This document shows, piece after piece, positions 1-64,000 of a DNA stretch of 64,000 nt; positions within the stretch are counted from its first letter, which is position 1, and each line of letters starts with the position of its first letter. The position numbers and the translations under genes are program-made. Below the pieces are notes generated by a model. That model was given only the letters and a program-made list of their open reading frames with translations. It did not search any database and was not told the DNA's origin. The DNA comes from Candidatus Puniceispirillum sp. Its GTDB lineage: Bacteria > Pseudomonadota > Alphaproteobacteria > Caedimonadales > UBA1908. The DNA lies in assembly GCA_013822015.1 (NCBI GenBank), contig PNJU01000002.1, positions 192,500 to 256,499 on the forward strand, read 5' to 3'.

Positions 1-468
1 ATGGAAATCATCAAATCAGGAGGGATCTTAGTGTTGAGCTTCAAGTACTGCTCGAAGAGCACCACAGCCGTGCGCATGAGCGCCTCATTCTCCGTCGCGT
101 CGCCCTTAATTTCGTCAAGGACCTCTATGGTTCCTTGGAAAAATTCCCGCTCCTCGGAAAAGCGCAAGATGCGCGCACGCGCATGTCCCTCCACCAGGAT
201 TTTCACGGTGCCGTCGGGCAGCTTCAAGAGCTGCATGATGCGGGCAAGCGTCCCAATTGTATAAAGATCGCGTGCTTTGGGATCCTCAATACTTGCGTCC
301 TTTTGGGTCACAAGCAAGATGTCACGCTCTTCCTGCATGACGCTCTCAAGGGCACGCACAGAGCGCTCACGGCCCACAAACAGGGGCACAACCATATAAG
401 GAAAGACAACGATATCTCGCAGTGGCAAGATGGGGTACAGATCCCCGCGCGGCAGCTCTAAGGTCATT
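1..468 (-). CDS. lon: Lon protease, N-terminal 156 codons (gene runs off the window start)
   Basis: Reverse-strand translation from the ATG at 468 gives MTLELPRGDLYPILPLRDIVVFPYMVVPLFVGRERSVRALESVM...LPDGTVKILVEGHARARI, a typical Lon N-terminal domain. The frame stays open to position 1. It is absent from the ORF track because it has no in-window stop. It fits the tig-clpP-clpX-lon neighbourhood. Confidence 0.85.
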
Positions 469-705
469 TTATCTCAACTAAATCATCTCATAAGATTACA
501 CATTGCATACAAAAAACGCCCCGCGCAAGCCCCGCGACCCAACTTATCGCAAAAAAAAGACGCCTGTTGCGAAGGCACCTCTGTCTCACAGGGATGGGCA
601 AGATCTTAATTTATATAAGGTTGTGATTTAGACGGCACAAAACACTTGTGAACTCTGCTCCACAACGTCACACTCATTTCAAAGTGTTTTGACCGGCCAA
701 TCTCC

Positions 706-1407
706 ATGATCTTTCCCTTCACCATCATTGATTTGACCCACACACTTTCCTCAAACATTCCCACCTGGGATGGGGGATGCGGCTTTGGGCAAGAATGCTT
801 GCATGATGAGGCCACTACCCATGGAAAGGACGAGACCTTTCGTATCATGGGGCTACACATGGAGGCAGGTATCGGAACCCATATGGACGCGCCTACCCAT
901 CTTTACAAAGACGGCACACCCATCCACGCGCTTCCCCTACAGGATCTGTGCATGCCGTGTGTGGTCATTGATGTCGCCCATAAAGCCCATGCAAACTATA
1001 CAATCACCGCCGACGATATCCTCGCCTTTGAAGAAACCTACGAAAAAATTGAAAAGGGCATGTGCGTTGTGTTTCGCACAGGCTGGGCGCGCCACTGGGA
1101 AGATAGACAAGCATATCACAATAATCACGTCTTTCCTTGTGTGGGTGAGGACGTCGCAAGGCTGTTACTTGCACGCGGTGTGCGAGCTTTAGGTATTGAT
1201 ACCCTCTCACCCGACCGACCCGAAAATGACTTTATTGTGCACAAATTGTTTTTAGGACAAGGGAAGGTGCTGCTTGAAAATGTGGCAAACCTTTCAAGCA
1301 TGCCTGCCACTGGGGCCTTTGTACTTGCGCTTCCCCTGAAAATTCACGACGGGACAGAGGCGCCCTTGCGGCTTGTGGGACTTGTGATGCGAGACGCTGT
1401 TGCATAA
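706..1407 (+). CDS. Cyclase-family protein (kynurenine formamidase-like)
   Basis: 233-aa ORF with the metal-binding motif GIGTHMDAPTHLY (HxDxPxH) typical of the putative cyclase/arylformamidase family. It ends at a strong hairpin terminator. Confidence 0.7.
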   Translation: MIFPFTIIDLTHTLSSNIPTWDGGCGFGQECLHDEATTHGKDETFRIMGLHMEAGIGTHMDAPTHLYKDGTPIHALPLQDLCMPCVVIDVAHKAHANYTITADDILAFEETYEKIEKGMCVVFRTGWARHWEDRQAYHNNHVFPCVGEDVARLLLARGVRALGIDTLSPDRPENDFIVHKLFLGQGKVLLENVANLSSMPATGAFVLALPLKIHDGTEAPLRLVGLVMRDAVA

Positions 1408-1437
1408 AAAAAGGGCGCATGATGCGCCCTTTTTTAT
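1405..1437. terminator. Bidirectional rho-independent terminator between the cyclase-family gene and clpX
   Basis: aaaaaAAGGGCGCAtgaTGCGCCCTTttttt: a 9-bp GC-rich stem with a 3-nt loop, an A-run on one side and a T-run on the other. It sits between two convergent stop codons (1407 and 1457). Confidence 0.65.
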
Positions 1438-1456
1438 GTTTTGCATCGCTTAATGA

Positions 1457-2737
1457 TCAGGCTTTTGCCTTTGGTTTTGAGGCGGCAGAGGCCTTATGTC
1501 CGTCTTGATAAATCAAGAGGGGAACGGCTGTGCCATCAACAACTTCTGCGCCTACCACAACTTCCTTGATCCCTTCTTCACTGGGGATGTCGTACATGGT
1601 GTCAAGGAGCGCGTTTTCCATGATGGAGCGCAGACCTCTGGCGCCGGTCTTGCGCTCGATGGCTTTTTCGGCTACACGCACCAAAGCCTCATCGGTAAAG
1701 TTGAGGTGAACACCCTCCATATCAAAGAGCTTCTGGTACTGCTTCAAAAGGGCATTCTTTGGCTCTTTCAAAATCTCAACCAGCGCCGGCACGTCCAGAT
1801 CCTCTAGGGTTGCCACAACGGGCAGGCGTCCCACGAATTCAGGAATGAGGCCATACTTCAAAAGATCCTCAGGCTCAATACTGGCAAGCAAATCGCCCAC
1901 CCGGCGGTCATCTGGGGATTGCACATCCGCACCAAAGCCAATGGAGGTGCCTTTTCCGCGGGAGGCGACAATCCGATCAACACCGGCGAACGCACCACCA
2001 CAGATGAAGAGGATATTGGTCGTATCCACCTGCAGGAACTCTTGCTGAGGATGCTTACGTCCACCCTGTGGTGGGACGGACGCAACGGTACCCTCCATAA
2101 TCTTGAGAAGCGCCTGCTGCACACCCTCGCCGGACACGTCCCTTGTAATGGATGGGTTATCAGATTTACGTGAAATCTTGTCCACCTCATCGATATACAC
2201 GATACCGCGCTGAGCACGCTCAACATTATAGTCAGCAGATTGCAGAAGCTTCAGGATAATGTTTTCAACGTCCTCACCAACATAACCGGCCTCCGTCAAA
2301 GACGTAGCATCAGCAATGGTGAAAGGCACATCAAGAATACGTGCCAACGTTTGTGCAAGAAGGGTCTTACCGCAACCCGTTGGGCCAATCAGCAAAATGT
2401 TTGACTTGGAAAGCTCGACCTCGCCGTTCTTTTGAAGATTGTCAATACGCTTGTAATGGTTATAAACCGCAACGGCCAAAACGCGCTTTGCACGCTCTTG
2501 TCCAATGACATAGTCATCCAGGACCTGGGCAATACGCGCCGGAGAAGGAATGGTGCCGTCGGAAAAAGTCTCCGTCCCTGCGCTCTCTTCCTTAATGATT
2601 TCAAGACACAGGTCAACACACTCATCACAGATAAAAACGCTTGGACCTGCGATAAGCTTTTTGACCTCGTGCTGGCTCTTTCCGCAAAAAGAACAGTGGA
2701 GACCTTCTTTACCTTTATCCATGTCTGATTTGCTCAT
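1457..2737 (-). CDS. clpX: ATP-dependent Clp protease ATP-binding subunit ClpX
   Basis: 426 aa with an N-terminal zinc finger ([27 protein letters not shown]), a Walker A motif (GPTGCGKT) and full-length ClpX-like sequence. Confidence 0.97.
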
Positions 2738-2887
2738 CTCTTTTCACTTTCTACCCGTGTCTTGCGACCCTCACGAGTTTGGGATAATTTCCCGCTCCCA
2801 TGGTTTCAGAATGCCCTAAAGTTCATAAAAAAACGTTAACAAAGCAAGATAATTTTAAAACGCTTTTTAACAATTGGGCACATTTAC

Positions 2888-3514
2888 CTAGGCCGCTTGC
2901 TTATGCTTTCGTGGCGCCACAACTTCGTCAATCAGACCAAAGGTCAGGGCCTGCTCCGCCGACATAAAATTATCGCGCTCCATGGCAGGAATAATCACGT
3001 CCATGGGCTGCTTTGTTGTTTCTGCGTAAATCCGGTGGAGACGTTCTTTCATCTCTTGGATTTCTTTTGCTTGGATCTGAATATCCGTTGCTTGACCTCT
3101 TGCACCACCGTGGGGTTGGTGAATCATCACGCGTGAATTGGGAAGGGCGCGGCGCATGCCAGGCTCACCAGCGGTCAAAAGAAGAGATCCAGCTGAGCAA
3201 GCTTGTCCAATACACATGGTCGCCACAGGACAACGCACATAACGCATGGTGTCGTACATGGCAAAGCCAGCCGTTACGGCGCCACCGGGTGAATTGATAT
3301 AGAAAGAAATTTCTTTGCTGGGGTTTTCGGATTCCAAGAACAGAAATTGTGCACAAATGAGCGCCGCAATATCATCATTCACCTCACCGGTCAAAAAAAC
3401 GATACGCTCTTTGAGGAGGCGAGAGTAAATATCAAAAGACCTCTCTCCACGGTTAGTTTGCTCCAACACCATGGGAACAAGTGTGTTTTGAAACGTGTCG
3501 AAAAGATCTCTCAT
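2888..3514 (-). CDS. clpP: ATP-dependent Clp protease proteolytic subunit ClpP
   Basis: 208 aa; [18 protein letters not shown]...YINSPGG...[11 protein letters not shown] (catalytic Ser context) ...MIHQP. Confidence 0.97.
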
Positions 3515-3638
3515 GCTAAAGATACTCCTAGTTATATTTTTTTCTTACACTACATTCTAGACAAGCGTCCCGCAAAGAATCAACCTTTATTAAGACGCTT
3601 GGCTAGAAAAAGTATCTTTTTTAAGATGTAGCAAGACC

Positions 3639-5006
3639 TTATTCGTCGTCTCCTTCTGTTACCTCTTTGTAAGCGGCAACAAGATCGTCGAGGGGCACGT
3701 CCTTAAAGGTTGACTTGGACTTATCCAAAATAAGCGCAACCACCTTATCCTCGAAAATTGGGGCACGCAGGCTTGCCAGGGCGGCCTCATTCTTTTGGAA
3801 GTACTCAATGACTTCGCGGTAGCGAGATGGATATGCACGCGCGGTATCAATGATGGCGCGCTCCAGTTCCTTCTGTGTCACACCGACCTCATACGCGCGT
3901 CCGATTTCCGCCAATACCAGACCCAAGCGCACGCGGCGGTTGGCAATCTCTTGGTACTGAGCGCGGTCATTGTCGATTTCCTTTTGAGAAGGCTTCTTGG
4001 CCTTACCCTTTCCATCCTTCGCGTCATCATTATCGGCACCCAGGCGTGCTTCATACTGCTGCCAGATGCTCTTGAACTCTGCGTCCACTAAGCCTTGTGG
4101 CACATCGAACTTGCACTTCTCAGCCAAGTCATCAAGGACTGCGCGCTTGGCAACAAGGAAAGACATACGCTCGCGCTCTCCGCCAATTTCGCGGCTCGCT
4201 GCCTCACGTAGGGCTGCCAAGTCCTTAAAGCCAACCTTTGTTGCAAAGGCGTCATCAAGCTCAGGCAAAACCTTTGTATGGATCGCCGTCAAAACAATCT
4301 TGAAGACAGAGTCTTTTCCGGCCAGCTCTTTGGCGTGGTAGTCAGCGGGGAAAGGCACAGTAATATCAAAAGCGTCGCCTGGCTTGTGGCCTTCAATTTG
4401 CTCTTCAAAACCAGGGATAAACGTGCCGCTACCAAGCTCTAGACGTGCGCCTTGTGCTTTTCCGCCATCAAAGGCAACACCGTCAATAAAGCCTTCAAAA
4501 TCAATGATGACAACGTCGCCCTTCTTGGCGGCGCGCTTTGTCTTAATTTCCTCAGTGATGGCATTGGCACCACGAAGACCTTCCAGGGCCTTATCAAGCT
4601 CGTCCGCAGGTACATCGCTCTTTAGGCGCTCATAGCTCAGGCTCTCAAGCTTTGGCGGCGTAATATCAGGGAGAATTTCGAAGTTGATCTCAAGGAGCAG
4701 GTCGCCCTTCTCCTCAAAAGATTCAATTTTTACGTCGGGTCGCAGGGCAATCTTGAGGGAGTGCTCCTTCACAATGGCATCAACGCCGTCTTGAACAGCC
4801 GCCTCGAGGATCTCAGCCTGCACGCTTGCGCCGTACTTTTGCTTCAGGATGGGGAGTGGCGCTTTGCCGGGACGAAACCCAGGGATCTTTGCAGTTTGAC
4901 CAATTTTCGCCAGCTTCTCGTTCAAACGCAAGTCCAAATGGGACTTAGGAACGGTGACTTTAAACGCTCTTTTCAAGCCTTCACTGCTCAGGGCTTTGAT
5001 TTCCAT
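3639..5006 (-). CDS. tig: Trigger factor
   Basis: 455 aa with an N-terminal ribosome-binding motif (GFRPGKAP) and an internal FKBP-like region (DFEGFIDGVAFDGG). It lies upstream of clpP-clpX. Confidence 0.95.
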   Translation of the reverse strand: MEIKALSSEGLKRAFKVTVPKSHLDLRLNEKLAKIGQTAKIPGFRPGKAPLPILKQKYGASVQAEILEAAVQDGVDAIVKEHSLKIALRPDVKIESFEEKGDLLLEINFEILPDITPPKLESLSYERLKSDVPADELDKALEGLRGANAITEEIKTKRAAKKGDVVIIDFEGFIDGVAFDGGKAQGARLELGSGTFIPGFEEQIEGHKPGDAFDITVPFPADYHAKELAGKDSVFKIVLTAIHTKVLPELDDAFATKVGFKDLAALREAASREIGGERERMSFLVAKRAVLDDLAEKCKFDVPQGLVDAEFKSIWQQYEARLGADNDDAKDGKGKAKKPSQKEIDNDRAQYQEIANRRVRLGLVLAEIGRAYEVGVTQKELERAIIDTARAYPSRYREVIEYFQKNEAALASLRAPIFEDKVVALILDKSKSTFKDVPLDDLVAAYKEVTEGDDE

Positions 5007-5046
5007 GTGCTCTCAATCCTTAATGTTGCTAATTTTCGTCAAGAAA

Positions 5047-5131
<85 letters not shown>

Positions 5132-5235
5132 ATGCGTGACTGTTTATCTAACCGACTTGTCCTTGATAACCTCGATTGGCAGAAAAAGCAACATGGGTTA
5201 GGATGGAAAATAAAATTTATTCTCGAGGGGATTTT

Positions 5236-5730
5236 ATGGATTTTAACCCAGCGCTTTGCCCGCCTTCCCCGTTCCATGCAACAGCTATCTATATGGATGG
5301 GTGTGGTATTCTTCTTCTAGGGCCCCCGGGCAGTGGAAAATCAGATTTGGCCTTGCGCTTGATCATGGAACGGGGGGCGCGCCTTGTTGCGGATGATCTG
5401 TGTGAAATTCTTCACAAACCAGATGGTCTGTGGGTACAGTGCCTCAAGGAAGGCGAGCGCCTTTTAGAAGTGCGCGGCCTGGGCATAGCCGCTATGGGTG
5501 AGGGACAATGGATCAAGTGTGCGCCCCTTGCCTTTGCGCTTCACCTTACCCGCGACAAAGACATTCCCCGCGAACCTGTCAGGCAAACCCTTCAAGGCAC
5601 CCACCTGCCCTTGTATGCATGCGACCCCTTTTGCGCCAGTGCGGCCGCTAAGATCAGCTTGCTTGTGCGCCACCATAAAGAAGAGGTGCGCCTGCTTTGG
5701 CCCGACACCCCCCTGCCCCATGCGGCCTGA
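5236..5730 (+). CDS. hprK: HPr kinase/phosphorylase C-terminal-domain protein (short alphaproteobacterial type)
   Basis: P-loop GILLLGPPGSGKSDLALRLI followed by GARLVADD. The ATG at 5236 is preceded by GAGGGG. The track start at 5176 lies only 45 nt from the tRNA and is probably too far upstream. Confidence 0.7.
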   Translation: MDFNPALCPPSPFHATAIYMDGCGILLLGPPGSGKSDLALRLIMERGARLVADDLCEILHKPDGLWVQCLKEGERLLEVRGLGIAAMGEGQWIKCAPLAFALHLTRDKDIPREPVRQTLQGTHLPLYACDPFCASAAAKISLLVRHHKEEVRLLWPDTPLPHAA

Positions 5731-5763
5731 CAGAGGCGCCCAACTACATGGAAAGATGTCATC

Positions 5764-6159
5764 ATGAACGCAAAATCACTTCTCGTGTCCTGTCTGGCAG
5801 TGCTTGCCTGCTGGCCCACCCATGCAGCAGGGGACGAGCTGACCCAAGGCCCCTTTGAATCGCCCTTCCCGCCCGCCCAAGCCTCTTTGGGTAGTTGTGA
5901 GCACGCCCTTGATGAGGAAGCGCTGGCACGCATCATGGGCGATTACCAAGCACAGCTGCGAACCCTCATGGGGACACTCTTTCCCCAAACGCAACCGCAC
6001 GCGCTCTCCTCTCAAGACGACACTGCACCCTCCTCCCCTGGCCCAAACGCAGCCCAGGGCAGTGATCTAACCCCCGCCTCAATATCTCAGGAGGCCTCAT
6101 TGACGGCCCCAACGGCATCCAGTGCAGGCTTCTTTCTGACCCAGGACGAGACGGCATAA
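5764..6159 (+). CDS. Small secreted hypothetical protein (131 aa)
   Basis: N-terminal signal-like sequence MNAKSLLVSCLAVLACWPTHAAGDE, with a P/S/T/Q-rich C-terminal half. No family recognised. Confidence 0.5.
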   Translation: MNAKSLLVSCLAVLACWPTHAAGDELTQGPFESPFPPAQASLGSCEHALDEEALARIMGDYQAQLRTLMGTLFPQTQPHALSSQDDTAPSSPGPNAAQGSDLTPASISQEASLTAPTASSAGFFLTQDETA

Positions 6160-6249
6160 GCACCCCCATGCGGCGCCCAGGGGCAACCCTTGGGCCGCCA
6201 TGCAGAGGAACGTTTTTTTCTGAAAAAGAAGTAATACTGACTTATTTTC

Positions 6250-6278
6250 TTGAATGTTTGCAAACATGTGTTTATTTT
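6250..6278 (+). promoter_or_regulatory. Candidate sigma70-type promoter with an embedded 14-nt perfect palindrome, upstream of the RNase III-like gene
   Basis: TTGAAT (6250-6255), a 17-nt spacer, then TATTTT (6273-6278). The spacer contains ATGTTTGCAAACAT (6254-6267), which is its own reverse complement. Confidence 0.25.
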
Positions 6279-6307
6279 GTACTGTTTTTTAACAGACAAG
6301 AAGGAAT

Positions 6308-8077
6308 ATGATGTCAATAAAACACCTCGGTCGACTGTTTCTCTCAGCAATGGTCGCAACCGCCCTGTACGCACAACCAAGCTGTGCGAGCAAACCCAAT
6401 AAAGAAAAAATCCCAGTCATCTGTGACCTTTTCTCCCAAGAAAATGATATCGATTATCCGGGGATTCAGGCGCACCTGCACTACACCTTCAAGGATCCCA
6501 TGCTCCTTAAAACCGCCCTTCGTCCCATGTTGCCCACGCCCCTACAGGGCGATAAAAACGCATATGACCTTCTAGAATTTCGTGGGGACGCGGTGCTTAA
6601 GCTGATCACGATGGACAGGCTCTTCGAGATCCTGCCCGGGCATATACGAGGACAGATGTCCACCTTGTGTGGAGACTTGGTGATGAATCACTGGTTGACA
6701 GAATACGCTCTGTGGAATTTGGATCTTGAGCGTTACTTACCTTGCCCCAGTGGATCTTACAAAGTCTGCGATGTCATGGAGGCACTCGTAGGCGCCGTTT
6801 ATGTGGATGGGGGCCCAAACGGACTTAGCCACGCCCGGCGCTTTGTCACCCTATTCTTGGACGATGAAACGCTCCATAACAAAATGCAAGAGATGTCTAA
6901 GACCTCTACACGCTTGGTCTTTACCCCCCAAATGACCCAGGATCAAAAGGATGCTCTGGCAAAGATCTGCAGGCCTGAGCGCCTAGGTAGTACCAACGCC
7001 AAGTCGCTGCTTAACGAGCTTCTTTTGGATCTCTTTGATGACAGGCCTGAATACACCACCCATTTTGAAAAGGGCGAGGATGGACATGTGCTTTTTCGCA
7101 CCCACGTCATTGGCGCCCAGATTGGCAAGACGAATCATGGCCACGGGCGCACCTGTCAAGAGTCTGAGGAAAATGCCGCCCGCCAGGCCATCAACACTCT
7201 GGCGCAAGCCCCCCTTTATTCCACCGGAAGCCCCAGTGGATCACCCAACAGCTTTCGTGTGCAACTGAAAGAAATGCTGGACTTTCTTGATCTTAAACTC
7301 ACAACGCGCAGCACAATGGAGGGAAAACCCCACGAACCCACCATTGGCTTTGAGTATCTTCTGGGTGAGAAACCCATCGGTGTTGGCCAGGGGTCCTCAA
7401 AAGCCCAGGCTGCAGAAATGGCGGCCGGGCAAGCCTGTGACGCCATCATCCAGTTAGAAGCGCAAAAACGCGCATCGCGCCACTCCTTAAGAGACTCTAT
7501 CTGGACAACACTCCAAGCCAACCGCGCAGCCCTGCAGGCCGCCACCCTCGCCAAACAAGCAGCTGCAGCCGCAGCAAGAAAAGCCGCCAAGACACCTGCT
7601 GTTTACTCGGCAAGTTCTGGAAGTGTTTTAGCGCCAGCGAGCGTGTCTTCTGCTACCGCCTCACCGGCTGCGTCCATCATCGGCACCGCTGTAGCAGCTT
7701 CAGTTGCTCCAGTAACCCCACCAGCGCCAACCCTGGTCACCTCTGTGCCAACAACGCCACCTGCTGCATCCGTGACCAACACCACGGTGGTTTCGACATC
7801 GGCGGCTTCAGTCCCCGCCCCCACAAAAACAGTGACATCCCAGGCAAATAAAGCCAAAGGAAATGGAAAACTGCCCAAACAAGGGCACATCCAAAAACCA
7901 AAGCCACCTGTGGCCACGGGCGCCCCGTCGGTTGCTGTGTCGCCACACAAGGGCAAAACCCCACAGTATGTTGGACCAAAGGCTGGTCCCAGAGCTCACA
8001 TAAAGATGCAACCTCAAACCAATGGAGCCCAAAAACCAGGATCTACCTCGTCCCATGCGCCAGTAAAAGCGGCCTAA
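6308..8077 (+). CDS. Signal-peptide-bearing RNase III-like protein with two dsRNA-binding domains and a low-complexity tail
   Basis: 589 aa. The leader is MMSIKHLGRLFLSAMVATALYAQPSCAS. The RNase III signature is LLEFRGDAVL...CDVMEALVGAVYVDGG, with the catalytic E/D positions retained. dsRBD 1 is AKSLLNELL...PEY...GHVLFRTHV...GHGRTCQESEENAARQAINTL. dsRBD 2 is GKPHEPTIGFEYLLGEKPIGVGQGSSKAQAAEMAAGQA. The C-terminal ~190 aa are A/P/S/T/V-rich and end lysine-rich. Confidence 0.8.
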   Translation: MMSIKHLGRLFLSAMVATALYAQPSCASKPNKEKIPVICDLFSQENDIDYPGIQAHLHYTFKDPMLLKTALRPMLPTPLQGDKNAYDLLEFRGDAVLKLITMDRLFEILPGHIRGQMSTLCGDLVMNHWLTEYALWNLDLERYLPCPSGSYKVCDVMEALVGAVYVDGGPNGLSHARRFVTLFLDDETLHNKMQEMSKTSTRLVFTPQMTQDQKDALAKICRPERLGSTNAKSLLNELLLDLFDDRPEYTTHFEKGEDGHVLFRTHVIGAQIGKTNHGHGRTCQESEENAARQAINTLAQAPLYSTGSPSGSPNSFRVQLKEMLDFLDLKLTTRSTMEGKPHEPTIGFEYLLGEKPIGVGQGSSKAQAAEMAAGQACDAIIQLEAQKRASRHSLRDSIWTTLQANRAALQAATLAKQAAAAAARKAAKTPAVYSASSGSVLAPASVSSATASPAASIIGTAVAASVAPVTPPAPTLVTSVPTTPPAASVTNTTVVSTSAASVPAPTKTVTSQANKAKGNGKLPKQGHIQKPKPPVATGAPSVAVSPHKGKTPQYVGPKAGPRAHIKMQPQTNGAQKPGSTSSHAPVKAA

Positions 8078-8096
8078 AACCCTTGGCCTAGACTTT

Positions 8097-8127
8097 TGGG
8101 TTAGCGCTGTGGAGGGGCGCTAACCCA
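8097..8127 (+). terminator. Hairpin downstream of the RNase III-like gene (no U-tract)
   Basis: TGGGTTAGCGC tgtggaggg GCGCTAACCCA: an 11-bp perfect stem 20 nt after the stop codon. Confidence 0.35.
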
Positions 8128-8336
8128 GCGGGCCTGAGAAAGTGCACCTCAATCCCCGCCCTCCCGCACTCAAATCCCGTCATGGCACGCACACAATAAT
8201 CGGCACCACTTAGCCCAAGAGAGCCAAAGGATGAAAAAATGGGCTGGTAATATAAGCCACTCACTCTTTCCCTATATCCATAATTAACAACTTTCTCTTG
8301 ACTCTTGTGATCTCTCCACTTTTTTTTCATTTTTTA

Positions 8337-8365
8337 TTGACAAAATCCAAAACAAAACACAAATA
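8337..8365 (+). promoter_or_regulatory. Candidate promoter of family A gene 1
   Basis: Perfect TTGACA (8337-8342), a 17-nt spacer, then CAAATA (8360-8365), with a T8 tract just upstream. The ATG at 8395 is preceded by GAGAGAGAAG. Confidence 0.3.
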
Positions 8366-8394
8366 CAACTTGTATTTAAAAGAGAGAGAAGTTT

Positions 8395-9303
8395 ATGACA
8401 TATATTAAAGCCCTTACACTTTGCACACTACTGGCACATATTCCCCTTTACGCATCAAGCGGAGTCCTTGACGTTGTTGAGCCCACATCCTCAAAACCAA
8501 CGCGGTCCATGCCTGCAGTATTATCAACGCTGCCCGAGACCATGCAGGCCTTGCACACCATCAAATCCATGTGCAAACCTGAGGAGCGTCTTCAGTTTAC
8601 GGCCTCCTCTAAATGGTACTCGCCCACTGCAGCAAATGTTCACACTGTTCTTTCCCACGATTTTTCCCCCTCACATCTGGGCGCGGCCCTGCGCTTTTGC
8701 GCCTCCATTACAACTGAGAACGCGCCCTTTCTAAAGGCAGTTCTTAAAGGCGCGACGTGGCAAATGTCCTTGGATCTTTTACCAGCATCTTTGGGGCTTT
8801 CCCATGAGGTTCTGCAGGGAGCAGCAGGCATTGAAGATCTGAGTGCACGCCTCACATTCCTCAAGCAATCACCACGCCCAGACACCTGGGTCCTTGGCAT
8901 GTTGGGTTCTGATCCCCTCATTGATAGCGCCGTCTTGGAGCACCACGTGAGAGAGCGCATCCTTATGAATCCCATCGGCATGAGCGCATTTTTTGTCAAA
9001 AGCCTCAAGCATGGCGATACGCTCACGCGCATGCGCCTGACAAGTTTTCTTCTCCACACGGATCCTTTGAGCGTGGGCGCGCATTTAAGTGATAAAAAAG
9101 CCCGTTTTGAAAAAATTGGGTTTCGCCAGAACTCACGCCTTGCAAGGACCCTCGACGCAAAGAAAGTGCTACCGCCCTTTGGGTTTCTGCTTGACCGCAG
9201 CCCAGACGGCAATGTCACACGCATCACCACGCGTTATCCAGACTTCTGGGCTCCTTTGCCGGCATGGACCCACTCACCGTCCCAGCACCGCCCTGTAGAA
9301 TAA
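8395..9303 (+). CDS. Secreted hypothetical protein, paralog family A member 1 (302 aa)
   Basis: Leader MTYIKALTLCTLLAHIPLYASSG. It shares a core with three other ORFs in the window: WY.PT...F.P.HLGAALR...ENAPFLK.VL...LLPA.LGLS...RL.FL...PRPDTW..GMLG.DPL.D...F.V..LK.G...TRMR.T.FL...PD...P.P.WT..PS. Confidence 0.75.
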   Translation: MTYIKALTLCTLLAHIPLYASSGVLDVVEPTSSKPTRSMPAVLSTLPETMQALHTIKSMCKPEERLQFTASSKWYSPTAANVHTVLSHDFSPSHLGAALRFCASITTENAPFLKAVLKGATWQMSLDLLPASLGLSHEVLQGAAGIEDLSARLTFLKQSPRPDTWVLGMLGSDPLIDSAVLEHHVRERILMNPIGMSAFFVKSLKHGDTLTRMRLTSFLLHTDPLSVGAHLSDKKARFEKIGFRQNSRLARTLDAKKVLPPFGFLLDRSPDGNVTRITTRYPDFWAPLPAWTHSPSQHRPVE

Positions 9304-9435
9304 TCATACGTCGCCTCGCTTTTCTTTGCCAAAGGCGGGGCGCACGACCATTTGCCCATACAAAGGGATGCCATTGACCTTCCTGCATAACCCTTTAGAA
9401 TGAAAAACATACGCGGCCTTACATGAGGTGACGGC

Positions 9436-10200
9436 ATGTTCTATGTTTGGGTTTTTCTGACCTTTGTTGCCCTTACGCGTGAAGACGCCTTCGCGTCATC
9501 CCATAATGACGTCTCCCAAACATTTGAGGAAACCTCTCACCCTTCCTTCAAAAGAGCCCTTGATTGGTACCCACCAAGCGAGGATGAGATGAAAACCGTC
9601 ACGTCCTGGGGATTTGAGCCCGCACATATGGGGGCAGCCCTACGCTACCGTGCTTTTATCAAGTCCGAAGATACACCCGTCCTTCAAAAGGTACTTGCTA
9701 GCGCCCCTTGGGAGGAGGCTTTTTCCATGATTGCACGCGCTGCCGGGGCGCACGCGACGGACCTTGCGCTTGCAGCTACCCTCCCCCTTCCAGAGCGCCA
9801 AGAATTCCTCAGGGGCAGCCCAAGAGAAGACACCTGGATTTACGCACATATTGGCCTTGATCCCGATATCGACATGCATGTGATGACCTACCATATGCGG
9901 CGCCTGCTGGGTGAAAACCGCCCCCAAACAGAGGAGACTCTCCTCAACATGGTCTGCGCGCGTGACGAGCTCACCAAAAAACGCGTCGCAACATTTTTGT
10001 GGAACGCGCTTTACGATGAGCACTTCGGATACTGTTCTCGTTACGCGGCCCTGGGAATTATTGACGCCTCCCCCCTCATGAGACAGGTTCAGCATATGCG
10101 AGGGCTTGTCTTGCACGGCCTTGTGCATGAAGGAGCTGACGGCACCTCCAAAGGTCGCCTGCGCGTCGTTGCACCCTGGCTTGCCCCCGCCCGCCTTTAA
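9436..10200 (+). CDS. Secreted hypothetical protein, divergent family A member 2 (254 aa)
   Basis: Hydrophobic N-terminus MFYVWVFLTFVALTREDAFASS, with no basic n-region. It keeps the N-terminal family A motifs (WYPPSEDEM..GFEPAHMGAALRYRAF...DTPVLQKVL...SPREDTWIY), but the C-terminal third diverges. RBS is GAGGTGA. Confidence 0.65.
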   Translation: MFYVWVFLTFVALTREDAFASSHNDVSQTFEETSHPSFKRALDWYPPSEDEMKTVTSWGFEPAHMGAALRYRAFIKSEDTPVLQKVLASAPWEEAFSMIARAAGAHATDLALAATLPLPERQEFLRGSPREDTWIYAHIGLDPDIDMHVMTYHMRRLLGENRPQTEETLLNMVCARDELTKKRVATFLWNALYDEHFGYCSRYAALGIIDASPLMRQVQHMRGLVLHGLVHEGADGTSKGRLRVVAPWLAPARL

Positions 10201-10244
10201 AGGTAATACCCGTAATTCCTTGGCAGTTTATAGAAATTTGTTTT

Positions 10245-10273
10245 TTGACAAATGAGGAAGAAGGGGTTAGTGA
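10245..10273 (+). promoter_or_regulatory. Candidate promoter of family A gene 3
   Basis: Perfect TTGACA (10245-10250), a 17-nt spacer, then TAGTGA (10268-10273). The ORF-track start at 10245 is the TTG of this hexamer. Confidence 0.3.
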
Positions 10274-10310
10274 TGAAGAGTCGGTGCGGTTTTTCCAGGA
10301 GTCACACACC

Positions 10311-11282
10311 ATGCGTACACTCGCCTCTCTCACCCTTGCGATCCTTTTTTCTTGTAGTTCCCTTTACGCGTCCAACGCACACAAGCGCAAAATAGATGAG
10401 CTCATAGGCTCAGACTCTGACTCAGACTCAGACTCAGACTCAGAGACATTTATGCCTATCAGTGCACACGTGGCCCTTGGCCAGGAGGAAGGAGGCGAGC
10501 CATATATCCCCGAAGACCTTGTGCCCCATCTCAAGACCTTTGTATCCCCGTGCGATCCCGAAAAAGAAATGGATCAGTTTATTGAACCCCTCGCGTGGTA
10601 CCGCCCGACACCCGAGGAGCTGACTTCCATCACGACCATGGGATTCGAGCCTCGTCACCTGGGCGCGGCCCTGCGCATGCGCGCGCACCTAACGCTTGAG
10701 AACACGCCCCTGCTTAAAGGAGTGCTCAAAGACAGTGATATCCCACAATCCCAGCGTTTGCTGCCCGCCGCCATGGGCCTTTCGAACGGGCAACTCAGAG
10801 CGGCGGCAAAGATTGAGAACATCGAAGAACGCCTCAATTTTCTCATCAATGCACAAAGGGAGGACGCGTGGATCTTTGGCATGCTAGGCGCCGACCCAAT
10901 CCTTGACAACCTCGCCATCAACGCCAACATGAGGGCACGTGTTCTTATAAACCCAGACAAGATGAGCTCGTTTTTCATCCGCAACCTCAAAGAAGGGACC
11001 AACATCACACGGATGCGTTTCACAGGCTTCCTTAGCGAGCTGACCGGCTTAATTACCGACAAGCTCAGCCGCGCAAACCGACTGGGATTTGAGGACAACT
11101 CCCACGTCATGGAAACCGTCAAAAAGAAAGGCCTTCCCCGCCCCTTTAGCGCAATCTTCTGGGAAATGCGCCTCAATGATGGCAAGGTCATGCCACGTAT
11201 CACAATCAAAAAGCCCGATTACCTCGACCCCATGCCCCTGTGGACCTATAAGCCGTCCACTTATCTCGACCCTATCCCATGA
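10311..11282 (+). CDS. Secreted hypothetical protein, family A member 3, with an (SD)n tract
   Basis: The ATG at 10311 is preceded by AGGAG. Leader MRTLASLTLAILFSCSSLYASNA, then an SDSDSDSDSDSE tract, then the full family A core (WYRPTPEELTSITTMGFEPRHLGAALRMRAHLTLENTPLLKGVL...GMLGADPILD...PDYLDPMPLWTYKPSTYL). Confidence 0.75.
   Translation: MRTLASLTLAILFSCSSLYASNAHKRKIDELIGSDSDSDSDSDSETFMPISAHVALGQEEGGEPYIPEDLVPHLKTFVSPCDPEKEMDQFIEPLAWYRPTPEELTSITTMGFEPRHLGAALRMRAHLTLENTPLLKGVLKDSDIPQSQRLLPAAMGLSNGQLRAAAKIENIEERLNFLINAQREDAWIFGMLGADPILDNLAINANMRARVLINPDKMSSFFIRNLKEGTNITRMRFTGFLSELTGLITDKLSRANRLGFEDNSHVMETVKKKGLPRPFSAIFWEMRLNDGKVMPRITIKKPDYLDPMPLWTYKPSTYLDPIP
10409..10446 (+). repeat. In-frame hexanucleotide microsatellite (TCAGAC/GACTCA)n encoding (Ser-Asp)n
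   Basis: ctcagactctgactcagactcagactcagactcagag: about 5-6 tandem 6-nt units inside family A gene 3. Confidence 0.85.
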
Positions 11283-11386
11283 GGTAGCGCGCCAGCGCTC
11301 TCTCACGCAGAAAAAATGGTGCTTAAAGACTCCCACAAGAAACGCGATCGTCATTAATTATTTATTGTATTGTTTTTTTATTATAC

Positions 11387-11415
11387 TTGACAATAAAACT
11401 ATGATCTGATATTTC
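11387..11415 (+). promoter_or_regulatory. Candidate promoter in an AT-rich intergenic region
   Basis: Perfect TTGACA (11387-11392), a 17-nt spacer, then TATTTC (11410-11415), within the visibly AT-rich stretch 11350-11420. Confidence 0.3.
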
Positions 11416-11482
11416 AAGCATCGGACAGTAAAAGTGCCGTTCTTATTCACTTGTCCCGGCACAAGAAAGGAGAAGTAACATC

Positions 11483-12664
11483 TTGCGTAAACTATTAGCC
11501 AGCGCTGGCATTTTTATTCAATTCACATCATTTGCATTCGCATCGGACCCCACCCTACAAGACCTGCACTTGGTCATTGGCTCGACCCGAGGCGGATATT
11601 TGTCCCAACCTCTGGCAAAAAGAGTTTACCAGGAGGCAAACGCAGACCTATCCCACGCGGGTACATTCTCGGGAAAAGCCATCACCGTTGACATCGCTCC
11701 CTGCGAAAACCCCAAACTTGCAAAACGTCACTGGCAAGCGGACGCGGAAACCTTTGAGTTTCCGGGCACCATCCAAAATGTTTATCTTGAAAGGCTGTTT
11801 ACCTTTGACCAAAAATCGGGTGATCACACAAAAGACCATATCTCGAACGTCCTTCAAAATCTCACAAAGCACATGATTCCTGCTCAGAACAAGGTTGAGA
11901 TTGAGTGGCACCCTTGCGTCGGCATGGCGTATCTGCCCCCCAAGGCGAGTAAAGAGGAAAGGGAGCACATCCTTAACACCCAAAGGCGACAAAATCCTTT
12001 TCAGGGCGTCATGGATATTAACGAAGTTCTCACCGCCACCAAACTTGCTGTTTTCGACAGTGTGAACTTAGACGGCGTACCCAACAAGTCCTACATTGAT
12101 GCGGCCAATGCTTTTAAAAAACCCCTCACCCAGCTCATCAACTTTTATGTGGGCTCGAAGCCTAGCCTCGTGCGCACGCAGCTGATTCAACGTCTGAGAT
12201 TTGAAGCCAATGTTTTGACGCTGTTAAGCCAAGATCCGAACAAAAGATCTGTCCCCCTTCTGGGCTCCATTACCGCTGATTTCGGCAAATTAGATGACAC
12301 AACATTTTCAGTAGTCGCATCAGATCCAGAAGACGACGGTAAAATTTTGGTACGTGACCGCCAGGGTTATTCTTATCTTTATGACACGCAAGAAGAGGTC
12401 GCAAAAGCCGTTTCCAGAGGGGGTACTGTGCGCGGCGTCCTCCATGGTTATATGTCCTTTATGACTGGCTCTTGCCTCAATTTCTTGTGGAGCGATATGG
12501 CTGTTGAGATTCAAAAAGGGCTTGTCCAAGAAAAGCTTGCCTCACTCGGTTTTCGTGCCATTGAGATCAAGCGTAAAAAGAGCCCACACAACCGCCGTCA
12601 AAATGTTCATATCATCAGCACGGTTTATGACCCAGGCAACGCTGTAGAAGAACAAAAAGCCTAA
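11483..12664 (+). CDS. Secreted hypothetical protein (393 aa, TTG start)
   Basis: TTG start preceded by AAGGAGAAG. Leader MRKLLASAGIFIQFTSFAFASDP. No recognisable domain. Confidence 0.6.
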   Translation: MRKLLASAGIFIQFTSFAFASDPTLQDLHLVIGSTRGGYLSQPLAKRVYQEANADLSHAGTFSGKAITVDIAPCENPKLAKRHWQADAETFEFPGTIQNVYLERLFTFDQKSGDHTKDHISNVLQNLTKHMIPAQNKVEIEWHPCVGMAYLPPKASKEEREHILNTQRRQNPFQGVMDINEVLTATKLAVFDSVNLDGVPNKSYIDAANAFKKPLTQLINFYVGSKPSLVRTQLIQRLRFEANVLTLLSQDPNKRSVPLLGSITADFGKLDDTTFSVVASDPEDDGKILVRDRQGYSYLYDTQEEVAKAVSRGGTVRGVLHGYMSFMTGSCLNFLWSDMAVEIQKGLVQEKLASLGFRAIEIKRKKSPHNRRQNVHIISTVYDPGNAVEEQKA

Positions 12665-12773
12665 AGCACCCCTCCCATGACCGACGTCTGAATCCTTTTT
12701 CAGATGTCGGTCACTGTTCTCATTATGCCGCAACTGACCTTTTCCAGAAGCCAACATTACTGTCAAAAAAAAC

Positions 12774-12801
12774 TTGAAAAGAAGAAATATCTTCCTATAT
12801 A
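12774..12801 (+). promoter_or_regulatory. Candidate promoter of the UIM-like/CAP gene
   Basis: TTGAAA (12774-12779), a 16-nt spacer, then TATATA (12796-12801), with an A8 tract immediately upstream. Confidence 0.35.
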
Positions 12802-12880
12802 CATAAGAGCATTGGGAGATTTTATGACACTCTCCTCAATATTTCTTCTGTCCACTCCCTCAAACAATAGGACGACCCAC

Positions 12881-13969
12881 ATGAAAAATCTGAAGAAAAT
12901 CCTCCTCGTTTCACTTCTAACAAGCGGCGCCTTTGTAGCTAGCGCGACTCATTATTCAGACGAGGAAATGAACGCCATGGCAGCTGCTGCCAGAATCAGC
13001 CTCCATGACCTACGCGCACTTGGTCAGCAGATGCCCTTGGATGATTTCTACGCCCCCGTTGCGTACATGTTCGCAGCTCAAGAGGGGCGCGGCGCATCGG
13101 ACCAAGCCACAAACGACTATCTCTTTGCCCGTCAGCTGGCACAAGGCAACACAAGCACTCCAAGAATGTCTGAACCCGACGCTGATTTTCTCCTTGCCCT
13201 GCGCCTTTGCGAAGAGGGGCCTCAGGCGCCAAGCACACGCTCTGCGGCCACACCGTCCCCTCAGCCTCACGCCCCGCAAGACACAGAAGCTGATTTAGAG
13301 CTTGCTCTGCGCCTCTACGAAGAAGAAAGTCAAGCTCGGTTTGTGCCCACAACCATATCCCCTACCCTCCTTGGGACCACGCATGCGCCGCACGTGAGCG
13401 TTCAGGACGAGGACTACCTCCTTGCCATGAGGCTCTTTGAGGAAGAAAGGCAAGCTGCGTCCACGGTGCGCGTCATATCTACGCAAGCACCGCAAACCGC
13501 TGCATCTTCTCACGTCGCTGCCCCGAGCCAGGAAGATGAGGAACGCTCCTTTTTTGATCTGACCAACGCACGTCGCCAGGAGCACGGCCTTGGGCTTCTG
13601 ACATGGAACCCGCTGCTTGCCCAGATCGCCCGGGAGCACTCCCAAAAAATGGCCGATACCTTCACCTTTGCCCATGACATTGAAGGCAAGAGCTTTGGTG
13701 ATCGCATTGAAGGGCGCTACAACGGCTCCATGGCCGGGGAAAACTTATATATGTCTACAGCTGCCTACAAAGTGAGCGAGCGCGGCATCACCCCTTCTTC
13801 TGTGAAGTATTCATCCATGGCAGAGGCCGTCGAGGGGCTCATGAACTCACCAGGACACAGGGAAAATATTTTGAAGCCAGAGTTTAATGAGCTTGGCGTA
13901 GGAATTATCGTCACCGCCCTTGGTGGGCAGAAGTACTGGACGCAAGTGTTTGGCAGGAAGCAGGACTAA
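12881..13969 (+). CDS. Secreted protein with tandem UIM-like acidic/LALRL repeats and a C-terminal CAP/SCP/PR-1 (YkwD-like) domain
   Basis: The ATG at 12881 is preceded by AGGA. Leader MKNLKKILLVSLLTSGAFVASA. Repeats are DEEMNAMAAAARISLHD, NDYLFARQLAQG, PDADFLLALRLCEEG, TEADLELALRLYEEE and QDEDYLLAMRLFEEE. C-terminal CAP motifs are FFDLTNARRQEHGL...AREHSQKMA...GENLY...LMNSPGHRENIL...FNELGVGI...YWTQVFG. Confidence 0.75.
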   Translation: MKNLKKILLVSLLTSGAFVASATHYSDEEMNAMAAAARISLHDLRALGQQMPLDDFYAPVAYMFAAQEGRGASDQATNDYLFARQLAQGNTSTPRMSEPDADFLLALRLCEEGPQAPSTRSAATPSPQPHAPQDTEADLELALRLYEEESQARFVPTTISPTLLGTTHAPHVSVQDEDYLLAMRLFEEERQAASTVRVISTQAPQTAASSHVAAPSQEDEERSFFDLTNARRQEHGLGLLTWNPLLAQIAREHSQKMADTFTFAHDIEGKSFGDRIEGRYNGSMAGENLYMSTAAYKVSERGITPSSVKYSSMAEAVEGLMNSPGHRENILKPEFNELGVGIIVTALGGQKYWTQVFGRKQD

Positions 13970-14002
13970 ACCCATCTTATTCCTTACTTGAGAGCACCAC
14001 GC

Positions 14003-14032
14003 CAGATGCCGTTTCACCAGAAACGGCATCTG
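14003..14032 (+). terminator. Hairpin downstream of the UIM-like/CAP gene (no U-tract)
   Basis: CAGATGCCGTTTC acca GAAACGGCATCTG: a 13-bp perfect stem with a 4-nt loop, 34 nt after the stop. Confidence 0.4.
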
Positions 14033-14286
14033 TGCTGCCCCCCCCTCTTTGATGTGGCCCCTGCATCTTGCGTGAGATGACGTTGTGGCATATCTGCGCA
14101 GTGAAGCGCCATCAGGGAAAATTGGCAGAAGCGACACTACCAGCTTAGACTGCGACCACACGGAGGCAGACGCTTAAACCAACCAAGGCTCACATAGAAG
14201 CCTTTGGAACACAAGATAGGCCGGAGCCAGCACCGACTTCCCCTTTGACCTGATTCATTAACCTTAAAATCTCCCACATATTCGCT

Positions 14287-14315
14287 TTGACAAGAAGCAT
14301 AAAAGTTTCCATGCT
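14287..14315 (+). promoter_or_regulatory. Candidate promoter of family A gene 4
   Basis: Perfect TTGACA (14287-14292), a 17-nt spacer, then CATGCT (a weak -10). The ORF-track start at 14287 is the TTG of this hexamer. Confidence 0.25.
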
Positions 14316-14346
14316 TTCCAGTGTGTCAACACAGGAGAAGAGCACT

Positions 14347-15300
14347 ATGAAATCTATTTTTTATGCGACATCCTTAGTCCTTAGCTTTCTCACGATCGCC
14401 CCACATATCCAGGCATCAAATAGTCCTTTGGATGCCCTTGATGTAGAGGAAGGGACGAAAACCGTGCGCCCCGTCGGACTTGACGTTGCTCTTAATGTCG
14501 GATACGGCAACGAAATAAACATACCAAGCACACTCGTCCAAAGTCTGAATGACTTTGTCACGTCATGCGCCGGTAAAAGTGAGATGAATCAGTTCCACAG
14601 CCCCTTCATGTGGTATCGTCCCACGCCAGAAGAACTCACGCGCATTTCCGACCTTGGGTTCGCGTCATGTCACCTTGGTGCGGCCCTACGCATGCGCGCG
14701 CATCTCTCTTGCGAGAACGCGCCTCTTATCCAAAGAGTGTTAAGAGACAGCAGCTACGCAAAAGCACAGTTTCTGCTCCCTGCCGCCATGGGGCTTTCCC
14801 ACACACAGCTTGAAGAGGCCGCCAACATCGAAGACGTTCAGGAGCGTCTCGATTTCTTGATACAAGCCCCACGCCCAGATACATGGGTTTATGGTATGCT
14901 GGGGGCGGATCCCCTTCTTGATCACCTGGCCATCGAGACGAGTATCAGGACGCGCATTGCAAATAACCCAGACCTGATAAGTTCGTTTTTCGTTCGCAAC
15001 TTGAAGGAAGGCACAGATCTCACGCGCCAGCGCATCACGGGGTTTCTTTTGCAAGTCACCGGGAATGTGTCCGAGGGAAAAACACGCGCAGAACACCTTG
15101 GCTACAGCAAAGTGTCAAACGTTGTACACGCCCTTCAAAAGAAAAAACTCAAACGCCCCTTTGGCCTCTTCCGCGAAGCGTTTCCTTTCACTGATGGCAG
15201 CGCAGGCACGGATCTTAAAAATCACACGCCCGATTATCTTGATATAATGCCCCAATGGACATACACTCCGTCGACCTATCTCAAGCCTCGGCGCTCATAA
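14347..15300 (+). CDS. Secreted hypothetical protein, family A member 4
   Basis: The ATG at 14347 is preceded by AGGAGAAG. Leader MKSIFYATSLVLSFLTIAPHIQASNS. Full family A core, closest to member 3 (WYRPTPEELTRISDLGFASCHLGAALRMRAHLSCENAPLIQRVL...GMLGADPLLD...PDYLDIMPQWTYTPSTYL). Confidence 0.75.
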   Translation: MKSIFYATSLVLSFLTIAPHIQASNSPLDALDVEEGTKTVRPVGLDVALNVGYGNEINIPSTLVQSLNDFVTSCAGKSEMNQFHSPFMWYRPTPEELTRISDLGFASCHLGAALRMRAHLSCENAPLIQRVLRDSSYAKAQFLLPAAMGLSHTQLEEAANIEDVQERLDFLIQAPRPDTWVYGMLGADPLLDHLAIETSIRTRIANNPDLISSFFVRNLKEGTDLTRQRITGFLLQVTGNVSEGKTRAEHLGYSKVSNVVHALQKKKLKRPFGLFREAFPFTDGSAGTDLKNHTPDYLDIMPQWTYTPSTYLKPRRS

Positions 15301-15303
15301 AAA

Positions 15304-15330
15304 AGCCTCGCTGCCACAAGCAGCGAGGCT
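15304..15330 (-). terminator. Hairpin terminator between convergent family A gene 4 and metQ
   Basis: AGCCTCGCTG ccacaag CAGCGAGGCT: a 10-bp stem. The A-run on the + strand at 15298-15304 gives a U-tract for the minus-strand (metQ) transcript. Confidence 0.45.
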
Positions 15331-15384
15331 CCTCAAGCGGCATATCCTAGGCTTTGATAACCAACGGATTAGGATGCCGGCCCG

Positions 15385-16218
15385 CTAAGATTGAGAGGGC
15401 GCGCAAGGCGCCTTCTCGTTTGCCTTGACGGTTTGCCACGCTGGGATGACCGCGCCGTGAAATGTTTTCTTCAAAAAGGTCGCCGTCTCTTGGGTGTGGT
15501 AAAGGGAAACGAGCTTCACGATCTCAGGGCGCTTTTCATCGCCTTTTCGCACCACAAGTAAATTGGCATAGGGAGAGTCTTGGTCTTCACGCGCCAGAGC
15601 ACTCTTGGGATCAATACCAGACACAAGGACCCAGTCCGTATTAATGGCCGCCAGATCCACATCATCGAGCGCCCTTGGCACGTGGGGTGCGTCCACTTCC
15701 ACAAGCTTCACATGCTTTGGATTTTGCGCAATATCAAGGACGCTGGGGCTCATGGGCGCGTCTTTTTTAAGGGTTAAGATGCCGGCCTTTTCAAGAAGAC
15801 GCAGCGCCCGCCCGCCATTACTGACGTCACTTGGGATGGCAATCTTGGCGCCGTACGGCACATCCTCAATCTTTTTAAGGGTCTTGCTGTACAGCCCCAG
15901 TGGCAAAATGATGGTCTTGCCGACAGACACAAGATCCATGCCGCGCGCTTGGTTTTGCTCCGTCAAATAGGGCTCGTGCTGGTAGGAATTCACGTCCAGC
16001 TCTTTTTCAAAAAGCGCCGTGTTGGGCAGCACAAAATCATCAAACTCAATCACATCAAGGGTGAGGCCTTGCTTAGCCGTGCGCTCTTTAAGATGGGCCA
16101 TGATCTGTGCATGGGGGCCGGCTGTGACGCCTACCTTAAGGGCGCCGGCTAAAGCGCCCTGCCCTAATCCAAAAGACACAAGGGCGACGGCGCCCACATA
16201 CTTGAGCTTCTTCAACAT
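15385..16218 (-). CDS. metQ: Methionine ABC transporter substrate-binding lipoprotein (NlpA/MetQ family)
   Basis: 277 aa. Leader plus LKVGVTAGPHAQIMAHLKE...LDVIEFDDFVLPNTAL...LDVNSYQHEPYL, typical of MetQ. It is the last gene of metN-metI-metQ. Confidence 0.9.
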   Translation of the reverse strand: MLKKLKYVGAVALVSFGLGQGALAGALKVGVTAGPHAQIMAHLKERTAKQGLTLDVIEFDDFVLPNTALFEKELDVNSYQHEPYLTEQNQARGMDLVSVGKTIILPLGLYSKTLKKIEDVPYGAKIAIPSDVSNGGRALRLLEKAGILTLKKDAPMSPSVLDIAQNPKHVKLVEVDAPHVPRALDDVDLAAINTDWVLVSGIDPKSALAREDQDSPYANLLVVRKGDEKRPEIVKLVSLYHTQETATFLKKTFHGAVIPAWQTVKANEKAPCAPSQS

Positions 16219-16219
16219 G

Positions 16220-16858
16220 TTATTTCTCCAATCGCTTTGTCAGAAAATGTCCCAGGCTTTGTACAAGCTGCACCAGGACAATGAGAATTGCCACAATTTC
16301 AACCATCACCAAAACGTCATAACGCTGGTATCCATAGCGAATGGCAAGGTCTCCAAGCCCTCCACCGCCCACAGCACCTGCCATGGCGGAAAAGCCAATG
16401 AGATTAATAATGACTAAGGTTGCCCCAGACACAAGGGCGGGAAGCGCCTCAGGAAGCAACACCTTGGTGATCATATGTAATCGCGACGCCCCCATGGACT
16501 GGGCAGCAATCAAAAGGCCGTCGGGCAACTGGCGCAGGGCGTCTTGGGTCAGGCGCGCCATAAGCAAAATGGCGGCAACACCAAGGGGGACGCTGGCGGC
16601 CCAGGTTCCAAGGGACGTGCCCACCAGAAGGCGCGTGAGGGGCAAAAGCAAAATAACGAGAATAATATAAGGGATGGAGCGCAGGGCATTAATGATGAGA
16701 TCAGCCGCCCCGTAAAGCAGACGGTTTTGAAAGAGCGCGCGCTTTGTGGCACCAAAAAGGGCTGTCCCCAAGGGTACGCCCACAAGGAATCCAGTAAGGG
16801 TTGCCACCCCCACCATGAGTAACGTCTGCCCCAGTCCTTTAAGAATCAAATCCATCAT
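16220..16858 (-). CDS. metI: Methionine ABC transporter permease
   Basis: MetI-like TM protein (MMDLILKGLGQTLLMVGVATL...). The ATG at 16858 overlaps the metN stop (ATGA). The track start at 16966 lies inside metN. Confidence 0.9.
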   Translation of the reverse strand: MMDLILKGLGQTLLMVGVATLTGFLVGVPLGTALFGATKRALFQNRLLYGAADLIINALRSIPYIILVILLLPLTRLLVGTSLGTWAASVPLGVAAILLMARLTQDALRQLPDGLLIAAQSMGASRLHMITKVLLPEALPALVSGATLVIINLIGFSAMAGAVGGGGLGDLAIRYGYQRYDVLVMVEIVAILIVLVQLVQSLGHFLTKRLEK

Positions 16859-17988
16859 GGTGCGTACCCCACAAGTGAGACCTGGACACCCTTGGGTGTA
16901 AGGTAATGATTCAGGCGCGTGAGTGTCTCCTCTTTGAGGGGCAGACTGATAATGAGCGTCCCACAAATGGTTCCGCCCAATGGGTCTAAGGTTCCCCCTA
17001 GAATGCTCACGTCCATCCCCTCGTCACGCACCAGCCCTGCAATCACAGGCTCCGCCGCCTGGGCGCCCGTAAAGAAGAGGCGTGCCACAAGTTCCTTGGC
17101 ACCCTGCGGTGTGTCTTGGAGGCGTTCCATCACAACACGGGGAACGCGCGCATTAAACAAATGTTGGACCAGGGATTTTGTCATCTCGCTTTTTGGCGCT
17201 ATGAAAACCTGGTCAACACGGCCCTGATCCACCACACGCCCTTGGTCCAACACCACAACATGGGTGCAAAGGTCACGCACGATGGCCATTTCATGGGTAA
17301 TCAGCACCATGGTCAGCCCTAGGGTGTGATTGAGATGAGCCAGCAACGCCAAAATGTCTTGGGTTGTTTCGGGGTCAAGGGCTGAGGTTGCCTCATCGCA
17401 CAAAAGCAGATGGGGGTCGCTGGCCAGAGCCCTTGCAATGGCCACACGCTGGGCTTGCCCGCCACTGAGCTCTCCAGGATAGGCGCCCTCTTTGTGGGAG
17501 AGCCCAACCAACTCAAGACAGCTCCTTGCCTTTTCCAGAGCCACGCGCGCACCCACACCAGCCATCTCCAAGGGAAGCATGACATTTTCGAGGCTAGTGC
17601 GCCGGCGCAGTAAGTGAAACTGTTGAAAAATCATGGCAATCCGGCGGCGCTGGTCTCTCAGCTCCACCGCTGACATTTCTTTGAGCGCACGCCCCTCAAA
17701 AGACACGGAGCCTTCGTCGGGGATCTCTAAGCCATTTAAACAGCGCAGAAGCGTGCTTTTGCCCGCACCGCTTTTCCCAACAATACCAAGTATTTCCCCA
17801 GCATTGACGTCAAAGGTGACGTGACGCAGCGCCCAAGCGTCCTGCGCATAACGTTTGGACACGCCGTTAAGACTTAGAATAGGAGAGTGAGGGGGGGGCT
17901 GTGTAATAAAAACAATGCTCCGCTTGTCTAAACTATTTTGTGTGCATCCGCTGAATAGGGCTCCACTCGCCTTCCGGCGGATGGGCAA
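16855..17988 (-). CDS. metN: Methionine ABC transporter ATP-binding protein (start uncertain)
   Basis: Walker A GKSGAGKST, signature LSGGQAQRVAIARAL, Walker B LLLCDEATSALD and a C-terminal NIL domain. Homology begins around ILSLNGVSKRY (about 17886). The ATG at 17988 would overlap the upstream cyclase gene by 56 nt. Confidence 0.88.
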   Translation of the reverse strand: MPIRRKASGALFSGCTQNSLDKRSIVFITQPPPHSPILSLNGVSKRYAQDAWALRHVTFDVNAGEILGIVGKSGAGKSTLLRCLNGLEIPDEGSVSFEGRALKEMSAVELRDQRRRIAMIFQQFHLLRRRTSLENVMLPLEMAGVGARVALEKARSCLELVGLSHKEGAYPGELSGGQAQRVAIARALASDPHLLLCDEATSALDPETTQDILALLAHLNHTLGLTMVLITHEMAIVRDLCTHVVVLDQGRVVDQGRVDQVFIAPKSEMTKSLVQHLFNARVPRVVMERLQDTPQGAKELVARLFFTGAQAAEPVIAGLVRDEGMDVSILGGTLDPLGGTICGTLIISLPLKEETLTRLNHYLTPKGVQVSLVGYAP

Positions 17989-20143
17989 TCAAGGCGCGGC
18001 ACCTTTCAATGTACAAAAGTGAAAGGGCGTCAGCCGGCTTGTGCAGCAGAACTTTTTCATAAAGTTTTATGGCACCTTCCCAATCCTTGTGCAAGTATTT
18101 TTCGAATGCGTGGGTGGTGATTTGGCACCACTCAACTTGCTCGGGTGTTGCCTTGAGGAGGGGATCCTCCCCAAGCTGCGCCACAAGCTCAAAGATATGC
18201 ACGCCCTTTTCTTTTCCCTTCACAGCCACGATGTCTATAGGACGTGTCAGGAAGGTTTTTTTGATTTCCTTGTACACGGACTCACTGACACAAATGGTGG
18301 TGGCATAAAGCTTATTAATCCCCTCCAGGCGTGAGGCCAAATTCACGTGGTCACCAATAACCGTGTAGTTCATGCGATCAGATGATCCCATGTTCCCCAC
18401 AATGACCTCTCCGTAATCAATACCAAAGCGCGTATTAAGTCGTGGGAGCTTTGACGCCTCCCACTTGCGGTTGAGTTCAGCCAGATGATGGACGCACAAA
18501 AGAGCCGCCTTACACGCATTTTGTGCGTTCTTCGGATCCTTTTCGGGCGCACCCCAAAAGGACATGATGGCGTCTCCAATGAATTTATCGATGGTCCCTT
18601 TGTGGGCTAAAATAATGTCACTGAGCTCGCTCATGTAATTGGACAAGTGGTTCATGAGCGCGCCCGACTCCATCTTCTCAGAAACAGACGTAAAGCTCTC
18701 GATATCCGAAAACATAATGGTCAGCTTACGCCGTTCGCCGCCCAGCATCACGTTTCCGCCTTGCTGAATAAGCGTGCGCACCAGGGATTTGGGCACAAAT
18801 TTTCCAAAGGCGGAGAGCCCTTCCCGCATGGCGTTGAGGGCATTTTCCATCTGGGTTATTTCGGCGAACTGGGAATTCAAAGGCGATGGCGCATCTAAAT
18901 CCAAGTCCTTCATGCGGCGCATATGGCCTGCTAACGTCTCGATGGGATAGGAAATTTTCTGTGCAAAGACAATCAAAAGAATGATAGACACAACCAAAAT
19001 AAGGAGCGAAATCATCAAAACGTCTTGGCTTGTCTCCCGGATGGGCCCCACAAAGTCATCATAGGGCGCTAGAAGCCCCAGGGTCCAATCGCGTGAAAAT
19101 GTGCCGGGAAAGTGGGAAAAATGCGCAACGTATTCAATATCGTCACGTTCATAGCGAAAGTGGGACAGACGATTCTTTTTGTAAAGCTCATAGGCGTTGG
19201 AAATTGCCGTATCACCCATTTGCGTGACCTTTGCAAGGCGCACCGATTCCTGTTTAGTCACGGGATCTGTATAGGTCACATAGGTCTCGTTCACATCGGG
19301 AAACGACACGAGTTCATCTCTGTCATTGATGATAAAGTTCAGCCCCGAGCGACTGGCCTTTTGTTTTGCCAGTAGATGTGACAGCTGCTCAATACCTATA
19401 TCGCACGCAAGCACGCCAAAAAAGCGCCCCTGGGCATCTTTGAGGGGCACAGATGCCGTGATCACAAACTGGGTTGAAAACCAACTTGCGTACACGTTGG
19501 ACCAGTTTGACTTACCAAGCTCCTTCGTGCGCACATACCAGTCGCGTTTGCGGTTATCGTATTCCAGGTCCTGTGCAACCGCGGGCCTGTACTCGCGCCC
19601 TATTTCTTGACCTTGCGCGTTCACGTAAGAGCGCCACTCTTGATAGCCGCCATTCCTGCGATCCACCACATCCACCACAAAGGCGCTCCCATGGGGAATG
19701 GGTCTGTCGGGCGTATAAAGCAGGACTCGCTTTTCAGGAACCTTTGAGATGGACAAAAGATTTCCATCTTCATCGGCGGCAAAGATAAGGCTGCTCTGGG
19801 GAAGGGCGTCAAAGCTCCCCTTCAAAAAAGCAAACAAAGGAGCGCTATCAAGGATGTGCCTGTCGGATACGCTTTCAACACGTGCCCCTAGCTCCATGAT
19901 ACTCATGGCGGGCGTAAAGTAAGCAAGGGTGTCATCCATAATGGATTTTTGCGTTTTGGTGATGAGGTCCTGGGAGGTTGAATCAATGGCGCTTTGGATG
20001 TTCCACCTGGTATAGGTCGTGGTCAGTGCAAGGGAAACAATTAAAAGTCCGACAAAGATGACCAAAATGCCAAAACGGATTTTGTGTTGTTTTTTGAATA
20101 GGCTATTAAGGCTTACTTTTTCACCTAGGCTCACATTACGCAT
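17933..20143 (-). CDS. Membrane sensor adenylate/guanylate cyclase (Cache-like periplasmic domain, HAMP, class III cyclase, TPR-like tail)
   Basis: 736 aa with two TM segments flanking a ~330-aa extracytoplasmic region. Cyclase motifs are LTIMFSDIESFTS...FIGDAIMSFWGAP...RFGIDYGEVIVGNMGSSDRMNYTVIGDHVNLASRLEG. Confidence 0.85.
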   Translation of the reverse strand: MRNVSLGEKVSLNSLFKKQHKIRFGILVIFVGLLIVSLALTTTYTRWNIQSAIDSTSQDLITKTQKSIMDDTLAYFTPAMSIMELGARVESVSDRHILDSAPLFAFLKGSFDALPQSSLIFAADEDGNLLSISKVPEKRVLLYTPDRPIPHGSAFVVDVVDRRNGGYQEWRSYVNAQGQEIGREYRPAVAQDLEYDNRKRDWYVRTKELGKSNWSNVYASWFSTQFVITASVPLKDAQGRFFGVLACDIGIEQLSHLLAKQKASRSGLNFIINDRDELVSFPDVNETYVTYTDPVTKQESVRLAKVTQMGDTAISNAYELYKKNRLSHFRYERDDIEYVAHFSHFPGTFSRDWTLGLLAPYDDFVGPIRETSQDVLMISLLILVVSIILLIVFAQKISYPIETLAGHMRRMKDLDLDAPSPLNSQFAEITQMENALNAMREGLSAFGKFVPKSLVRTLIQQGGNVMLGGERRKLTIMFSDIESFTSVSEKMESGALMNHLSNYMSELSDIILAHKGTIDKFIGDAIMSFWGAPEKDPKNAQNACKAALLCVHHLAELNRKWEASKLPRLNTRFGIDYGEVIVGNMGSSDRMNYTVIGDHVNLASRLEGINKLYATTICVSESVYKEIKKTFLTRPIDIVAVKGKEKGVHIFELVAQLGEDPLLKATPEQVEWCQITTHAFEKYLHKDWEGAIKLYEKVLLHKPADALSLLYIERCRALIAHPPEGEWSPIQRMHTK

Positions 20144-20289
20144 CCTTTTATTTCCCTGTGAGGTGATTCTAACACGCTTTTCTTGCGTGTAAAATCAATT
20201 ACACGCAGACAAAGACAGACGACCCGTTAAGACTTTATTAAGGCGCCAGGCACGAAGATGGAATGTGTGACTATGTATTACGTTAAAAT

Positions 20290-21201
20290 ATGGATTTGAG
20301 TTCTTTTGAAAAAATTGTCCTCATAGGTGCCAGCTCCGGATGGGGAGCCAAGCGCCGGGAAACGGAGTTTGGTCCAAGTTTCATGTATGAAAAAGATCTC
20401 ACGGGTCACTTGGCCGTGCGCAGCACACTACCTGTGTCATGGAAATGCGTCCCCACACCCATCTCCTTTGTTGGCCAACACGTACCCGTGGGAAAAGCCA
20501 CCCTTGCCATGATCACGTCACATGCTCAAAATGTCGCGAAAGTAGCACACCGTGCCACCCACGAGAATTGCTTTCCCTGTGTGATCGGAGGGGATCATAG
20601 CATTGCCATTGGCACATGGCAGGGCATCAGTGACGCACTGGACGCGCGTGGTGCCTTCGGTCTTATCTGGTTTGACGCCCACATGGACGCCCACACCCCC
20701 CAGACAAGTCCTTCCCAAGCATACCACGGCATGCCCGTTGCGACCCTTTTAGGATACGGCGAAGACGCACTGATCCATATCACCGACCCCACCACCCCTA
20801 CCCTGTCCCCGCAACACGTGGTCCTCATGGGGGTGCGCTCCTTTGAGGCAGGCGAGGAAGCGCTGCTCACACGCCTTGGTGTACGTATCTACTTTATGGA
20901 GGAGATTCGCACCCGGGGGTTTGAAGCCTGCCTTCAAGAGGCGATTGCGCGCGTTCAAGCGGGCACAAAGGGATTTGGACTGAGCATTGATCTTGACGGT
21001 TTTGATCCCACCTTTGCACCAGGGGTTGGCTCGCCTGAGGCAGGTGGCTTATACCCTGATGAGGTTGTGGGCGCACTTCACCATGTGAAGGGCGCAAAAG
21101 GATTTTGTGGACTTGAAATCATGGAGTTTAACCCAACCCGAGACCGTGATAATATGACAAGCAATCTGATTGAATCCTTGGTTTTTGCTTTATTGCCCTG
21201 A
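20290..21201 (+). CDS. rocF: Arginase (ureohydrolase family)
   Basis: Mn-binding motifs GGDHSIAIG, WFDAHMDAHTP...HGMPV and SIDLDGFDP. It is adjacent to ornithine aminotransferase. Confidence 0.85.
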   Translation: MDLSSFEKIVLIGASSGWGAKRRETEFGPSFMYEKDLTGHLAVRSTLPVSWKCVPTPISFVGQHVPVGKATLAMITSHAQNVAKVAHRATHENCFPCVIGGDHSIAIGTWQGISDALDARGAFGLIWFDAHMDAHTPQTSPSQAYHGMPVATLLGYGEDALIHITDPTTPTLSPQHVVLMGVRSFEAGEEALLTRLGVRIYFMEEIRTRGFEACLQEAIARVQAGTKGFGLSIDLDGFDPTFAPGVGSPEAGGLYPDEVVGALHHVKGAKGFCGLEIMEFNPTRDRDNMTSNLIESLVFALLP

Positions 21202-21213
21202 AAGAGTGAACTG

Positions 21214-22419
21214 ATGGTGATACAAAACGTCTTTGAGCGGGAAGCTTTTTACGGTGCCCCCATCTATCATCCCCTTCCTGTGGTCCTCACCCGGGGCGAA
21301 GGGGTGTGGCTATGGGATGACCAAGATAAGCGCTATCTTGATATGATGTCCTCCTATTCCGCCGTCAGCTGTGGGCATGCCCATCCTCGCTTGACCGCCG
21401 CTCTATGCAAGCAAGCCAACATTCTCTCCCTTGTCTCCCGGGCCTTTTACACAAAACCCCTTGGGCGCCTTCTTGAAAAACTCTGCCTGCTTTCTGGCCT
21501 TGAGATGGGCATTATCATGAACACGGGCGCAGAAGCTGTTGAGACAGCTATTAAGGCGGCGCGTCGATGGGGATACCGCGCCAAAGAAATCCCAAAGGAT
21601 AAGGCTGAAATCATCGTTGTGGCTGGTAATTTCCATGGACGCACAACAACCATCGTGAGTTTTTCCGATGAGCCCGCGTACCAAGCTGACTTTGGCCCCC
21701 TCACCCCTGGCTTTCGTCTTGTGCCTTACGGGAACGTGGAAGCCCTGGCCCAAGCGATCACGCCCTATACGTGCGCAGTCCTTATGGAGCCCATACAAGG
21801 AGAGGCCGGCATTAAAACACCCCCAGAGGGCTATCTTCAAAAGGTTCAAAGCCTTTGCAACGGTCACAAAGTGTTGCTTTTGTTGGACGAGATTCAGACG
21901 GGATTTGGACGCACGGGAAAGCGTTTTGCCTTTGAGCATGACGGTCTTAAACCTGACGGTCTTATCCTGGGAAAGGCCTTAGGGGGCGGTCTTTTCCCGG
22001 TATCCGCCTTCTTGTCCACAAAAAAGGTCTTGAGCCTTATGACCCCAGGTAGCCACGGCTCGACCTTTGGTGGCAACCCTCTTGGATGCTGCGTGGCCTT
22101 AGAGACCCTTGCATTGATGGAGGATGAGCGCTTAAGCGACCACGCGGCCATCATGGGTGAAAAATTCATGAAAGCGCTCAAGGAGATACATTCTCCCCTC
22201 ATCAAAGAAGTGCGCGGCAAAGGGCTTCTCATTGGTGTTGAGATTGACGCCAGCCGCGCCAAAGCACGCGCCGTGTGCGAGGGGCTTATGAAACGAGGCG
22301 TGCTCACCAAAGAGACCCACGAAACCGTCGTGCGCTTTGCGCCACCTCTTATTATCACTTGGCAAGAGATCGAATTCTGTTTAAATGCACTCAAACAAAC
22401 CCTCAATGCCCTTGAATAA
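21214..22419 (+). CDS. rocD: Ornithine--oxo-acid aminotransferase
   Basis: 401 aa; YGAPIYHPLPVVLTRGEGVWLWD...YSAVSCGHAHPRL...LLLDEIQTGFGRTGK...GSHGSTFGGNPL, typical of a class III PLP OAT. Confidence 0.9.
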   Translation: MVIQNVFEREAFYGAPIYHPLPVVLTRGEGVWLWDDQDKRYLDMMSSYSAVSCGHAHPRLTAALCKQANILSLVSRAFYTKPLGRLLEKLCLLSGLEMGIIMNTGAEAVETAIKAARRWGYRAKEIPKDKAEIIVVAGNFHGRTTTIVSFSDEPAYQADFGPLTPGFRLVPYGNVEALAQAITPYTCAVLMEPIQGEAGIKTPPEGYLQKVQSLCNGHKVLLLLDEIQTGFGRTGKRFAFEHDGLKPDGLILGKALGGGLFPVSAFLSTKKVLSLMTPGSHGSTFGGNPLGCCVALETLALMEDERLSDHAAIMGEKFMKALKEIHSPLIKEVRGKGLLIGVEIDASRAKARAVCEGLMKRGVLTKETHETVVRFAPPLIITWQEIEFCLNALKQTLNALE

Positions 22420-22441
22420 ACTTTTATAACGCGAGCACGCC

Positions 22442-22621
22442 ATGTCCCAATGCCCCCTTTGCCATAAGCCAACAGACGCACAATTTCGCCCCTTTTGTTC
22501 AAAACGCTGCAAAGACGTTGATCTCGGGCGCTGGTTTAATGAGAGTTATAACGTCCCCTGCCCGCCTGAAGAAAGCCTTCAAGGCGACGAGGATGAGGAA
22601 ATTTATACAGACCATCGCTAA
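22442..22621 (+). CDS. yacG: DNA gyrase inhibitor YacG (zinc-ribbon protein, 59 aa)
   Basis: Hand translation gives MSQCPLCHKPTDAQFRPFCSKRCKDVDLGRWFNESYNVPCPPEE..., with the C-x2-C...C-x3-C pattern followed by DLGRW that is characteristic of YacG. It falls just below the 60-aa ORF-track cutoff. Confidence 0.75.
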   Translation: MSQCPLCHKPTDAQFRPFCSKRCKDVDLGRWFNESYNVPCPPEESLQGDEDEEIYTDHR

Positions 22622-22623
22622 GG

Positions 22624-25311
22624 TCAACCAGACGCCTCATCCCACGTATGCCCCATACCAAAGTCCACAACCAAGGGCACTTTAAGGGTTGCAACGCCTT
22701 CCATGATCTCTTTCATGGTGACAGTGAAAAGCCCGGCAACCTCGGCGGGCACTTCAAAGATCAGCTCGTCATGAACTTGCAGCAGGAGCTTGGCCTGGGG
22801 AAAGTCTTTGACCATACGCCCGTGGGTTTTGATCATGGCTTTCTTCACAAGATCTGCCGCACTTCCTTGTAGGGGCGCGTTGATGGCCTGACGCTGGGCA
22901 AAGGCGCGCTTGGCGGCGTTGGGGTCCTTGATTCCCTCAATGAAGCAGCGCCTGCCCTCCAAAGTCTCCACATAACCCTTTTCGGTTGCAAAGGCTTTGA
23001 CCTCTTCCATATGGGCCACAATCCCTGGGTAGCGGGCGCAGTAATCCTTAATGTACTGCGCAGCCTCCCCTTGGGGAATTTGCAGTTGTTGTGACAGACC
23101 AAAGGCACTGATCCCATAGATAATACCAAAGTTAATGGCTTTGGCCCGGCGTCTTAGTTCTGATGTCACCTGATCGAGGGGCACGTGGAAGACATCGCTG
23201 GCTGTGCGTGCGTGAATGTCTTCGCCCTTCACGAAAGCGTCGACAAGTGTGGGCATATGAGCCATGTGGGCTAAAAGACGCAGCTCAATTTGAGAATAAT
23301 CCAGGGCCACAAACACCATGCCTTGCTTTGGCACAAAGGCCTGGCGAATCTTGCGCCCTTCTGCGGTTCGGATGGGAATATTTTGCAAATTAGGATTACT
23401 GGAGGCTAGGCGCCCAGTGGTTGTTGAGGTCATGGAAAAATGCGTATGCACACGTCCCGTACGCGGGCTAACCTGCGTCACAAGGGCCTGGGCATAGGTG
23501 CTGTTGAGCTTTGCCAGCTGGCGCCACTCTAGCACCTTTTGCGCTAGGACACTTCCCTCAGCGGCCAAGCGCTCAAGCTCGCTTGCCTTCGTGCTAAACG
23601 CGCCGGCCTTACCTTTTCGACCCGTTGCAAGACCTTGCTCTTCAAAAAGCACCTGGGCCAGCTGTTGGGAGGACGCCACATTGAAGGACTTACCCGCTAA
23701 AGCGTGGATCTCGCCTTCTAAAAGCGTCATACGCCTTGTGAGGTCCTGGGCAAGGTGTTGGAGAGATGTCACGTCCACAAGCACGCCCGTTTCCTCCATC
23801 TCCATCAAAATAGCTGAGGTTGGAAGATCCAGGGTTTTATAAAGGGTCAGGCACTTTTCATCGAAGAGCCTCTTTGAGAAATAGTCGAAAAGCTCCGCTA
23901 AAACCTGAGCCGTGTGGGGCGTATCCTCACCCGGACGCGCGCTTTCAAGAAGGATGTCTAGGCTATGGGCATGCTTTGACCCATCCAGGCAATAGGACAT
24001 GAGCATTATGTCATCATAGTGTGTGACTTTGGCGCAGCCCCACCCACGCAGGGCTTGAATCTGTGCTTTTGCGTCATGGCATATCTTATGGACACTGCGC
24101 TCGGCCAAAATGGGCGCAAGGGCCGCGATGGCCTGGGCACAGCTCACACCTGACTCAGGCACGCTTTGGTCAAAGAGCAAACTTTGGGCTGGCGGGTGGG
24201 TCAGCACAACGCTGGCCGTTGTATAAGGGTCCATGGCAAGGGAAAGGTGATCAAGGCGCGGCGTAAAATCATCTTGCTCGCGCACACGTGCATGAAGGGC
24301 AAGACGCCCGACATCAGCCGCCTTCTGCAGCCACACCTTTAGCGCCTCAAGGTCCGTGATTTGTGTATGTACCGTCTCGCGTAGAGGTGTGGGGGTAGGC
24401 CCACTTGGCCTGGCCGCCTCTTCACTCAAAACGCCCTCGCGGCGTAGGCGCGCATAAAGGGTCTTAAACTCATTCTCCAACAGAAATGTCGCCAGCGCCT
24501 TTTCATCGAGGGGCATCTTTTTGAAGAAAGACAAGGGCGTGTCCAGGGGCACGTGGGTCTCAAGGGTTGCAAGCTTACGCGACAGAAGCGCGTCCTCCCG
24601 GTGAGCCTCTAAACTCTCCCGCCTCTTGGTTTGGGTGATGGTGTGTAGGTTTTCAAGAAGCTGGTCTAAGGTGCCAAAGGTCCCAATGAGGCTGCTGGCG
24701 GTTTTTATCCCAATGCCTGGCACACCGGGAATATTGTCGGACGTGTCTCCAACGAGCGCTTGCACGTCCACAACTTGGCTGGGAGCTACCCCAAACTTTT
24801 CGTGAACAGCCGCCGCGTCAATGGTCTTGTTCTTTAAGGGGTCCCACATCTCCACGCGTCCCCCCACGAGCTGCATGAGGTCCTTGTCCGACGACACAAG
24901 AATCACGTCATACCCTTCTTCACTTGCTCGCCTTGCAAGGGTCGCCATCAGGTCATCGGCTTCATACCCTTCCATTTCCAGACACGGCACATTCATGGCT
25001 TCACACACTTTTCTGATCAGCGGAAATTGAGGGATGAGATCTTCGGGTGTGGCCGCCCGGTTGGCCTTATAGGCCGGGTAAAGGTCCTGGCGAAAACTCT
25101 TGCGGCTGTGGTCAAAGATCACCCCGACATGATCAACTTCCCGGTCACCCAGGAGCTTTACCAGCATATTGGCAAACCCCAGAACCGCACCCACACTTGT
25201 GCCATCAGGACGTGTCAGTGGTGGAAGCGCGTGGTACGCCCTGAAAATAAAACCAGATCCATCAATGAGATAGAGGTGCTTGTGTGCGCTTGCGTCTTGA
25301 TCGTGTGTCAT
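22624..25311 (-). CDS. polA: DNA polymerase I
   Basis: 895 aa with a 5'-3' exonuclease N-terminus (LYLIDGSGFIFRAYHAL), and polymerase motifs DYSQIELRLLAH and QVHDELIFE. Confidence 0.97.
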   Translation of the reverse strand: MTHDQDASAHKHLYLIDGSGFIFRAYHALPPLTRPDGTSVGAVLGFANMLVKLLGDREVDHVGVIFDHSRKSFRQDLYPAYKANRAATPEDLIPQFPLIRKVCEAMNVPCLEMEGYEADDLMATLARRASEEGYDVILVSSDKDLMQLVGGRVEMWDPLKNKTIDAAAVHEKFGVAPSQVVDVQALVGDTSDNIPGVPGIGIKTASSLIGTFGTLDQLLENLHTITQTKRRESLEAHREDALLSRKLATLETHVPLDTPLSFFKKMPLDEKALATFLLENEFKTLYARLRREGVLSEEAARPSGPTPTPLRETVHTQITDLEALKVWLQKAADVGRLALHARVREQDDFTPRLDHLSLAMDPYTTASVVLTHPPAQSLLFDQSVPESGVSCAQAIAALAPILAERSVHKICHDAKAQIQALRGWGCAKVTHYDDIMLMSYCLDGSKHAHSLDILLESARPGEDTPHTAQVLAELFDYFSKRLFDEKCLTLYKTLDLPTSAILMEMEETGVLVDVTSLQHLAQDLTRRMTLLEGEIHALAGKSFNVASSQQLAQVLFEEQGLATGRKGKAGAFSTKASELERLAAEGSVLAQKVLEWRQLAKLNSTYAQALVTQVSPRTGRVHTHFSMTSTTTGRLASSNPNLQNIPIRTAEGRKIRQAFVPKQGMVFVALDYSQIELRLLAHMAHMPTLVDAFVKGEDIHARTASDVFHVPLDQVTSELRRRAKAINFGIIYGISAFGLSQQLQIPQGEAAQYIKDYCARYPGIVAHMEEVKAFATEKGYVETLEGRRCFIEGIKDPNAAKRAFAQRQAINAPLQGSAADLVKKAMIKTHGRMVKDFPQAKLLLQVHDELIFEVPAEVAGLFTVTMKEIMEGVATLKVPLVVDFGMGHTWDEASG

Positions 25312-25499
25312 GGGTGTACCGTAAATATGCCTATGGTGCTCACTTTAACCCGCACTTGCGCACGTGTACAGAAAGGACTTGGAAAGCAGGCACTTTCTTA
25401 CAAGGTCCTGACCAAATGAAATCATTGTTTAATTTTTTGGTAAATAATTAATGAAAGCATGGCAGAATAAAAGCGGATAGAGAAAAAAGGAGAGAGCAA

Positions 25500-25964
25500 A
25501 TGAAACATATAAAATTCATAACACTTCTTATCACTGTTCCCTTTATCGTTACAACATTACCCGCCAGCACGCCATCTGCCACCACCACGCGCGCTCCTTC
25601 CACAAGCACCCACGCGCTTTCCTCAGAAGAGGTTGCAAAACTTCACGCGCTTCTGGGTGGGCCATCGGACATATCCCTCGAGGTCAAATTGAACTTTCTC
25701 AAAGATAAAATAGGAGGCAGCGAGCCAACCATTTTGGGACGCGTCGAGGGTTTAGCGAAAGAATTCGACGCACCATACGACGTGAGGCAAACTGTTCAAG
25801 CACTCAAAAAGGTCCTTGGGTTTCAGCCTCTTTTCTCAGACATTGCGCAAACCCTCGTTGAAGTCCGCTTGAGCGCCGCCACATCGCAAAGACTAACAAA
25901 ACCCCAAAAACTTGCTGCGACACAGGCGAAGACAGTGCGTGATTTAATGCGCGCCCTAGGATAG
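25500..25964 (+). CDS. Secreted hypothetical protein (154 aa)
   Basis: RBS AAGGAGAGAG. Leader MKHIKFITLLITVPFIVTTLPAS followed by an S/T/P-rich linker. No family recognised. Confidence 0.5.
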   Translation: MKHIKFITLLITVPFIVTTLPASTPSATTTRAPSTSTHALSSEEVAKLHALLGGPSDISLEVKLNFLKDKIGGSEPTILGRVEGLAKEFDAPYDVRQTVQALKKVLGFQPLFSDIAQTLVEVRLSAATSQRLTKPQKLAATQAKTVRDLMRALG

Positions 25965-26002
25965 CGTAAGCACAAGGAGGTTGCCCCTACCTGTTGCTCT
26001 CT

Positions 26003-26539
26003 TTAGTGCCGGTAAAGGATAAACTGAAAAAGCATAGGCTTGCCAACATCTACGTTGTTACGCACCGTGTACATAAATCCGTACCGTGAGGGTTTTTCAA
26101 AAGCTGTGCTGCGCACAACCTCCACATTTTCAAGTGCAAAGGGGTCCGCCGCCTCATAGGGCGCTATCAGGCTCGCAAAGGTCCGGCGCAAAACATCACT
26201 TTGGTTGCGATCAATGATGTACCAAGCGCACCCCACCTTATCAACGTAGTCCTGTTGCGCAGCAAAAAATGAGGCACCCGTGTGTTGATGACCTCTTTGC
26301 AAGAATGAGTAGGTATCATCGATCACTGGTGGGTGAGCGGCAGCTTTTTGGGCGTTCTTGAGACGATCAGCGCGCATAGAGATGCAAGTCTCCTCAAACC
26401 CATTGAAAAGCTTATCATATATTTCTTGACTGAAAACGCCTTGGGGCTTAGAAGGTAACCTCACCTCTTGAACGTCTACACTGGCAAGCAAACTCCCAGA
26501 CCCCAAAAACACAAAGACCAAACGCTTCAATAGATTCAT
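26003..26539 (-). CDS. Secreted hypothetical protein, tandem paralog family B member 1
   Basis: Leader MNLLKRLVFVFLGSGSLLAS. C-terminal core WYIIDRNQSDVLRRTF...VEVVRSTAFEKPSRYGFMYTVRNNVDVGKPMLFQFILY, shared with the next three ORFs. Confidence 0.7.
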   Translation of the reverse strand: MNLLKRLVFVFLGSGSLLASVDVQEVRLPSKPQGVFSQEIYDKLFNGFEETCISMRADRLKNAQKAAAHPPVIDDTYSFLQRGHQHTGASFFAAQQDYVDKVGCAWYIIDRNQSDVLRRTFASLIAPYEAADPFALENVEVVRSTAFEKPSRYGFMYTVRNNVDVGKPMLFQFILYRH

Positions 26540-26630
26540 TTCACTACACACTTTCATGCCAATTTGGCATGAACTAAGCATGGGCAGCGCGCTCAGTCAA
26601 GACGGTCTGTGAACCGCGGCGCTGTAAGGA

Positions 26631-27293
26631 TCACATGGTGAAGGGGTAAAGCATAACCTGAAAAAGCGCGCTTTTGCCAGTATCGTGATTGTTTCTGATG
26701 AGATAGCGCACACCGTAATAGGGGTAATCATGAACAGCTGTGCTGCGCACAACATCCACGCCTTCAATGACAAAAGCTGGCACGCCCTCACGCGGACTGA
26801 GCAAATTTTGATAAATGCGCTGCAACACGTTACTTTGGCTGCGTTCAATGACGTACCACAGCTCTCCCTTATCATCTTTGTAGGTTATGTCCTTTGCGTA
26901 GAAAGAGCCATTGCAAGGGGTTGCTTCATCGGGACGGGCTAGAAAGGAGGGAAGTAGACCAGAAACACCCGCGCCACTTAAGTGATCAAGACCAACGCCA
27001 TTGTCTGCCTGACCAGAGCGTGCAAAAAACGAAAGATCTTCTTGAAAGATGGGCGCACGATTGGCAAAAACACACACTTCTTCCGGGGCACGGAACACAT
27101 CGGTATGAATGTACTCACCTCCACAAAAAAGTGTGTCGTAAATTTTCTTCACAAAACCAGGAACGGTGAGGGCGCGCCGCATGACATCGGTTTCTTCCCC
27201 GTGTGTTGCTTCCTCAGGGGTGGTTGCCTGCACGCAGGTTGACACCAAAAGCCCACATATTGCATAGCTCAAATGTCTCATGGGGACACTCAC
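26631..27293 (-). CDS. Secreted hypothetical protein, family B member 2
   Basis: Leader MSVPMRHLSYAICGLLVSTCVQA. Core PSFLARPDE...WYVIERSQSNVLQRIY...VDVVRSTAVHDYPYYGVRYLIRNNHDTGKSALFQVMLYPF. Confidence 0.72.
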   Translation of the reverse strand: MSVPMRHLSYAICGLLVSTCVQATTPEEATHGEETDVMRRALTVPGFVKKIYDTLFCGGEYIHTDVFRAPEEVCVFANRAPIFQEDLSFFARSGQADNGVGLDHLSGAGVSGLLPSFLARPDEATPCNGSFYAKDITYKDDKGELWYVIERSQSNVLQRIYQNLLSPREGVPAFVIEGVDVVRSTAVHDYPYYGVRYLIRNNHDTGKSALFQVMLYPFTM

Positions 27294-27459
27294 ATTATGT
27301 CAGTACGACATGTCATTGGACCATGATAGAGATGAAGGCGTCAAGGGGGCGCCAAAAGAGTGTCGGGTTGCGTGCCAAGGCTAGGCCATGGAAACGCGGC
27401 CCGCCTTGGTGAGTAAACACCTCATGGGGAGCCGCGTGACCAACGGCATTAGGACTTCA

Positions 27460-28014
27460 TCAAGATCCGGCACGTTCAAAAGGGTAAAGCGTAAATTGGA
27501 AAAGCACGGGTTTTCCAACATCTTTATTATTTCTGATGGTGTAGAGCACGCCGTAGTGGGCGGGACTCTTGAAAGCCGTGCTACGTACAACCCTTACGCC
27601 TTCAAAAACAAAATCAGAAACGCCTTGGGGAGCACTCTGGAGGGTGCTAAAGACAGGTTGCAAAGTATCACTCTGGCTACGCTCGATGACATACCAAGAA
27701 TTTCCTTTTTGATCTTTGTAGGTATGCTCCTTCGTGTAAAAGGAACCAACAGCTTCATTTTCTTGGTCTGGGCGCGCAAGAAAAGAAGGGATGCTGTCAA
27801 ATGCTGGCGCGTCGATGTCACTGGGATTAAGAAACATGCCGTGACGCACGTCACCACCAAAAAAAAGCTTTTCATAAACTTTTGCTTTAAAGCCACTGGT
27901 GGTGGCAGCCGTCGATGAGCCTTCCATTTCTTCACCAGGCATGCTGGACATCGCACTTGTTGATGCCAAGATCCCACATATTACATAATTCCAAAGCCTC
28001 ATAATAACCCTCAT
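27460..28014 (-). CDS. Secreted hypothetical protein, family B member 3
   Basis: Leader MRVIMRLWNYVICGILASTSAMS. Core PSFLARPDQ...WYVIERSQSDTLQPVF...VRVVRSTAFKSPAHYGVLYTIRNNKDVGKPVLFQFTLYPF. Confidence 0.72.
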   Translation of the reverse strand: MRVIMRLWNYVICGILASTSAMSSMPGEEMEGSSTAATTSGFKAKVYEKLFFGGDVRHGMFLNPSDIDAPAFDSIPSFLARPDQENEAVGSFYTKEHTYKDQKGNSWYVIERSQSDTLQPVFSTLQSAPQGVSDFVFEGVRVVRSTAFKSPAHYGVLYTIRNNKDVGKPVLFQFTLYPFERAGS

Positions 28015-28059
28015 TTTTTGACAAAAGACACGTCTGTTTACTGTGAATCTTTATTGATG

Positions 28060-28587
28060 TCAAGGGGTTGTCCGCATAAGTGGTTCGTAGAGAGAATAAG
28101 TTCCCGTTGCCTTTAGGTCATGCCCGAATGTAACGCGCACTTCATACCCATAGGTCACCCTATCGCTGAGTGTCCTATGACAAATTGCACCAAGAAAAGT
28201 TGTGCGCACAGGGGTCTGCTCATCAATCACAAAAGACATTTTATGGTTTGCAATCACGTACCAGTTTCTCTCATCCTGAGGATGGCTCCACCAAGGATTT
28301 TCAACATCAACAGCGCATCCTCCCACAACCTCTTTTTTGATCAAAAAGGGCGGCAATCGGTCTTCTTCAAACTGCGGGGGCGGCACACGAGACTCAAAGA
28401 CTTGTGCCGCCTGAGGATTCAAAGGAATATCTCCATCGATCAAAAGCCCCGCATGCATATGCCGGTCGTAAGCAACGACCTTTCTTTGTGAATTTATCTC
28501 CAACGGGTGCGTGTCGGTGCTTGCCAGCGTTGAGCCTGACCCAGAAATAGCCACCACAATCCAACCTAATAGATTCATTTTTTTCAT
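28060..28587 (-). CDS. Secreted hypothetical protein, divergent family B member 4
   Basis: Leader MKKMNLLGWIVVAISGSGSTLAS, resembling that of member 1. It retains PPFL...NWYVI...YGYEVRVTF...YSLYEP spacing. It starts 38 nt after the clpB stop. Confidence 0.6.
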   Translation of the reverse strand: MKKMNLLGWIVVAISGSGSTLASTDTHPLEINSQRKVVAYDRHMHAGLLIDGDIPLNPQAAQVFESRVPPPQFEEDRLPPFLIKKEVVGGCAVDVENPWWSHPQDERNWYVIANHKMSFVIDEQTPVRTTFLGAICHRTLSDRVTYGYEVRVTFGHDLKATGTYSLYEPLMRTTP

Positions 28588-28624
28588 TTTTATTTTCTCG
28601 TTCTTATTTTTAATGATGAACCTA

Positions 28625-31180
28625 TCACGCAAAAGTTAACGTATCTTTCTCAAGCCCCACGCGGATTGTTGTACCTGCTTTGCCCTCAAGAATCAGCGTG
28701 GCAATGGGATTTTGCACGTAGCGCTGAATCACACGCTTAAGGGGACGGGCGCCATATGCCGGATCGTACCCTTGGCGGCCCAGCCACGCCTTTGCCTCGT
28801 CGGACACCTCAAGGGTGATTTGCTTGGCCTCCAGAAGCGCCCGCAGATGGGACAGCTGAATATCCACAATGCGTCCCATATCTTGGGCGCCCAAGCGGTT
28901 AAAGAGAAGTATCTCATCAATACGGTTGATGAACTCGGGACGGAAAGACGCGCGCACCAGTTCCATGACCTCGTCCTTATGCGCGCTTGCTTTCTCGCCC
29001 TCGGGAAGGGCCGCCAAAATCTGCCCCCCAATGTTGGAGGTCATGATGATGAGGGTATTGGTGAAGTTCACCGTATGCCCCTGCCCGTCCGTCAAGCGTC
29101 CATCGTCCAGCACCTGGAGAAGAACGTTAAAGACATCCGGGTGGGCTTTTTCGATTTCATCAAAGAGCACCACCTGATAGGGCCTGCGCCGCACGGCCTC
29201 CGTTAGCGCGCCGCCTTCTTCATAGCCCACATATCCGGGAGGGGCACCGATCAGGCGTGAAACGGTGTGCTTTTCCATATACTCAGACATATCCAGGCGC
29301 ACCATGGCGTGGGGGTCGTTAAATAAGAAGGTCGCCAGCGCTTTGGTCAGCTCGGTCTTACCCACACCCGTGGGGCCCAAAAATAGGAAGGATCCCATGG
29401 GACGGTTGGGATCTTGAAGTCCCGCGCGCGCGCGCCTGACGGCCTGGGAGATGGCCTCCACCGCCTCGTTTTGCCCCACAACCTGGGCTTCTAGGTGAGA
29501 TTCCATGGAAAGGAGCTTTTCGCGCTCGCCTTCCAGCATCTTATCCACGGGCACCCCAGTCCAGCGCGATACTATGGCCGCGACGTCTTGGTCCGTGACC
29601 TCTTCTTGAACCATACGGGCACTCGCCCCCTCTTGGCGGGCTTTTAGCTTGCCTTCAAGGTCCGGGATAATGCCGTAGAGCAGCTCCCCTGCCCTGGCCA
29701 AATTCCCCTCACGCTGGGCGATCTCAAGCTCACTTCTGGCTTGATCCAGCTGCTCTTTGAGCTTTTGCTCACCTTGGAGGGTCTCTTTTTCCGCCATCCA
29801 GGCCGTTGTCAGCTCCAGAGACTGGGCTTCCAACTCTTTCAGCTCCTCCTCGAGGCTCACCAAGCGTTTTTTGGCGTCCTGGTCCGTTTCTTTCTTAAGG
29901 GCCTCGCGCTCAATCTTGAGCTGAATAATGCGCCGGTCCAGCTCATCAATATCCTCGGGCTTTGAGTCCACCTCCATGCGCAGACGGCTGGCAGCTTCGT
30001 CCACCAGATCAATGGCTTTATCGGGCAAGAAGCGGTCCGTGATATAACGATCGGATAGGGTCGCCGCCGCCACAATGGCGCCGTCTGTGATGCGAATGCC
30101 GTGGTGAAGCTCATACTTTTCCTTAAGACCACGCAGGATCGAAATGGTATCCACGACCGTTGGCTCACTCACAAACACAGGCTGAAAGCGCCTGGCCAGA
30201 GCCGCGTCTTTCTCAATATACTTACGATACTCGTCCAGGGTTGTGGCGCCCACACAGTGGAGCTCGCCCCTAGCCAACGCGGGCTTAAGCATGTTGGAGG
30301 CGTCCATGGCACCGTCGGCTTTTCCCGCCCCCACAAGGGTATGCAATTCATCAATAAAAAGAATGACGTTTCCTGCGGCGTTCCCGATTTCTTGCAGGAC
30401 GGCTTTGAGTCTTTCCTCAAACTCACCGCGGTACTTTGCCCCCGCAATCAGGGCACCCAGGTCGAGCGCCATGAGCTGCGTCCCGCGCAAAGACTCAGGC
30501 ACATCCTCCTTGACGATACGCGCAGCAAGCCCCTCTAAGATGGCAGTTTTTCCCACACCGGGCTCACCGATGAGCACGGGATTGTTTTTGGTGCGCCTTG
30601 ACAGGACCTGGATGGTGCGGCGAATTTCCTCGTCACGCCCAATGACCGGATCAAGCTTGCCAGCTCTGGCCAGGGCCGTGAGATCACGGGCGTATTTTTC
30701 AAGGGCAGCAAAGGTCTCCTCGGCTGTGGCGCTGTCGGCTTTGCGCCCTTTGCGCATTTGGTCAATGGCTTGATCCAGCTTTTGGCTGGTCACGCCAACC
30801 GCCGACAAGAGCGGTCCACAACTTGTGTGGGTAAGGGCCTGCAAAAGGCGCTCGAGCGTCACGAAGCGGTCCCCACCTTGGGTGGCGAGGTTTTCGGCGC
30901 GCTCAAGCATTTTGTTTGTTTCTTGATCCAGGTAAACTTGCCCGGCGCCAGCACCTTCAACCTTGGGCTGCTTTTCAAGGGATTTTTGCACGGCATTCAA
31001 AAGCGAAAACATGTCCGCTTCAAGGATGCGCAAAAGCCCCTGCACAGGTCCCTCGCTCTCTTCTAAAAGCGCCAGCAGCACATGCTCACACGTCAAACGC
31101 TGGTGTGCCCGGCGCGCAGCCAAGGTTTGGGCGTTTTGCAACACCTCTTTTGTTTTTTCTGAATAGCGAGATAAATCCAT
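28625..31180 (-). CDS. clpB: Chaperone/disaggregase ClpB
   Basis: 851 aa with two AAA+ modules ([10 protein letters not shown]; [10 protein letters not shown]) and a middle coiled-coil domain. The sequence is ClpB-like over its full length. Confidence 0.97.
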
Positions 31181-31219
31181 GGTAACCTTCCTTAAAAAGC
31201 GTTAGTTAAGGCGTGACTT

Positions 31220-31250
31220 ATATATACCAAAATTGACGCACGGCGCCAAG
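31220..31250 (-). promoter_or_regulatory. Possible RpoH (sigma32)-type promoter upstream of clpB
   Basis: The minus strand reads CTTG-N18-GGTATAT about 40 nt upstream of the clpB ATG. This partly matches the alphaproteobacterial heat-shock consensus CTTG-N17/18-CYTATNT. Confidence 0.3.
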
Positions 31251-31272
31251 CACCATAGGGAGAGACAACACC

Positions 31273-32286
31273 ATGGACACCCAAGCGAAATCCTTGGAGC
31301 GGGGACTTTGGGTCACCTTCTTTATGATTTTTATCATGATCATACTAGGTGGCGTCACGCGCCTGACGGGTTCAGGTCTGTCCATTGTAGAGTGGAAGCC
31401 CATCACGGGCATCCTGCCCCCCTTAAGCGCCCAGGATTGGGACGCCCTTTTTGCCCAGTATCAAACGTCCCCCGAGTTTCAAAAAATTAACAGCGATATG
31501 ACGCTTGAGGGCTTTAAGGGAATCTTCTGGCTTGAATATGTACACCGCTTGTGGGGCCGCCTTATTGGCCTCGTGTTTTTGTGGCCCCTTATTGTGTGCG
31601 CGCGCGACCATGAGCTTAGGCGCGAGTTCCTCGATAAGCTGCTTATTATTTTAGGGTTAGGCGGCGCCCAAGGCTTTGTTGGCTGGCTTATGGTCAAAAG
31701 TGGACTAACAAACGAGCCCCATGTGGACCACCTGCGCCTTGCCTTTCACTTTATGCTGGGCGTGGCCACGTTTGCTTTTGTGCTGTGGACGGCCCTTAGC
31801 GTCAAACTGCATAAAGGCGACATTGAAAAAGATTTAGTAAACCGCGATTTTCTATTGATCATTGGCGTGCTTGTGACGCTCACACTTTTTTACGGTGCCC
31901 TTGTGGCGGGCCTCAAAGCCGGCCTGATATATAACACCTTCCCCCTTATGGGAGAAACCTGGATTCCCTTAGAGTTCTTCAACCCTAACTTTAATCTTGG
32001 TTATTTCTTAAATGATCCCGGTGTTGTGCAGTTCACCCACCGGTGTTTGGCTATGCTGACCTGTGTATCAGCTCTCATTCTTTTGGGTCAGTCAAGCCAG
32101 TTCAGTACGATCTTGCGCCCCCTCGTCTTTGGCCTTTTCATGGCGATCCTTTTTCAGGCAGGCCTTGGGATCATGACGGTTCTCACCCATGTGTCCATCC
32201 CACTGGCCTCGCTCCACCAAACGGTGGCCATGATCGTTATAGCGATTTTGACATCGCTTCTTGCGCTGACTGAGCAAGAGCGCTAA
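31273..32286 (+). CDS. ctaA: Heme A synthase (COX15/CtaA)
   Basis: 337 aa and polytopic. GGVTRLTGSGLSIVEWKPITGILPPLS..W...F..YQTSPEF...YVHRLWGRL is typical of type 2 CtaA. Confidence 0.85.
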   Translation: MDTQAKSLERGLWVTFFMIFIMIILGGVTRLTGSGLSIVEWKPITGILPPLSAQDWDALFAQYQTSPEFQKINSDMTLEGFKGIFWLEYVHRLWGRLIGLVFLWPLIVCARDHELRREFLDKLLIILGLGGAQGFVGWLMVKSGLTNEPHVDHLRLAFHFMLGVATFAFVLWTALSVKLHKGDIEKDLVNRDFLLIIGVLVTLTLFYGALVAGLKAGLIYNTFPLMGETWIPLEFFNPNFNLGYFLNDPGVVQFTHRCLAMLTCVSALILLGQSSQFSTILRPLVFGLFMAILFQAGLGIMTVLTHVSIPLASLHQTVAMIVIAILTSLLALTEQER

Positions 32287-33460
32287 TACCTGGCAGCTCC
32301 TTTCCTTCTAGAAACTCAAGGAAGGCGCCTCCCGCCAGGGAGATATAACTGAAGAGATTGGCCGCGCCCGCCTGGGACAGGGCCGCAACGGTCTCACCAC
32401 CACCACCAATGGAAAAGAGGCTCCCCATCTGGGTGAGCCTAGCTGCTTCGCGGGCCAGGGCGACGGTTCCTTTATGGAAGGGCGGGGTTTCAAAAACGCC
32501 AAGGGGCCCGTTCCAAACAAGGGTTGCGGACTTATCCAGGAAAGAGGAAAACGTCGCCACGGACAAAGGACCTATGTCGAACATTTTTTCCTCAGGCGCA
32601 ATGTCCTCTAAGGCACATGTGCGCACATTTGTCCCTGCCGTATCCAGCGCCACAACGGCGTCTTGGGGCAAGACAATCTGGCATCCGCGTGCGCGGGCTT
32701 TTTCCATCACATCACGGGCGGTTCCCAGCATGGACATCTCAACAAGGGAGCCCCCCATCCCGAAACCTTGAGCGCGCAAGAACGTGTTGGCAATGCCTCC
32801 CCCCAACATCAAAATGTCCACTTTTTGAATGAGGTTTTCAAGAAGGGCAAGCTTGGTGGAGATTTTTGAGCCTGCTACCACGGCGCAAAGAGGGCGGGTA
32901 GGGGCGGCCAACGCCTTTGTAAGCGCATCGACCTCGCGCACCAGGCACGTCCCGCCAAAGGCTGGCAAAAGGTGAGCAATGGCCTCCACGGATGCGTGCG
33001 CCCGGTGGGATACGGAAAAAGCATCGTTCACGTAAAAGTCCCCAAGGGCCGCAAGCTCCCTGGCAAAGTCCATGTCATTGGCCTCTTCCCGAGGATCAAA
33101 GCGCGCATTCTCAAGAAGCAAAACCTCGCCCGAAAGCATGGCCCGCACTTGAGCGGCTGCGTCCTGGCCCGTTGTCTCACGGCAAAAGGCAACCTTTGTT
33201 CCTAAAAGCGTGCCCATGGGCTCCACAAGAAAAGACAATGATAGTGCGGGGTCACGTCCACTGGGGCGCCCAAAATGTGACATAAGAATCACCTTCGCCC
33301 CGCGCTGCATCAGATCTTTGAGGGTGGGGATTGTCGCCCGCAAGCGCGCGTCATCGAGAATCACATGATCTTTGACGGGAACGTTCAGATCCAGGCGCAC
33401 AAGAACGCGCTTTCCTTTGACCTCTGTATCCTTGATGTTTTTCAGTGCCACGTTATGCAT
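32237..33460 (-). CDS. pgk: Phosphoglycerate kinase
   Basis: Starts MHNVALKNIKDTEVKGKRVLVRLDLNVPV at the ATG at 33460. The track start at 33643 adds 61 non-homologous residues. Contains GGGIANTF and WNGPLGVFE. Confidence 0.93.
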   Translation of the reverse strand: MHNVALKNIKDTEVKGKRVLVRLDLNVPVKDHVILDDARLRATIPTLKDLMQRGAKVILMSHFGRPSGRDPALSLSFLVEPMGTLLGTKVAFCRETTGQDAAAQVRAMLSGEVLLLENARFDPREEANDMDFARELAALGDFYVNDAFSVSHRAHASVEAIAHLLPAFGGTCLVREVDALTKALAAPTRPLCAVVAGSKISTKLALLENLIQKVDILMLGGGIANTFLRAQGFGMGGSLVEMSMLGTARDVMEKARARGCQIVLPQDAVVALDTAGTNVRTCALEDIAPEEKMFDIGPLSVATFSSFLDKSATLVWNGPLGVFETPPFHKGTVALAREAARLTQMGSLFSIGGGGETVAALSQAGAANLFSYISLAGGAFLEFLEGKELPGISALAQSAQEAMSKSL

Positions 33461-33531
33461 CTTTTCTGGACCCCTTGCCTCAAAGGCGTTAGTGTGAGTT
33501 CTGGTCGTCATCTTAGCATGTATCTTGTCCC

Positions 33532-36500
33532 GTGCCCACACTTGCCCTGTCATATGACGTTTGTTTTCAGGATCTTTACACGGCAAAAGGGATTGCACGC
33601 ATCGACGCGCATTTCCTCGATTGGCTTGAAAAGCAGGCACCAAACGCCCACGAAACGCTCATCACGCTGAGAAAAAAACCCATTTCGGACAAGAGCCCCG
33701 CTTACAGCGATTTTCTTGTGACCTTAGCGCCCTACGCGGCGCGCTTTGCGCAGCATCTTTTTCAAGTTCCCCCGCTTCAAAATCCCCTTGAAGGATTGCA
33801 AAAGCTTGCGGACTTTCGAAGGCTCTTCGTGGGCAAGCGCGTCCTGCCCGGACTCAAGGACGGCACCATCTCGCCCCTTTTTGACGAAGCGCTTGACGCC
33901 ATGGACGAGGTGGATTTTGCAACCAGGGCCTTGGGCGGAGATGATCCTGACTTCGTGGCACGCACCCTCGCTCACACGGCGTGGGCTGTGACACAAGACA
34001 AACCGCGCAAGCTTTTTACTGGCCCCCAGCCGACTGACTATGACCATCTTCTTGACGCGCACGAGACCCCTCGGGGCATTGTCGCATGCAAAACCCACCC
34101 GCGCATGGGGTTTGATCTGACCCACACACCCCTTGCCCCCCAAGACGCCTTTCTTGAGGCCAGAGCCTGTCTATATTGCCACAAAAGAGATAAGGACTCC
34201 TGCGCCAAGGGTCTGAGAAGCCCTGACGGCATTCCCCAAACAAATCCGCTGGGCGAGGCATTGACGGGCTGCCCCCTGGGGCAAAAAATTTCCCAGATGG
34301 CGTATCTCAAGGCCCAAGGCGAGCCTCTGGCGGCCCTCATTGTTGCCTGCCTTGACAATCCGCTTCTGGCGGCAACGGGGGACCGGATTTGCACGGATTG
34401 CTCCCGCGCGTGCATCTTTCAAAAGCAAACGCCCATCGATATCCCCGCCCTTGAAAGTGCCATCTTTGAGGAGGTCCTTCACAGCCCCTGGGGCTTTGAG
34501 ATCTACAGCCTTTTCACCCGCTGGTCTCCCCTGTCCTTGACCCGCCCTGTGCCAGGCGACTCTACCGGTCACACGCTCCTTGTGGCGGGGATGGGGCCCA
34601 GCGGCATCACCATGAGTCACCATCTGATGAACGCAGGCCACACCGTCGTGGCGCTGGAGGGACTGGCGGTGGCCCCTGTGTCCCACGATCTTCTGACAAC
34701 CCCCATTTATGACGTGAATGAGTCCCTCTACACACCCCTTTCCCAGAGGCAGGTCAGTGGTTTTGGAGGGGTGGCAGAATACGGCATCACCGTGCGCTGG
34801 GACAAAAACCGTCTGATGATCCTGCGCCTTTTGTTGGAGCGTCGTAAAGAATTCACTCTCCTTGGCAGCACCCGCCTTGGTAGTCAAATCACGCCCCAGC
34901 AAGCCCTGGGCATGGGCTTCTCCCACGTCGCCCTATGCTTAGGGGCCGGCGCCCCCCATGTGCCAGACAACGTCGACACGCTCCCGCGCGGCGTGCGCAC
35001 GGCGTCGGACTTTCTCATGACCCTCCACACGGGCGGCGCCTACCTTGAGAATTCCTTCAGTACACTGACCCTGCGCCTACCTCTTTATGTCCTGGGCGGG
35101 GGGCTGACGGCTGTGGACACGGCGACGGAGGCCCTTGCTTACTATCCTCTTCAAGTGAAGCGCTTTGCCCGGCGCTACCGCCAGCTTGTGGAGGCCACAA
35201 GCAAGGAAGAAACAAATGCCCTTTGGACCACTCAAGAGCATGAAGAGGTCGCAACTTTTCTCGCGCACGCGCGCGCCCTTGAAGAGGAAGACGCCCTTGC
35301 CCAAAAAGAATCGCGCGCACCAAATTATCTGCCCCTCCTCACTGCTTGGGGTGGCGCACACATTCTTTATCGCAGCGCCCTCACCAAGGCCCCCGCTTAC
35401 CGCAAAGGCGCCCATGAGCTTCAAATGGCACTGGAAGAAGGCATCGTCGTGCAGAACGAGACCCAGCTTCACAGCCTGATCACTGACGCCCAGAACCGCT
35501 TGACCGGCCTACGTGTGACGCGCAGTGGTGCCTTGGAGGATCTGCCGGCTGGCACCCTTCTCATTGCGTCGGGCACCCTGGAGAACGCGCAGCTCCCCCG
35601 CACCCAGGATCCCCGCATCTCTTTTCACGGAGATATGGACGACGCTTACCGGGGCAGCGTCGTGGGCGCCATGGCCAGCGCCACCCACGGTGCCCGCGCC
35701 ATCTGTGAAACCCTTTCCCACCAGACCCCGGCACCCACAGGCGCGCAGGATCTCGCAAAAGCTCTTAGGAAAGATACCCAGGCTTACGTGGAAAGCCTCA
35801 TACAGCTCACCCCCACCACCTGGGAAATTATCCTTTTTACGCCGGCAGCCGCGCGCGCCTTCCAGCCTGGCCAATTTTTCCGCCTCCAGTGTGCCACAGG
35901 GCCCTTTAAGACCGAGCCGCTTGCCCTCACTGGCGCCCATGTGGACGTAGACAAAGGACTCCTGTCCCTCATTATTCTTGATAGCGGCGCCAGCAGTTAT
36001 CTCACAGGTTTTCTTAAGAAAGGTGATCCTGTCAGTCTCATGGGGCCCACGGGCGCGCCTACGCCCCTTCCCCATGGCAAAAAAGTGCTCCTCATTGGGG
36101 GTGGCCTTGGGAACGCGGTCCTGTTCTCCATTGGCAGGGCGCTAACGTCGCGAGGGTGCCACGTGCTTTATGTGGCTGGTTATCGCAGCGCTGAACATAT
36201 TTTCAAAAAAGAAGATGTAGAGGCGAGCTCTACCCAGGTGATCTGGGCCTGCGAAGAAGGCGCTGCCCCTGCCCCAGGACGTCCGGGTGACGTGGCAGTA
36301 ACTGGTACAGTCATTGACGCGCTGGGGGCTTACACACGGGCACCTCATGCAAGCTGCTTGAACGGCGCACCTGATTTTGTCCTGACCATTGGATCCGCAG
36401 GCATGATGGAGGCGGTTGCACACGCCATGGGGGATCCTTTCTTCAATAAAGCACGCACATTGGCGAGCCTCAACAGCCCCATGCAGTGTATGATGAAGGG

Positions 36501-36693
36501 CATTTGTGGCGCGTGTTTGCAACCAGGGCGTGACGCGCGCACAAAAAAGAGGTATATGTTTTTTTCTTGTACCTGCCAAGATCAGCCGTTACAAGAAATT
36601 GACTTCGTGTCTCTCAAGGCACGACTTACGCAAAACATATTAGAAGAGAAATTAAACAGCGCGTGGGTACGCAAGGTTCCGCCCCCCGCCTAA
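33532..36693 (+). CDS. Large fused FAD/NAD(P)-dependent oxidoreductase (GltD/NfnB-like module plus PyrK/NfnA-like ferredoxin-reductase module)
   Basis: 1053 aa. Cys clusters are CLYCHKRDKDSC...GCPLGQ...CTDCSRAC. The dinucleotide fold is LLVAGMGPSGITMSHHLMNAGHTVVALE. The C-terminal FNR-like part has FQPGQFFRL...LLIGGGLGNAVLFSIG and a [2Fe-2S]-type motif CMMKGICGACL...FFSCTC. Confidence 0.7.
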   Translation: MPTLALSYDVCFQDLYTAKGIARIDAHFLDWLEKQAPNAHETLITLRKKPISDKSPAYSDFLVTLAPYAARFAQHLFQVPPLQNPLEGLQKLADFRRLFVGKRVLPGLKDGTISPLFDEALDAMDEVDFATRALGGDDPDFVARTLAHTAWAVTQDKPRKLFTGPQPTDYDHLLDAHETPRGIVACKTHPRMGFDLTHTPLAPQDAFLEARACLYCHKRDKDSCAKGLRSPDGIPQTNPLGEALTGCPLGQKISQMAYLKAQGEPLAALIVACLDNPLLAATGDRICTDCSRACIFQKQTPIDIPALESAIFEEVLHSPWGFEIYSLFTRWSPLSLTRPVPGDSTGHTLLVAGMGPSGITMSHHLMNAGHTVVALEGLAVAPVSHDLLTTPIYDVNESLYTPLSQRQVSGFGGVAEYGITVRWDKNRLMILRLLLERRKEFTLLGSTRLGSQITPQQALGMGFSHVALCLGAGAPHVPDNVDTLPRGVRTASDFLMTLHTGGAYLENSFSTLTLRLPLYVLGGGLTAVDTATEALAYYPLQVKRFARRYRQLVEATSKEETNALWTTQEHEEVATFLAHARALEEEDALAQKESRAPNYLPLLTAWGGAHILYRSALTKAPAYRKGAHELQMALEEGIVVQNETQLHSLITDAQNRLTGLRVTRSGALEDLPAGTLLIASGTLENAQLPRTQDPRISFHGDMDDAYRGSVVGAMASATHGARAICETLSHQTPAPTGAQDLAKALRKDTQAYVESLIQLTPTTWEIILFTPAAARAFQPGQFFRLQCATGPFKTEPLALTGAHVDVDKGLLSLIILDSGASSYLTGFLKKGDPVSLMGPTGAPTPLPHGKKVLLIGGGLGNAVLFSIGRALTSRGCHVLYVAGYRSAEHIFKKEDVEASSTQVIWACEEGAAPAPGRPGDVAVTGTVIDALGAYTRAPHASCLNGAPDFVLTIGSAGMMEAVAHAMGDPFFNKARTLASLNSPMQCMMKGICGACLQPGRDARTKKRYMFFSCTCQDQPLQEIDFVSLKARLTQNILEEKLNSAWVRKVPPPA

Positions 36694-36703
36694 GGAGTAT
36701 AAC

Positions 36704-38035
36704 ATGTTCTCAGAGCTTATGGATTTCTTGAAAGAATCCTTGTCATTGTTTGTAACAGTGCCCGCCATCATCGTGGCAGGCCTTTACTTCACAGTGACGC
36801 TCAAGGGTATTCAGTTCACCCATGTCAAAAAAGCCCTCACCCTTATCACCCCTGAGAAAAAAGAAGGCGGTATTTCTTCCTTTGGCGCTGTTGCGGCTGT
36901 GCTTGGCGGAAATCTGGGAACAGGAAACGTGGCCGGTGTTGCGGTTGCGCTCACCATGGGTGGACCGGGCGCCCTCTTTTGGATGTGGGTAATGGCGTTT
37001 TTAACGGCCTCCATCAAGTACGCGGAGTGCTATTTGGGTGTCACATACCGAACCCAAAACGCACAAAAAGAATATGTGGGTGGTCCCATGTATTATCTGC
37101 GCCACGCTAATTTCCCGCTCCTTGCCAAGGGCTTTGCCCTTTTTACGGTTTTTGCGGCACTCACTGGTGGAACCCTTGTACAGGTCAACTCCCTTTCCCT
37201 TCCCCTTGAGCAAGCCGGCTACAACCCGCTTTATATGGGTGTCTTCATGGCTGTCCTGGTGGCCATTACGGTTCTTGGGGGCATGAAGCGCTTTGTACTT
37301 GTGGTCTCCGCCGTCGTGCCCCTCATGGCTGTGGGATATATCGGTGCGTGCCTTTATGTGATTGGGGCGCACTTTCACCAGCTCCCCGACGCTTTTTCTC
37401 TCATTTTCCGCTCGGCCATGGGTATTGAGCCCGCCATTGGCGGATTTGCTGGGTGTGCGGCTTTTCAAGCCATGCGCACAGGCTTTGACCGCGCCCTCTT
37501 TGCAACGGAATCAGGTCTTGGTCTTGCCTCCATCATGCACGCCCCCGTCACCAGCCCATCGGAGAGATACCCCAACAACGTGGCCCAAGGTATCATCAGT
37601 ATCTTCTCGCCATTTATCGTTGTCATTGTGACTTCTCTCACGGGCCTTGTGCTCCTTGTGACAAACGTCTGGCAAGATCCATCCCTTATTAGCACCAATC
37701 AGTGCACCCAAGCGTTCTGCGTGGGCTTTAATTGGGAAGGGGCTGGGTACATCGTGCTCATCTCCCTCTTCTTCTTTGCCTTCACAACAACCCTAGCATG
37801 GGCCTTTTGTGCGGACCGGGCGGTGGAATTTCTTTTTGGTTCAAAGGGCGTGCGCCCCTTCCAGTGGCTCCTTATCATGGTCGTGCCTTTGGGCGCGGTG
37901 CTCAGCGTTAGCTTCGTGTGGTGGCTCATGGATATTTGCCTGAACATCATGCTGTTCCTCAATCTCATTGGGCTTTTTGTCATGCGCAAGGAAATCCTTG
38001 AGAACGCGAAAAAGTATCTTTGGAAGAAGGCATAG
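36704..38035 (+). CDS. Alanine/glycine:cation symporter (AGCS family)
   Basis: 443 aa with RBS AAGGAG; GGISSFGAVAAVLGGNLGTGNVAGVAVALTMGGPGALFWMW is the AGCS signature region. Confidence 0.85.
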   Translation: MFSELMDFLKESLSLFVTVPAIIVAGLYFTVTLKGIQFTHVKKALTLITPEKKEGGISSFGAVAAVLGGNLGTGNVAGVAVALTMGGPGALFWMWVMAFLTASIKYAECYLGVTYRTQNAQKEYVGGPMYYLRHANFPLLAKGFALFTVFAALTGGTLVQVNSLSLPLEQAGYNPLYMGVFMAVLVAITVLGGMKRFVLVVSAVVPLMAVGYIGACLYVIGAHFHQLPDAFSLIFRSAMGIEPAIGGFAGCAAFQAMRTGFDRALFATESGLGLASIMHAPVTSPSERYPNNVAQGIISIFSPFIVVIVTSLTGLVLLVTNVWQDPSLISTNQCTQAFCVGFNWEGAGYIVLISLFFFAFTTTLAWAFCADRAVEFLFGSKGVRPFQWLLIMVVPLGAVLSVSFVWWLMDICLNIMLFLNLIGLFVMRKEILENAKKYLWKKA

Positions 38036-38065
38036 GAAGGACGCGCTCAGTCGCGGCTTAAAATA

Positions 38066-38096
38066 AAAGGCCCATGTGTTGCATGGGCCTTTTTTG
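38066..38096 (+). terminator. Rho-independent terminator after the AGCS gene
   Basis: AAAGGCCCATG tgttg CATGGGCCTTT followed by TTTT. Confidence 0.65.
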
Positions 38097-38170
38097 AAAT
38101 GCAAAAAAAGCAAAAAGAATCAAAACGGTTTTTTGATTCCAGAGCTTTTAATATGTAAGGAGAATAAGAG

Positions 38171-38257
38171 TGGTGCGGTCGAGAAGACTCGAACTTCCAC
38201 GGACTAAAGTCCACAGCGACCTCAACGCTGCGCGTCTACCAATTCCGCCACGACCGC
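38171..38257 (-). tRNA. tRNA-Leu (anticodon GAG)
   Basis: The reverse complement is GCGGTCGTGGCGGAATTGGTAGACGCGCAGCGTTGAGGTCGCTGTGGACTTTAGTCCGTGGAAGTTCGAGTCTTCTCGACCGCACCA. The anticodon loop is TTGAGGT, with a long variable arm and an encoded CCA. Confidence 0.9.
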
Positions 38258-38296
38258 ACTCGGTATGTCCTCTTATTTGGCGAAAAAGAGACCGTA

Positions 38297-38980
38297 ATGC
38301 AAGCAAAAAATGAGAAAACCGTGAAAAATATTTTTTCCTCCCCTATGAAGCGACAAGACGGCACCCTCCCCCTTTGGCGCATTGACGAGGCTCCTGTGCC
38401 GTATGCAGACGCCATTGCAACAATGGAAGAGTACGCCCACACACTGATCCAGGAAGGCGCTCCAGAGCGCGTCTGGATGCTCTCCCACCCCCACGTCTAT
38501 ACCCTGGGCACAAGCGCCCACGCTTCCCATATCCTGCGCGCCGACGTGCCGGCCGTGGCCACAGGACGCGGCGGTCAGGTGACCTATCACGGACCGGGCC
38601 AGCTTATTCTTTACCCTATCCTTGACCTGCGGGCGCGCACAAAGGACCTGCGCGCCTATGTGTGGGCCTTAGAGGAATGGCTCATCCTGACCCTAGACGC
38701 CTTTGGCATCGACGCCCAGCGCCGCGAGGGCCGCGTGGGGCTCTGGGTCACGCACATGGGGCAAGAGAAAAAAATTGCCGCCATTGGGGTGCGTGTACGT
38801 GGCTGGGTGGCCTTCCACGGCGCCGCCCTCAATATCGACCCAGATCTTTCCTATTTCCAAGGTATTGTGCCCTGTGGCCTCTCCCAGTTCGGCGTGACAT
38901 CCATGACTGAAATTCTCGGAAGTATTAACGAAAATCAGATAAGCGATACACTGCGAAATAAATTTGACACTATTTTTTAA
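38297..38980 (+). CDS. lipB: Octanoyltransferase LipB (start may be the ATG at 38345)
   Basis: HPHVYTLGTSA...GRGGQVTYHGPGQLILYPILDL...KIAAIGVRVRGWVAFHGAALNI...PCGL, the canonical LipB motifs. Confidence 0.9.
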   Translation: MQAKNEKTVKNIFSSPMKRQDGTLPLWRIDEAPVPYADAIATMEEYAHTLIQEGAPERVWMLSHPHVYTLGTSAHASHILRADVPAVATGRGGQVTYHGPGQLILYPILDLRARTKDLRAYVWALEEWLILTLDAFGIDAQRREGRVGLWVTHMGQEKKIAAIGVRVRGWVAFHGAALNIDPDLSYFQGIVPCGLSQFGVTSMTEILGSINENQISDTLRNKFDTIF

Positions 38981-39043
38981 CTTTTTATAAGTTTTTTCGA
39001 ATTAATCTATCATCCTTATCACTTCAAAATAGAGAGGCACACC

Positions 39044-39397
39044 ATGCGCAAAGTGTATTTGCTTGCCCTCAGTCTATGCTTTCCTCTTGGAGCCTCTGGT
39101 CATGAAGAGGAGCCCGTTGCATCCCTTCATGTTCCCCATCGTCTGGTTGTTAAATGGCTTGAGCCCTACGAGGGGCCCGAGCGTGTTATAGAGCTTATTC
39201 TTAACAGGCGGGAGAGACATTTCACGGTGGCTGTGACGCATGCACCGGTCGACGCTGCCAAATCCTATGATGACATACCTGCAACAGGGGCGCTGTGTCT
39301 GTTTACCATTAACCAGCCGTCTCCCATTCAGCATCTTGGCGTTTTGTCCTACAAAGACCCCCGCACCGGGCATACCCTCTTTCTCACGCCGCTCTAA
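39044..39397 (+). CDS. Small secreted hypothetical protein (117 aa)
   Basis: RBS AGAGAGG. Leader MRKVYLLALSLCFPLGASGHE. No family recognised. Confidence 0.5.
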   Translation: MRKVYLLALSLCFPLGASGHEEEPVASLHVPHRLVVKWLEPYEGPERVIELILNRRERHFTVAVTHAPVDAAKSYDDIPATGALCLFTINQPSPIQHLGVLSYKDPRTGHTLFLTPL

Positions 39398-39646
39398 GCA
39401 AAACCAGGTTATCAGACATGCAGCTTCTACACGCACCACATGGAAATGGCGCCTTGCGCGTGCGAAGCGTCTTTTAGGAAGTATTCACGCCTGGGGCAAG
39501 CCACCTGCTCTTTTCTATTTATTAAATGCAACCATACCTGGAGTTATGCCAAAAGATGAGCCCTTCTTGCGCTTTCGACTTGAAAAATTAACTCACTTAG
39601 AGGATAATCCCACTTCACTTTCTAGCAAAGAAATAGGACTTCACCC

Positions 39647-41476
39647 ATGAAAGATATTCGCAACGTGGCCATTATCGCCCACGTGGACCACGGTAAAACC
39701 ACGATGGTCGACGTTATGTTCCAACAAAGTGGTGCGTGGCGCGCCAACCAGGCCGTTGTGAAGCGCGCCATGGACTCCAACGAGTTGGAGCGCGAGCGCG
39801 GTATTACCATTTTGGCCAAGTGTACCTCCATTGAGTGGGAAGGCCACCGCATCAACATCGTTGACACCCCAGGACACGCGGACTTTGGTGGTGAGGTTGA
39901 GCGTATCCTGAGCATGGTGGACGGCGTAATCCTTTTGGTGGACGCCGCCGAAGGCCCCATGCCCCAGACGAAGTTCGTCCTCATGAAAGCCTTGGCCCTT
40001 GGCCTTTGCCCCATCCTTGTGATCAACAAGGCTGATCGTCCTGACGCACGCCCCCATGAGGTGGTGAACGAGGTCTTTGATCTCTTCTTGTCCCTGGACG
40101 CCAACGAGAAGCAGCTTGAGTTCCCCATCCTTTACGCATCGGCCAAAGAAGGCTGGTGTGTGCGTGATTTGGCCGACACAAAGCGCGAGACCATCAACCC
40201 ACTTTTCGAGACAGTCCTCAAGCATGTTCCGACCCCCAACGTGGACAAAACTGCGCCCTTTAAGATGCTTGTGACCATGCTGGACGTGGATCCATACTTG
40301 GGACGTATTTTGACGGGTCGCATTGAAAGCGGTGTGGCAAAGACCATGATGGCTGTGCGCGCCCTCGCCCACGATGGAACCCTCATTGAGGACGCCAAAC
40401 TCACCAAGGTCTTTGCTTACCGCGGACTCAAGCGTGAGCCCATTGAGAGCGCCCAGGCCGGTGACATCATCGCCGTTGCTGGCTTTGAAAAGGCAACGGT
40501 TTCCCACACCATTGGCACACCTGACATTGACTCCCCCCTCAAAGCTCAGCCCATTGATCCACCTACCCTCTCCATGACCTTCTCCATTAACGACTCGCCC
40601 TTAGCAGGCAAAGAAGGCAAAAGCGTGACATCACGCCTTCTGCAAGAGCGCCTCATGCGTGAAGCGGAGAGCAACATTGCCATTCAAGTGCGCATCAGCG
40701 AAGAAAAGGACGCCTTTGAGGTTTCCGGGCGTGGCGAACTTCAACTCGGCGTGCTCATTGAAACCATGCGCCGTGAGGGCTTTGAAATGTCCGTCAGCCG
40801 CCCCAGGGTGGTGTTTAAGCGAGATGAAGTAACAAATGAGCGCCTCGAGCCCTTTGAGGACCTACAAATCGACGTGGATGAAGAGTTCTCCGGCGTTGTC
40901 ATGGAGAAGATGGGCCTGCGCAAGGGTGAGCTGACGGATATGCGCCCCTCAGGAGGCGGCAAAATTCGCCTTACTTTCCTCGTACCTTCACGCTCCCTCA
41001 TTGGCTACATCGGTGAGCTCCTCACGGATACCCGTGGGACCGCCATCATGAGCCGCCTTTTCCACGGATATGGTCCGTATAAGGGGGCCCTGGAGGGACG
41101 TCGCAACGGTGTTCTTATCTCCAATGCAACGGGTAAGGCCGTCGGGTACGCCCTCTTCAACCTTGAGGACCGCGGCGTGTTCTTTATTGAGCCCGGAGAG
41201 GATGTCTATGAGGGCATGATCATTGGTGAAAATAACAGAAACAATGACTTGGAAGTGAATCCACTAAAGGCGAAGCAGCTCAGCAACGTGCGCGCGTCCG
41301 GTAAGGACGACGCCATTCGCTTGTCGCCTCCTCGCCGTCTGCGTTTGGAGGAAGCCTTGTCCTACATCCAGGACGACGAGCTTGTGGAGGTCACACCTTC
41401 GTCGCTTCGTCTGCGCAAGCGTCTTCTGCTTCCCCATGAGCGCAAGCGCGCCTCACGCCAAGGCGACGACTCTTAA
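39647..41476 (+). CDS. typA: Translational GTPase TypA/BipA
   Basis: 609 aa; IRNVAIIAHVDHGKTT...DTPGHADFGGEVER...NKADR, with BipA-like sequence over its full length. Confidence 0.97.
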   Translation: MKDIRNVAIIAHVDHGKTTMVDVMFQQSGAWRANQAVVKRAMDSNELERERGITILAKCTSIEWEGHRINIVDTPGHADFGGEVERILSMVDGVILLVDAAEGPMPQTKFVLMKALALGLCPILVINKADRPDARPHEVVNEVFDLFLSLDANEKQLEFPILYASAKEGWCVRDLADTKRETINPLFETVLKHVPTPNVDKTAPFKMLVTMLDVDPYLGRILTGRIESGVAKTMMAVRALAHDGTLIEDAKLTKVFAYRGLKREPIESAQAGDIIAVAGFEKATVSHTIGTPDIDSPLKAQPIDPPTLSMTFSINDSPLAGKEGKSVTSRLLQERLMREAESNIAIQVRISEEKDAFEVSGRGELQLGVLIETMRREGFEMSVSRPRVVFKRDEVTNERLEPFEDLQIDVDEEFSGVVMEKMGLRKGELTDMRPSGGGKIRLTFLVPSRSLIGYIGELLTDTRGTAIMSRLFHGYGPYKGALEGRRNGVLISNATGKAVGYALFNLEDRGVFFIEPGEDVYEGMIIGENNRNNDLEVNPLKAKQLSNVRASGKDDAIRLSPPRRLRLEEALSYIQDDELVEVTPSSLRLRKRLLLPHERKRASRQGDDS

Positions 41477-41485
41477 AACCTAAAA

Positions 41486-41524
41486 GCACGGGGCTGCCAA
41501 CCGGGGCAGTCCCGTGCTATTTTC
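41486..41524. terminator. Bidirectional terminator between typA and a convergent small ORF
   Basis: GCACGGGGCTGCC aaccgg GGCAGTCCCGTGC: a 13-bp stem with one G:U pair, AAAA upstream and TATTTT downstream. Confidence 0.6.
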
Positions 41525-41825
41525 CGTCTTTACCAGTTTCACACACCTTCCCATTTTCGCCATCACTGCAAAGGGGCCCATCACCGTTCAAGAATGGATG
41601 GCGCTGACCCACGTGCCAAGGGGTTGGCGCAACGGGTGCCTTCTCCTCACGCTGGGGAGGTAGCGCCTTGGCTCTCTCTGATTCTTCCTGAGCAGGCGCG
41701 GCCCTAAAATACGCATCCTCCGCCGCCCCTTCACTCCAAGGTTTTGGGTCCGTATCGCCGCCTCCAGCTGCAAAGGAAACAGAGAAATGAAGAAAAAACA
41801 CAGAAAGAAATAAATATTTACCCAT
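41517..41825 (-). CDS. Small secreted hypothetical protein (102 aa)
   Basis: The ATG at 41825 gives MGKYLFLSVFFLHFSVSFAAGGG. The mature part is acidic and Pro-rich with two Cys near the C-terminus. Confidence 0.5.
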   Translation of the reverse strand: MGKYLFLSVFFLHFSVSFAAGGGDTDPKPWSEGAAEDAYFRAAPAQEESERAKALPPQREEKAPVAPTPWHVGQRHPFLNGDGPLCSDGENGKVCETGKDGK

Positions 41826-41883
41826 ATAATTACCCCATTTTTCTTTTATTTTATCATACAAACATTAATTTTTTATTTAAGGC

Positions 41884-41918
41884 AAAAAATCCCCTTGGAA
41901 GATAATTCCTCCAAGGGG
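41884..41918 (-). terminator. Rho-independent terminator of family C gene 1
   Basis: CCCCTTGGA ...10 nt... TCCAAGGGG. On the minus strand it is followed by ATTTTTT, and it lies 27 nt after the stop at 41945. Confidence 0.55.
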
Positions 41919-41944
41919 TGACATAGGTCAGGTAAAAAGGGGTT

Positions 41945-44116
41945 TTAGTTTGGAATTCTATCAAATTTCTTTTGAGCTAGGACAATTTGCCCTCTGTTCC
42001 CTGTTTTTTTTGTTGCGTCAAGTATCAACGCCGCCACCTGTTTCTCCTTAGAAGACGCGCCTGAATCAAGAATGATTTGAATCATCGTTTGTCGCTGCGC
42101 AATCTGCGCCCGTACTTGCGCACGGCGTCCAGCGTCCTGTTCTTGCAAGACAGTCTCTTGAAGGACTCTGACCTCAGCCTGCAGCCACCCAAGAGGCGTT
42201 GTCAGAGAGCTCCTCTCCACGCAAAGCGCCTCGGCCATCTGGTCAAGTTGTTCGTTAAGGCTGCGCACCCTGGCAGCGCCGTAAGATCCTGCACTAGCAA
42301 GCTCAATAAGCACCTGCGCGCCTGAAGACTCACCGACAGTCGGCGTGCGTGGCGCAGTCACTGCCACTGGTGCTGAAGAGATACTGACTCCTGATTGCTC
42401 CTCCAAAGAAAGTGGACTCACCAACTCTTGCATCACCTCAGCGCTAGCTGCTCCCAAACCTTGATTTTGCGTCGGAACAACCTCTTGAACAAGCGTCAGT
42501 GACGTGCGCACAGGCGCACTTGAAGCCAGAGACACTGCTGGCGCTTCGTCGACGAGCGCAGTTACAAATTCAAGTGTCGGGCAGTTGGAGGCGCCCATGC
42601 GACTTTCGTGCTCTGCGTCGCTTGGGTTGTAAGGGGTCTCTCTAACAGCGGGTGAGACCTCTTCAGCCGGCGTAGGCACAACAACCTGAGGGACACGCGC
42701 GCCTTCGATCTCTTGCAAACGCGCCTCAATAAGCGAGATTTCGTCGCGTGCATCTGGTGTTAAACCTGCCAGTCGCGCGCGCAGCAAATGCTCCTCACCT
42801 TGGGCAGAAAGGACGGCGCGCATGCGCAAATCACCGCGCTCTTCCTCAAGACGAGCGATCTCAGCGTGAAATGCATCTATGGCCCCTCGTGAAGCGGCAA
42901 TGTCCTGCTCCACCTGAGACAGCGTGCGCGGCGCTGGATCCGAGGAAGAAGAGGCGATCATGGTCAGTGGATAAAGGTCCGCACGTTGACGGACAAGGTC
43001 ACCGGCGCGCGCGGCGTCGCCTGTCCTCGTGGCGAGTACGAGCGCCGCATCAATGCGCCCAAGACTGGCTAAACGTGCCTCAAAAAGTCCTGCAAGCGCA
43101 GCGTCTCCGGCTGCGTTGGCTTCATCACGGGCCAGACGGATCCGCTCGTCCACAGTGGCACTTTCTTGCTGTTGACGCAATCTCAATGTCGTACGCTCAC
43201 CTTGAAGCCTTGCAAGATGTTCCTGCTCTTGGGCAAGGTTTCCACGCGCCCCTTCCAGAGATGCGAGAACGGTTTCCATGGTGCGCGCGGCCGGAGCTGT
43301 AGGGGTGGAGAACTCTGTTTCCAGTTCTGGCGAAAGTGCGGGCGTGAGAGCGCCTGGTGTGACACTTGAAACTGGCTGCTCTGCCATTATAGACGCCCAC
43401 GTCAAAACCGCGCGCAGACCACGCGCAAAGGGCTCGCTGGGCGTGTCAGAGCCAAACAGAGAAAGAGGCGAGATGCCAAGCATTGTCGCGGGGTCAAGGC
43501 TTCCATCCGCTCCCACCCCAATGCGCGCATTGTGCGCACCACTCAAAAAGACGGCGTACGCACGGTTTAAGCTACGTGTTTCCTGCGCTCCATTACGAAG
43601 CATATGAAGGACATCAATGGCTGAAACACGTGATTGCCCTCGTAAAACGCCACGCAAAGGACTATTGCGGGGCTCATCTGCTGACGGTGCATCTGACTGG
43701 CCCGCCATACGGGACGCCCAAGAGAAAAGACCATACACACCCCGTGCAAATGGCTCAGTTTCAGTGTTACCACCAAACAGAGTCATTGCTGCGGGGATGC
43801 CGTGCATAGTCGTAGGGTCAAGGGTTCCATCTTCCAAAAATACCACATTCCTATCGTGGGCAGCGCTCAAAAAGACACGGTAAGCGGGGTTCATGTGGCG
43901 TGTTTCCGGTGCTCCTGATTGAAGAAGGTTCAAGATTTCAACAGCCGATCTATCCTCAGGCACAGATACCTGTGCTGGGCTTGTCCAAGAGCCAAAGACG
44001 CCCCCTAAGGCTTCAGACGAGAGTGATGGCCATGGGGTATCAGTTGAGGAGCCATGGGCCGACACACTCACAAGGGCTGTCGCCAAAAGCATTGTTTTAA
44101 AAAGGTTATTGTGCAT
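41945..44116 (-). CDS. Large secreted repeat/coiled-coil protein, family C member 1 (723 aa)
   Basis: The ATG at 44116 (MHNNLFKTMLLATALVSVSAHG) is preceded by GGAGAGAG. It has two tandem ~90-aa modules (..RSAVEILNLLQSGAPETR..AY.VFLSAAH...DG.LDP......LFG......PFARG....L.WAS.MA), then a long Ala/Arg/Glu/Leu-rich predicted coiled coil and an S/A/V/P-rich segment. Confidence 0.75.
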   Translation of the reverse strand: MHNNLFKTMLLATALVSVSAHGSSTDTPWPSLSSEALGGVFGSWTSPAQVSVPEDRSAVEILNLLQSGAPETRHMNPAYRVFLSAAHDRNVVFLEDGTLDPTTMHGIPAAMTLFGGNTETEPFARGVYGLFSWASRMAGQSDAPSADEPRNSPLRGVLRGQSRVSAIDVLHMLRNGAQETRSLNRAYAVFLSGAHNARIGVGADGSLDPATMLGISPLSLFGSDTPSEPFARGLRAVLTWASIMAEQPVSSVTPGALTPALSPELETEFSTPTAPAARTMETVLASLEGARGNLAQEQEHLARLQGERTTLRLRQQQESATVDERIRLARDEANAAGDAALAGLFEARLASLGRIDAALVLATRTGDAARAGDLVRQRADLYPLTMIASSSSDPAPRTLSQVEQDIAASRGAIDAFHAEIARLEEERGDLRMRAVLSAQGEEHLLRARLAGLTPDARDEISLIEARLQEIEGARVPQVVVPTPAEEVSPAVRETPYNPSDAEHESRMGASNCPTLEFVTALVDEAPAVSLASSAPVRTSLTLVQEVVPTQNQGLGAASAEVMQELVSPLSLEEQSGVSISSAPVAVTAPRTPTVGESSGAQVLIELASAGSYGAARVRSLNEQLDQMAEALCVERSSLTTPLGWLQAEVRVLQETVLQEQDAGRRAQVRAQIAQRQTMIQIILDSGASSKEKQVAALILDATKKTGNRGQIVLAQKKFDRIPN

Positions 44117-44240
44117 TATTTCTCTCTCCAAGTGTTATAAACAGCAACTTAACGTCGACACCATTATAAGGCGCGCCATAAGCTGGCCTGACATATAGGA
44201 AGAAAAAAACACCCTGTCAACGAAACGGGAAAAATAAATT
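44073..44240. repeat. Dispersed direct repeat, copy 1 (leader plus 5'UTR/promoter of family C gene 1)
   Basis: agggctgtcgccaaa..cattgttttaaaaaggttattgtgcattattt.tctctccaagtgttataaaca...cttaacgtcgacacc...ggcgcgccataagctggcctgacatataggaagaaaaaaacaccctgtcaac recurs almost verbatim at 45583-45750. Confidence 0.85.
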
Positions 44241-44293
44241 TTTAGGTACTGCGCGTACGAAGGAAAACCTTTACGTGCTCTGCTTGCACGCAG

Positions 44294-44331
44294 CATAAGC
44301 GCCCTGAACAGACCTGAACAGGGCGCTTATG
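44294..44331 (-). terminator. Hairpin downstream of family C gene 2 (no U-tract)
   Basis: CATAAGCGCCCTG aacagacctgaa CAGGGCGCTTATG: a 13-bp perfect stem 12 nt after the stop at 44343. Confidence 0.4.
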
Positions 44332-44342
44332 TGTCAGTGGAA

Positions 44343-45626
44343 TTAGTTTGCTAGAGCGTGGGACATAAACGTGATGAGGTAGTTTTTGTATGCCTCGTCA
44401 ATCTTAACAGGGGTGTGTCTGTCCTCTATCATATCCTGCCAGTGGTGCCACGCATCAACCACCGCGTCCCGGGCTTCGGCCAGCACTGGTGGCGTAGGAC
44501 GCCTTCTAACAAATGCTGAAGCCTCACCGCTGGATTGCGCGCTGTCGGCGGCACTAGGCGTTGAGACCGCTGGTGCCCTGGTTGTCACCATAAGCGCTTC
44601 ACATTGAGAGCGAAGTGTCGCAAGGCTTGCCAGCGCATGATCTCGCTCAACCGTCCTCGCGGAGAGCGCATTTAGGGCGTCGTCTCGCTCAGCTGTGCGT
44701 GAGAAAAGCGCGCTTTGGGCATCGTCTCCCTCGGCTGTGCGTGATGAAAGAACAGGCGTAAGGGAATGTGATCCTTCCACCGCCAGGGGCAAATCAGAAG
44801 AAGAGCTCGGCGACACAGCAGACGAAGGGATCGCCAGATCCTCTGTTTCATGCTCAGGCGAGGACGATGTTGTGGCGGACAGAGGTGAGATAACGGGAGC
44901 AGGTTGTTCTGCTACAAATGAGGCACCCCATCTCAGGACGGCTAAGAGGCCATGGGCAAAGTGTTCATTGGGCGCGTCAAAACCAAAAAGGGAGATGGGT
45001 ACAAGACCTGATAGGCCCATGGGGTCAATATTACCATCGGCCGCAACTCCAATTCTTGCACCATGGGCGGCGCCAAGAAAGACAGCGTATGCACGGTTCA
45101 AGTTCCTTGTTTCATCTGATCCGTCACGCAGTAGGTTAAGGGTTTCGATGGCAGATCTTTGTGGGGAGGCACTCCTAAAACCTTGAAACCCAGATGTGTT
45201 GCCTTCGTTTTGTGAATCGGCTCCTTCTAAAGATGCCATACGAGCCGCCCACGAAAAGAGCCCGAGCATACCACGGGCAAAGACCTCACTCGGATTGGTT
45301 GAACCAAACAGGCTTTGAACGGCAGGAAGACCACGTGTCGTTACGGGATCAAGGGTGCCGTTTTCTAAAAAGGAGATCTGACGCCGGTGCGCGGCACTCA
45401 AAAAGGCCGCATAGCCCGTATTGAAGACGCGTGTTTGTGGGTCACCTGACTCCAACAGATTGAGCGTCTCGATGGCGGAACGCTCTTGACTGGCTGTGGT
45501 AACAGCTGGAGACGTGTGATAGCCTTGCATAGCTTCGGACGGGATATCCGGAAGGGGTGAAGCGTTAACGCCCACACTTACCAGGGCTGTCGCCAAAGAC
45601 ATTGTTTTAAAAAGGTTATTGTGCAT
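44343..45626 (-). CDS. Secreted repeat protein, family C member 2 (427 aa)
   Basis: The ATG at 45626 gives MHNNLFKTMSLATALVSVGVNA. It has the same two ~90-aa modules as member 1 (QERSAIETLNLLESGDPQTR...; PQRSAIETLNLLRDGSDETR...), followed by degenerate 14-aa repeats (..RTAERDDALNAL..). Confidence 0.75.
   Translation of the reverse strand: MHNNLFKTMSLATALVSVGVNASPLPDIPSEAMQGYHTSPAVTTASQERSAIETLNLLESGDPQTRVFNTGYAAFLSAAHRRQISFLENGTLDPVTTRGLPAVQSLFGSTNPSEVFARGMLGLFSWAARMASLEGADSQNEGNTSGFQGFRSASPQRSAIETLNLLRDGSDETRNLNRAYAVFLGAAHGARIGVAADGNIDPMGLSGLVPISLFGFDAPNEHFAHGLLAVLRWGASFVAEQPAPVISPLSATTSSSPEHETEDLAIPSSAVSPSSSSDLPLAVEGSHSLTPVLSSRTAEGDDAQSALFSRTAERDDALNALSARTVERDHALASLATLRSQCEALMVTTRAPAVSTPSAADSAQSSGEASAFVRRRPTPPVLAEARDAVVDAWHHWQDMIEDRHTPVKIDEAYKNYLITFMSHALAN
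44630..44755 (-). repeat. Degenerate ~42-bp (14-aa) tandem repeats in family C gene 2
   Basis: Three units encode RTAEGDDAQSALFS / RTAERDDALNALSA / RTVERDHALASLAT. The tctcgctca / tctcgctca / tctccctcg landmarks are spaced 42 nt apart (44641, 44683, 44725). Confidence 0.6.
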
Positions 45627-45750
45627 TATTTTTCTCTCCAAGTGTTATAAACAACAGCTTAACGTCGACACCTTTAAAGGGCGCGCCATAAGCTGGCCTG
45701 ACATATAGGAAGAAAAAAACACCCTGTCAACAAAAGTGGAAAAATATATT
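45583..45750. repeat. Dispersed direct repeat, copy 2 (leader plus 5'UTR/promoter of family C gene 2)
   Basis: Near-identical to 44073-44240; I saw only a handful of substitutions or indels by eye. Confidence 0.85.
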
Positions 45751-45894
45751 TAAAGTGGAAACAAGGCCCAAAGATTGGGCCATCGATGGGGAAAAGGCCG
45801 CCCACTGTCAGCCTATAACGAGAACAATTTCATTTCGTGCGCAGGAAACGATGCAAGCGACGCGTGTCGCAATCGAAATTACAAGGGAGCTATA

Positions 45895-45929
45895 AAACAA
45901 AACCCCCTTGCGTTTTGCGCGCAAGGGGG
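45895..45929 (-). terminator. Rho-independent terminator of family D gene 1
   Basis: CCCCCTTGCG ttttgcg CGCAAGGGGG. On the minus strand it is followed by TTTTGTTTT, and it lies 28 nt after the stop at 45957. Confidence 0.55.
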
Positions 45930-45956
45930 CTGCATCATAGCTAAGATTAAAAGCTA

Positions 45957-47156
45957 TTATGACGCAATGCTGTCAAAGGCAGCCTTTGCTGTGAGCACTG
46001 CACGCCTTGGCGCACCACTGCTAACAAGTGCTTGCCAATTGCGATACGCATCTTGCTTTTCTGGACTTGCGGCCAGCAACTCAGAGGGAAGCGCAATAGC
46101 AGGTGCAGAAGAGCTGCTGGATGACGCTGACGCTGTGGTTGTTGTGCGTGTCGTCGTTGTCACAACCGGGCGAGCCAACGTTGCCAAAAGGTTAGGCAGA
46201 TCTGCGGCTAACTCTGTGCTTGAAGCATAATCAGCGTGACCAGCTGCGTTCCTTAAAACGTTTACAGCATCAAGAATCAAACGAACTTCGTCAGATTGCT
46301 TAACGTGAGCTGCTTGTAGTCTACCAAGTTGCCTTGCAGCATCATCACGCTCAGCTGTCATGTCATCAAGAGCTCGTTGTGTTGGACGTGCATCACGCTC
46401 AGCTGTCATGTCATCAAGAGCTTGTTGTGTTGGACGTGCATCACGCTCAGCTGTCATGTCATCAAGAGCTTGTTGTGTTGGACGTGCATCACGCTCAGCT
46501 GTCATGTCATCAAGAGCTCGTTGTGTTGGACGTGCATCACGCTCAGCTGTCATGTCATCAAGAGCTTGTTGTGTTGGACGTGCGAGCAACAGTTGGTAAG
46601 CAGCTGATGTTGGATCAATGCGCGCATCACGCTCAGCTGTCATGTCATCAAGAGCTTCTTGTGTTGGACGTGCGGCAAGTTCCGCTGTCAAAGATGTAAT
46701 CCTATCCTCTGCACGGACATTCTCCACGAACAGACCCAGAACAACCTTGTTGATTTCGTCGGTCATGTCAACATCTGGCTCGGTAGCTTTCACATTTGGA
46801 ACCAAGTGCCCTGCCACGTTAAGAGAAAGAACCGTCTTGGCCACTGGAGGAGCAAGGGGATCTGCGTTATCAAACACATTAACTACGCCTGCGCCGCCGG
46901 TGCGATCAACTGTCACTTCCAGAGGAGCTTGAACCTTCCTCAACAAAGCTGCGTATGCGTCTTGTACACCATCTGTATATTCCTCAGCACCTGTAATGTC
47001 TGTGAGGATTTGCTGTGCAGCGCCTGGGTCTAGCGCATAAGCTGTTTTAGTTCCATTCCAAAGGTCTGCCAAATCTTGATCGTGTGCAGTTGCGAAAAGA
47101 TTGCCGCTGACAAGGGCTGTGGCCACGAGGACGGCCTTCATAAATTTATTTTGCAT
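45957..47156 (-). CDS. Secreted repeat protein, family D member 1 (399 aa) with 16-aa tandem repeats
   Basis: Leader MQNKFMKAVLVATALVSGNLFATA. Central repeats (RPTQxALDDMTAERDA) x5 plus 1. The C-terminal part includes poly-Thr and poly-Ser runs (TTTTRTTTTASASSSSSS). Confidence 0.75.
   Translation of the reverse strand: MQNKFMKAVLVATALVSGNLFATAHDQDLADLWNGTKTAYALDPGAAQQILTDITGAEEYTDGVQDAYAALLRKVQAPLEVTVDRTGGAGVVNVFDNADPLAPPVAKTVLSLNVAGHLVPNVKATEPDVDMTDEINKVVLGLFVENVRAEDRITSLTAELAARPTQEALDDMTAERDARIDPTSAAYQLLLARPTQQALDDMTAERDARPTQRALDDMTAERDARPTQQALDDMTAERDARPTQQALDDMTAERDARPTQRALDDMTAERDDAARQLGRLQAAHVKQSDEVRLILDAVNVLRNAAGHADYASSTELAADLPNLLATLARPVVTTTTRTTTTASASSSSSSAPAIALPSELLAASPEKQDAYRNWQALVSSGAPRRAVLTAKAAFDSIAS
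46344..46673 (-). repeat. 48-bp in-frame tandem repeat (5 contiguous units 46344-46583, plus a 6th at 46626-46673)
   Basis: The unit atcacgctcagctgtcatgtcatcaagagct[c/t]gttgtgttggacgtgc starts at 46344, 46392, 46440, 46488 and 46536. The units differ only at the one c/t position (Arg vs Gln). The sixth unit follows a 42-nt degenerate spacer. Confidence 0.92.
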
Positions 47157-47469
47157 TCAAAATTCTCCTTCATTGCAAAATCGCAGGTCTGTTGGAATAT
47201 CCCATTCATCACTGCTTAGCTTGTCATATAGGATCTCAAACGCCAATCTGTCAACATATATTTTTAAGAAGAGACCATAAACGTATTAAACACATAACGT
47301 TTCTTTGTGTTTTGTTTATTGTGTCTGCCTCATTGGACAAAAATATTTCATTTTCAAAAATGAACAGTATGACGATCCGTCCCAGCGGGATGTTTGATCC
47401 CCGGTGACTCAGCGGGCCCGTGCCGCGGTAAAAGCACATACACAATCGCTTACAAAGAGCATCTGACAG

Positions 47470-47540
47470 TGGAGCATCAAAAGAAAGAGTTAGACCTAGT
47501 ACAGGCAAGCGACCAGGTTGTGGGGGGATACATCTTCTGC
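47470..47540 (+). pseudogene. Relic of the 5' end of the downstream APC permease gene
   Basis: caaaagaaagagttagacctagtacaggcaagcg (encoding QKKELDLVQAS) matches caaaagaaagagttaggccttgtgcaggcaagtg (QKKELGLVQAS) at 48625-48658. The similarity decays on both sides, and no long ORF with permease TM segments follows. Confidence 0.45.
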
Positions 47541-47677
47541 GCTGGGCGCCGACTTGTGCAGCCCGCACTCGCGCACCAAGCAGCAAGCGTATGGCGTAGT
47601 GAGCGCTGGAATGGATACCTGGAGAGCGGCCAGTGCGTTTCTCCAGGCGATCCTACTTGTGATGGGCCTGCCCGAAG

Positions 47678-48331
47678 CTAGTTGCGCTCTGCTTCAAGTG
47701 CCAGAAAGCGTGCGTGATTGGTTTTAGCGACCTCTTCTCTTTCAGAAAGCTGCTGGCGTACCAGGATGAGTTCGGCCTGTAGGGCTGCCAATTCTAAAGG
47801 CGTAATATTGGCCCGCGCATCTCGCTGTGCAACAACTGTGTCACGTTCGTCTGTCAAGGCAACAATCTGAGCAACAAGGGTATTGATAGTTTCATTCCCA
47901 TGAACATTGTCCATAAACAAACCCAACACGGCCTTGTTCATTTCGTCGGTCATGTCATCATTTATCGTGGGATTTTACTAATTTGGAACCAAGTGCTGTT
48001 CCACCGCAAGAGACAGAAGGATCGTGAGCGGATACCAGTCAGTGTCTTGAGTTGCAACAGCCACGCCCGCGCCCAACGAGCGATCAACTGTCACAGGAAA
48101 GCCGTGAACGCGTGTCAACAAAGCGGCGTATGCGTCTTGTACACCATCTGTATATTCCTCAGCACTTGTAATGTCTGTGAGGATTTGCTTTGCAGCGCCT
48201 GGGGCTAGCTCATAAGCTGTTTTAGCTCCGCCCCAAAGCTCTGCGAAGTCTTGTTCGTGCGTGCTGGCGAAAAGGTTTCCGCTAACAAGGGCTGTCGCCA
48301 CGAGAACGGCCCTCATAAACTTACATTGCAT
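47678..48331 (-). pseudogene. Family D member 2, interrupted by in-frame TAG-TAA
   Basis: The N-terminal part (MQCKFMRAVLVATALVSGNLFAST...HLVPN) and the downstream part (..NPTINDDMTDEMNKAVLGLFMDNV...) are in the same frame. They are separated by TAG TAA at 47972-47977, where member 1 has GTG AAA (HLVPNVKATEPDVDMTDE). A ~100-nt block in the 5' region is near-identical to member 1. Confidence 0.65.
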
Positions 48332-48552
48332 CTTTTGTTTCTCCGACGTTGTAAAAATCTAGAGGCCGGGCGTGCCTGCCCAGACCGTGGGTCTTTAGCA
48401 CACAGGCACATGTTCACTGTCAAATTAAGAATTAACATGAAAATATACACGAGGTTTTACAGGATATATTATATAAGAACAACATGATCTCTATCATCAT
48501 TTTTTCCATCTGTCTGGCAAACGCTTACACTTGGGTAGAGCTTTTATCATAG

Positions 48553-49935
48553 GTGACAGGGGGCGCGGGTGCGGCTATAAAGGCTTCATGGGAAACGAAT
48601 GAGAAGATTGCCCCCGTGGAGCGACAAAAGAAAGAGTTAGGCCTTGTGCAGGCAAGTGCCCTGGTGGTGGGCAACATGGTGGGGGCCGGCGTCTTTTTAC
48701 TGCCCACAACCATTGCCGTCTTTGGGTCAGTTGGCCTTTTGGGGTGGGGTCTGACGACCCTGGGCGCCATTTTCCTAAGCCTTGTTTTTGCCCGCCTTTC
48801 AAAGAGATACCCTCAAACGGGCGGGCCCTATGTTTACGCCAGGGCCGCCTTTGGGGATTTTGTGGGATTCCAGGTGGGATGGAGTTATTGGATCTCTATC
48901 TGGGTCAGCAATAGCGCGGTCACCATTGCGCTAGTCAGCTTCCTGTCCGCCCTTTTTCCCGTTCTTGATAGCCACCCCCTTTATAGCCTGGGCACCGCCC
49001 TCTTTTTCGTGTGGGGGTTGACGTTTGTGAACTGTGTGAGCCTGCGCACCGTGGGCGATATCCAGGTCCTGACAACGCTTTTAAAGATCCTGCCCCTCAT
49101 TGCGCTGTGCATCGTTGGCTTTTTGGAGGTTGAGGCGGCGAACTTTACGCCCTTCCTGCGTGAGAACACAACCTTTCTTCAAGGGCTTTCCGGCGCGGCG
49201 GCCCTCACGCTTTTCTCCTTCATGGGCCTTGAGTCCGCAACGGTCCCGGCCGAGCGCATCAAGGACCCCGAGCGCACCATCCCCTTGGCCACCATCCTTG
49301 GCACGTGTTTGACCGCCATCCTTTACATTGGATCAGCCGCAGCCGTCATCGGCATTTTGGGTGTGGAGGCAACGGCAGCGGACCCGGCCGCCTTTGCCAC
49401 CGCCAGTGGAAAGGCCCTGGGGCCCTGGGCCCTGCCCCTGGTGGCCATCACCGCCGCCATTTCTTCCTTCGGGGGCCTCAATGGCTGGATTCTCCTCCAA
49501 GGGCAAATCGCCATGGCAACGGCCAATGACGGCCTTTTCCCTCAGTTCTTTGCAAAGATGTCTTCAAAGGGTCTTCCCGTTGTGGGGCTTCTGATCTCCG
49601 CCACCTTTGTGTCCGTGCTTTTATACCTGAACTATGAGACGGGCCTTGCTCAGCAACTGCGTTTTTTGGTGACCCTCACCACCTTTGCGGTGCTCCTACC
49701 TTACCTCTATGCCAGCGCGGCGGAGCTGTATTTTCATCTGAAAGAGCGCCACTGTACGCCTGAAAAGTATCCCGTGCGCCACCTTGTTGTCACGGTGCTG
49801 GCCCTCACCTACGCTTTTACAACCTTTGGGGGCGCGGGCGAGGAAATTGTGTACTTCGGGACATTCCTGATTTTTAGCGGCATTCCCGTTTACGTTTGGA
49901 TGAAAACCCGTCCGTCTACGTGCGATGAGAAATAA
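48553..49935 (+). CDS. APC-superfamily amino acid/polyamine antiporter (start uncertain; possibly the GTG at VERQKK)
   Basis: About 12 TM segments. LGLVQASALVVGNMVGAGVFLLPTTIAVFG resembles the basic amino acid/polyamine antiporter (AdiC/PotE/ArcD-type) N-terminal signature. Confidence 0.85.
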   Translation: MTGGAGAAIKASWETNEKIAPVERQKKELGLVQASALVVGNMVGAGVFLLPTTIAVFGSVGLLGWGLTTLGAIFLSLVFARLSKRYPQTGGPYVYARAAFGDFVGFQVGWSYWISIWVSNSAVTIALVSFLSALFPVLDSHPLYSLGTALFFVWGLTFVNCVSLRTVGDIQVLTTLLKILPLIALCIVGFLEVEAANFTPFLRENTTFLQGLSGAAALTLFSFMGLESATVPAERIKDPERTIPLATILGTCLTAILYIGSAAAVIGILGVEATAADPAAFATASGKALGPWALPLVAITAAISSFGGLNGWILLQGQIAMATANDGLFPQFFAKMSSKGLPVVGLLISATFVSVLLYLNYETGLAQQLRFLVTLTTFAVLLPYLYASAAELYFHLKERHCTPEKYPVRHLVVTVLALTYAFTTFGGAGEEIVYFGTFLIFSGIPVYVWMKTRPSTCDEK

Positions 49936-51095
49936 CGCGTTAAAATACCTTCGTAAAGACGCGCGAGGGTCTCAAGATCACCCACGGCCACACGCTCATT
50001 GATCTGGTGCATGGTGTGTTCAAAAAGTCCCAACTCCAAGACTGGGCACATGTGGCGAATGAAGCGCGCGTCTGAAGTTGCGCCACGTGTGGTCAGGTGC
50101 GGGGTTACATCCAAACACTCCTTAGTTGCTGCCACAACCATGTCGGTCAGAGGCCCCGGCTCCATGGCTTCGGCCACGCCGCTCAGTTGCAAATCAAGGG
50201 TATGTTGGCCACCAAGACGCGCACATGTTTGGCGCAGCCACTCTTCCAGGGACGTGTGGGACTGCTGATCACTGAAGCGAATATTAAAGCGCGCCGACGC
50301 GCTGCCAGGAATCAGGTTTACCGTGGGATTGCCCACATCAACGCTGGTGATCTCGAGACGCGTCGGTTCAAACAAGGCGCTGGCCTTCTCCTGCGGTCCT
50401 TGGGAGAGTGCAAGAAGCGTATCAAGAAGTCTTGGCACAGGATTGTCCGCTTTGCTGGGAAACGCCACGTGCCCCTGCGTCCCAAAGACTTGCAGGACGC
50501 CATTGAGGCTGCCGCGCCGGCCGATCTTGACGTGGTCCCCCAGATGCGTGCAAGAGGTCGGCTCACCCACAAGGCAAAAGTCCGGCTTCTCCCCGCGCGC
50601 CTCAAGCCAGGCAATGATCTTGGGCGTTCCGTTGATGCCGGTTGCCTCTTCGTCGCCCGTAATCATAAAACTAATCGCAACGTGATCGGGATTGGCACTT
50701 TGGACAAAGCGGGCAAAAGCGCTTACGAAGGACGCGATAGCGCCCTTCATGTCCACGGCGCCCCTGCCCCACACACATCCGTCCTCAAGGGCGCCAGAAA
50801 AGGGAGGATAGAGCCAGCGGCGCATGTCACCGGCTGGCACAACATCCGTGTGTCCCGCAAAACAAAAATGGGGACTGCCCCGCCCCCATTTTGCAAAGAG
50901 ATTATGTGTGATAGGTCCGCCGTCCCCTTCAAACACAAGAGGGAAAACCTCGCATCCAAGGCCTGAGAGCACTTCTTGTAAAAGCAAAAGCGCCCCCCCC
51001 TCATGGGGAGTGACGCTTTCACATGTGATCAGCTGCCTTGTCAGGTGAACAAGGCCCTCACTTGTTAAAAGAGAGGAGGCCTCAAATTTTTCCAT
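49890..51095 (-). CDS. dapE: Succinyl-diaminopimelate desuccinylase (M20 peptidase)
   Basis: The ATG at 51095 gives [10 protein letters not shown]...[15 protein letters not shown]...[11 protein letters not shown]...W.YPPF...GRGAVDMKG. The start overlaps the secA stop by 14 nt, and the track start at 51176 lies inside secA. Confidence 0.9.
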
Positions 51096-53817
51096 GGCAC
51101 TGCTTGTACCTTCTGCCGGACCCGCAAGGACACAGAGCATTTCGGCTGGCGGGTGGCGCAATGGGCCCGCCCACACTCACATGAAAGTGCTCCTTAGGTT
51201 CAGACGCTGGCTTTTGACTCAGCACATTTTCTGACTCTGGTGCACCCAGAGCCTGGGTCTCATCAGCACCTTGTAGTGTGAGTGCGCTCTCTTCAAAGGC
51301 GACATCTTCATAGTCATCCTCAAAGCTCGCGGGGGCCGCGTTTTCCTCAAACTGAAGATGGGACAAGGCCGTCACCACCATTTCACGCACGCGTCCCAGC
51401 ATCTCCTGAAACTGCAAAAACGCTTCGTGCTTGTATTCATTCAAAGGATCGCGCTGGGCGTAGGCGCGCAAGTTAATCCCTTGACGCAGGTGATCAAGCG
51501 CCAAAAGGTGCTCCTTCCATGCCTGGTCCAGAACCCGCAAAAGAATGCTCTTCTCAGCCGCACGCATGACATGGGCACCGTAGTTGCGTTCTTTACCTTC
51601 CATTTTCTTGGAAAGGGCGTCCATGAGGCGGTCTTGGATTTCGCCTTCGGCAATCCCCTCTTCCTCTGCCCATTTGGCCACAGGCAAATCGAGGTTCAGA
51701 ACCCGCAGCGCCTCCTCATGGAGGGTACTTGTATCCCACTGGTCCGCGTACGCTCCATCAGGGATACACCTGCCCACCAAGCTCTCCACCACATCCTCTT
51801 GCATGGCCAAGACTTCTTCGCTGGCATCCTCGGTATCCATCAGCTCTCGGCGCTGACCGTAAATCACTTTACGTTGATCGTTCATCACATCGTCGTACTT
51901 GAGAAGATGCTTACGGATGTCATAGTTCCTGGCTTCAACCTTCTGCTGGGCGCGCTCAAGGGCCTTGTTGATCCATTTGTGCACAATGGCCTCGCCTTCT
52001 TCAAGGCCAAGCTTTTGCAGCATACTATCAAGGCGCTCGGATCCGAAAATACGCATCAAATCATCTTCCAAAGACAGGAAGAAGCGCGAGCGTCCAGGAT
52101 CGCCTTGTCGACCAGAGCGACCTCGCAGCTGGTTATCAATACGCCTACTTTCGTGGCGCTCGGTACCCAACACGAAAAGGCCGCCTGACTCTTTCACGAG
52201 GCGTTCTGCTTCCTTCACCTGGGCCCGGATCTTGGCCTCAATTTCGGCGCGTTTTGCCTCGTCTTCAACGCCTTGGAGCGCTTCTTCTAGCAGAGCGTCC
52301 ACGTTACCACCCAGCTTAATGTCCGTACCACGACCCGCCATGTTGGTGGCAACGGTCACAGCACCTGGCGCGCCTGCCTGGGAAATAATCTTTGCCTCTT
52401 GTTCGTGATAGCGCGCGTTAAGCACCTGGTGGGGGATGCCCGCCTGTGTCAAAAGCTTTGATGCAAGCTCGGATTTCTCGATGCTGGTCGTGCCCACTAA
52501 AACGGGTTGTTGACGCTCGCGGCACTCTTGAATCAGCTTGATGATGGCTTCGTACTTCTCCCGGGCCGTCCGGTAAACCTCATCGTCCTGGTCAATACGC
52601 GCCAGCGGCACGTTGGTGGGCACGTTCACAACTTCAAGCTTGTAAATGTCCCCAAGCTCAGACGCCTCGGTCATGGCCGTACCGGTCATACCGGACAGCT
52701 TTGCGTAAAGACGGAAATAGTTCTGGAACGTGATGGAGGCAAGAGTCTGGTTCTCCATCTGAACCGTCACGCCTTCCTTGGCCTCAAGGGCTTGGTGCTG
52801 GCCTTCTGAGTAACGCCTTCCTTCCATCATACGTCCTGTAAACTCGTCGATGATAACGATCTTGTCGTCCTTCACGATGTAGTCTACGTCGCGTGTGAAA
52901 ACCACATGGGCGCGAAGGGCCTGGTTCACATGGTGCACAAGGGAAACGTTTTGTGGCTCGTACAAAGACTTGCCTTTAATGAGCCCCATGGTGGACAAAA
53001 GCTCTTCGATTTTTTCTGAACCTGCTTCGGTCAAAGTCACGGCGCGGGACTTTTCGTCCTTTTCGTAGTGCTCCGTGGTCAGATGGGGGATCACCGTGTT
53101 AATGATTTTATAGAGCTCAGATGAGTCCTCGGCCGGCCCTGAGATAATCAAAGGGGTTCTGGCCTCATCAATAAGAATGCTGTCCACCTCGTCCACGATG
53201 GCATAGTTAAAGTCACGCTGCACCATGTCTTGGCGGCGGAACTTCATGTTGTCGCGCAGGTAGTCAAAGCCCAGCTCGTTGTTGGTGCCATAGGTGATGT
53301 CACATGCGTACGCGTGACGTCTTTCCATGTCTGTCAGTTCATGGACAATACAGCCAACCTCAAGGCCTAGGAAGCGATGGACGCGTCCCATCCAGTCAGC
53401 GTCGCGCTTGGCCAAATAGTCGTTGACCGTCACCACGTGCACGCCTTTTCCTGTGAGGGCGTTCAGGTAGGACGGCAGGGTCGCCACAAGGGTTTTACCT
53501 TCACCGGTCATCATTTCCGCAACCATGCCCTTGTGCAGGATCATGCCGCCCATAAGCTGTACGTCAAAGTGGCGCATACCAAGCACGCGCTTGGAGGCTT
53601 CACGCACCACGGCAAAGGCTTCGGGCAAAATATCGTCTAGGGTTTGCCCATCAGACAAGCGATTCTTAAATTCGAAGGTCTTTTCACGCAACTCGGCGTC
53701 CGTTAACGCTTCAAAGGTGGGTTCATAGCTGTTAACGCGCTTCACAAGGGGCGCTAGCTTCTTGATTTCGCGCTCATTGGCACTCCCAAAAAGGCGTTTT
53801 AGAACATTTTCGAACAT
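51082..53817 (-). CDS. secA: Preprotein translocase ATPase SecA
   Basis: 911 aa; [14 protein letters not shown], the [19 protein letters not shown] motif and a C-terminal zinc finger [14 protein letters not shown]. Confidence 0.97.
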
Positions 53818-53869
53818 CAGGTAACCTCGGTTATAAAAAACTTAAATGCGCAAATTCGGTGGCAGTCTA

Positions 53870-54268
53870 TCACAGGTGCCTTCTTCTTTTATAGCCCCAC
53901 ATTCCCGCACAAACAAATAGAAAGATGAAGGGAGCGGTCCAAAGCACCAGGGTTTCCTTCTCCCAAGCAGGTTCAAAAAGGACTTCCTTGCCATAGGTGG
54001 CGGTGAGCGCGCTTAGGATAGAGGCGTCACTTGCCCCCCCCTCTACGGCCTGGCGGATAAAACGGCGCAAGTCTGTCGCAAGCCGCGCGTTGGAGTCGTC
54101 GATGCACTGACCTTGACAGGTTGGACATTTGACCTTAGCGCACAGGGCGCGCGCCCTGGCTTCTAGGTGTGGATCAGAAAGGGCCTCTCCCGCCTCCATG
54201 GCATGTGCGCCAGAAAAGACCAGGCACCCCACGGCAAACAAGAAAAAGATGAGGCACAGCCTATTCAT
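53870..54268 (-). CDS. ccmH: Cytochrome c-type biogenesis protein CcmH/CycL
   Basis: The ATG at 54268 gives MNRLCLIFFLFAVGCLVFSGAHA. Contains CPTCQGQCIDDSNARLATDLRRFI (CxxC plus the DS motif) and a C-terminal TM segment. The start overlaps the ccmG stop. Confidence 0.85.
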   Translation of the reverse strand: MNRLCLIFFLFAVGCLVFSGAHAMEAGEALSDPHLEARARALCAKVKCPTCQGQCIDDSNARLATDLRRFIRQAVEGGASDASILSALTATYGKEVLFEPAWEKETLVLWTAPFIFLFVCAGMWGYKRRRHL

Positions 54269-54809
54269 GGGTGCGTTTGGGAAGAAGAGGCAGAACGCTT
54301 TCACGCACGATCTCGTCCGTCAGCATGCCACTGTGCACAAACTGGACGATCCCTTGTGCGTCAACGACAAATAAAGACGGCGTCCCCAAAAGCGTCCACG
54401 CCTTAACGGATGCGCGCGTGTCGTCAAAAAGAACCTGGGAATAGGGACTGCCAACGGTGCCAAGCCACTTGGATGCAGCCTCACGGGTATCATGCACATT
54501 TATCCCAATGAAATCAAAATCATGGGTCTTCATGTAACCCGAAAGACCAAGCAGCATGCTGTGCTCATGTCGGGAGTAGCGACACCAGCTTGAGAAGAAA
54601 TTCAAAACGGTCACACGGTCCCTGGCTGGGAAGGTCACCTTCTGATGGGGCTTATCCAAAGCTGACAGCGTCAGAACTGGGGCCGGCTTCCCCTCTAGCT
54701 GTGTCGCACTTGGATTTGGATCCTTGTAAAAATCGAGGAAATAGCCAAGCACCAACAGCGCCACAACCACGACCGGTAAAAACAAAATATAACGCTTAAT
54801 GCCACTCAC
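54261..54809 (-). CDS. ccmG: Thiol:disulfide oxidoreductase CcmG/DsbE-like, with a CxxS active-site variant
   Basis: The GTG at 54809 overlaps the ccmF stop (GTGA). It has an N-terminal TM anchor (YILFLPVVVVALLVLGYFL) and a thioredoxin fold with VLNFFSSWCRYSRHEH where CcmG normally has WCxPC. It then continues GINVHD...LGTPSLFVVD. Confidence 0.85.
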   Translation of the reverse strand: MSGIKRYILFLPVVVVALLVLGYFLDFYKDPNPSATQLEGKPAPVLTLSALDKPHQKVTFPARDRVTVLNFFSSWCRYSRHEHSMLLGLSGYMKTHDFDFIGINVHDTREAASKWLGTVGSPYSQVLFDDTRASVKAWTLLGTPSLFVVDAQGIVQFVHSGMLTDEIVRESVLPLLPKRTHE

Positions 54810-56683
54810 GTCTTTTTCCTTCTCCTGCGCAAGGAAATAAGGCTGATGCCCCCTCCGAGCGCCATCATCATAGCACCAACCCAAATCCAAATCACCTGGG
54901 GATGATAAAAGAGTCTGATGCTCCAGCGATTATCTGGTAAAAGCCCCCCAAGGGCTGCGTAAAAAAGGGACATCCCCTGGGGCAAAAGCGCCGTCTCACT
55001 GGTTAAAATCTCGCGCCCGGGGTAGAAGCGCTTTTCGGGGGTGAGCGCGTGCCCTCCCACCTCGAGGTGCGCTTTTTCAGCCATGTAGGTTGGCGCGCGG
55101 TACCCTTCCACCTCTTGGAGCGTCACCACGCGCCCCATGAAGGTTGTTTTCTCGCCCTCACCAAGCGCCACAAGGTGCTCTTTTTCGCCGTGGGTTTGTA
55201 CGCACATGCCAAAAACCATCACCGCAACACCCATGTGGGCCGTGAGCATCCCTGCATGATTGAGGGCGCCCGCGCGCATGCGCCACACATAGGTGATGGT
55301 CCCAATCACGGTCCAAAACACAAGACAAAGCCCCACAAAGGTTGTCACCTCAAAGGGATGCCATACGTAGAGCAAAAGAGAGCCCATGAGAAGCGCCACA
55401 AGGCCTGGGCGTGTCACGCGCGTTTTGAAAGCCGAAAATGTTGTGCCCGCGTCCGCCCGCGCGAAAAAGGGCGCAGCCCCCATCATGAGAAGCATCACAA
55501 AGGCCACGGGCACAAAGGTCTTCACAAAGTAAGGGGTCCCAACGGTGATGGTACCACCTGTCAGGGCCTCTAAAACCAAAGGATAGAGCGTTGCCAACAC
55601 CACGATAAAGAGAAGCGTCATAAACAAAAGAGCTTGGAGCTTAAGCATGCTCGCCCGTGACCAAAAAGCTGGAGTCTTATCAGGCACACTGGAATCTTGG
55701 GTTTGCTTTATAACGCTGGTCATTCCCCAAAGGGCCACAAGGGCGGTCATCACCCCGAGGTAAGCGCCCCTTTTGGGGGCACTGGCAAAGGCATGCACCG
55801 TGGACAGGACGCCCGATCTGACAAGGGTCAGCCCCAAAAGACAAAAGGAAAAAGCGCCTACACTTAAAATTCGGGTTAAAAAAGGTGCTTGCGTATGGCG
55901 CAGATGCAAAAGCGCGGTTGCGCACAGCCAAGGCATGAGGGAGGCGTTTTCGACCGGATCCCAGAACCACCACCCGCCCCAGCCAAGCTCATAGTAAGCC
56001 CAAAAACTGCCAAGCATAATGCCAAGGGTTAAGGTGCTCCACGCCCACAGCGCCCAGCGGCGTGCGGCGCGCACAAGGGTATCCCCTCCCGCAACGGCAC
56101 AGGCAAAGACTAAGCTAAGCCCCAAGCATCCCGTATAAAGAAGGGGCGGATGAAAGGCCAAGGCTGGATCTTGGAGGAGTGGATTGAGCTCTAAACCTTG
56201 GGAGAGCGCCCCCCCCATGCGCTCAAAGGGTGAGGACATAAAAACACAGTATCCCATCCCCATGACAAAGAGGATGTTGTGAATCCAGGAAGCCGTCGCC
56301 CGGGCGGCCAAATGCGCACTGGAGCGAGAGCGCCCCATCCACACAAAAAGGCACCCGTAAAGAGACAAAAGCCACATCCACAGGAGCATCGAGCCCTCAT
56401 GGTTTCCCCACACACCTGCGATTTTATAAAGGAGGGGCGTATGGGTATGGGCATTTTCAAACACATTTTTTAAGGAAAAGTCTCCCGTCACATAGGCCCA
56501 CATGAGGCTTGCAAAGGCCAGGGTCACAAGGGCAAAGAGAAAAGTGGGCACGAAGAGAAAAAGGGGATATGGGGACGGCCCGCGTGCCAAGACAACGCGT
56601 CCAAGCCCCACCCAGACAAGACTGATCACAAAGGCCGCCACAAGGGCTGCCTCACCCCAGGCGGGAAAGGACCCCAGATCCAT
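54806..56683 (-). CDS. ccmF: Cytochrome c heme lyase subunit CcmF
   Basis: 625 aa and polytopic, with the WGGWWFWDPVENASLMPW tryptophan-rich motif. Confidence 0.95.
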   Translation of the reverse strand: MDLGSFPAWGEAALVAAFVISLVWVGLGRVVLARGPSPYPLFLFVPTFLFALVTLAFASLMWAYVTGDFSLKNVFENAHTHTPLLYKIAGVWGNHEGSMLLWMWLLSLYGCLFVWMGRSRSSAHLAARATASWIHNILFVMGMGYCVFMSSPFERMGGALSQGLELNPLLQDPALAFHPPLLYTGCLGLSLVFACAVAGGDTLVRAARRWALWAWSTLTLGIMLGSFWAYYELGWGGWWFWDPVENASLMPWLCATALLHLRHTQAPFLTRILSVGAFSFCLLGLTLVRSGVLSTVHAFASAPKRGAYLGVMTALVALWGMTSVIKQTQDSSVPDKTPAFWSRASMLKLQALLFMTLLFIVVLATLYPLVLEALTGGTITVGTPYFVKTFVPVAFVMLLMMGAAPFFARADAGTTFSAFKTRVTRPGLVALLMGSLLLYVWHPFEVTTFVGLCLVFWTVIGTITYVWRMRAGALNHAGMLTAHMGVAVMVFGMCVQTHGEKEHLVALGEGEKTTFMGRVVTLQEVEGYRAPTYMAEKAHLEVGGHALTPEKRFYPGREILTSETALLPQGMSLFYAALGGLLPDNRWSIRLFYHPQVIWIWVGAMMMALGGGISLISLRRRRKKT

Positions 56684-57162
56684 CAGCGCCCCCCCATGGA
56701 TTTGGCAAGGCGCTCTTTTTGAGACGCGTCAGGCCTTAAGGCCGACGGCGGACGGTAGGTTTCATCATGCTTGGCCAGGACGAGGCTCGCCCTAAAAAGG
56801 GGAAAAGGGTTTTCTTGAGGCGCGTCCACAAATGATCCCTGGGCCACAATCCCCTGCCCTTCCCTGAAAAGGTCCGGGAGCAACCCACGGTAATGCACCC
56901 TCACCCGCGCGTCTGTGTCCCCCACAATAAACTCAACAACGGGCGTCTCACCCTCGCGCAGGTGCACAACACTTTCCTTTTCCACAACGCCGCCAATGCG
57001 TAGCACCTGGTCCTTTTCAAAGGTTCTGTGACGACACTCGGAAGGCGTCAAGAAAAAGACCATGTTGTCGCGAAAGAGTGTGGCAAAAAGGGTCACGCCT
57101 GACACAAGGCACAGGGCGCCCGCAATCACGAGCCACATACGCTGACGGGCCTTACGTGTCAC
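56683..57162 (-). CDS. ccmE: Heme chaperone CcmE (GTG start)
   Basis: 159 aa with an N-terminal anchor, an OB-fold region (RIGGVVEKESV...VEFIVGD) and the heme-binding His context LAKHDETYRPP. Confidence 0.92.
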   Translation of the reverse strand: MTRKARQRMWLVIAGALCLVSGVTLFATLFRDNMVFFLTPSECRHRTFEKDQVLRIGGVVEKESVVHLREGETPVVEFIVGDTDARVRVHYRGLLPDLFREGQGIVAQGSFVDAPQENPFPLFRASLVLAKHDETYRPPSALRPDASQKERLAKSMGGR

Positions 57163-57323
57163 GCGTTTGCCTCCTGGGTCTCTCGGTCAAGAGCTTCTTT
57201 GAGGGCGCGCAGATGCCGCGCGCGGCGCTGATGTTGCACCAGCGCCCAAAGGGTCAACGCCCCCAGACACAAAGCGCTTACGCCGTAAGACGCCGCAATA
57301 AAGAAGGCATAGGGTCCCGTCAT
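57159..57323 (-). CDS. ccmD: Heme exporter protein CcmD (54 aa)
   Basis: Hand translation gives MTGPYAFFIAASYGVSALCLGALTLWALVQHQRRARHLRALKEALDRETQEANA, a single TM segment plus a basic tail. Its ATG overlaps the ccmC stop (ATGA) and its stop overlaps the ccmE GTG (GTGA). It falls below the ORF-track cutoff. Confidence 0.78.
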   Translation of the reverse strand: MTGPYAFFIAASYGVSALCLGALTLWALVQHQRRARHLRALKEALDRETQEANA

Positions 57324-58063
57324 TGTGCCTCTCCTCGCGCATAGCTCAACGACGTGCGCAGCCCCTCAAGGACGCGCACCTTGCGCCCCATCAAAAGGGA
57401 CTCCATGCGCACGAGGAGCAAAGCCCCAAACCCAAAGGCGTAGGCCGCGCCCATGACAAGAAGCGGCGTCAGCATATCGGGGTGAATACTGGGACCCGAT
57501 AGGCGCATGACACTGGCCTCCTGGTGAAGGGTCTGCCACCACGTGACCGAGAACTTAATAATGGGAATATTGATAAAACCGATGAGGACCAAAATAGCGC
57601 CCATGCGCTCGCCCTTTGTAGGATCTGTATAGGCCTCAACCAGTGCCATATATCCCAGATATAAGAAGAACAGGAGAAGAACAGAAGTCAAGCGTGCGTC
57701 CCATACCCACCACGCGCCCCACATGGGTTTGCCCCAAAGGGATCCCGTCACAAGGCTCACAAAGGTGAGGACCAAACCCAAAGGCGCCGCCGCCCTTGCC
57801 GCAAGAAGTCCCATGGGCGCGCGCCACACAAAACCTGCAAGGCTAGCGGCCGCCATAAAGGAATAGATCCCCAGCGCCATCCAAGAGGCCGGCACATGCA
57901 CATACATGATGCGCACCGCGTCCCCGTGTTGATAATCTTGGGGCGACACAAAAAGACCAAGCCACACGCCCAAAGCCAAAAGACACAGGGACACAAGCCC
58001 CAAAAGTGGCTTTAAGCGCCTGCTCCAGCGCCAAAAAAAGGGCAAAGAAATGGATCCAAACAC
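57320..58063 (-). CDS. ccmC: Heme exporter protein CcmC
   Basis: 247 aa, with the WGKPMWGAWWVWDARLTS tryptophan-rich motif and conserved His residues. Confidence 0.92.
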   Translation of the reverse strand: MFGSISLPFFWRWSRRLKPLLGLVSLCLLALGVWLGLFVSPQDYQHGDAVRIMYVHVPASWMALGIYSFMAAASLAGFVWRAPMGLLAARAAAPLGLVLTFVSLVTGSLWGKPMWGAWWVWDARLTSVLLLFFLYLGYMALVEAYTDPTKGERMGAILVLIGFINIPIIKFSVTWWQTLHQEASVMRLSGPSIHPDMLTPLLVMGAAYAFGFGALLLVRMESLLMGRKVRVLEGLRTSLSYARGEAQ

Positions 58064-58126
58064 AGCGTCGCCGTCCCCTCATATCACATGTGTGACGACT
58101 CTAGCCCAAAGTGGCCGGCGGTGCAA

Positions 58127-58549
58127 TTAGGAGGTGCTTCCCCCAAGGCCTTGTTGGAGATTTTTAATAAGCGTCTTGAGGGTGTTCTCGTCATAGGCCT
58201 TTGTGTGCGGTGTGCCCCACACGGGTCCAGGCCACGCAGGATCCTTGGGGTCCCTTGCGATGACATGTACGTGCAGCTGAGACACAATGTTTCCCAAAGC
58301 CCCCACATTGATTTTGTGAGCCTGACACAGCTCTTTTAAAAAACGCCCAGCACGTGAGACCTCCTCCATCAACGCGCCTTGATCTTGCGCGCTCAGCTCA
58401 AAGATTTCCCGCACACCCTCGCGCCTTGGAATGAGGATCAACCAGTGATAGAGCGCATTCTTGTGCACGCGCACGGCGCACAAAGGCATGTCACACACAA
58501 AAACGCTATCTTCTTCCAAGCGAGGATCAAGGGAGAATGCTTTCATCAT
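58127..58549 (-). CDS. HIT-family (histidine triad) protein
   Basis: 140 aa with the histidine triad LHVHVIAR (HxHxHxx). Confidence 0.85.
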   Translation of the reverse strand: MMKAFSLDPRLEEDSVFVCDMPLCAVRVHKNALYHWLILIPRREGVREIFELSAQDQGALMEEVSRAGRFLKELCQAHKINVGALGNIVSQLHVHVIARDPKDPAWPGPVWGTPHTKAYDENTLKTLIKNLQQGLGGSTS

Positions 58550-58700
58550 GGGGCCCTTTCAGTCCATAGAACCTTCTGTCTATTAAGACACATTTACAAC
58601 TGCTGTATAAGAAAAATATAGGCTCATCCCTTCAGATAATTTTAACCAATCTAGTCGCACAATTTTACCGTCAGGCAATACTCAAAAAAGGTGTACCCCC

Positions 58701-59252
58701 ATGACAGCACTCAGGACGATGTTGTTCTTTCTCACTTTTACGAGGGCATTGTCTTGCGACCAGGCCCTGGCCCTTAACACAGCGGAAAACGATCAAGGGA
58801 TAGTAAGACAAAAAAGCACCTCCCACATCACCATCGAGATGAATATGCCCCGTCAGAACGCTCAAGGAAGCGCCATCGGTGTGCCTCTTTTAATCGATGA
58901 CAACACGGGTTCACCGCGCTACGCCTTCTTAACCTGGTACCACCACGTTTGCACACCCCACGAGAACATATGGACCCTGAAAATAACCTGCCGTGACGTG
59001 GCGTCCATCCAAAAGGGAGGCGCGCAAGGTGATCCTTACGGCGGCCAGACCCCGCTGGTCATCTCCTTTGACGGCCAAGGGAATCCAAAATCTTTTGACG
59101 GCCTTCCCCATATGGCGCCTCCTGTGTTTATCACCTGGTATCAAACCACGGTGGGTCCCGCTTCACAGGTAATCAGCCTTGATTTGAGCCGTGTGACGAG
59201 CCAAGACGCACCCTATAAGCATCCGCGCATTGATTATAACCTTAGTGAATGA
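58701..59252 (+). CDS. Secreted hypothetical protein (183 aa)
   Basis: Leader MTALRTMLFFLTFTRALSCDQALA. The mature part looks beta-rich, and no family could be assigned with confidence. Confidence 0.5.
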   Translation: MTALRTMLFFLTFTRALSCDQALALNTAENDQGIVRQKSTSHITIEMNMPRQNAQGSAIGVPLLIDDNTGSPRYAFLTWYHHVCTPHENIWTLKITCRDVASIQKGGAQGDPYGGQTPLVISFDGQGNPKSFDGLPHMAPPVFITWYQTTVGPASQVISLDLSRVTSQDAPYKHPRIDYNLSE

Positions 59253-59274
59253 TTATTGACCTTGTGTCATTTTT

Positions 59275-60789
59275 GTGTCAAAACGCGCCATCGCTTTCTT
59301 ACGTACTGTGTGCACTTTGAAAAAAAATCTCCTTTGCCTTTGCGCGCTTTTCCTGACCTCGTCACATTTATTTGCAAGTACGCACATGGACAAGGAAAAG
59401 TCTGCGTCCCCCGTTTCCCCACCACAGGAGAGCGCAACCCATGCTTATGCAAAGATTCTCATTAACGTCGCAAAGTGGTCTGACGCTGACCTTGCTGCTG
59501 TACAAGAAAAGACACTCCAAAGCTTGCCCTCAAATGCGTCCGTTGTGGATCTACTCCTACACATTAATCAAAGCGCACGAGCGGCTGGCATCCCCTTGGA
59601 GCGCGCGGTTTCCCTTGAAAAGCTCTGCAGCCACCTCTTTAATACCCAGGCGCCAAAAACGCTCTCCATCTCTTCGCACATCAATGCAAATAAAACAGAA
59701 CTTGACCCCGGATACGGCTTTCACACAATTGATCCCCTCTCCCAAGCCTACTTAGAAGAGCTCCACGGGCGCGCTAAAACCAACACCCGCCTGATTCAAA
59801 CGGCAGATGTCGGTGCAGGATTTGGCTGGATGGCAAGTCTGGCTCTGATTTCAGGTTCTTCTTTTGCAGGCCCTCCAAAAAACAACACCCCCCTTCGCGG
59901 CGTACGTGTGACCGCCTTTGAAAACCACCCGCCTCTTTTAGGCAAAGATAGCCAAGGCCCTGTCATGCAGTTTGTCAAACAGGCCAAAGAGTTTTGCGAA
60001 ACATTTGCCAAGTCAGGCGCGCGCGCATCAGACTGCAGCAGTGTAGTGGGCGCCGACGCTGTCACTGCCTTGGGTGAGGCTAAGCGCACTAATTCCTTTG
60101 ACGCAATCCACTTGGGACGTATGATTCACTGCCTAAGTCCTGTGCGCGCAGACCTTCTGACAAAAAATCTCATGAACGCCGCCGCACCTGGTGGACGCGT
60201 TTTTGCAAGTGTGCACACAGCACTTTCGTTTCCTGATATCGAAGAAACGCTCAAAGTCATGGCGCCCAAGCGTGGTTGCAAAACCAAGCATCCTCACTTA
60301 CCTGCTTTTTCTACGCCCTTTGAGATTTATGAAGCGCAGCTTAAGGCGGGCGCCGACTTTCCCGGATGGATGGTCCTTGGGATGGCACAGCAGTACACGC
60401 CCAAGGGAGAGATCCTGCTGTCTTCTTTCGTGTCGGCGCAATCCCTGGATGAATCCAAAGAAAATTTGTCGCCGGTTTTGCGCCAGCCGGGGGCCTATAC
60501 CTCCAAGCAAAGCGCCCTCACTGTGCACAAAGGTGGCTTACAGACAGAGCTGAGCTATCGAAGCTATCAAATCTATGACAGCGTAAGCTTCTCAGACCTC
60601 TTTAAACGCGCTGGGTTCGATATAGAAGACGTCTTCTATACGGATATCTACAACCGGCGCATAGAGATCTCTTCCATTGGCAGAGACGGCCGCTTTACAA
60701 GTGCAAGGGACACGGACTTGGCCTCAACCGTGTGTGTCATCGCGCGCAAGGCTCAAGACCTAGACGAGCCGCACAGCAACACCCATTAG
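59275..60789 (+). CDS. Secreted class I SAM-dependent methyltransferase-like protein (504 aa)
   Basis: Hydrophobic leader LLCLCALFLTSSHLFAS. MTase motif I is IQTADVGAGFGWMA, with an acidic post-I residue in RVTAFENH. Motif II-like is FDAIHLGRMIHCLSP and motif III-like is AAPGGRVFASV. Confidence 0.6.
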   Translation: MSKRAIAFLRTVCTLKKNLLCLCALFLTSSHLFASTHMDKEKSASPVSPPQESATHAYAKILINVAKWSDADLAAVQEKTLQSLPSNASVVDLLLHINQSARAAGIPLERAVSLEKLCSHLFNTQAPKTLSISSHINANKTELDPGYGFHTIDPLSQAYLEELHGRAKTNTRLIQTADVGAGFGWMASLALISGSSFAGPPKNNTPLRGVRVTAFENHPPLLGKDSQGPVMQFVKQAKEFCETFAKSGARASDCSSVVGADAVTALGEAKRTNSFDAIHLGRMIHCLSPVRADLLTKNLMNAAAPGGRVFASVHTALSFPDIEETLKVMAPKRGCKTKHPHLPAFSTPFEIYEAQLKAGADFPGWMVLGMAQQYTPKGEILLSSFVSAQSLDESKENLSPVLRQPGAYTSKQSALTVHKGGLQTELSYRSYQIYDSVSFSDLFKRAGFDIEDVFYTDIYNRRIEISSIGRDGRFTSARDTDLASTVCVIARKAQDLDEPHSNTH

Positions 60790-60922
60790 CGCGCACCTCG
60801 CCCCCGTTCTTTTAGCCACCAACGGCCACCAAAATACCTGGGAAGAACTTTCTCCTGGTAATGGGCGCGTGAAGATGATAAAAGATACCTTTCCCAAAAA
60901 ATAATGTGGGGCTTATAGCGCC

Positions 60923-62191
60923 GTGCCAACCTCATCACCTTCCGTTTTTGCACTTCCCAGAACTGTATGGGCCATTGGGATTGTGACTCTCCTTCTGAAC
61001 ATTTCTAATGTCGTGATTTTTTCCCTGTCTCCCCACTACCTGACCGCGGTGTTGGGCGTGAGCGTGGCAAGCCTTGGCGTCTATGAAGGTCTAGTGGAGG
61101 CGGTTGCTTGGTCCACCCGGGTTTTTGCCGGCGTCATCAGCGACTATATGCGCAAGCGTAAACCCCTTCTTTTGATCGCCGCGTCCTTGACCGCCCTGTC
61201 TCGCCCCATTTTTGCCCTGGCCTCGTCTTTAACGGGGGTCTTTTTTGCAAGAACCCTTGACCGCCTGGGCAATGGGCTGCAGGCAACGCCGCGCGAGGCT
61301 CTGGTCGGTGACGTCGCGCCTCCCAATTCAAAGGGTGCTTGCTATGGCCTGCGCCAGACCCTCACCGTGACAGGATCGCTCCTGGGCGCCCTTCTTATCA
61401 TGGTTTGGACGCACCTGACGGGCGGCAGTGACAGCGCAACGGCCCAGGATTCGGGTGTTTACCAAATCATCTTCCTTTTCGCCTCCATCCCGCCCATCGT
61501 GGGGCTTCTGATTCTTTTCTTTTTTGTGAAGGAAGCCAAAGAGCGCACCCTGGCCAACCCCATGGCGGCCTTTGAAGATCGTTTTTCACGCAAGGATTTT
61601 CGCTTACTGGGAAGTGCTTACTGGCGCGTTGTTTTTGTGGCCTTTGTGTTTATGCTGTCCAACTACTCGGGCGCATTTATGATTTTACAGGCCAAAGCTA
61701 TTACGGCGCACCCCCATGTGGTGCCACTTACCATGGTCTTCCAAAACCTGGCATGTATGATCGCAGCCTATCCCATTGGGCGCCTGTCCGACAAAATTGA
61801 CCGCCGCAAACTTTTGGCCGCAGGATTTGCCCTGACAGTCCTGTCCAACGCCTTCTTAGGATGGGCAGAAGGCCTTGTCACAATCCTTGTGGGCGCCACA
61901 TTCTGGGGATTTCAGCTGGGCATTGCCCAAAGCCTACTTGTGTCTAAAGTCGCCGATGCCACCGTTGCACGCGTGCGCGGAACAGCTTTTGGGCTCTATT
62001 ATCTTGCCGTTGCACTTAGCCTGTTTGTGACCAACTACGTTGGTGGTAAAGTTTTCGAGCAAGAACACTTTGCCTCGTTTTTGACAGGGCCACAGGCGCT
62101 TTTTGCCTTAAGCAGTCTGTTCGCCCTTTTGGCCATGGCGTGCCTGCCCCTTATTCGCTCAGCGCGACGCGCAGGGCCCACGCGGCACTAA
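60923..62191 (+). CDS. MFS transporter
   Basis: 422 aa with about 12 TM segments and an MFS loop 2-3 type motif (GVISDYMRKRKPLL; LDRLGNG). Confidence 0.8.
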   Translation: MPTSSPSVFALPRTVWAIGIVTLLLNISNVVIFSLSPHYLTAVLGVSVASLGVYEGLVEAVAWSTRVFAGVISDYMRKRKPLLLIAASLTALSRPIFALASSLTGVFFARTLDRLGNGLQATPREALVGDVAPPNSKGACYGLRQTLTVTGSLLGALLIMVWTHLTGGSDSATAQDSGVYQIIFLFASIPPIVGLLILFFFVKEAKERTLANPMAAFEDRFSRKDFRLLGSAYWRVVFVAFVFMLSNYSGAFMILQAKAITAHPHVVPLTMVFQNLACMIAAYPIGRLSDKIDRRKLLAAGFALTVLSNAFLGWAEGLVTILVGATFWGFQLGIAQSLLVSKVADATVARVRGTAFGLYYLAVALSLFVTNYVGGKVFEQEHFASFLTGPQALFALSSLFALLAMACLPLIRSARRAGPTRH

Positions 62192-62212
62192 GATACTATA
62201 AGGAGAAAAACC

Positions 62213-63247
62213 ATGATCGAAACCGATATCCTGATTATTGGCGCAGGCCCCGTGGGTCTGTTTGCGGTCTTTGAATGCGGGATGCTGAAAATGCGCACCC
62301 ATGTGGTGGACGCCCTCGATATGGTGGGAGGCCAGTGCGCTGCCCTTTATCCTGAAAAACCCATCTATGACATTCCCGCCCACCCCAGCCTGACGGGCGA
62401 AGAGCTCATCAAGAATTTGCAGGACCAGATTGCTCCCTTTCACCCCACTTTTCATTTGGGGCAACAGGTTGAGCATCTCACGCACCTACCAAATGGCGGC
62501 TTTGAGGTCACAACGTCCAAGGGTACGCAGTTCCGTGTGAAGGCCATCATTATAGCGGCTGGCGCCGGCGCCTTTGGTCCCAAGCGTCCACCTCTGGCCA
62601 ATCTTGAGGACTACGAAGGTTCGGGCGTTTTTTACTACGTTACGCAAAAAGAGAGATTCCGAGGAAAGCGCCTTGTGATTGCGGGTGGCGGCGACTCCGC
62701 CGTTGACTGGGCCATTGCCCTGAGTGACATTGCCGCAAGCGTACAAGTCGTCCACCGGCGTGCCCAGTTCCGTGCCTCCCCCGAGACCACAGCGCGCCTA
62801 CACGAGCTTGCCAATGCCGGACGCATTGAGCTTGTTGTGCCATACCAGCTCGCAAGCCTTGAGGGTGATGCTGGCACCCTTACGGGTGTGGGCGTTGAAA
62901 CACTGGACGGTGACGGGCGCCTTTTGGCGGCAGACGCCCTTCTTGCGTTCTTTGGCCTCTCCTCTAACCTTGGGCCCCTGACACAGTGGGGGGTGGAGGG
63001 TCCAAAAGGCACCTTTGCCATTGACCCCGCCACGGGTGAAACCAATGTACCTGGCATCTTTGCATGCGGAGATGTGGCGTCCTACCCCCATAAGCTGAAG
63101 CTGATTCTGACGGGATTTGCCGAGGCTGCCCAGTCGGCCCACAAGGCATACGCCTACGTCTTCCCAGGTAAAGCCTTACACTTTGAGCATTCTACAACCA
63201 GTGGTGTGCCAAGCGCCGGGTCAGAAGTTATCCTCAACGTCGCATGA
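62213..63247 (+). CDS. Ferredoxin--NADP(+) reductase, thioredoxin-reductase-like type
   Basis: 344 aa with RBS AGGAGAAAA; TDILIIGAGPVGLFAVFECGMLKM...VGGQCAALYPEKPIYDIP...VIAGGGDSAVDWA...FACGDVA. Confidence 0.9.
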   Translation: MIETDILIIGAGPVGLFAVFECGMLKMRTHVVDALDMVGGQCAALYPEKPIYDIPAHPSLTGEELIKNLQDQIAPFHPTFHLGQQVEHLTHLPNGGFEVTTSKGTQFRVKAIIIAAGAGAFGPKRPPLANLEDYEGSGVFYYVTQKERFRGKRLVIAGGGDSAVDWAIALSDIAASVQVVHRRAQFRASPETTARLHELANAGRIELVVPYQLASLEGDAGTLTGVGVETLDGDGRLLAADALLAFFGLSSNLGPLTQWGVEGPKGTFAIDPATGETNVPGIFACGDVASYPHKLKLILTGFAEAAQSAHKAYAYVFPGKALHFEHSTTSGVPSAGSEVILNVA

Positions 63248-63646
63248 GACAGAACCGTCTGGCTCTGGCCTAAAGGTGATGCGCATGTTGCCACCCGTGA
63301 AGCGGTTCATTTTTCCTTGATTGTCACGCACGCGCAAAACCTCCATGAGGCGCGCGCTGCACCGTGAGATGACAAGGGCTGCCCCGTGCCCCCACGCCTC
63401 GTCGTTTACAACAAAGCCGATGATGCCACCGGGATCTACAATCTTTGGCTTAAAGCGGTAACGAAGATTTCCACCCGTGGGAATCACCACTTGCGGACCC
63501 GCACCCGCCGCCCCCACAAGGGCCACATGCACCTCACGCCCGACATGGTTCACCAGAGTCACCTCTCCCAGGGGGTCTTTCGCCTGAGAAACCTGCGTGG
63601 AAAGAAAGAAACCAGCCAACAATAGTAGAAAAACAGAAAATCTCAT
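63221..63646 (-). CDS. Small secreted hypothetical protein (141 aa)
   Basis: The ATG at 63646 gives MRFSVFLLLLAGFFLSTQVSQAKDP. Its 3' end overlaps the FNR gene by 27 nt, in convergent orientation. Confidence 0.5.
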   Translation of the reverse strand: MRFSVFLLLLAGFFLSTQVSQAKDPLGEVTLVNHVGREVHVALVGAAGAGPQVVIPTGGNLRYRFKPKIVDPGGIIGFVVNDEAWGHGAALVISRCSARLMEVLRVRDNQGKMNRFTGGNMRITFRPEPDGSVSCDVEDNF

Positions 63647-63742
63647 AGAAAACCCTGGCGCCTTTTTTATGTTTTCTTTGAGGATAACACAAAGATGAGG
63701 CGCGGTTCCAGAGGCACTCAGAAGAGGATGTGCCTTGATCAA

Positions 63743-64000
63743 TCAGTACACCTTCACACCACGGGCGCGCAGCTGTTGTTTTGCAGCAGTCGAAATACGT
63801 GGACATGAACCAAGATCTATATACTTTAAGAGCGCAAGTCCCAGCACACCCTTGTCTGTGATATCCGTCATCCCCATCACCGAAAGCCAGCGTACCGCTT
63901 GGAGGTGGGCAAGTCCCGCGTCCCCAAGATTTATGCACCCACAAAGACTTAGATTCCGTATATGGGCAACATGGACGAGGTCTTCGTCGGCCGTATTCCC
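63743..64000 (-). CDS. Eukaryote-like leucine-rich-repeat protein, C-terminal 85 codons (gene starts beyond the window end)
   Basis: Hand translation of the minus strand gives GNTADEDLVHVAHIRNLSLCGCINLGDAGLAHLQAVRWLSVMGMTDITDKGVLGLALLKYIDLGSCPRISTAAKQQLRARGVKVY*. It has ~25-aa RNI/FBXL-type repeats (L.L..C..ITD.GL..L). It is not in the ORF track because it has no start in-window. Confidence 0.7.
   Translation of the reverse strand, partial: GNTADEDLVHVAHIRNLSLCGCINLGDAGLAHLQAVRWLSVMGMTDITDKGVLGLALLKYIDLGSCPRISTAAKQQLRARGVKVY

Follow-up and report, generated by a model that had tools for sequence, protein, structure and literature searches.

Eight co-directional genes separate an hprK-like gene from metQ beside a tRNA gene, and the question they raise is whether they form an acquired island, an ordinary envelope locus, or a set of proteins directed at a host. 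We examined the block within the window (the whole 64,000-nucleotide stretch of DNA analyzed here) and drew synteny evidence from the relatives designated L001, L002, L003, L006, L012, and L013.

A Cluster of Eight Genes for Exported Proteins

The eight plus-strand ORFs that the initial annotation placed between 5764 and 15300 were all recovered in position, confirming a real cluster of genes for exported proteins, listed here with the gene on its left flank:

5236–5730, + strand: short HprK-like kinase of the C-terminal domain type, the block's left flank (Pfam Hpr_kinase_C, 56 bits)
5764–6159, + strand: o131, a 131-aa exported ORF with leader MNAKSLLVSCLAVLACWPTHA↓A
6308–8077, + strand: RNase III-like exported protein, 589 aa (PF00636, 42 bits; PF00035, 31 bits)
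8395–9303, + strand: A1, 302 aa (L001 ortholog 86% identical, dN/dS 0.30)
9436–10200, + strand: A2, 254 aa, the most divergent A-family paralog (ortholog 77% identical, dN/dS 0.25)
10311–11282, + strand: A3, 323 aa from ATG (ortholog 79% identical, dN/dS 0.16)
11483–12664, + strand: o393, a genus-restricted exported ORFan of 393 aa (dN/dS 0.20)
12881–13969, + strand: CAP-domain exported protein, 362 aa from ATG (PF00188, 65 bits; dN/dS 0.20)
14347–15300, + strand: A4, 317 aa from ATG, the fastest-diverging A member (53% identity to L001 A4, dS 1.4)

Ribosome-binding sites, ortholog N termini, and leader position indicate that A3, the CAP gene, and A4 likely start at internal ATGs (10311, 12881, and 14347) and that the longest-ORF starts are probably wrong. 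Successive spacers measure 33, 148, 317, 132, 110, 200, 216, and 377 nt.

Hydrophobic leaders had been proposed for all eight proteins, and each N terminus does follow a basic, hydrophobic, small-x-small layout. The home-made heuristic used for this is overly permissive, scoring 38 of the 54 ORFs in the window as positive, and is below SignalP grade. Cleavage-like ends include LYA↓S, AFA↓S, ASA↓T, IQA↓S, and THA↓A, and the layout is kept in orthologs. No outer-membrane export route was identified within the window. Sec alone delivers to the periplasm only, a point against reading the block as host-delivered. The block was also said to hold no core function; Pfam and NCBIfam matches were indeed limited to RNase III plus dsRBD and to CAP, with six of the eight genes matching nothing in either collection and no envelope-biogenesis family matched by any block gene.

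These ORFs are real genes, because their dN/dS values (0.16–0.30) are combined with a dS comparable to that of the flanks, a pattern repeated in the closer pair L001/L006. Most flanking genes have dN/dS of 0.02–0.09, and both dN/dS and dN are higher in the block (Mann–Whitney P = 0.004 and 0.001), whose genes evolve 3–10 times faster than the flanks; no block gene has dN/dS above 1. Selection on the block was thereby shown to be purifying but relaxed.

An Old Core and a Lineage-Specific Segment

The order A1–A2–A3–o393–CAP–A4 between hprK and metQ is shared by three or more congeneric lineages (L001/L006, L012). An A-family gene directly follows hprK in L001, L006, and L013, the last a more distant lineage in which it opens an A-family array. 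Comparison with the flanks, which had been suggested as a check, found the block's GC, GC3, and codon usage indistinguishable from theirs. Because of this synteny and composition, we regard the six-gene core as old and native, and its recent acquisition as an island is not supported. The block is not a single unit: The congeners share the core in syntenic order, and o131 and the RNase III-like gene are the only lineage-specific members, in a segment absent from relatives. Alignment of the window with L001 (blastn and MAFFT) delimits that segment:

5491–8319, no strand: lineage-specific segment of 2.8 kb, comprising the 3′ part of hprK, o131, the RNase III-like gene, and the spacer that precedes A1

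The corresponding stretch of L001 is just 335 bp long. The window's hprK is hyper-divergent (58% identity to the L001 ortholog, dS 2.6), with its neighbors tig, clpP, and clpX at 99%; the C-terminal part of HprK shares 53% identity with L001 and with L013 alike, and these two are 66% identical to each other.

Family and repeat searches found no integrase, transposase, or flanking direct repeat, the sole long repeat being a paralog motif, and the tRNA-Leu gene (5047–5131, minus strand) directs its 3′ end away from the block. With its ordinary composition, the block is probably not a mobile island, and the earlier denial of a classical tRNA-integrated island holds.

The window derives from a MAG, and its flanks place it close to CAED1 (GCA_020161545.1), to which ClpX, ClpP, and Tig are ~99% identical and the flank DNA ~93–95% identical. 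CAED1 belongs to GTDB order Caedimonadales, family UBA1908, and has a genome of 1.88 Mb with 52.8% GC (PMC9723799). Caedimonadaceae described so far are protist endosymbionts (PMC11909080). Conservation in free-living relatives, which the initial annotation would have held against an accessory block, is not what we found, since the relatives fall in Caedimonadales, whose described members are those endosymbionts. The genus itself has been sampled through bioreactor and environmental metagenomes, and no host has ever been observed.

Promoter-Like Boxes and Hairpins of the Block

On the plus strand of the block spacers, TTGAC occurs 7 times vs. 1.43 ± 1.19 in shuffles (P about 6 × 10−4); a generic sigma-70/terminator scan showed no enrichment. 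The candidate signals are as follows:

6165–6219, + strand: hairpin and T7 run following o131, resembling an intrinsic terminator (dG −27.7 kcal/mol, z −4.5, tail ACGTTTTTTT)
8093–8131, + strand: hairpin after the RNase III-like gene (dG −24.0, z −4.2)
8337–8342, + strand: TTGACA box 58 nt upstream of the A1 ATG (same box at −57 in L001)
9309–9346, + strand: hairpin after A1, conserved in L001 (dG −21.4, z −4.1)
9374–9401, + strand: promoter-like TTGACC-16-TAGAAT 62 nt upstream of A2, identical in L001
10245–10250, + strand: TTGACA box 66 nt upstream of the A3 ATG, at the mechanical TTG start of a 345-aa ORF
11387–11392, + strand: TTGACA box 96 nt upstream of o393 (−95 in L001)
12676–12716, + strand: hairpin of roughly 17 bp after o393 (dG −25.9, z −7.9)
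12774–12801, + strand: promoter-like TTGAAA-16-TATATA upstream of the CAP gene, read directly in the sequence, conserved in L001
14001–14035, + strand: hairpin after the CAP gene (dG −25.5, z −8.0)
14287–14292, + strand: TTGACA box 60 nt upstream of the A4 ATG, at the mechanical TTG start of a 337-aa ORF
15304–15330, no strand: 11-bp hairpin between convergent A4 and metQ (dG −22 to −25, z −7.5)

The TTG starts assigned mechanically to A3 (10245) and A4 (14287) are thus the TTGACA boxes themselves. Upstream of A4, the L001 box also lies at −60, though the neighboring DNA is unalignable. Strong hairpins follow six of the eight stop codons (z −4 to −8). In L001 the stem after o393 has another sequence yet still pairs at the same place, pointing to compensatory change, and the A4/metQ hairpin has a similar stem with a different loop there; an A6 run on the plus-strand 5′ side of the latter would supply the T-run for the minus-strand metQ transcript. 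The recurrence of −35-like boxes at the same distances in L001, together with the kept o393 pairing, favors the proposal of separate cassettes: Every gene looks like a transcription unit in itself, a conserved −35-like box precedes most of them, and a hairpin follows the stop in six of eight cases.

Repeat, CAP, and RNase III-Like Proteins

A1–A4 are paralogous (30–50% identity). The A family belongs, as a single-repeat member, to an alpha-helical repeat superfamily restricted to the clade. Proteins of this superfamily carry 1 to 11 tandem units of ~60 aa, share a cap module, and invariably have leaders. The repeat matched no Pfam family and no PDB fold, and the fold gave no functional clue. 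A word search returned 7 proteins among 5.8 billion and a profile search 15 matches among 1.84 billion representatives; across 185,579 genomes the family is carried by one species representative, with one JGI contig in addition. The AlphaFold model of A4 (MAG protein C0514_02330) is all-alpha with pLDDT 80 and had no PDB structural match. Individual members vary: A2 is broken into two ORFs in L012, A4 is interrupted by a stop codon in L006, and A3 has an (SD)6 run at 10409–10444, a hypervariable patch around residues 280–300 with a mosaic third allele (P0004), and a lipobox-like LFSC kept as L-[FI]-[SA]-C in its orthologs.

Searching 5.8 billion proteins with o393 returned just itself and a CAED1-lineage ortholog (85%); it had no Pfam, NCBIfam, or PDB match, and AlphaFold gave no usable model (pLDDT 39). 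The mature part of o131 is abundant in Ala, Ser, Leu, Pro, Thr, and Gln; annotated as hypothetical (C0514_02290), it stands in a protein cluster of size 1 and matched no family in Pfam or NCBIfam.

The CAP protein resembles YkwD-like CAP/SCP extracellular proteins in its signal peptide and C-terminal CAP domain (PDB 4ifa, E = 4.5 × 10−13); CAP/YkwD proteins are common in free-living bacteria too. Unlike those proteins, its N-terminal half bears three acidic amphipathic 13-aa motifs (DADFLLALRLCEE, EADLELALRLYEE, and DEDYLLAMRLFEE; 0.04 copies in shuffles), conserved among orthologs and separated by variable Pro/Ala/Thr linkers. The label "UIM-like" was not confirmed, as the motifs resemble UIM without a strict fit.

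Like class 1 RNase III (Rnc; Aquifex aeolicus, PDB 1yyk), the RNase III-like protein has one RNase III domain followed by a dsRBD. Aquifex RNase III is its top PDB match (E = 3.5 × 10−12), and the catalytic E/D...D/E acidic positions are kept. Unlike Rnc, it begins with a 50-aa N-terminal extension that contains an export leader, probably has a second dsRBD (dsrm, E = 0.11), and ends in a disordered basic tail of 190 aa in which Ala, Pro, Thr, Ser, and Val are abundant (19 basic and 0 acidic residues); its TIGR02191 score of 102 bits is under the 166-bit equivalog cut-off. It is also duplicated in the genome: The sole homolog among 8,000 scored candidates is C0514_08235, a paralog in the same MAG (49% identity) that has an export leader as well.

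Interpretation of the Locus

From these sequence features we infer a chromosomal, lineage-restricted locus, confined to one genus of uncultured alphaproteobacteria (Caedimonadales, UBA1908), whose Sec-exported proteins are probably host-interaction factors. In its position downstream of hprK the core would predate the diversification of the genus, and it would have arisen partly by tandem duplication of a single-repeat A-type member; the segment with the small exported ORF and the leader-bearing RNase III/dsRBD gene would be a derived layer. The leaders may direct the proteins via Sec to the periplasm or cell surface, from which at least some might be released to the host cell. There the helical-repeat A proteins and the CAP protein, through its acidic helical motifs, could bind host proteins, and the RNase III-like enzyme could encounter double-stranded RNA, its only plausible substrate.

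A considerably weaker candidate is that the block encodes ordinary proteins of the periplasm or envelope with roles in the physiology of the bacterium itself, for example in structure or nutrient scavenging, with the RNase III-like enzyme a periplasmic nuclease and no block protein acting on host molecules. The reach of Sec leaders, to the periplasm only, fits this, as do the conserved core of native composition, the resemblance of the CAP domain to YkwD and weakly to the divisome lipoprotein DalA, and the A3 lipobox-like motif, which suggests membrane anchoring. A core envelope function is nevertheless unexpected, because the genes are limited to one small clade, evolve 3–10 times faster than the flanks, and include members broken in some strains (A4 in L006, A2 in L012); none matched an envelope-biogenesis family, and to our knowledge dsRNA, which RNase III requires, is not a periplasmic substrate. 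It is unlikely that the A paralogs are instead a variable surface-antigen family, exposed and diversified by recombination to evade recognition rather than acting on intracellular targets. Their tandem arrangement with a promoter each, the localized A3 patch and its mosaic allele, the extreme divergence of A4 with a pseudogene in one strain, and the patchy dS between strains, which points to recombination, speak for such a family; the modeled A fold, by contrast, is soluble and all-alpha with no beta-barrel or anchor except the possible A3 lipobox, no archive of silent cassettes is present, dN/dS stays below 0.3 gene-wide, and we know of no adaptive immunity in protist hosts.

Least credible of all is recent acquisition of the whole 9.5 kb as a genomic island, by a mobile element or an unknown mechanism. 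The block shares with tRNA-linked genomic and pathogenicity islands its co-directional, accessory-looking, non-core genes beside a tRNA gene and a strain-specific sub-segment (5491–8319) that abuts the hyper-divergent hprK. Unlike them, it lacks atypical GC, GC3, or codon usage, integrase, transposase, flanking direct repeats, and insertion at the tRNA 3′ end, which faces away. Three congeneric lineages have six of its eight genes in synteny, the core is conserved genus-wide, hprK precedes the A array even in the more distant L013, and the RNase III-like gene's only relative among the 8,000 scored candidates is the same-genome paralog; for the core, this explanation is largely refuted.

The host-interaction reading has a precedent. 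Holospora has a complete Sec system, its other secretion pathways having decayed, and its signal-peptide proteins are stored in the periplasm and then released into the host nucleus (PMC5911502; PMC9866348). The infection proteins of Holospora obtusa include 89-kDa, 63-kDa (PRP1), 39-, 15-, and 5.4-kDa species, of which PRP1 binds nucleic acid (PMC5911502; PMC9866348). The block proteins resemble these periplasmic proteins in being lineage-specific, in bearing classical signal peptides, and in coming from a related protist-symbiont clade. There is no sequence relationship, Holospora proteins being absent from the matches of every protein search; release was shown there, whereas here it is inferred for a genus with no known infectious form or host.

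Repeat-protein effector families of intracellular bacteria (ankyrin, Sel1/TPR) form tandem paralog arrays. The A family is likewise alpha-helical, repeat-based, duplicated, and found only in a host-associated clade; unlike those effectors, its proteins bear Sec leaders, not type IV or type VI secretion signals. A distant A-like gene in L008 adjoins an ankyrin-repeat gene, with a patatin gene 2.5 kb away and a TLC ATP/ADP translocase gene at a distance of 7 kb.

Gene content and predicted leaders

Eight + strand ORFs fill positions 5764-15300, flanked by a short hprK-like gene and a convergent metQ:

5236-5730, short hprK-like gene, left flank of the block
15385-16218, - strand, metQ, convergent, right flank of the block

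The genes, annotated in the MAG within C0514_02285 to C0514_02330, are o131 (a 131-aa ORF), an RNase III-like gene, A1, A2, A3, o393, a CAP gene, and A4. Likely starts of A3, the CAP gene, and A4 are internal ATGs (10311, 12881, and 14347), which have a ribosome-binding site upstream and agree with ortholog N-termini; the TTG codons taken mechanically as starts at 10245 (A3) and 14287 (A4) were rejected, being TTGACA boxes. By a heuristic that over-calls, read with judgement and not equivalent to SignalP, all eight proteins and their orthologs carry a putative leader with a basic n-region, a hydrophobic h-region, and a small-x-small motif, the exception within this layout being A2, which lacks the basic n-region. 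The eight + strand, apparently leader-bearing genes described in the initial annotation are thus recovered.

Pfam and NCBIfam assign families to two of the eight proteins, RNase III plus dsRBD in the 589-aa protein and CAP in the seventh, and match none of the other six. PADLOC matched no defence family in any of the eight, and PHROGs hit only two phage families, one of CAP type named "sporulation protein" and one, unannotated, that covers the RNase III domain. An Rfam search of the window found two tRNAs and nothing else.

Relatives and conserved gene order

Flanking housekeeping proteins are 95-99.5% identical to those of CAED1 (GCA_020161545.1), and the flank DNA is ~93-95% identical. CAED1, a 1.88-Mb genome of 52.8% GC from a phosphorus-removal bioreactor, is placed by GTDB in Alphaproteobacteria, Caedimonadales, family UBA1908 (PMC9723799). 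NCBI labels the window's MAG, in which a protein identical to A4 is annotated, "Candidatus Puniceispirillum sp.", after a genus of SAR116; this label disagrees with the GTDB placement and is probably a misassignment. Every member of the Caedimonadaceae described so far lives in symbiosis with a ciliate, amoeba, or dinoflagellate (PMC11909080), and at locus L008 a distant A-like gene directly adjoins an ankyrin-repeat gene, with a patatin gene 2.5 kb and a TLC ATP/ADP translocase gene 7 kb away; these observations make an intracellular lifestyle likely for this genus.

The gene order lon, cyclase, clpX, clpP, tig, hprK, A1, A2, A3, o393, CAP, A4, metQ, metI, metN is shared by CAED1 (locus L001, with identical copies L002 and L003) and by a strain 97% identical to it (L006). 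A third lineage with 82% DNA identity to the window (L012) keeps A1-A2-A3-o393-CAP, and in a more distant one (L013) the end of hprK is followed directly by three A-family genes, all three with leaders. L001, L006, L012, and L013 all lack o131 and the RNase III-like gene, and the 2.8-kb segment that holds them (5491-8319) stands where CAED1 has 335 bp. Presence/absence polymorphism of the block among relatives is confined to this segment. The block is therefore not a single unit: the o131/RNase III-like segment is lineage-specific, and the core from A1 to A4 is syntenic in L001, L006, and L012.

Elsewhere in the neighborhood, CAED1 has a 1.56-kb insert between cyclase and clpX (L001 2022-3586) encoding a 179-aa leader-bearing ORFan; the window (1388-1406) lacks it, a second presence/absence difference in an exported ORFan. 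The hprK gene of the window is itself an outlier, 58% identical to its CAED1 ortholog with a dS of 2.6, against 95-99% for neighboring housekeeping genes. Over the part compared, L001 and L013 share 66% identity, and each shares 53% with the window, so the window copy is more diverged from that of CAED1 than is the hprK of the distant lineage L013. These identities and the saturated dS suggest either that the gene came in from a divergent relative or that its evolution sped up locally.

Composition and mobility

Block genes have GC of 0.48-0.60, GC3 of 0.51-0.65, and codon distances of 0.07-0.11, compared with GC3 of 0.50-0.68 and codon distances of 0.05-0.14 in flanking and housekeeping genes. 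The comparison of GC and codon usage with the flanks, proposed earlier as a check, gave no sign of an island: all eight genes lie inside the range of the window's housekeeping genes. No integrase, transposase, or other mobility gene was found among the eight proteins with Pfam, NCBIfam, or PHROGs, and no direct repeats flank the block, the sole long direct repeat being a coding motif common to the paralogs. The tRNA-Leu is encoded on the - strand, and its 3' end (5047) is directed away from the block. The earlier impression that this is not a classical tRNA-integrated island is borne out by the native composition, the lack of mobility genes and flanking repeats, and the tRNA orientation. On the same evidence the core is native, not a recent island, and acquisition as an island is rejected for it; that reading survives for the 2.8-kb segment only, as a recombination or duplication event.

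Evolutionary rates

In the six core genes, dN/dS for the window-L001 pair ranges from 0.16 to 0.30, compared with 0.02-0.09 in seven of eight flanking genes (the cyclase, at 0.22, is the exception). The difference between core and flank is significant (Mann-Whitney P = 0.004), whereas dS does not differ significantly. The core genes are therefore real, constrained, and fast-evolving. Gene-wide positive selection was not seen in core genes for this pair, in agreement with the L001/L006 pair, in which patchy dS (0.008-0.24) indicates recombination. Divergence is extreme in A4, which is 53% identical between the window and L001 and has an N-terminal third that is not alignable; A3 has a local hypervariable patch, its third allele being mosaic. 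A4 has a premature stop in L006 (6460-7380), and L012 (336-1099) has two ORFs of 98 and 157 aa in place of an intact A2; these copies are either pseudogenes or assembly errors.

The A3 gene also contains a perfect (CTCAGA)6 run (10409-10444) encoding (Ser-Asp)6 just past the leader, and its length is not the same across three alleles.

Predicted transcription signals

The spacers contain seven copies of TTGAC on their + strand, where 1.4 would be expected (P about 6e-4). Boxes precede A1 by 58 nt, A2 by 62, A3 by 66, o393 by 96, and A4 by 60, and stand at 57, 62, 66, 95, and 60 nt in L001, where the A4 box is kept although the neighboring DNA is not alignable. A conserved TTGAAA-16-TATATA site, a predicted promoter, precedes the CAP gene. 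Hairpins lie no more than 40 nt past six of the eight stop codons (z of -4 to -8); that of o131 has a T7 tail, and the o393 stem has another sequence in L001 with its pairing retained. A generic sigma-70/terminator scan showed no enrichment.

Spacers measure 110-377 nt at seven of eight junctions. These long spacers, together with the conserved -35-like boxes and the hairpins past six stops, argue against a single operon, and the boxes and hairpins favor the predicted structure of independent cassettes proposed in the initial annotation. An 80-aa ORF on the - strand (8088-8330) lies inside the spacer between the RNase III-like gene and A1, where a locus-tag gap (C0514_02300) suggests an NCBI annotation; the ORF overlaps a hairpin, is without support, and is probably spurious.

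The A proteins and their multi-repeat relatives

A1, A2, A3, and A4 are paralogs with 30-50% identity. The family is very rare: A word search found seven proteins among 5.8 billion, a profile search gave 15 matches among 1.84 billion representatives, and a genome-contig scan, with a seven-sequence alignment as query, placed it in a single species genome out of 185,579. It is also present on one JGI contig, which was already known and was all that a metagenome scan returned.

The distant profile matches are leader-bearing proteins of about 900-1300 aa, with up to 11 tandem ~60-aa units followed by the same "cap" module as in the A proteins; two of these multi-repeat relatives, C0514_03440 and C0514_08290, are encoded in the window's own genome. 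Because of this shared architecture, the A proteins are single-repeat members of a clade-specific helical-repeat superfamily. No Pfam family matched the A family, and searches of PDB gave nothing significant by sequence. An AlphaFold model (pLDDT 80, pTM 0.76) predicts an all-alpha protein with a small C-terminal beta-hairpin, for which Foldseek found no match in PDB (nothing below E 1.4).

The giant leader-bearing proteins of 1320 and 995 aa (L010 825-4787 and L009 7315-11705) have up to 11 A-family repeats, and their genes adjoin gatC/gatCAB in these two lineages. Three proteins, P0010, P0014, and P0015 (the last from the window's MAG), have a common ~450-aa C-terminal domain; this domain of the giant relatives had no Pfam match and nothing significant in a PDB sequence search.

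The o393, CAP, and RNase III-like proteins

The o393 protein is found in the genus only. It has no significant PDB sequence match, and AlphaFold gave no usable model from a two-sequence alignment (pLDDT 39).

The CAP domain (PF00188, 65 bits against a gathering cut-off of 21.1; PDB 4ifa, E 4.5e-13) occupies the C-terminal third of its protein. The protein also carries a 13-aa acidic amphipathic motif in three conserved copies, with variable linkers between them; these copies had earlier been called UIM-like. They resemble the UIM, whose strict consensus was taken as an acidic run, a hydrophobic residue, and x-x-Ala-x-x-x-Ser-x-x-acidic, but the window protein has no match to this pattern, with Cys, Tyr, or Phe in place of Ser; one motif copy of the L001 ortholog (DADFLLALRISEE) fits it. 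No UIM profile matched in Pfam at E up to 10, a setting at which HMMER's filters drop most weak matches, and a PDB sequence search of the N-terminal half gave nothing significant and no UIM protein among its matches. Since the window copies lack the Ser and neither a UIM profile nor a UIM protein was matched, UIM membership is not supported.

The RNase III domain (PF00636) scores 42.2 bits against a gathering cut-off of 27, and alignment with Aquifex RNase III shows the catalytic E..D and D..E positions kept. The protein has one dsRBD, a weak second dsRBD, and a 190-aa tail with 19 basic and no acidic residues. Of the 8,000 candidates scored, only one was a relative: a paralog with 49% identity and a leader of the same kind, encoded on a different contig of this MAG. 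Assignment as the housekeeping Rnc equivalog was rejected at 102.1 bits against the TIGR02191 cut-off of 166.25, and the RNase III paralog P0026 is also under this cut-off (108 bits).

Probable host interaction

We interpret the locus as probably encoding lineage-specific Sec-exported proteins that act as host-interaction factors. The nearest documented parallel is Holospora, in which Sec is retained, other secretion systems have decayed, and signal-peptide periplasmic proteins, including the DNA-binding PRP1, are released into the host nucleus (PMC5911502, PMC9866348). The main rival is that the block encodes the bacterium's own periplasmic proteins without a host target. The narrow distribution and fast evolution of the genes, their apparently pseudogenised members, and the presence of a dsRNA-specific enzyme among the proteins all speak against this rival.

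A more specific form of the host-interaction reading strikes us as unlikely: that the RNase III/dsRBD protein is exported, released into a protist host, and cuts dsRNA there, and that a new alpha-helical repeat effector fold, specific to the clade, is shared by the A family and its multi-repeat relatives. The substrate would be host or symbiont-derived dsRNA, and cutting might, for example, blunt a host RNA-interference response. A literature search found no secreted bacterial RNase III effector; if real, this would be the first to our knowledge.

Little is understood of how bacteria of the Holospora/Caedimonas group interact with their hosts, and candidate secreted factors are few (PMC11909080). 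The locus offers a compact set of testable candidates: a new repeat-protein family that lacks known relatives and has a confidently predicted fold, a CAP protein whose short helical motifs are conserved, and a predicted exported RNase III. The locus also illustrates the evolution of loci of this kind. It appears to combine a stable native frame and predicted individual promoters with change by tandem duplication, local hyper-divergence, pseudogenisation, and small insertions.

Further clusters of putatively exported ORFans

The window has at least two more clusters of this type, made up of paralogous ORFans with leaders, so such clusters are probably a genome-wide trait of the lineage, not a single island:

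26003-28632, - strand, second cluster, four tandem small ORFs of 192, 220, 184, and 190 aa
41517-48331, - strand, third cluster, leader-bearing ORFans of 728, 432, 399, 117, and 114 aa

A candidate ORFan at 33532-36693 (+ strand, 1053 aa) was set aside. It has no Pfam match at E <= 1e-5 and matches NCBIfam PRK06567, a putative bifunctional glutamate synthase beta subunit/2-polyprenylphenol hydroxylase, at E 9e-184, yet under the curated cut-off; we treat it as a PRK06567-type oxidoreductase. Another ORF, of 504 aa (59275-60789, + strand), has an export-type leader and matches no family in Pfam or NCBIfam.

All four members of the second cluster have an export-type leader and three are paralogs with 38-45% identity, and neither Pfam nor NCBIfam gave a match for the member of 220 aa. 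In the third cluster, the 728- and 432-aa proteins are 55% identical with nearly identical leaders, and the 399- and 117-aa proteins are 66% identical. The 399-aa gene has an unusually low GC3 of 0.36 and a codon-usage distance of 0.20, the maximum in the window.

Follow-up and report, generated by a model that had tools for sequence, protein, structure and literature searches.

An RNase III-type protein with a predicted Sec leader, two dsRNA-binding domains, and a basic tail as a candidate exported dsRNA nuclease

In bacteria, RNase III is seen as a housekeeping enzyme of the cytoplasm. The 64-kb stretch of DNA analyzed here (the window) encodes, at 6308..8077 on the + strand, a 589-aa protein annotated by NCBI as hypothetical, and its architecture raises the question of what an RNase III with a predicted export leader might do. 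The coordinates of the open reading frame match exactly those of an earlier sequence-only reading, whose central observation, a leader followed by an RNase III domain, two dsRNA-binding domains (dsRBDs), and a basic tail, is confirmed. The strings quoted there were all found in the protein: LHYTFKDPMLLKTAL (residues 57 to 71), LLEFRGDAVL (88 to 97), CDVMEALVGAVYVDGG (154 to 169), and also KAKGNGKLPKQGHIQKPKPP. The organism carries the NCBI label Candidatus Puniceispirillum, and the best named relatives of its trigger factor are unclassified Alphaproteobacteria. Its GC content is about 53%, its gene content appears fairly complete, and its lifestyle is one that we infer. A Shine-Dalgarno-like GAAGGA (6300..6305, + strand), read from the sequence, lies 2 nucleotides 5' of the ATG at 6308 and 5 nucleotides 5' of a second ATG at 6311. 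A consensus scan yielded neither a sigma-70 promoter nor a terminator on the strand of the RNase III gene. A regulatory RNA in its 5' region was ruled out, with Rfam returning two tRNAs only.

The predicted Sec-type signal peptide occupies residues 1 to 27 (6308..6388, + strand). It was called on physicochemical criteria together with family-wide conservation and a negative control set of 64 ordinary Rnc proteins. The n-region, MMSIKHLGR, is basic (K5 and R9), the h-region, LFLSAMVATALYA, has 13 residues with a Kyte-Doolittle value of 1.91, and the c-region is QPSCA; a basic n-region, an h-region of 10 to 15 residues, and small residues at -1 and -3 are thus all present. Cleavage by SPase I is predicted after A27 (SCA-S, 27/28), with an alternative after A22 (LYA-Q, 22/23). 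No lipobox (L-[AS]-[GA]-C) is present; C26 is preceded by Q-P-S, and the position of the Cys is not conserved across members. A hydrophobic leader was found in 27 of 31 family members as called versus 0 of 64 canonical Rnc proteins, and two of three leaderless family members owe this to start-call errors. The N-terminal flank is more positive than the C-terminal flank in 25 of 28 members and the reverse in 0, which by the positive-inside rule gives an N-in/C-out orientation. Across the family, sites that follow the -1/-3 rule sit just N-terminal to a conserved NKE box, and it is the leader pattern that is kept, not the leader sequence. The earlier proposal that this predicted leader is not a start-codon artefact is supported, the feature being a family trait absent from the 64 ordinary Rnc proteins. 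SecA is encoded within the 64-kb window, and no secretion-system genes were seen there.

Immediately after the predicted cleavage site, residues 28 to 52 (6389..6463, + strand) form a family-specific mature N-terminal box (SKPNKE...FS...IDY), defined from the alignment and the AlphaFold model. N31, K32, E33, F42, S43, D49, and Y50 are invariant in a six-member alignment, and the deep AlphaFold model gives the box a defined structure (pLDDT of 73 to 95). It has no counterpart in canonical Rnc, relative to which the family has about 44 extra N-terminal residues. The RNase III catalytic domain spans residues 53 to 200 (6464..6907, + strand), as placed by Pfam PF00636, TIGR02191, the Aquifex match, and Foldseek. 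The Pfam Ribonuclease_3 (PF00636) match has an E value of 1.4e-10 and 42.2 bits against a cutoff of 27. With TIGR02191 the protein reaches 102.1 bits versus the NCBI cutoff of 166.25 and falls short of a full-length equivalog; it is because of scores below this cutoff that the family proteins are annotated as hypothetical. The closest PDB match is Aquifex RNase III (E value of 1.1e-11), and Foldseek comparison with 1i4s and 1jfz gave TM scores of 0.78 to 0.79 at an rmsd of about 3 Å. The class 1 signature motif, (E)xLEFLGD, is found as D87-L-L-E90-F-R-G-D94, and C154-D155-V-M-E158 is present as well. Residues E90, D94, D155, and E158 align to Aquifex E40, D44, D107, and E110, so that the four metal-binding acids are present. 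On the + strand, E90 (codon 6575-6577) and D94 (codon 6587-6589), within 6575..6589, correspond to E. coli E41 and D45, and D155 (codon 6770-6772) and E158 (codon 6779-6781), within 6770..6781, correspond to D114 and E117. The earlier claim of a complete catalytic domain that retains its acidic catalytic residues is borne out by these four positions and the Pfam match.

Conservation across the family bears on whether such an enzyme could cut RNA. E90 is kept in 27 of 28 members, the remaining one having D, and both D94 and E158 are kept in 28 of 28. Position 155 is Asp in the 589-aa protein and Asn in most family members. In E. coli rnc, no mutation is tolerated at E41, D45, or E117, and D114 is the sole mutation-tolerant active-site position (PMC10037077). 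The D114G variant has a fitness of 0.99 and cleaves 48% in a gel assay versus 69% for the wild type, and the E117K variant binds dsRNA without cutting it (PMC10037077). Catalysis is plausible because conservation in the family matches this tolerance pattern of the active E. coli enzyme. The active site is not fully canonical, because usual residues are replaced by D87 (equivalent to E. coli E38), N127 (equivalent to E65 in the Aquifex alignment, and Asn in six close members), and R114 (in place of a conserved Glu). The bacterial THxS motif has become xP(M/L)LP in the family, and Cys154 is invariant. Per-domain scores of the catalytic domain have a median of 71 bits against bacterial-type proteins versus 52 against Dicer-like proteins, with the top 39 all being short proteins. 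The catalytic core scores as bacterial class 1, not Dicer-like, and a eukaryotic origin of this domain was ruled out by the per-domain scores; the best structures are bacterial as well. Dicer-like proteins rank high by whole-protein score because they have two RNase III domains.

A helical linker or insert at residues 201 to 228 (6908..6991, + strand), with helices in both AlphaFold models, separates the catalytic domain from the first dsRBD and exceeds the short linker of canonical Rnc. dsRBD1 covers residues 229 to 302 (6992..7213, + strand), where the best Pfam dsrm stretch (231 to 298), the family HMM, and the models coincide. dsRBD2 covers residues 314 to 386 (7247..7465, + strand), placed by a second Pfam dsrm stretch, a family HMM match at 314 to 386, and the models. 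The two dsrm stretches were matched with an E value of 2.9e-07, and both AlphaFold models, the better of which has a pLDDT of 90.3 and a pTM of 0.83, contain two alpha-beta-beta-beta-alpha folds. That of dsRBD2 has a pLDDT of 83 to 97, its last helix extends as a single long helix to about residue 402, and the PKR dsRBD matches weakly at 305 to 381. Two dsRBDs had been read from the sequence, and Pfam, the family HMM, and the models agree on that count. The C-terminal extension (residues 387 to 589; 7466..8074, + strand) is defined by its composition, with a basic helix, A/P/S/T/V low complexity, and a Lys-rich end, and carries a net charge of +22. The low-complexity tail that the sequence-only reading had described is residues 404 to 589, in which 186 aa include 43 A, 24 P, 21 S, 20 T, 18 V, and 19 K/R, with zero D/E. 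Of the 26 family members with a tail, 25 have one whose net charge is positive. The 589-aa protein lacks the classical NLS core K[KR]x[KR], which the tails of many other members contain.

Homologs were recovered with a query lacking the low-complexity tail. They include a discrete set of 33 representatives at E values of ≤1e-30, below which there is a drop to generic RNase III. From these sequences the protein belongs to an undescribed RNase III family of about 30 clusters, characterized by a leader, 2 to 5 dsRBDs (copy number by family HMM), and usually a basic tail. Named members, from Caedibacter sp. 37-49, Candidatus Paracaedibacteraceae, and CAED1, are a minority of the family. All of the informatively named members are Holosporales-type protist symbionts, and most members are metagenome sequences without names. 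Caedibacter sp. 37-49 belongs to the Holosporales (PMC6447387). A scan of genome contigs with narrow peptide patterns from six close members found one locus, a number to be read as a lower bound that does not measure rarity. Viral contigs yielded no family member, and a phage origin of the RNase III gene was ruled out on that account. Literature searches combining RNase III with Holosporales or its genera returned no papers, and a broader one on secreted bacterial RNase III returned none of relevance.

The gene is not the only rnc homolog in its genome. A second copy (paralog P0002) is present in the same metagenome-assembled genome (MAG), carries Asn at the D114-equivalent position, and forms one clade with the first copy (neighbor-joining bootstrap, 99/100). 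In addition, blastn and junction alignments delimit a presence/absence segment of about 2.5 kb with approximate boundaries (5731..8250, + strand), which holds the RNase III gene and a 131-aa ORF for an exported protein (5764..6159, + strand). CAED1 (L010) and two metagenome contigs (L011 and L012) lack the segment at the syntenic locus. By blastn the flanks are 93% identical (window 1407-5490) and 84% identical (window 8320-13968), and window positions 5491-8319 face 335 bp in the CAED1 locus. The second copy in the MAG and the absence of the segment in close relatives mark the gene as accessory, as had been proposed. No rnc-era-lepB context was found in the nine loci covered (the window and eight homolog loci), and when six-frame ORFs from the window and four homolog loci (L001-L004) were searched with a canonical-Rnc HMM, family genes alone were detected. 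Next to the RNase III gene lie genes for a series of exported lineage-specific proteins and for a CAP-domain protein. An F-box-like and LRR protein is encoded nearby in a sister genome, and at another homolog locus (L006) a secreted-type subtilisin and an Exo_endo_phos nuclease/phosphatase are among the neighbors. PADLOC gave no match for the RNase III protein or its eight neighbors, and a role in a defense system was ruled out on this basis. A tRNA-Leu-linked genomic island was likewise ruled out, since neither an att-like direct repeat nor an anomaly in GC was found. A 184-aa upstream ORF does not count as conserved synteny between the window and L001, because the proteins from the two loci are not homologous.

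Among known systems, the bacterial class 1 Rnc proteins (Aquifex aeolicus 1yyk/2nug and E. coli 7r97) are closest by sequence and fold, sharing one catalytic domain, the E-x-x-x-D ... D-x-x-E metal ligands, and a C-terminal dsRBD. Those enzymes have about 220 to 250 aa, a single dsRBD, and no leader, are cytoplasmic, and are universal, with a lepB-rnc-era locus. The protein described here, in contrast, has 589 aa, adds a predicted signal peptide, a 25-residue structured box, a second dsRBD, a longer linker, and a 186-aa tail, lacks that gene context, and is variably present. Plant RTL2 and budding-yeast Dcr1 have a single RNase III domain followed by two dsRBDs, the same order as here, and have no signal peptide. 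The two-dsRBD layout had earlier been likened to such eukaryotic enzymes; the domain order does match, but the catalytic domain, scoring lower against eukaryotic than bacterial enzymes, is of bacterial class 1, and a eukaryotic origin has no support. We regard the resemblance as an analogy, presumably a convergent architecture. Periplasmic RNases of the RNase I/T2 family and barnase-type secreted RNases are exported bacterial ribonucleases. They have Sec leaders and work outside the cytoplasm, as is proposed here, but their folds are unrelated, their cleavage of RNA is single-strand or non-specific, and they have no dsRBDs. The viral class 1 RNase III suppressors (SPCSV RNase3/CSR3, ascovirus, and iridovirus) are small bacterial-type enzymes, and the fold matches of the 589-aa protein include RNase III from ascovirus, iridovirus, and an amoeba giant virus. 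Such viral enzymes are used by an intracellular parasite against host dsRNA or siRNA (PMC4938523, PMC7280029); that of SPCSV cuts siRNA and dsRNA and thereby suppresses RNAi (PMC4938523). They differ in being made in the host cytoplasm, where no export signal is needed, and in having a single dsRBD and no basic tail, and the present family has no sequence kinship with them beyond the superfamily.

In light of these features, we propose, with a probability of about one half, that the gene encodes an exported, active dsRNA nuclease that would act on host dsRNA in a manner comparable to the viral RNase III silencing suppressors. The signal peptide would direct the pre-protein to SecA/SecYEG, and signal peptidase I would cleave near the A27-S28 bond. 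The mature protein, comprising the N-terminal box, the catalytic domain, two dsRBDs, the long helix, and a polybasic disordered tail, would dimerize via its catalytic domain, like other RNase III enzymes, and, with Mg2+, make staggered cuts in dsRNA. Affinity for dsRNA may be raised by the additional dsRBD and the acid-free basic tail, or these may target the protein to a compartment. The enzyme would act outside the bacterial cytoplasm, and its likeliest substrate would be host-cell dsRNA, whether RNAi triggers, siRNA duplexes, or structured host RNAs. Host small-RNA pathways would then be blunted or rewired, as they are by the viral enzymes. Actual export, cleavage activity, release from the periplasm, and the host target are steps that we infer, and the backing for a host-directed role, namely the Holosporales-type named members and the F-box/LRR protein in the sister genome, is circumstantial. 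Paramecium RNAi processes bacterial RNA (PMC4330347). The selective benefit of suppressing RNAi is not obvious, because host RNAi cannot reach mRNAs inside the bacterium.

Several other explanations deserve consideration. An envelope-resident or extracellular nuclease with no host target might degrade dsRNA in the periplasm or at the surface, serving nucleotide scavenging, the clearing of extracellular or periplasmic RNA, or defense against RNA phages, with the A/P/K-rich tail acting as a spacer or anchor like those of TolA and TonB. A Sec leader guarantees delivery only as far as the periplasm, neither a translocation signal nor a secretion system was identified, and A/P-rich basic low-complexity tails such as this one resemble envelope spacers; the subtilisin and Exo_endo_phos neighbors at L006 would also fit. 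We nevertheless consider this explanation doubtful. RNase III yields oligonucleotide duplexes, not nucleotides, and would be a poor scavenging enzyme, there is no PADLOC relation to defense systems and no family member in viral contigs, and the 2 to 5 dsRBDs, with NLS-like Lys clusters in many members, are hard to explain by a periplasmic role. The named members, moreover, come from protist symbionts. A membrane-tethered cytoplasmic enzyme, with an uncleaved N-terminal anchor and, as in RNase Y, the catalytic part inside, could process bacterial RNAs at the membrane; RNase Y and RNase E are membrane-anchored bacterial RNases, and in some members the uncharged stretch, at 20 to 24 residues, is long enough to span a membrane. 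In the 589-aa protein, however, the h-region has just 13 residues, and charge favors N-in/C-out in 25 of 28 members with 0 reversed. Small -1/-3 residues are conserved immediately before the NKE box, and close relatives dispense with the gene, all of which makes a tether quite improbable.

It is also conceivable that the protein is exported to sequester dsRNA more than to cleave it, the RNase III fold serving as a scaffold for dimerization and binding while the dsRBDs and basic tail mask the dsRNA. Asn at the D114-equivalent position in most members, including the in-genome paralog, Asn at the E65 equivalent (N127) in six close members, a dsRBD number of up to 5, and the precedent of E. coli E117K, which binds but does not cut (PMC10037077), are in line with this. 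We judge it unlikely, as the 589-aa protein keeps all four metal ligands, the three mutation-intolerant E. coli positions are kept in 27 to 28 of 28 members, which is unexpected for a pure binder, and D114 substitutions such as D114G remain active in E. coli (PMC10037077). That the gene is simply a housekeeping rnc with an unusual or mis-called N terminus is scarcely credible, even though neither the 64-kb window nor L001-L004 contained a canonical rnc. Its TIGR02191 score is 102 bits against a cutoff of 166, it has two dsRBDs and the 186-aa tail, and its leader is conserved family-wide, with no downstream start that would retain the NKE box. Moreover, there are two copies per genome, the copy is absent at the syntenic locus in three related assemblies, and era and lepB are not among its neighbors.

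Returning to the proposed host-directed nuclease, a more far-reaching version can be put forward tentatively, as a possibility that we do not consider probable. Holosporales-type symbionts might export multi-dsRBD RNase III into the protist cytoplasm or nucleus, with polybasic tails that target the nucleus or nucleolus or clamp RNA. There the enzymes might destroy dsRNA triggers and siRNA duplexes, disabling the host RNAi that processes bacterial RNA or reprogramming host small-RNA regulation, and they would be the first bacterial equivalent of the viral suppressors. Variation in copy number, dsRBD number, and presence or absence suggests rapid, arms-race-like evolution of the family.

A conserved family that combines extra dsRBDs and a basic tail with an export signal would take RNase III biology into the extracytoplasmic space. 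Attack by direct cleavage on eukaryotic dsRNA or small-RNA pathways is, to our knowledge, so far known only from viruses, and if the host is the target, this would be the first bacterial effector to act in that way. Almost nothing is known of the effectors of the Holosporales, and the protein would provide a specific molecule to test among them. The RNase III gene may be a weapon of protist-dwelling bacteria against host RNA.

The RNase III gene was read from the sequence at 6308..8077 (+), with a GAAGGA Shine-Dalgarno sequence ahead of it at 6300-6305 (+), and encodes a protein of 589 amino acids. Pfam recognized a Ribonuclease_3 domain over residues 89 to 169, above its cutoff (E value, 1.4e-10), together with two dsrm stretches. 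The NCBIfam RNase III equivalog model, TIGR02191, scored 102 bits, below its cutoff of 166 bits, and the NCBI entry is for that reason "hypothetical." The nearest solved structures are the RNase III proteins of Aquifex, Thermotoga, and E. coli, and the Aquifex metal ligands E40, D44, D107, and E110 align with E90, D94, D155, and E158 of the window protein. Two AlphaFold models were obtained, one from 6 input sequences (pLDDT 70.5) and one of mature residues 28 to 403 from 27 input sequences (pLDDT 90.3, pTM 0.83). Both predict a helical RNase III core, matching the Aquifex endonuclease domain with a TM of 0.78 to 0.79 and an rmsd of ~3 Å, and then a helical linker, two canonical alpha-beta-beta-beta-alpha dsRNA-binding domains (dsRBDs), and a long C-terminal helix. 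Residues 404 to 589, the tail, are rich in A/P/S/T/V and include 19 K/R but neither D nor E. The complete catalytic domain with its acidic residues, the two dsRBDs, and the low-complexity tail described in the sequence-only reading were thus all recovered.

A search with a tail-less query returned five more long homologs, among them P0002, a second copy in the same metagenome-assembled genome (MAG) with 49% identity to the window protein. When 1.84 billion representatives were searched exhaustively with a profile, 33 proteins matched at an E value of ≤1e-30, after which scores fell steeply to generic RNase III. Judged by this profile, the window protein is a member of a discrete, previously undescribed family. 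Full-length members have in common a hydrophobic leader, an N-terminal 'NKE...FS...ID(Y/F)' box (NKE box), the RNase III domain, two to five dsRBDs (P0011, P0014, P0023, and others), and a low-complexity tail. The tails are net positive in 25/26, often with Lys clusters at the end; in many, these are K[KR]x[KR]-type clusters akin to classical nuclear localization signals (e.g., PKKRKPRKRNKNKKP in P0012), a core that is absent from the tail of the window protein. No paper linking RNase III to the Holosporales or its genera was found in the literature searched, and the Holosporales review makes no mention of ribonucleases.

The enzyme looks active from its conserved residues. Residues matching E. 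coli E41, D45, and E117 are kept in 27/28, 28/28, and 28/28 family members, and the position matching D114 is Asn in most members, including P0002, and Asp in the window protein along with a few more. Deep mutational scanning of E. coli rnc found that E41, D45, and E117 tolerate no mutation, with D114 as the active-site position that does tolerate change (PMC10037077). The two patterns match, and the family therefore appears to fit selection for catalysis. Other positions are the family's own: the THxS motif of ordinary bacterial RNase III (Rnc) is replaced by xP(M/L)LP (P73-L75-P76 in the window protein), a conserved Glu of Rnc by a fixed Arg114, and an invariant Cys154 adjoins ligand D155 (codon 6770..6772); by the Aquifex alignment, N127 of the window protein stands at the E. 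coli E65 position. The family catalytic profile, scored per domain, reached a median of 71 bits for short Rnc of bacteria and 52 bits for Dicer-like proteins, and the best 39 scores all came from short proteins. Dicer-like matches rank high at the whole-protein level because they carry two RNase III domains each. The catalytic domain therefore looks bacterial in origin, and a eukaryotic origin is not supported. The resemblance of the two-dsRBD layout to plant RTL2 and yeast Dcr1 is an analogy only.

The leader sets the family apart from ordinary Rnc. The peak 12-residue hydrophobicity N-terminal to the catalytic domain is at least 1.9 in 27 of 31 members versus no more than 1.01 in all 64 ordinary Rnc proteins, which are missing the ~44 additional N-terminal residues of the family. 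Most members have a site fitting the -1/-3 rule 1 to 5 residues ahead of the NKE box. Among 28 members, the N-terminal flank of the leader is the more positive in 25, the flanks are equal in 3, and none is reversed, which favors an N-in/C-out orientation. Of the three members that seem to lack a leader, two reflect wrong start calls: P0277 equals P0022 plus an added MKKISSFIFKSALILTSSLHSSYT, and an upstream in-frame ATG gives P0014 the sequence MNKFVLILIACCSLNCFG. For at least two members, gene callers had set the start codon past the leader (L009 2947..3000; P0022 versus P0277), so automated annotation under-reports the signal peptide of this family. SecA is encoded within the window. We strongly infer that the leader is real and outward-pointing and that the window protein is exported, in line with the Sec-type leader, not a start-codon artifact, that had been proposed.

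The RNase III gene is accessory, as had also been proposed. Neither lepB nor era occurs at the window locus or at the homolog loci L001-L004 and L006-L009, and these share no neighbor gene. At ≥90%, the trigger factor of the window clusters with one encoded by GCA_020161545.1 (the CAED1 MAG), and three loci, L010 from CAED1 and L011 and L012 from metagenome contigs, are syntenic with window 1-17,884 in the order cyclase, clpX, clpP, tig, HprK-like gene, exported paralogs, CAP-domain gene, metQIN. At the DNA level, one flank shows 93% identity and the other 84%, and window 5491-8319 lies opposite a mere 335 bp in the related assemblies. The HprK-like gene is homologous to its end (58% amino acid identity; window 5176..5730 (+) versus L010 9274..9768 (-)). 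Within it, DNA identity to CAED1 falls from 93% to unalignable at about window 5490, so that divergence climbs sharply toward the indel junction; homology returns ~70 to 140 nt ahead of the 302-aa gene. Flanks and junctions together therefore define ~2.5 kb present in the window and absent from the three related assemblies. This segment holds the RNase III gene and a 131-aa ORF (5764..6159 (+)) with a clear leader (MNAKSLLVSCLAVLACWPTHAAG) and no Pfam match; neither an att repeat nor a GC anomaly marks it. In CAED1, only the other type of paralog remains (P0004, with 84% identity to P0002), and the window protein groups with P0002-P0004 in a rough neighbor-joining tree (bootstrap, 99/100). The pattern fits duplication within the lineage, then divergence and differential loss, over recent transfer.

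The RNase III gene is the first in a ~9-kb run that encodes proteins with leaders and without Pfam matches. Four are paralogs with 30 to 40% identity and leader-like N termini (8395..9303, 9436..10200, 10245..11282, and 14287..15300, all +), with invariant motifs including WY.P, H.GAALR, and R.D.W..G.DP..D and with orthologs in L010. The run also includes a 393-aa leader-bearing protein without a Pfam match (11483..12664 (+)) and a CAP/SCP (cysteine-rich secretory protein) domain protein (12704..13969 (+)). Elsewhere, large Pfam-less ORFs of 399 to 1053 aa (33532..36693, 41945..44131, 44343..45641, 45957..47156, and 59275..60789) are interspersed with ordinary housekeeping genes, and the share of lineage-specific proteins is high.

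There is reason to doubt Candidatus Puniceispirillum sp., the name that NCBI gives to the MAG. The trigger factor has as close relatives only unclassified Alphaproteobacteria MAGs, then Rhodospirillales-type taxa at ~45%, and the window is syntenic with and 84 to 93% identical to CAED1. Just past the window's left edge, that sister genome encodes, next to lon, a 593-aa F-box-like and leucine-rich repeat protein (L010 18619..20400 (+), contig JAIUNT010000013; F-box-like E value, 2.6e-08; 34 bits versus a cutoff of 24.3). F-box-like and leucine-rich repeat domains are of a typical eukaryote-directed type, that of eukaryotic ubiquitin-ligase adaptors. The informatively named family members are Caedibacter sp. 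37-49, Candidatus Paracaedibacteraceae bacterium, Alphaproteobacteria bacterium 41-28, and CAED1. Caedibacter sp. 37-49 has been placed in the Holosporales, which branch inside the Rhodospirillales (PMC6447387). The named members, the F-box protein, and the exported run are indirect evidence that fits a eukaryote-associated organism.

We propose, with a probability of about 0.5, that the protein is a Sec-exported dimeric dsRNA endonuclease acting outside the bacterial cytoplasm, most probably on host dsRNA. The leader would be cut near A27|S28, and the mature protein would work as a dimeric, Mg2+-dependent enzyme to which the extra dsRBDs and basic tail may add affinity or targeting; its substrate would most probably be host dsRNA or small-RNA precursors. 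Precedent comes from the class 1 RNase III suppressors of viruses (PMC4938523, PMC7280029), and protist RNAi is known to process RNA from bacteria (PMC4330347). Among the fold matches were viral RNase III proteins (amoeba giant viruses, ascoviruses, and iridoviruses), none of them as strong as the bacterial ones; PADLOC gave no match, and Rfam and viral-contig searches were negative. A nuclease of the envelope or extracellular space would share the export signal and have no host target, which we regard as rather unlikely. That the protein merely sequesters dsRNA seems improbable, and the metal ligands are retained. The hydrophobic segment might instead tether a cytoplasmic enzyme to the membrane, as in RNase Y, but the flank charges argue against this, and we give it little credence. 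A misannotated housekeeping rnc is scarcely credible; the gene is missing from three syntenic loci, and the MAG has a second copy. The original interpretation is thus supported in part: its architecture, export signal, and accessory status hold up, the host target is putative, and the per-domain scores lend no support to a eukaryotic origin. The family forms a branch of bacterial RNase III, with predicted export and multiple dsRBDs, that is apparently specific to protist symbionts.

Follow-up and report, generated by a model that had tools for sequence, protein, structure and literature searches.

Proteins built from Sel1-like repeats (SLR), such as LpnE, EnhC and LidL of Legionella and the Hcp family of Helicobacter, serve as scaffolds for binding, either in the periplasm or on targets in the host. 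The order Caedimonadales is described as intracellular or endosymbiotic in protists, and as nucleotide-parasitic. The interaction between symbionts of the Holosporales type and their protist hosts is admittedly little understood (PMC11909080). One described example is Holospora obtusa, whose stage-specific periplasmic proteins of 89 kDa, 63 kDa and 5.4 kDa include at least one that is released to the host during infection (PMC11909080).

Analysis of a 64-kb stretch of DNA (the window) now identifies a family of four genes (family A), in what would be an uncultured member of the Caedimonadales (Alphaproteobacteria; Holosporales sensu lato), a lineage of protist symbionts and parasites. The favored reading, to which we give a probability of roughly 0.55, is that family A consists of lineage-restricted, Sec-exported, non-enzymatic α-helical proteins that would bind partners or provide a scaffold at the symbiont envelope or the host interface. 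The genes, the repeat that each family member carries, and two genes inside the cluster are as follows.

8395-9303, + strand: family A member 1, ORF of 302 aa, identical to NCBI hypothetical protein C0514_02305; leader aa 1-20 (…HIPLYA/SS, the slash marking the cleavage-like site here and below), linker aa 21-72, WYxP motif plus 56-aa repeat aa 73-132, terminal module aa 133-245, tail aa 246-302
8641-8790, + strand: single 56-aa repeat of member 1 (aa 83-132), repeat HMM 59 bits
9436-10200, + strand: family A member 2, ORF of 254 aa, identical to C0514_02310
9577-9744, + strand: single 56-aa repeat of member 2 (aa 48-103), repeat HMM 58 bits
10311-11282, + strand: family A member 3, ORF of 323 aa; core aa 84-323
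10608-10775, + strand: single 56-aa repeat of member 3 (aa 100-155), repeat HMM 63 bits
11483-12664, + strand: 393-aa leader-bearing protein inside the cluster, no detectable family; dN/dS 0.20
12881-13969, + strand: leader-bearing CAP/YkwD-domain protein inside the cluster (Pfam PF00188 at 1.5e-17)
14347-15300, + strand: family A member 4, ORF of 317 aa, separated from members 1-3 by the two unrelated leader-bearing genes
14623-14790, + strand: single 56-aa repeat of member 4 (aa 93-148), repeat HMM 55 bits

All four ORFs lie where an earlier note, made from the DNA letters alone, had placed them. Their ATG starts have a Shine-Dalgarno-like motif upstream (GAGGTGA for member 2; AGGAG for members 3 and 4; a purine-rich run for member 1), and no such motif precedes the longer alternatives that begin at upstream TTG codons; the ATG starts chosen in that note are, judged by these motifs, correct. 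The proposed homology is well founded: BLASTP E-values among the four range from 1e-26 to 1e-106, far beyond chance. As the note held, members 3 and 4 form the closest pair (E = 5e-106, 49% identity); member 1 matches both at about 1e-64, and member 2 matches the other members at about 1e-26. The four-way alignment contains 49 invariant columns. The ten motifs listed in the note are indeed collinear, and essentially never occur in shuffled sequences, but as literal patterns they rarely match all members: W-Y-x-P-[TS] alone is found in all four, the other nine in two or three, and member 2 matches only four of the ten as written. A six-frame hmmsearch found no additional family member in the window.

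Member 2 had been described as lacking the C-terminal third, which proves wrong: it aligns to member 4 through residue 295 of 317. Member 2 is short mainly because its linker is 27 aa, versus 62-79 aa in the others, and because the final PDYxxxMPxWT is absent. This is the only motif whose absence sets its C-terminus apart; the tail itself is divergent. The C-terminal 39 residues are nevertheless the part of member 2 best conserved between orthologs (92% identity, dN/dS 0.07), and the tail is common to a separate 178-aa relative, P0011.

The earlier note did not recognize the family, and neither do the databases: family A matches no curated family in Pfam or NCBIfam, no phage or defence-system model in PHROGs or PADLOC, and no sequence in the PDB. 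The Pfam HMMs for Sel1, TPR, HEAT, ARM and ankyrin repeats match neither the family A cores nor the relatives P0008, P0010 and P0016, even at E ≤ 10. (Matches of T2SSK, DUF1678 and other models to an artificial 4x consensus concatemer are artefacts; the real proteins show none of them.) Family A yielded neither a eukaryote-like domain nor a eukaryotic homolog. An exhaustive HMMER search of 1.84 billion representative proteins returned only 17 relatives, and a single species genome of 185,579 carries the family: the MAG CAED1 (order Caedimonadales, family UBA1908, 1.88 Mb). This distribution is not that of a widely conserved housekeeping periplasmic family. By these searches the family is previously undescribed, and restricted to a small bacterial group related to protist symbionts.

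Each family A protein has the same order of parts: a leader; a variable linker of 27-79 aa; one helical repeat of ~56 aa; a terminal module of ~110 aa; and a short hairpin tail. (The linker of member 3 is acidic, with KRK and (SD)n runs that are both kept in its ortholog.) The consensus of the ~56-aa unit is SPERLRFVAEADFEPEHRAAALKVAAHLTPEKIPLLKALLEGVTDPEAQSILKAA. A dedicated repeat HMM finds exactly one copy per member (55-63 bits), equal in strength to those in a set of giant relatives of about 500-1300 aa (P0008, 1320 aa; P0010, 995 aa; P0012, 1248 aa; P0013, 901 aa), which carry 3-13 tandem copies. In P0008, P0010 and P0012, positions ~80-143 of the family A profile recur up to 13 times, and positions ~115-255 occur once, after the repeats. 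An alignment of 17 diverse sequences and the domain map show the terminal module to be single and to follow the repeat or repeats; in it, G, L, L, G, D, R and F are the same in every sequence, and W in nearly all. Three giants add, after the module, a C-terminal domain of ~450 aa to which no function is assigned. Leaders are found on P0008, P0010 and P0012; P0013, as called, has none. P0013 and P0014 are tandem-repeat relatives encoded elsewhere in the window's own genome, and the giants' locus, beside gatC / gatCAB, differs from that of family A.

The repeat and the terminal module together appear to define a new superfamily, and the family A proteins contain both. Family A is thus not the stand-alone, four-member invention that the note had seen, but a single-repeat form of a larger tandem-repeat superfamily. 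Because its repeat and module are the same building blocks as those of the giants, family A can be viewed as the minimal form: one repeat, capped.

The AlphaFold model of member 3 (aa 84-323; pLDDT 91.7, pTM 0.86) contains 13 helices and a β-hairpin, with very high prediction confidence for the helical part of the core. The ~56-aa unit is predicted to form four short helices. The N-terminal ~98 residues of the modelled member 3 fall below pLDDT 50, and its linker is predicted to be disordered. Foldseek matched the core model to nothing in BFVD or the PDB (best PDB E 0.35, TM at most 0.24). The core fold is thus modelled with confidence, and looks novel.

The N-terminal hydrophobic leader noted earlier is present in all four members and is conserved in their orthologs. 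Hydrophobic cores of 11-13 residues are followed directly by a small-x-small site (small residues at −3 and −1 in all four), a feature kept in all paralogs and orthologs. The sites resemble those of signal peptidase I: LYA/S, AFA/S, LYA/S and IQA/S for members 1-4, respectively. Leaders with small-x-small sites also occur in most giant relatives. Family A is therefore probably exported by Sec, and we infer that the precursors are cleaved. The leader of member 2 (MFYVWVFLTFVALTREDAFA/SS) has charged residues before the cleavage-like site and lacks a basic n-region, so its assignment as a Sec substrate is the least certain of the four. By one crude, uniform heuristic, permissive enough that it also flags membrane and cytoplasmic proteins, leaders are carried by all eight consecutive genes from 5764 to 15300, versus 14 of the window's 37 other genes (Fisher p = 0.0015). 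The description of the proteins as secreted thus holds as far as probable Sec export, but not beyond the periplasm: no secretion system or outer-membrane route for family A was identified, and genes for type IV or type VI secretion are absent from the window. A Sec signal alone brings a protein only to the periplasm. The type VI system is thought typical of the lineage; type VI does not use substrates with Sec leaders.

Family A orthologs are syntenic in four other assemblies, and the block lies between an hprK-like gene and metQIN in all relatives. Compared with CAED1, member 1 is 86% identical to its ortholog (dN/dS 0.30), member 2 is 77% identical to P0004 (dN/dS 0.245), and member 3 is 80% identical (dN/dS 0.16). 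Member 4 and the syntenic CAED1 gene share only 55% identity, with dS saturated at 1.4. In all but one of the four members, conservation is lowest in the linker. The notion of a rapidly diverging family survives in a restricted sense: nonsynonymous change is 10-70 times faster in family A orthologs than in the nearby clpX, clpP and tig, but this does not imply positive selection, gene-wide dN/dS being 0.16-0.30 with upper confidence limits of at most 0.44 (compare 0.02-0.03 for clpX, clpP and tig, and 0.05-0.09 for metQIN). Selection on these genes appears to be purifying but relaxed. The member 4 ortholog in L001 has TGA at an invariant Trp codon, and this gene is disrupted but not lost.

Where the proteins lodge and how their genes arrived could each be read differently. 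An uncleaved signal anchor might tether the proteins to the inner membrane, or member 3 might be a lipoprotein by virtue of a lipobox-like L-[FI]-[SA]-C; we consider this decidedly unlikely. The absent basic n-region of member 2 would fit, as would LFSC in member 3 and the canonical LIAC (residues 12-15) in its ortholog P0005, the only such lipobox found. However, the lipobox pattern [LVI][ASTVI][GAS]C is absent from all four members (LFSC in member 3; LTLC in member 1, with a non-permissive Leu at −1; no leader Cys in members 2 and 4), the short hydrophobic cores are typical of cleaved signals, and the small-x-small site is retained right after them. It is very improbable that the cluster is the cargo of a recently acquired mobile island inserted at the tRNA-Leu just upstream (5047-5131). 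Segment 5764-8077, which comprises a 131-aa ORF and an RNase III-like gene, is missing from all related loci, and dS is saturated for the genes at both block edges (hprK-like and member 4), suggesting recombination or replacement. Yet every related assembly long enough to cover them has the genes for family A, the 393-aa protein and the CAP protein at the same position (L001-L003 for the 393-aa gene); the CAP/YkwD protein, with three acidic helical repeats before its CAP domain, is likewise syntenic in relatives. Moreover, block G+C (0.51-0.54) resembles that of the remaining window, integrases, transposases and phage families are absent, and family A occurs within only one clade. For the family A block, synteny largely refutes the island.

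As for function, most of the residues that the superfamily conserves are structural (Gly, Leu, Phe and Trp, with one Asp and one Arg), and positions predicted to lie on the surface vary, so binding or scaffolding is the most likely role, and not catalysis; the helical-repeat architecture and the lack of a catalytic-looking motif likewise suggest binding. In the favored account of exported binding or scaffold proteins, signal peptidase I would probably cut the precursor after the conserved [YFQ]-A, leaving the fast-evolving linker (27-79 aa), one repeat, the ~110-aa helical module, and the β-hairpin with its aromatic tail. Related bacteria string the same blocks into leader-bearing proteins with 8-13 tandem repeats, the module and sometimes the ~450-aa domain. 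For family A, the site of action would be the periplasm or envelope, or, after release, the symbiont-host interface, and the four paralogs may recognize different partners. A possible, though doubtful, extension makes them true host-directed effectors: exported by Sec; released by a type II-like route, by vesicles or by a Holospora-like discharge of the periplasm; binding protist proteins; and diversifying as paralogs under host pressure. An endosymbiotic lineage, multiple copies, the variable linker, the speed of nonsynonymous change, and the KRK cluster and (SD)n run kept in member 3 and its ortholog are all congenial to this idea. So are the nonsense codon, consistent with birth-and-death turnover; the leader-bearing neighbors, including CAP-domain and RNase III-like proteins; and the release of Holospora periplasmic proteins into the host. 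Beside a divergent member, the contig of a more distant carrier has genes for a TLC ATP/ADP translocase, for a patatin-like protein and for a protein with ankyrin repeats. Against this, release past the periplasm is an assumption, gene-wide dN/dS is well below 1 (in few lineages), and eukaryote-like domains and eukaryotic homologs are absent.

Unlikely, too, is a housekeeping role without direct host action, in which the proteins would be lineage-specific organizers of the cell wall or outer membrane, or partners of the giants. The leader is of Sec type only, selection is purifying, synteny is stable, conserved positions are structural rather than catalytic, and the giants adjoin gatCAB, a housekeeping neighborhood. 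However, the distribution is extremely narrow, substitution far exceeds that of the flanking housekeeping genes, one ortholog is nonsense-disrupted, and the family exists as four diverged paralogs, not as one conserved gene. The most speculative proposal, and quite improbable, is that the ~56-aa unit is a new solenoid fold, a modular, surface-variable scaffold exported toward protist hosts; family A would then be released effectors, or soluble competitors or regulators of the giants, each with a distinct host target, in a host-manipulation cluster with the CAP-domain and RNase III-like proteins. The earlier idea of an effector or surface repertoire fits a multi-copy, fast-changing family in a host-associated lineage, but the effector role itself stays conjectural. 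Host association of the organism, guessed at earlier, gains independent support: the one species genome with the family, CAED1, belongs to an endosymbiont lineage, and the contig with the translocase, patatin-like and ankyrin-repeat genes points the same way. This association is known for characterized relatives in the order, and may extend to the MAG and to family UBA1908. The two source genomes that are known derive from bulk samples, environmental or from a bioreactor.

As putative binding or scaffold proteins, probably exported, family A are candidate host-interaction factors. They offer a clade-conserved candidate exported set as a handle on symbiont/protist interaction of the Holosporales type. 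Moreover, they define a repeat type that has no counterpart in Pfam, in NCBIfam or among PDB sequences, with a confident model that has no Foldseek match, and they help to annotate giant "hypothetical" repeat proteins in Caedimonadales-type genomes. Practical limits are that the organism is uncultured and that orphan exported families are common in such genomes.

Among known systems, TAL effectors resemble the superfamily in having helical tandem repeats, in occurring in host-associated bacteria, and in units that begin with an [ST]-P-E helix cap; secretion of family A is predicted. However, the unit is 56 aa, not 33-35 aa, and within-protein repeat identity averages 29-36% with many variable positions, whereas TALE repeats are nearly identical to one another apart from two hypervariable residues. 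As whole proteins, members of the superfamily are not basic (giants, pI 5.3-6.3), even if the cores of three family A members out of four are (pI 8.5-9.6), and nothing indicates nucleic-acid binding.

The SLR proteins are likewise multi-copy, with Sec leaders, all-α-helical repeats, no catalytic motifs, and copy or repeat numbers that vary among paralogs. They differ in lacking any sequence relationship to family A (no Sel1, TPR or other repeat HMM match at E ≤ 10) and in unit: a helix pair of 36-44 aa, compared with ~56 aa and four predicted helices. Family A also has its single unit, unique terminal module and hairpin tail.

The Holospora obtusa periplasmic proteins, likened here by description rather than by sequence, share with family A the Holosporales sensu lato, orphan status with little homology elsewhere, and, by prediction for family A, the periplasm as first destination (PMC11909080). 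The periplasm of the specialized infectious form of Holospora is hugely enlarged; for UBA1908 nothing of the kind is known. The giants P0008, P0010, P0012 and P0013 share with family A the ~56-aa repeat, the module, its invariant G, L, L, G, D, R and F, and the clade; family A has one repeat and its own PDYxxxMPxWTYxPS tail where the giants have 3-13 repeats. Judged from these shared blocks, family A are reduced forms of the giant repeat proteins that the same bacteria possess.

Family A appears, on the best-supported reading of its sequences, to be a lineage-specific group of Sec-exported α-helical proteins, with nothing to suggest that they are enzymes. All four genes, proposed in an earlier note from the DNA sequence alone, were found on the + strand of the window, and each encodes one copy of a ~56-aa repeat:

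8395-9303, + strand: family A member 1, ORF of 302 aa; repeat at aa 83-132
9436-10200, + strand: family A member 2, ORF of 254 aa; repeat at aa 48-103
10311-11282, + strand: family A member 3, ORF of 323 aa; repeat at aa 100-155
14347-15300, + strand: family A member 4, ORF of 317 aa; repeat at aa 93-148

Support for the ATG starts comes from Shine-Dalgarno-like motifs lying 5-14 nt ahead of them (GAGGTGA for member 2; AGGAG for members 3 and 4; a purine-rich run for member 1). Such motifs were also looked for at upstream TTG starts, corresponding to longer versions of the ORFs, and none was found. All-vs-all alignment bears out the proposed paralogy: pairwise BLASTP matches are weakest for member 2 with the other three (E ~1e-26) and strongest between members 3 and 4 (E 5e-106, 49% identity), and the four-way alignment contains 49 invariant columns. 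Six-frame profile searches of the window found no fifth copy. The ten shared motifs of the earlier note are indeed collinear and almost never turn up in shuffled sequences, although W-Y-x-P-[TS] alone fits all four members as literally written; member 2 fits four of the ten.

Member 2 had been described as lacking its C-terminal third. This is wrong: its alignment to member 4 reaches residue 295 of 317, and the protein is short mainly because its linker spans 27 aa, versus 62-79 aa in the other members. The sole missing C-terminal piece is the terminal PDY…WT motif. No other segment of member 2 is as well conserved between orthologs as its tail (92% identity, dN/dS 0.07), which also occurs in the 178-aa relative P0011.

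That the proteins belong to no recognised family holds up: scans of the four members and their neighbours against Pfam, NCBIfam, PHROGs and PADLOC returned nothing for family A, and a profile search of PDB sequences gave no match. Taxonomic distribution, which the earlier note had left to be mapped, comes from two surveys. When 1.84 billion representative proteins were searched exhaustively with a HMMER profile, 17 matched at E <= 1e-3, including close orthologs or paralogs (P0002, P0005, P0006, and P0007); divergent small proteins (P0009, 340 aa, and P0011); and long relatives matching in multiple stretches, here termed giants (P0008, 1320 aa and 13 stretches; P0010, 995 aa; P0012, 1248 aa; P0013, 901 aa; P0016; and P0019). 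Both P0013 and P0014 come from other contigs of the same MAG as the window. Among 185,579 species-representative genomes, scanned with a close alignment, one carries family A: the MAG CAED1 (GCA_020161545.1). A word-indexed protein search with the repeat alignment gave 0 matches from 149 candidates; with the C-terminal domain of the giants it gave one fragment, and missed even P0008 and P0012. Neither outcome was counted as a sign that relatives are absent.

Mapping the profile onto these matches, followed by a dedicated repeat HMM, defined the building blocks. The ~56-aa repeat has the consensus SPERLRFVAEADFEPEHRAAALKVAAHLTPEKIPLLKALLEGVTDPEAQSILKAA; the single copy in each family A protein scores 55-63 bits, as well as the copies in the giants, which number 13 in P0008, 13 in P0010, 10 in P0012, 8 in P0016, and 9 in P0019. 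A ~110-aa terminal module, present once, follows the repeats in the giants; across 17 diverse sequences its residues G, L, L, G, D, R, and F are invariant and a W is nearly so. Family A adds a tail of its own, PDYxxxMPxWTYxPS. Three giants (P0008, P0012, and P0013) carry an extra C-terminal domain of ~450 aa, for which searches of Pfam and PDB found no relative. On the best-supported view, family A is the single-repeat, capped version of a new superfamily of tandem-repeat proteins.

Division of the 56-aa unit into two 28-aa half-repeats was rejected (hhalign probability 5%), as was derivation of the terminal module from degenerate repeat copies (about 2%). An artificial concatemer of four consensus copies matched T2SSK, DUF1678, PurS, and a HEAT model in Pfam; the real proteins did not, and these matches were set aside as summation artefacts. 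Within a protein, repeats share only 29-36% identity, with variation spread over many positions, a pattern that resembles protein-binding solenoids, unlike code-like TALE repeats. AlphaFold with six sequences gave a poor model (pLDDT 53.7), with the first ~98 residues, comprising leader and linker, below 50. With the 17-sequence core alignment, residues 84-323 of member 3 were modelled at pLDDT 91.7 and pTM 0.86: thirteen helices, four of which span the repeat, then a β-hairpin and an extended tail.

As the earlier note had it, all four members begin with a hydrophobic leader, in which a short hydrophobic core precedes a small-x-small site (LYA|SS, AFA|SS, LYA|SN, and IQA|SN in members 1-4). 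Leader and site recur in the orthologs and in most giant relatives. Member 2, whose leader has no basic n-region, is the weakest case for an export signal. A lipobox is not conserved, LIAC occurring solely in the member 3 ortholog P0005. A segment of the member 3 linker (window 10383-10433) is acidic and of low complexity, with a KRK cluster and then an (SD)6 run, both kept in P0005, which is of the CAED1 type.

The four genes sit among eight consecutive leader-bearing genes on the + strand (5764-15300): in order, a 131-aa ORF, an RNase III-like gene, members 1-3, a gene for a 393-aa protein without assigned family, a CAP/YkwD gene, and member 4. A crude but uniform leader heuristic, which picks up membrane proteins and some false positives as well, scored 8/8 in this block versus 14/37 elsewhere in the window (p = 0.0015). 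A scan for promoters and terminators gave counts not above shuffled expectation. Several neighbours merit description:

5764-6159, + strand: leader-bearing ORF of 131 aa, upstream of the RNase III-like gene
6308-8077, + strand: RNase III-like protein of 589 aa; leader (…ATALYA|QP), RNase III domain, dsRNA-binding motif, and ~270-aa Pro/Ala/Ser/Thr-rich tail
12881-13969, + strand: CAP/YkwD-domain protein; three acidic helical repeats (DADFLLALRLCEEG, EADLELALRLYEEES, and DEDYLLAMRLFEEER) between leader and CAP domain
41945-44131, - strand: ORF of 728 aa without Pfam match
44343-45641, - strand: ORF of 432 aa without Pfam match
45957-47156, - strand: ORF of 399 aa without Pfam match

Both catalytic signatures of the RNase III-like protein are intact (LLEFRGDA and CDVMEAL), and it matches Aquifex RNase III at E 1.3e-12. 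A putatively exported RNase III is unusual in a lineage of protist symbionts. All four syntenic relatives lack this gene and the 131-aa ORF, which therefore represent an insertion specific to the window's genome. The acidic repeats of the CAP protein superficially resemble ubiquitin-interacting motifs, an assignment rejected for want of a Pfam match at E <= 10. The three adjacent - strand ORFs have almost identical leaders at their N termini, M[EQ]RKIMHNNLFKTM.LATALVS…, and probably form a second paralogous family of putatively exported proteins in the window.

The gene order hprK-like, three family A genes, ~400-aa protein, CAP, member 4, metQIN recurs in four other assemblies: L001 (Logan run), L002/L005 (CAED1), L003 (ENA), and L004 (JGI), the last covering only the first part, as it stops at the third family A gene. 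Orthologs were used to estimate selection because the paralogs are only 28-49% identical, where synonymous saturation is expected; the member 4 orthologs, at 55% identity, have already reached it (dS 1.4).

dN/dS and amino-acid identity between window and CAED1 (Nei-Gojobori; L003 values identical, L001 similar)
Member 1: dN/dS 0.30; identity 86%
Member 2: dN/dS 0.245; identity 77%
Member 3: dN/dS 0.16; identity 80%
Member 4: dN/dS 0.26; identity 55%
clpX, clpP, tig: dN/dS 0.02-0.03; identity 99-100%
metQIN: dN/dS 0.05-0.09; identity 95%

These values (0.16-0.30), with bootstrap upper limits <= 0.44 for all four genes, show that the family A genes are real and constrained. The earlier description of rapid divergence is apt insofar as nonsynonymous change is 10-70 times faster than in clpX, clpP, and tig, although it proceeds under this constraint. 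Between orthologs, conservation is lowest in the linker for three of the four members (34-65% identity); the exception is member 3, whose linker is 76% identical and whose tail and signal peptide fall below that. For repeat and module, identity is ~88-94% in members 1 and 3 but 61-82% in the other two.

Synonymous divergence from CAED1 is saturated for the hprK-like gene (5176-5730; dS 2.1, 58% identity) and for member 4 (14347-15300; dS 1.4, 55% identity), versus dS 0.2-0.7 for genes between and outside them. Saturation at both block edges suggests allelic replacement or recombination. A mobile-island origin of the block is largely excluded by its synteny, its composition, and the absence of mobility genes. 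In the L001 ortholog of member 4, TGA (6706-6708) replaces the invariant Trp codon TGG of WYxP, while the frame is otherwise intact; the product occurs on two contigs. This indicates either recent inactivation (pseudogenisation), or a readthrough or recoded codon.

Two hypothetical proteins, C0514_02305 and C0514_02310, match members 1 and 2 exactly; they come from a MAG (268,666-bp contig) that was deposited under the name "Candidatus Puniceispirillum sp.", a label that looks uninformative. ClpX, ClpP, and Tig of the window are 99-100% identical to those of CAED1 (dS 0.2-0.3), and the two genomes are therefore close relatives. CAED1 (1.88 Mb, 52.8% G+C), from a phosphorus-removal bioreactor, is assigned by its authors to the GTDB Alphaproteobacteria, order Caedimonadales, family UBA1908 (PMC9723799). 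The GTDB Caedimonadales are part of the Holosporales sensu lato, whose characterised members all live in association with hosts, for the most part protists (PMC11909080). Other authors count Caedimonadales among intracellular nucleotide parasites, and others recovered them from single ciliate cells. We infer host association for the window's own genus. Further loci carry relatives of family A or genes on the same contig as one:

L006, 825-7685: three consecutive leader-bearing repeat proteins, of 13, 9, and 4 units
L007, 7315-11705: two repeat proteins
L008, 1223-2755: TLC ATP/ADP translocase
L008, 6362-7465: patatin-like phospholipase
L008, 11004-12581: adjacent ankyrin-repeat protein of 525 aa

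In the syntenic loci L006 and L007, giants adjoin gatC/gatCAB, and the common flanks comprise gatC, BufA1, and TetR genes. Contig L008 carries the divergent small member P0021 alongside its translocase, patatin-like, and ankyrin-repeat genes. Such a repertoire is typical of intracellular bacteria, and these genes indicate an intracellular lifestyle for the carrier of P0021.

Together, these results confirm the observation made in the earlier note, and support its interpretation in part. The family A proteins would probably serve as binding or scaffold modules, either in the envelope or at the interface between symbiont and host. That the proteins leave the bacterium and act on a host as true effectors is a tentative reading, less likely than not. 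A purely envelope role seems slightly less probable still. The source organism of the family is uncultured.

The Sel1-like-repeat families of Legionella and Helicobacter are likewise Sec-exported, and the likeness of family A to them is one of function. Within its own lineage, family A resembles the orphan periplasmic proteins that Holospora releases into its host. Family A falls outside both groups, because all HMM tests were negative. The family and its repeat type are genuinely new, but the kind is a familiar one: orphan exported repeat proteins of an endosymbiont lineage.
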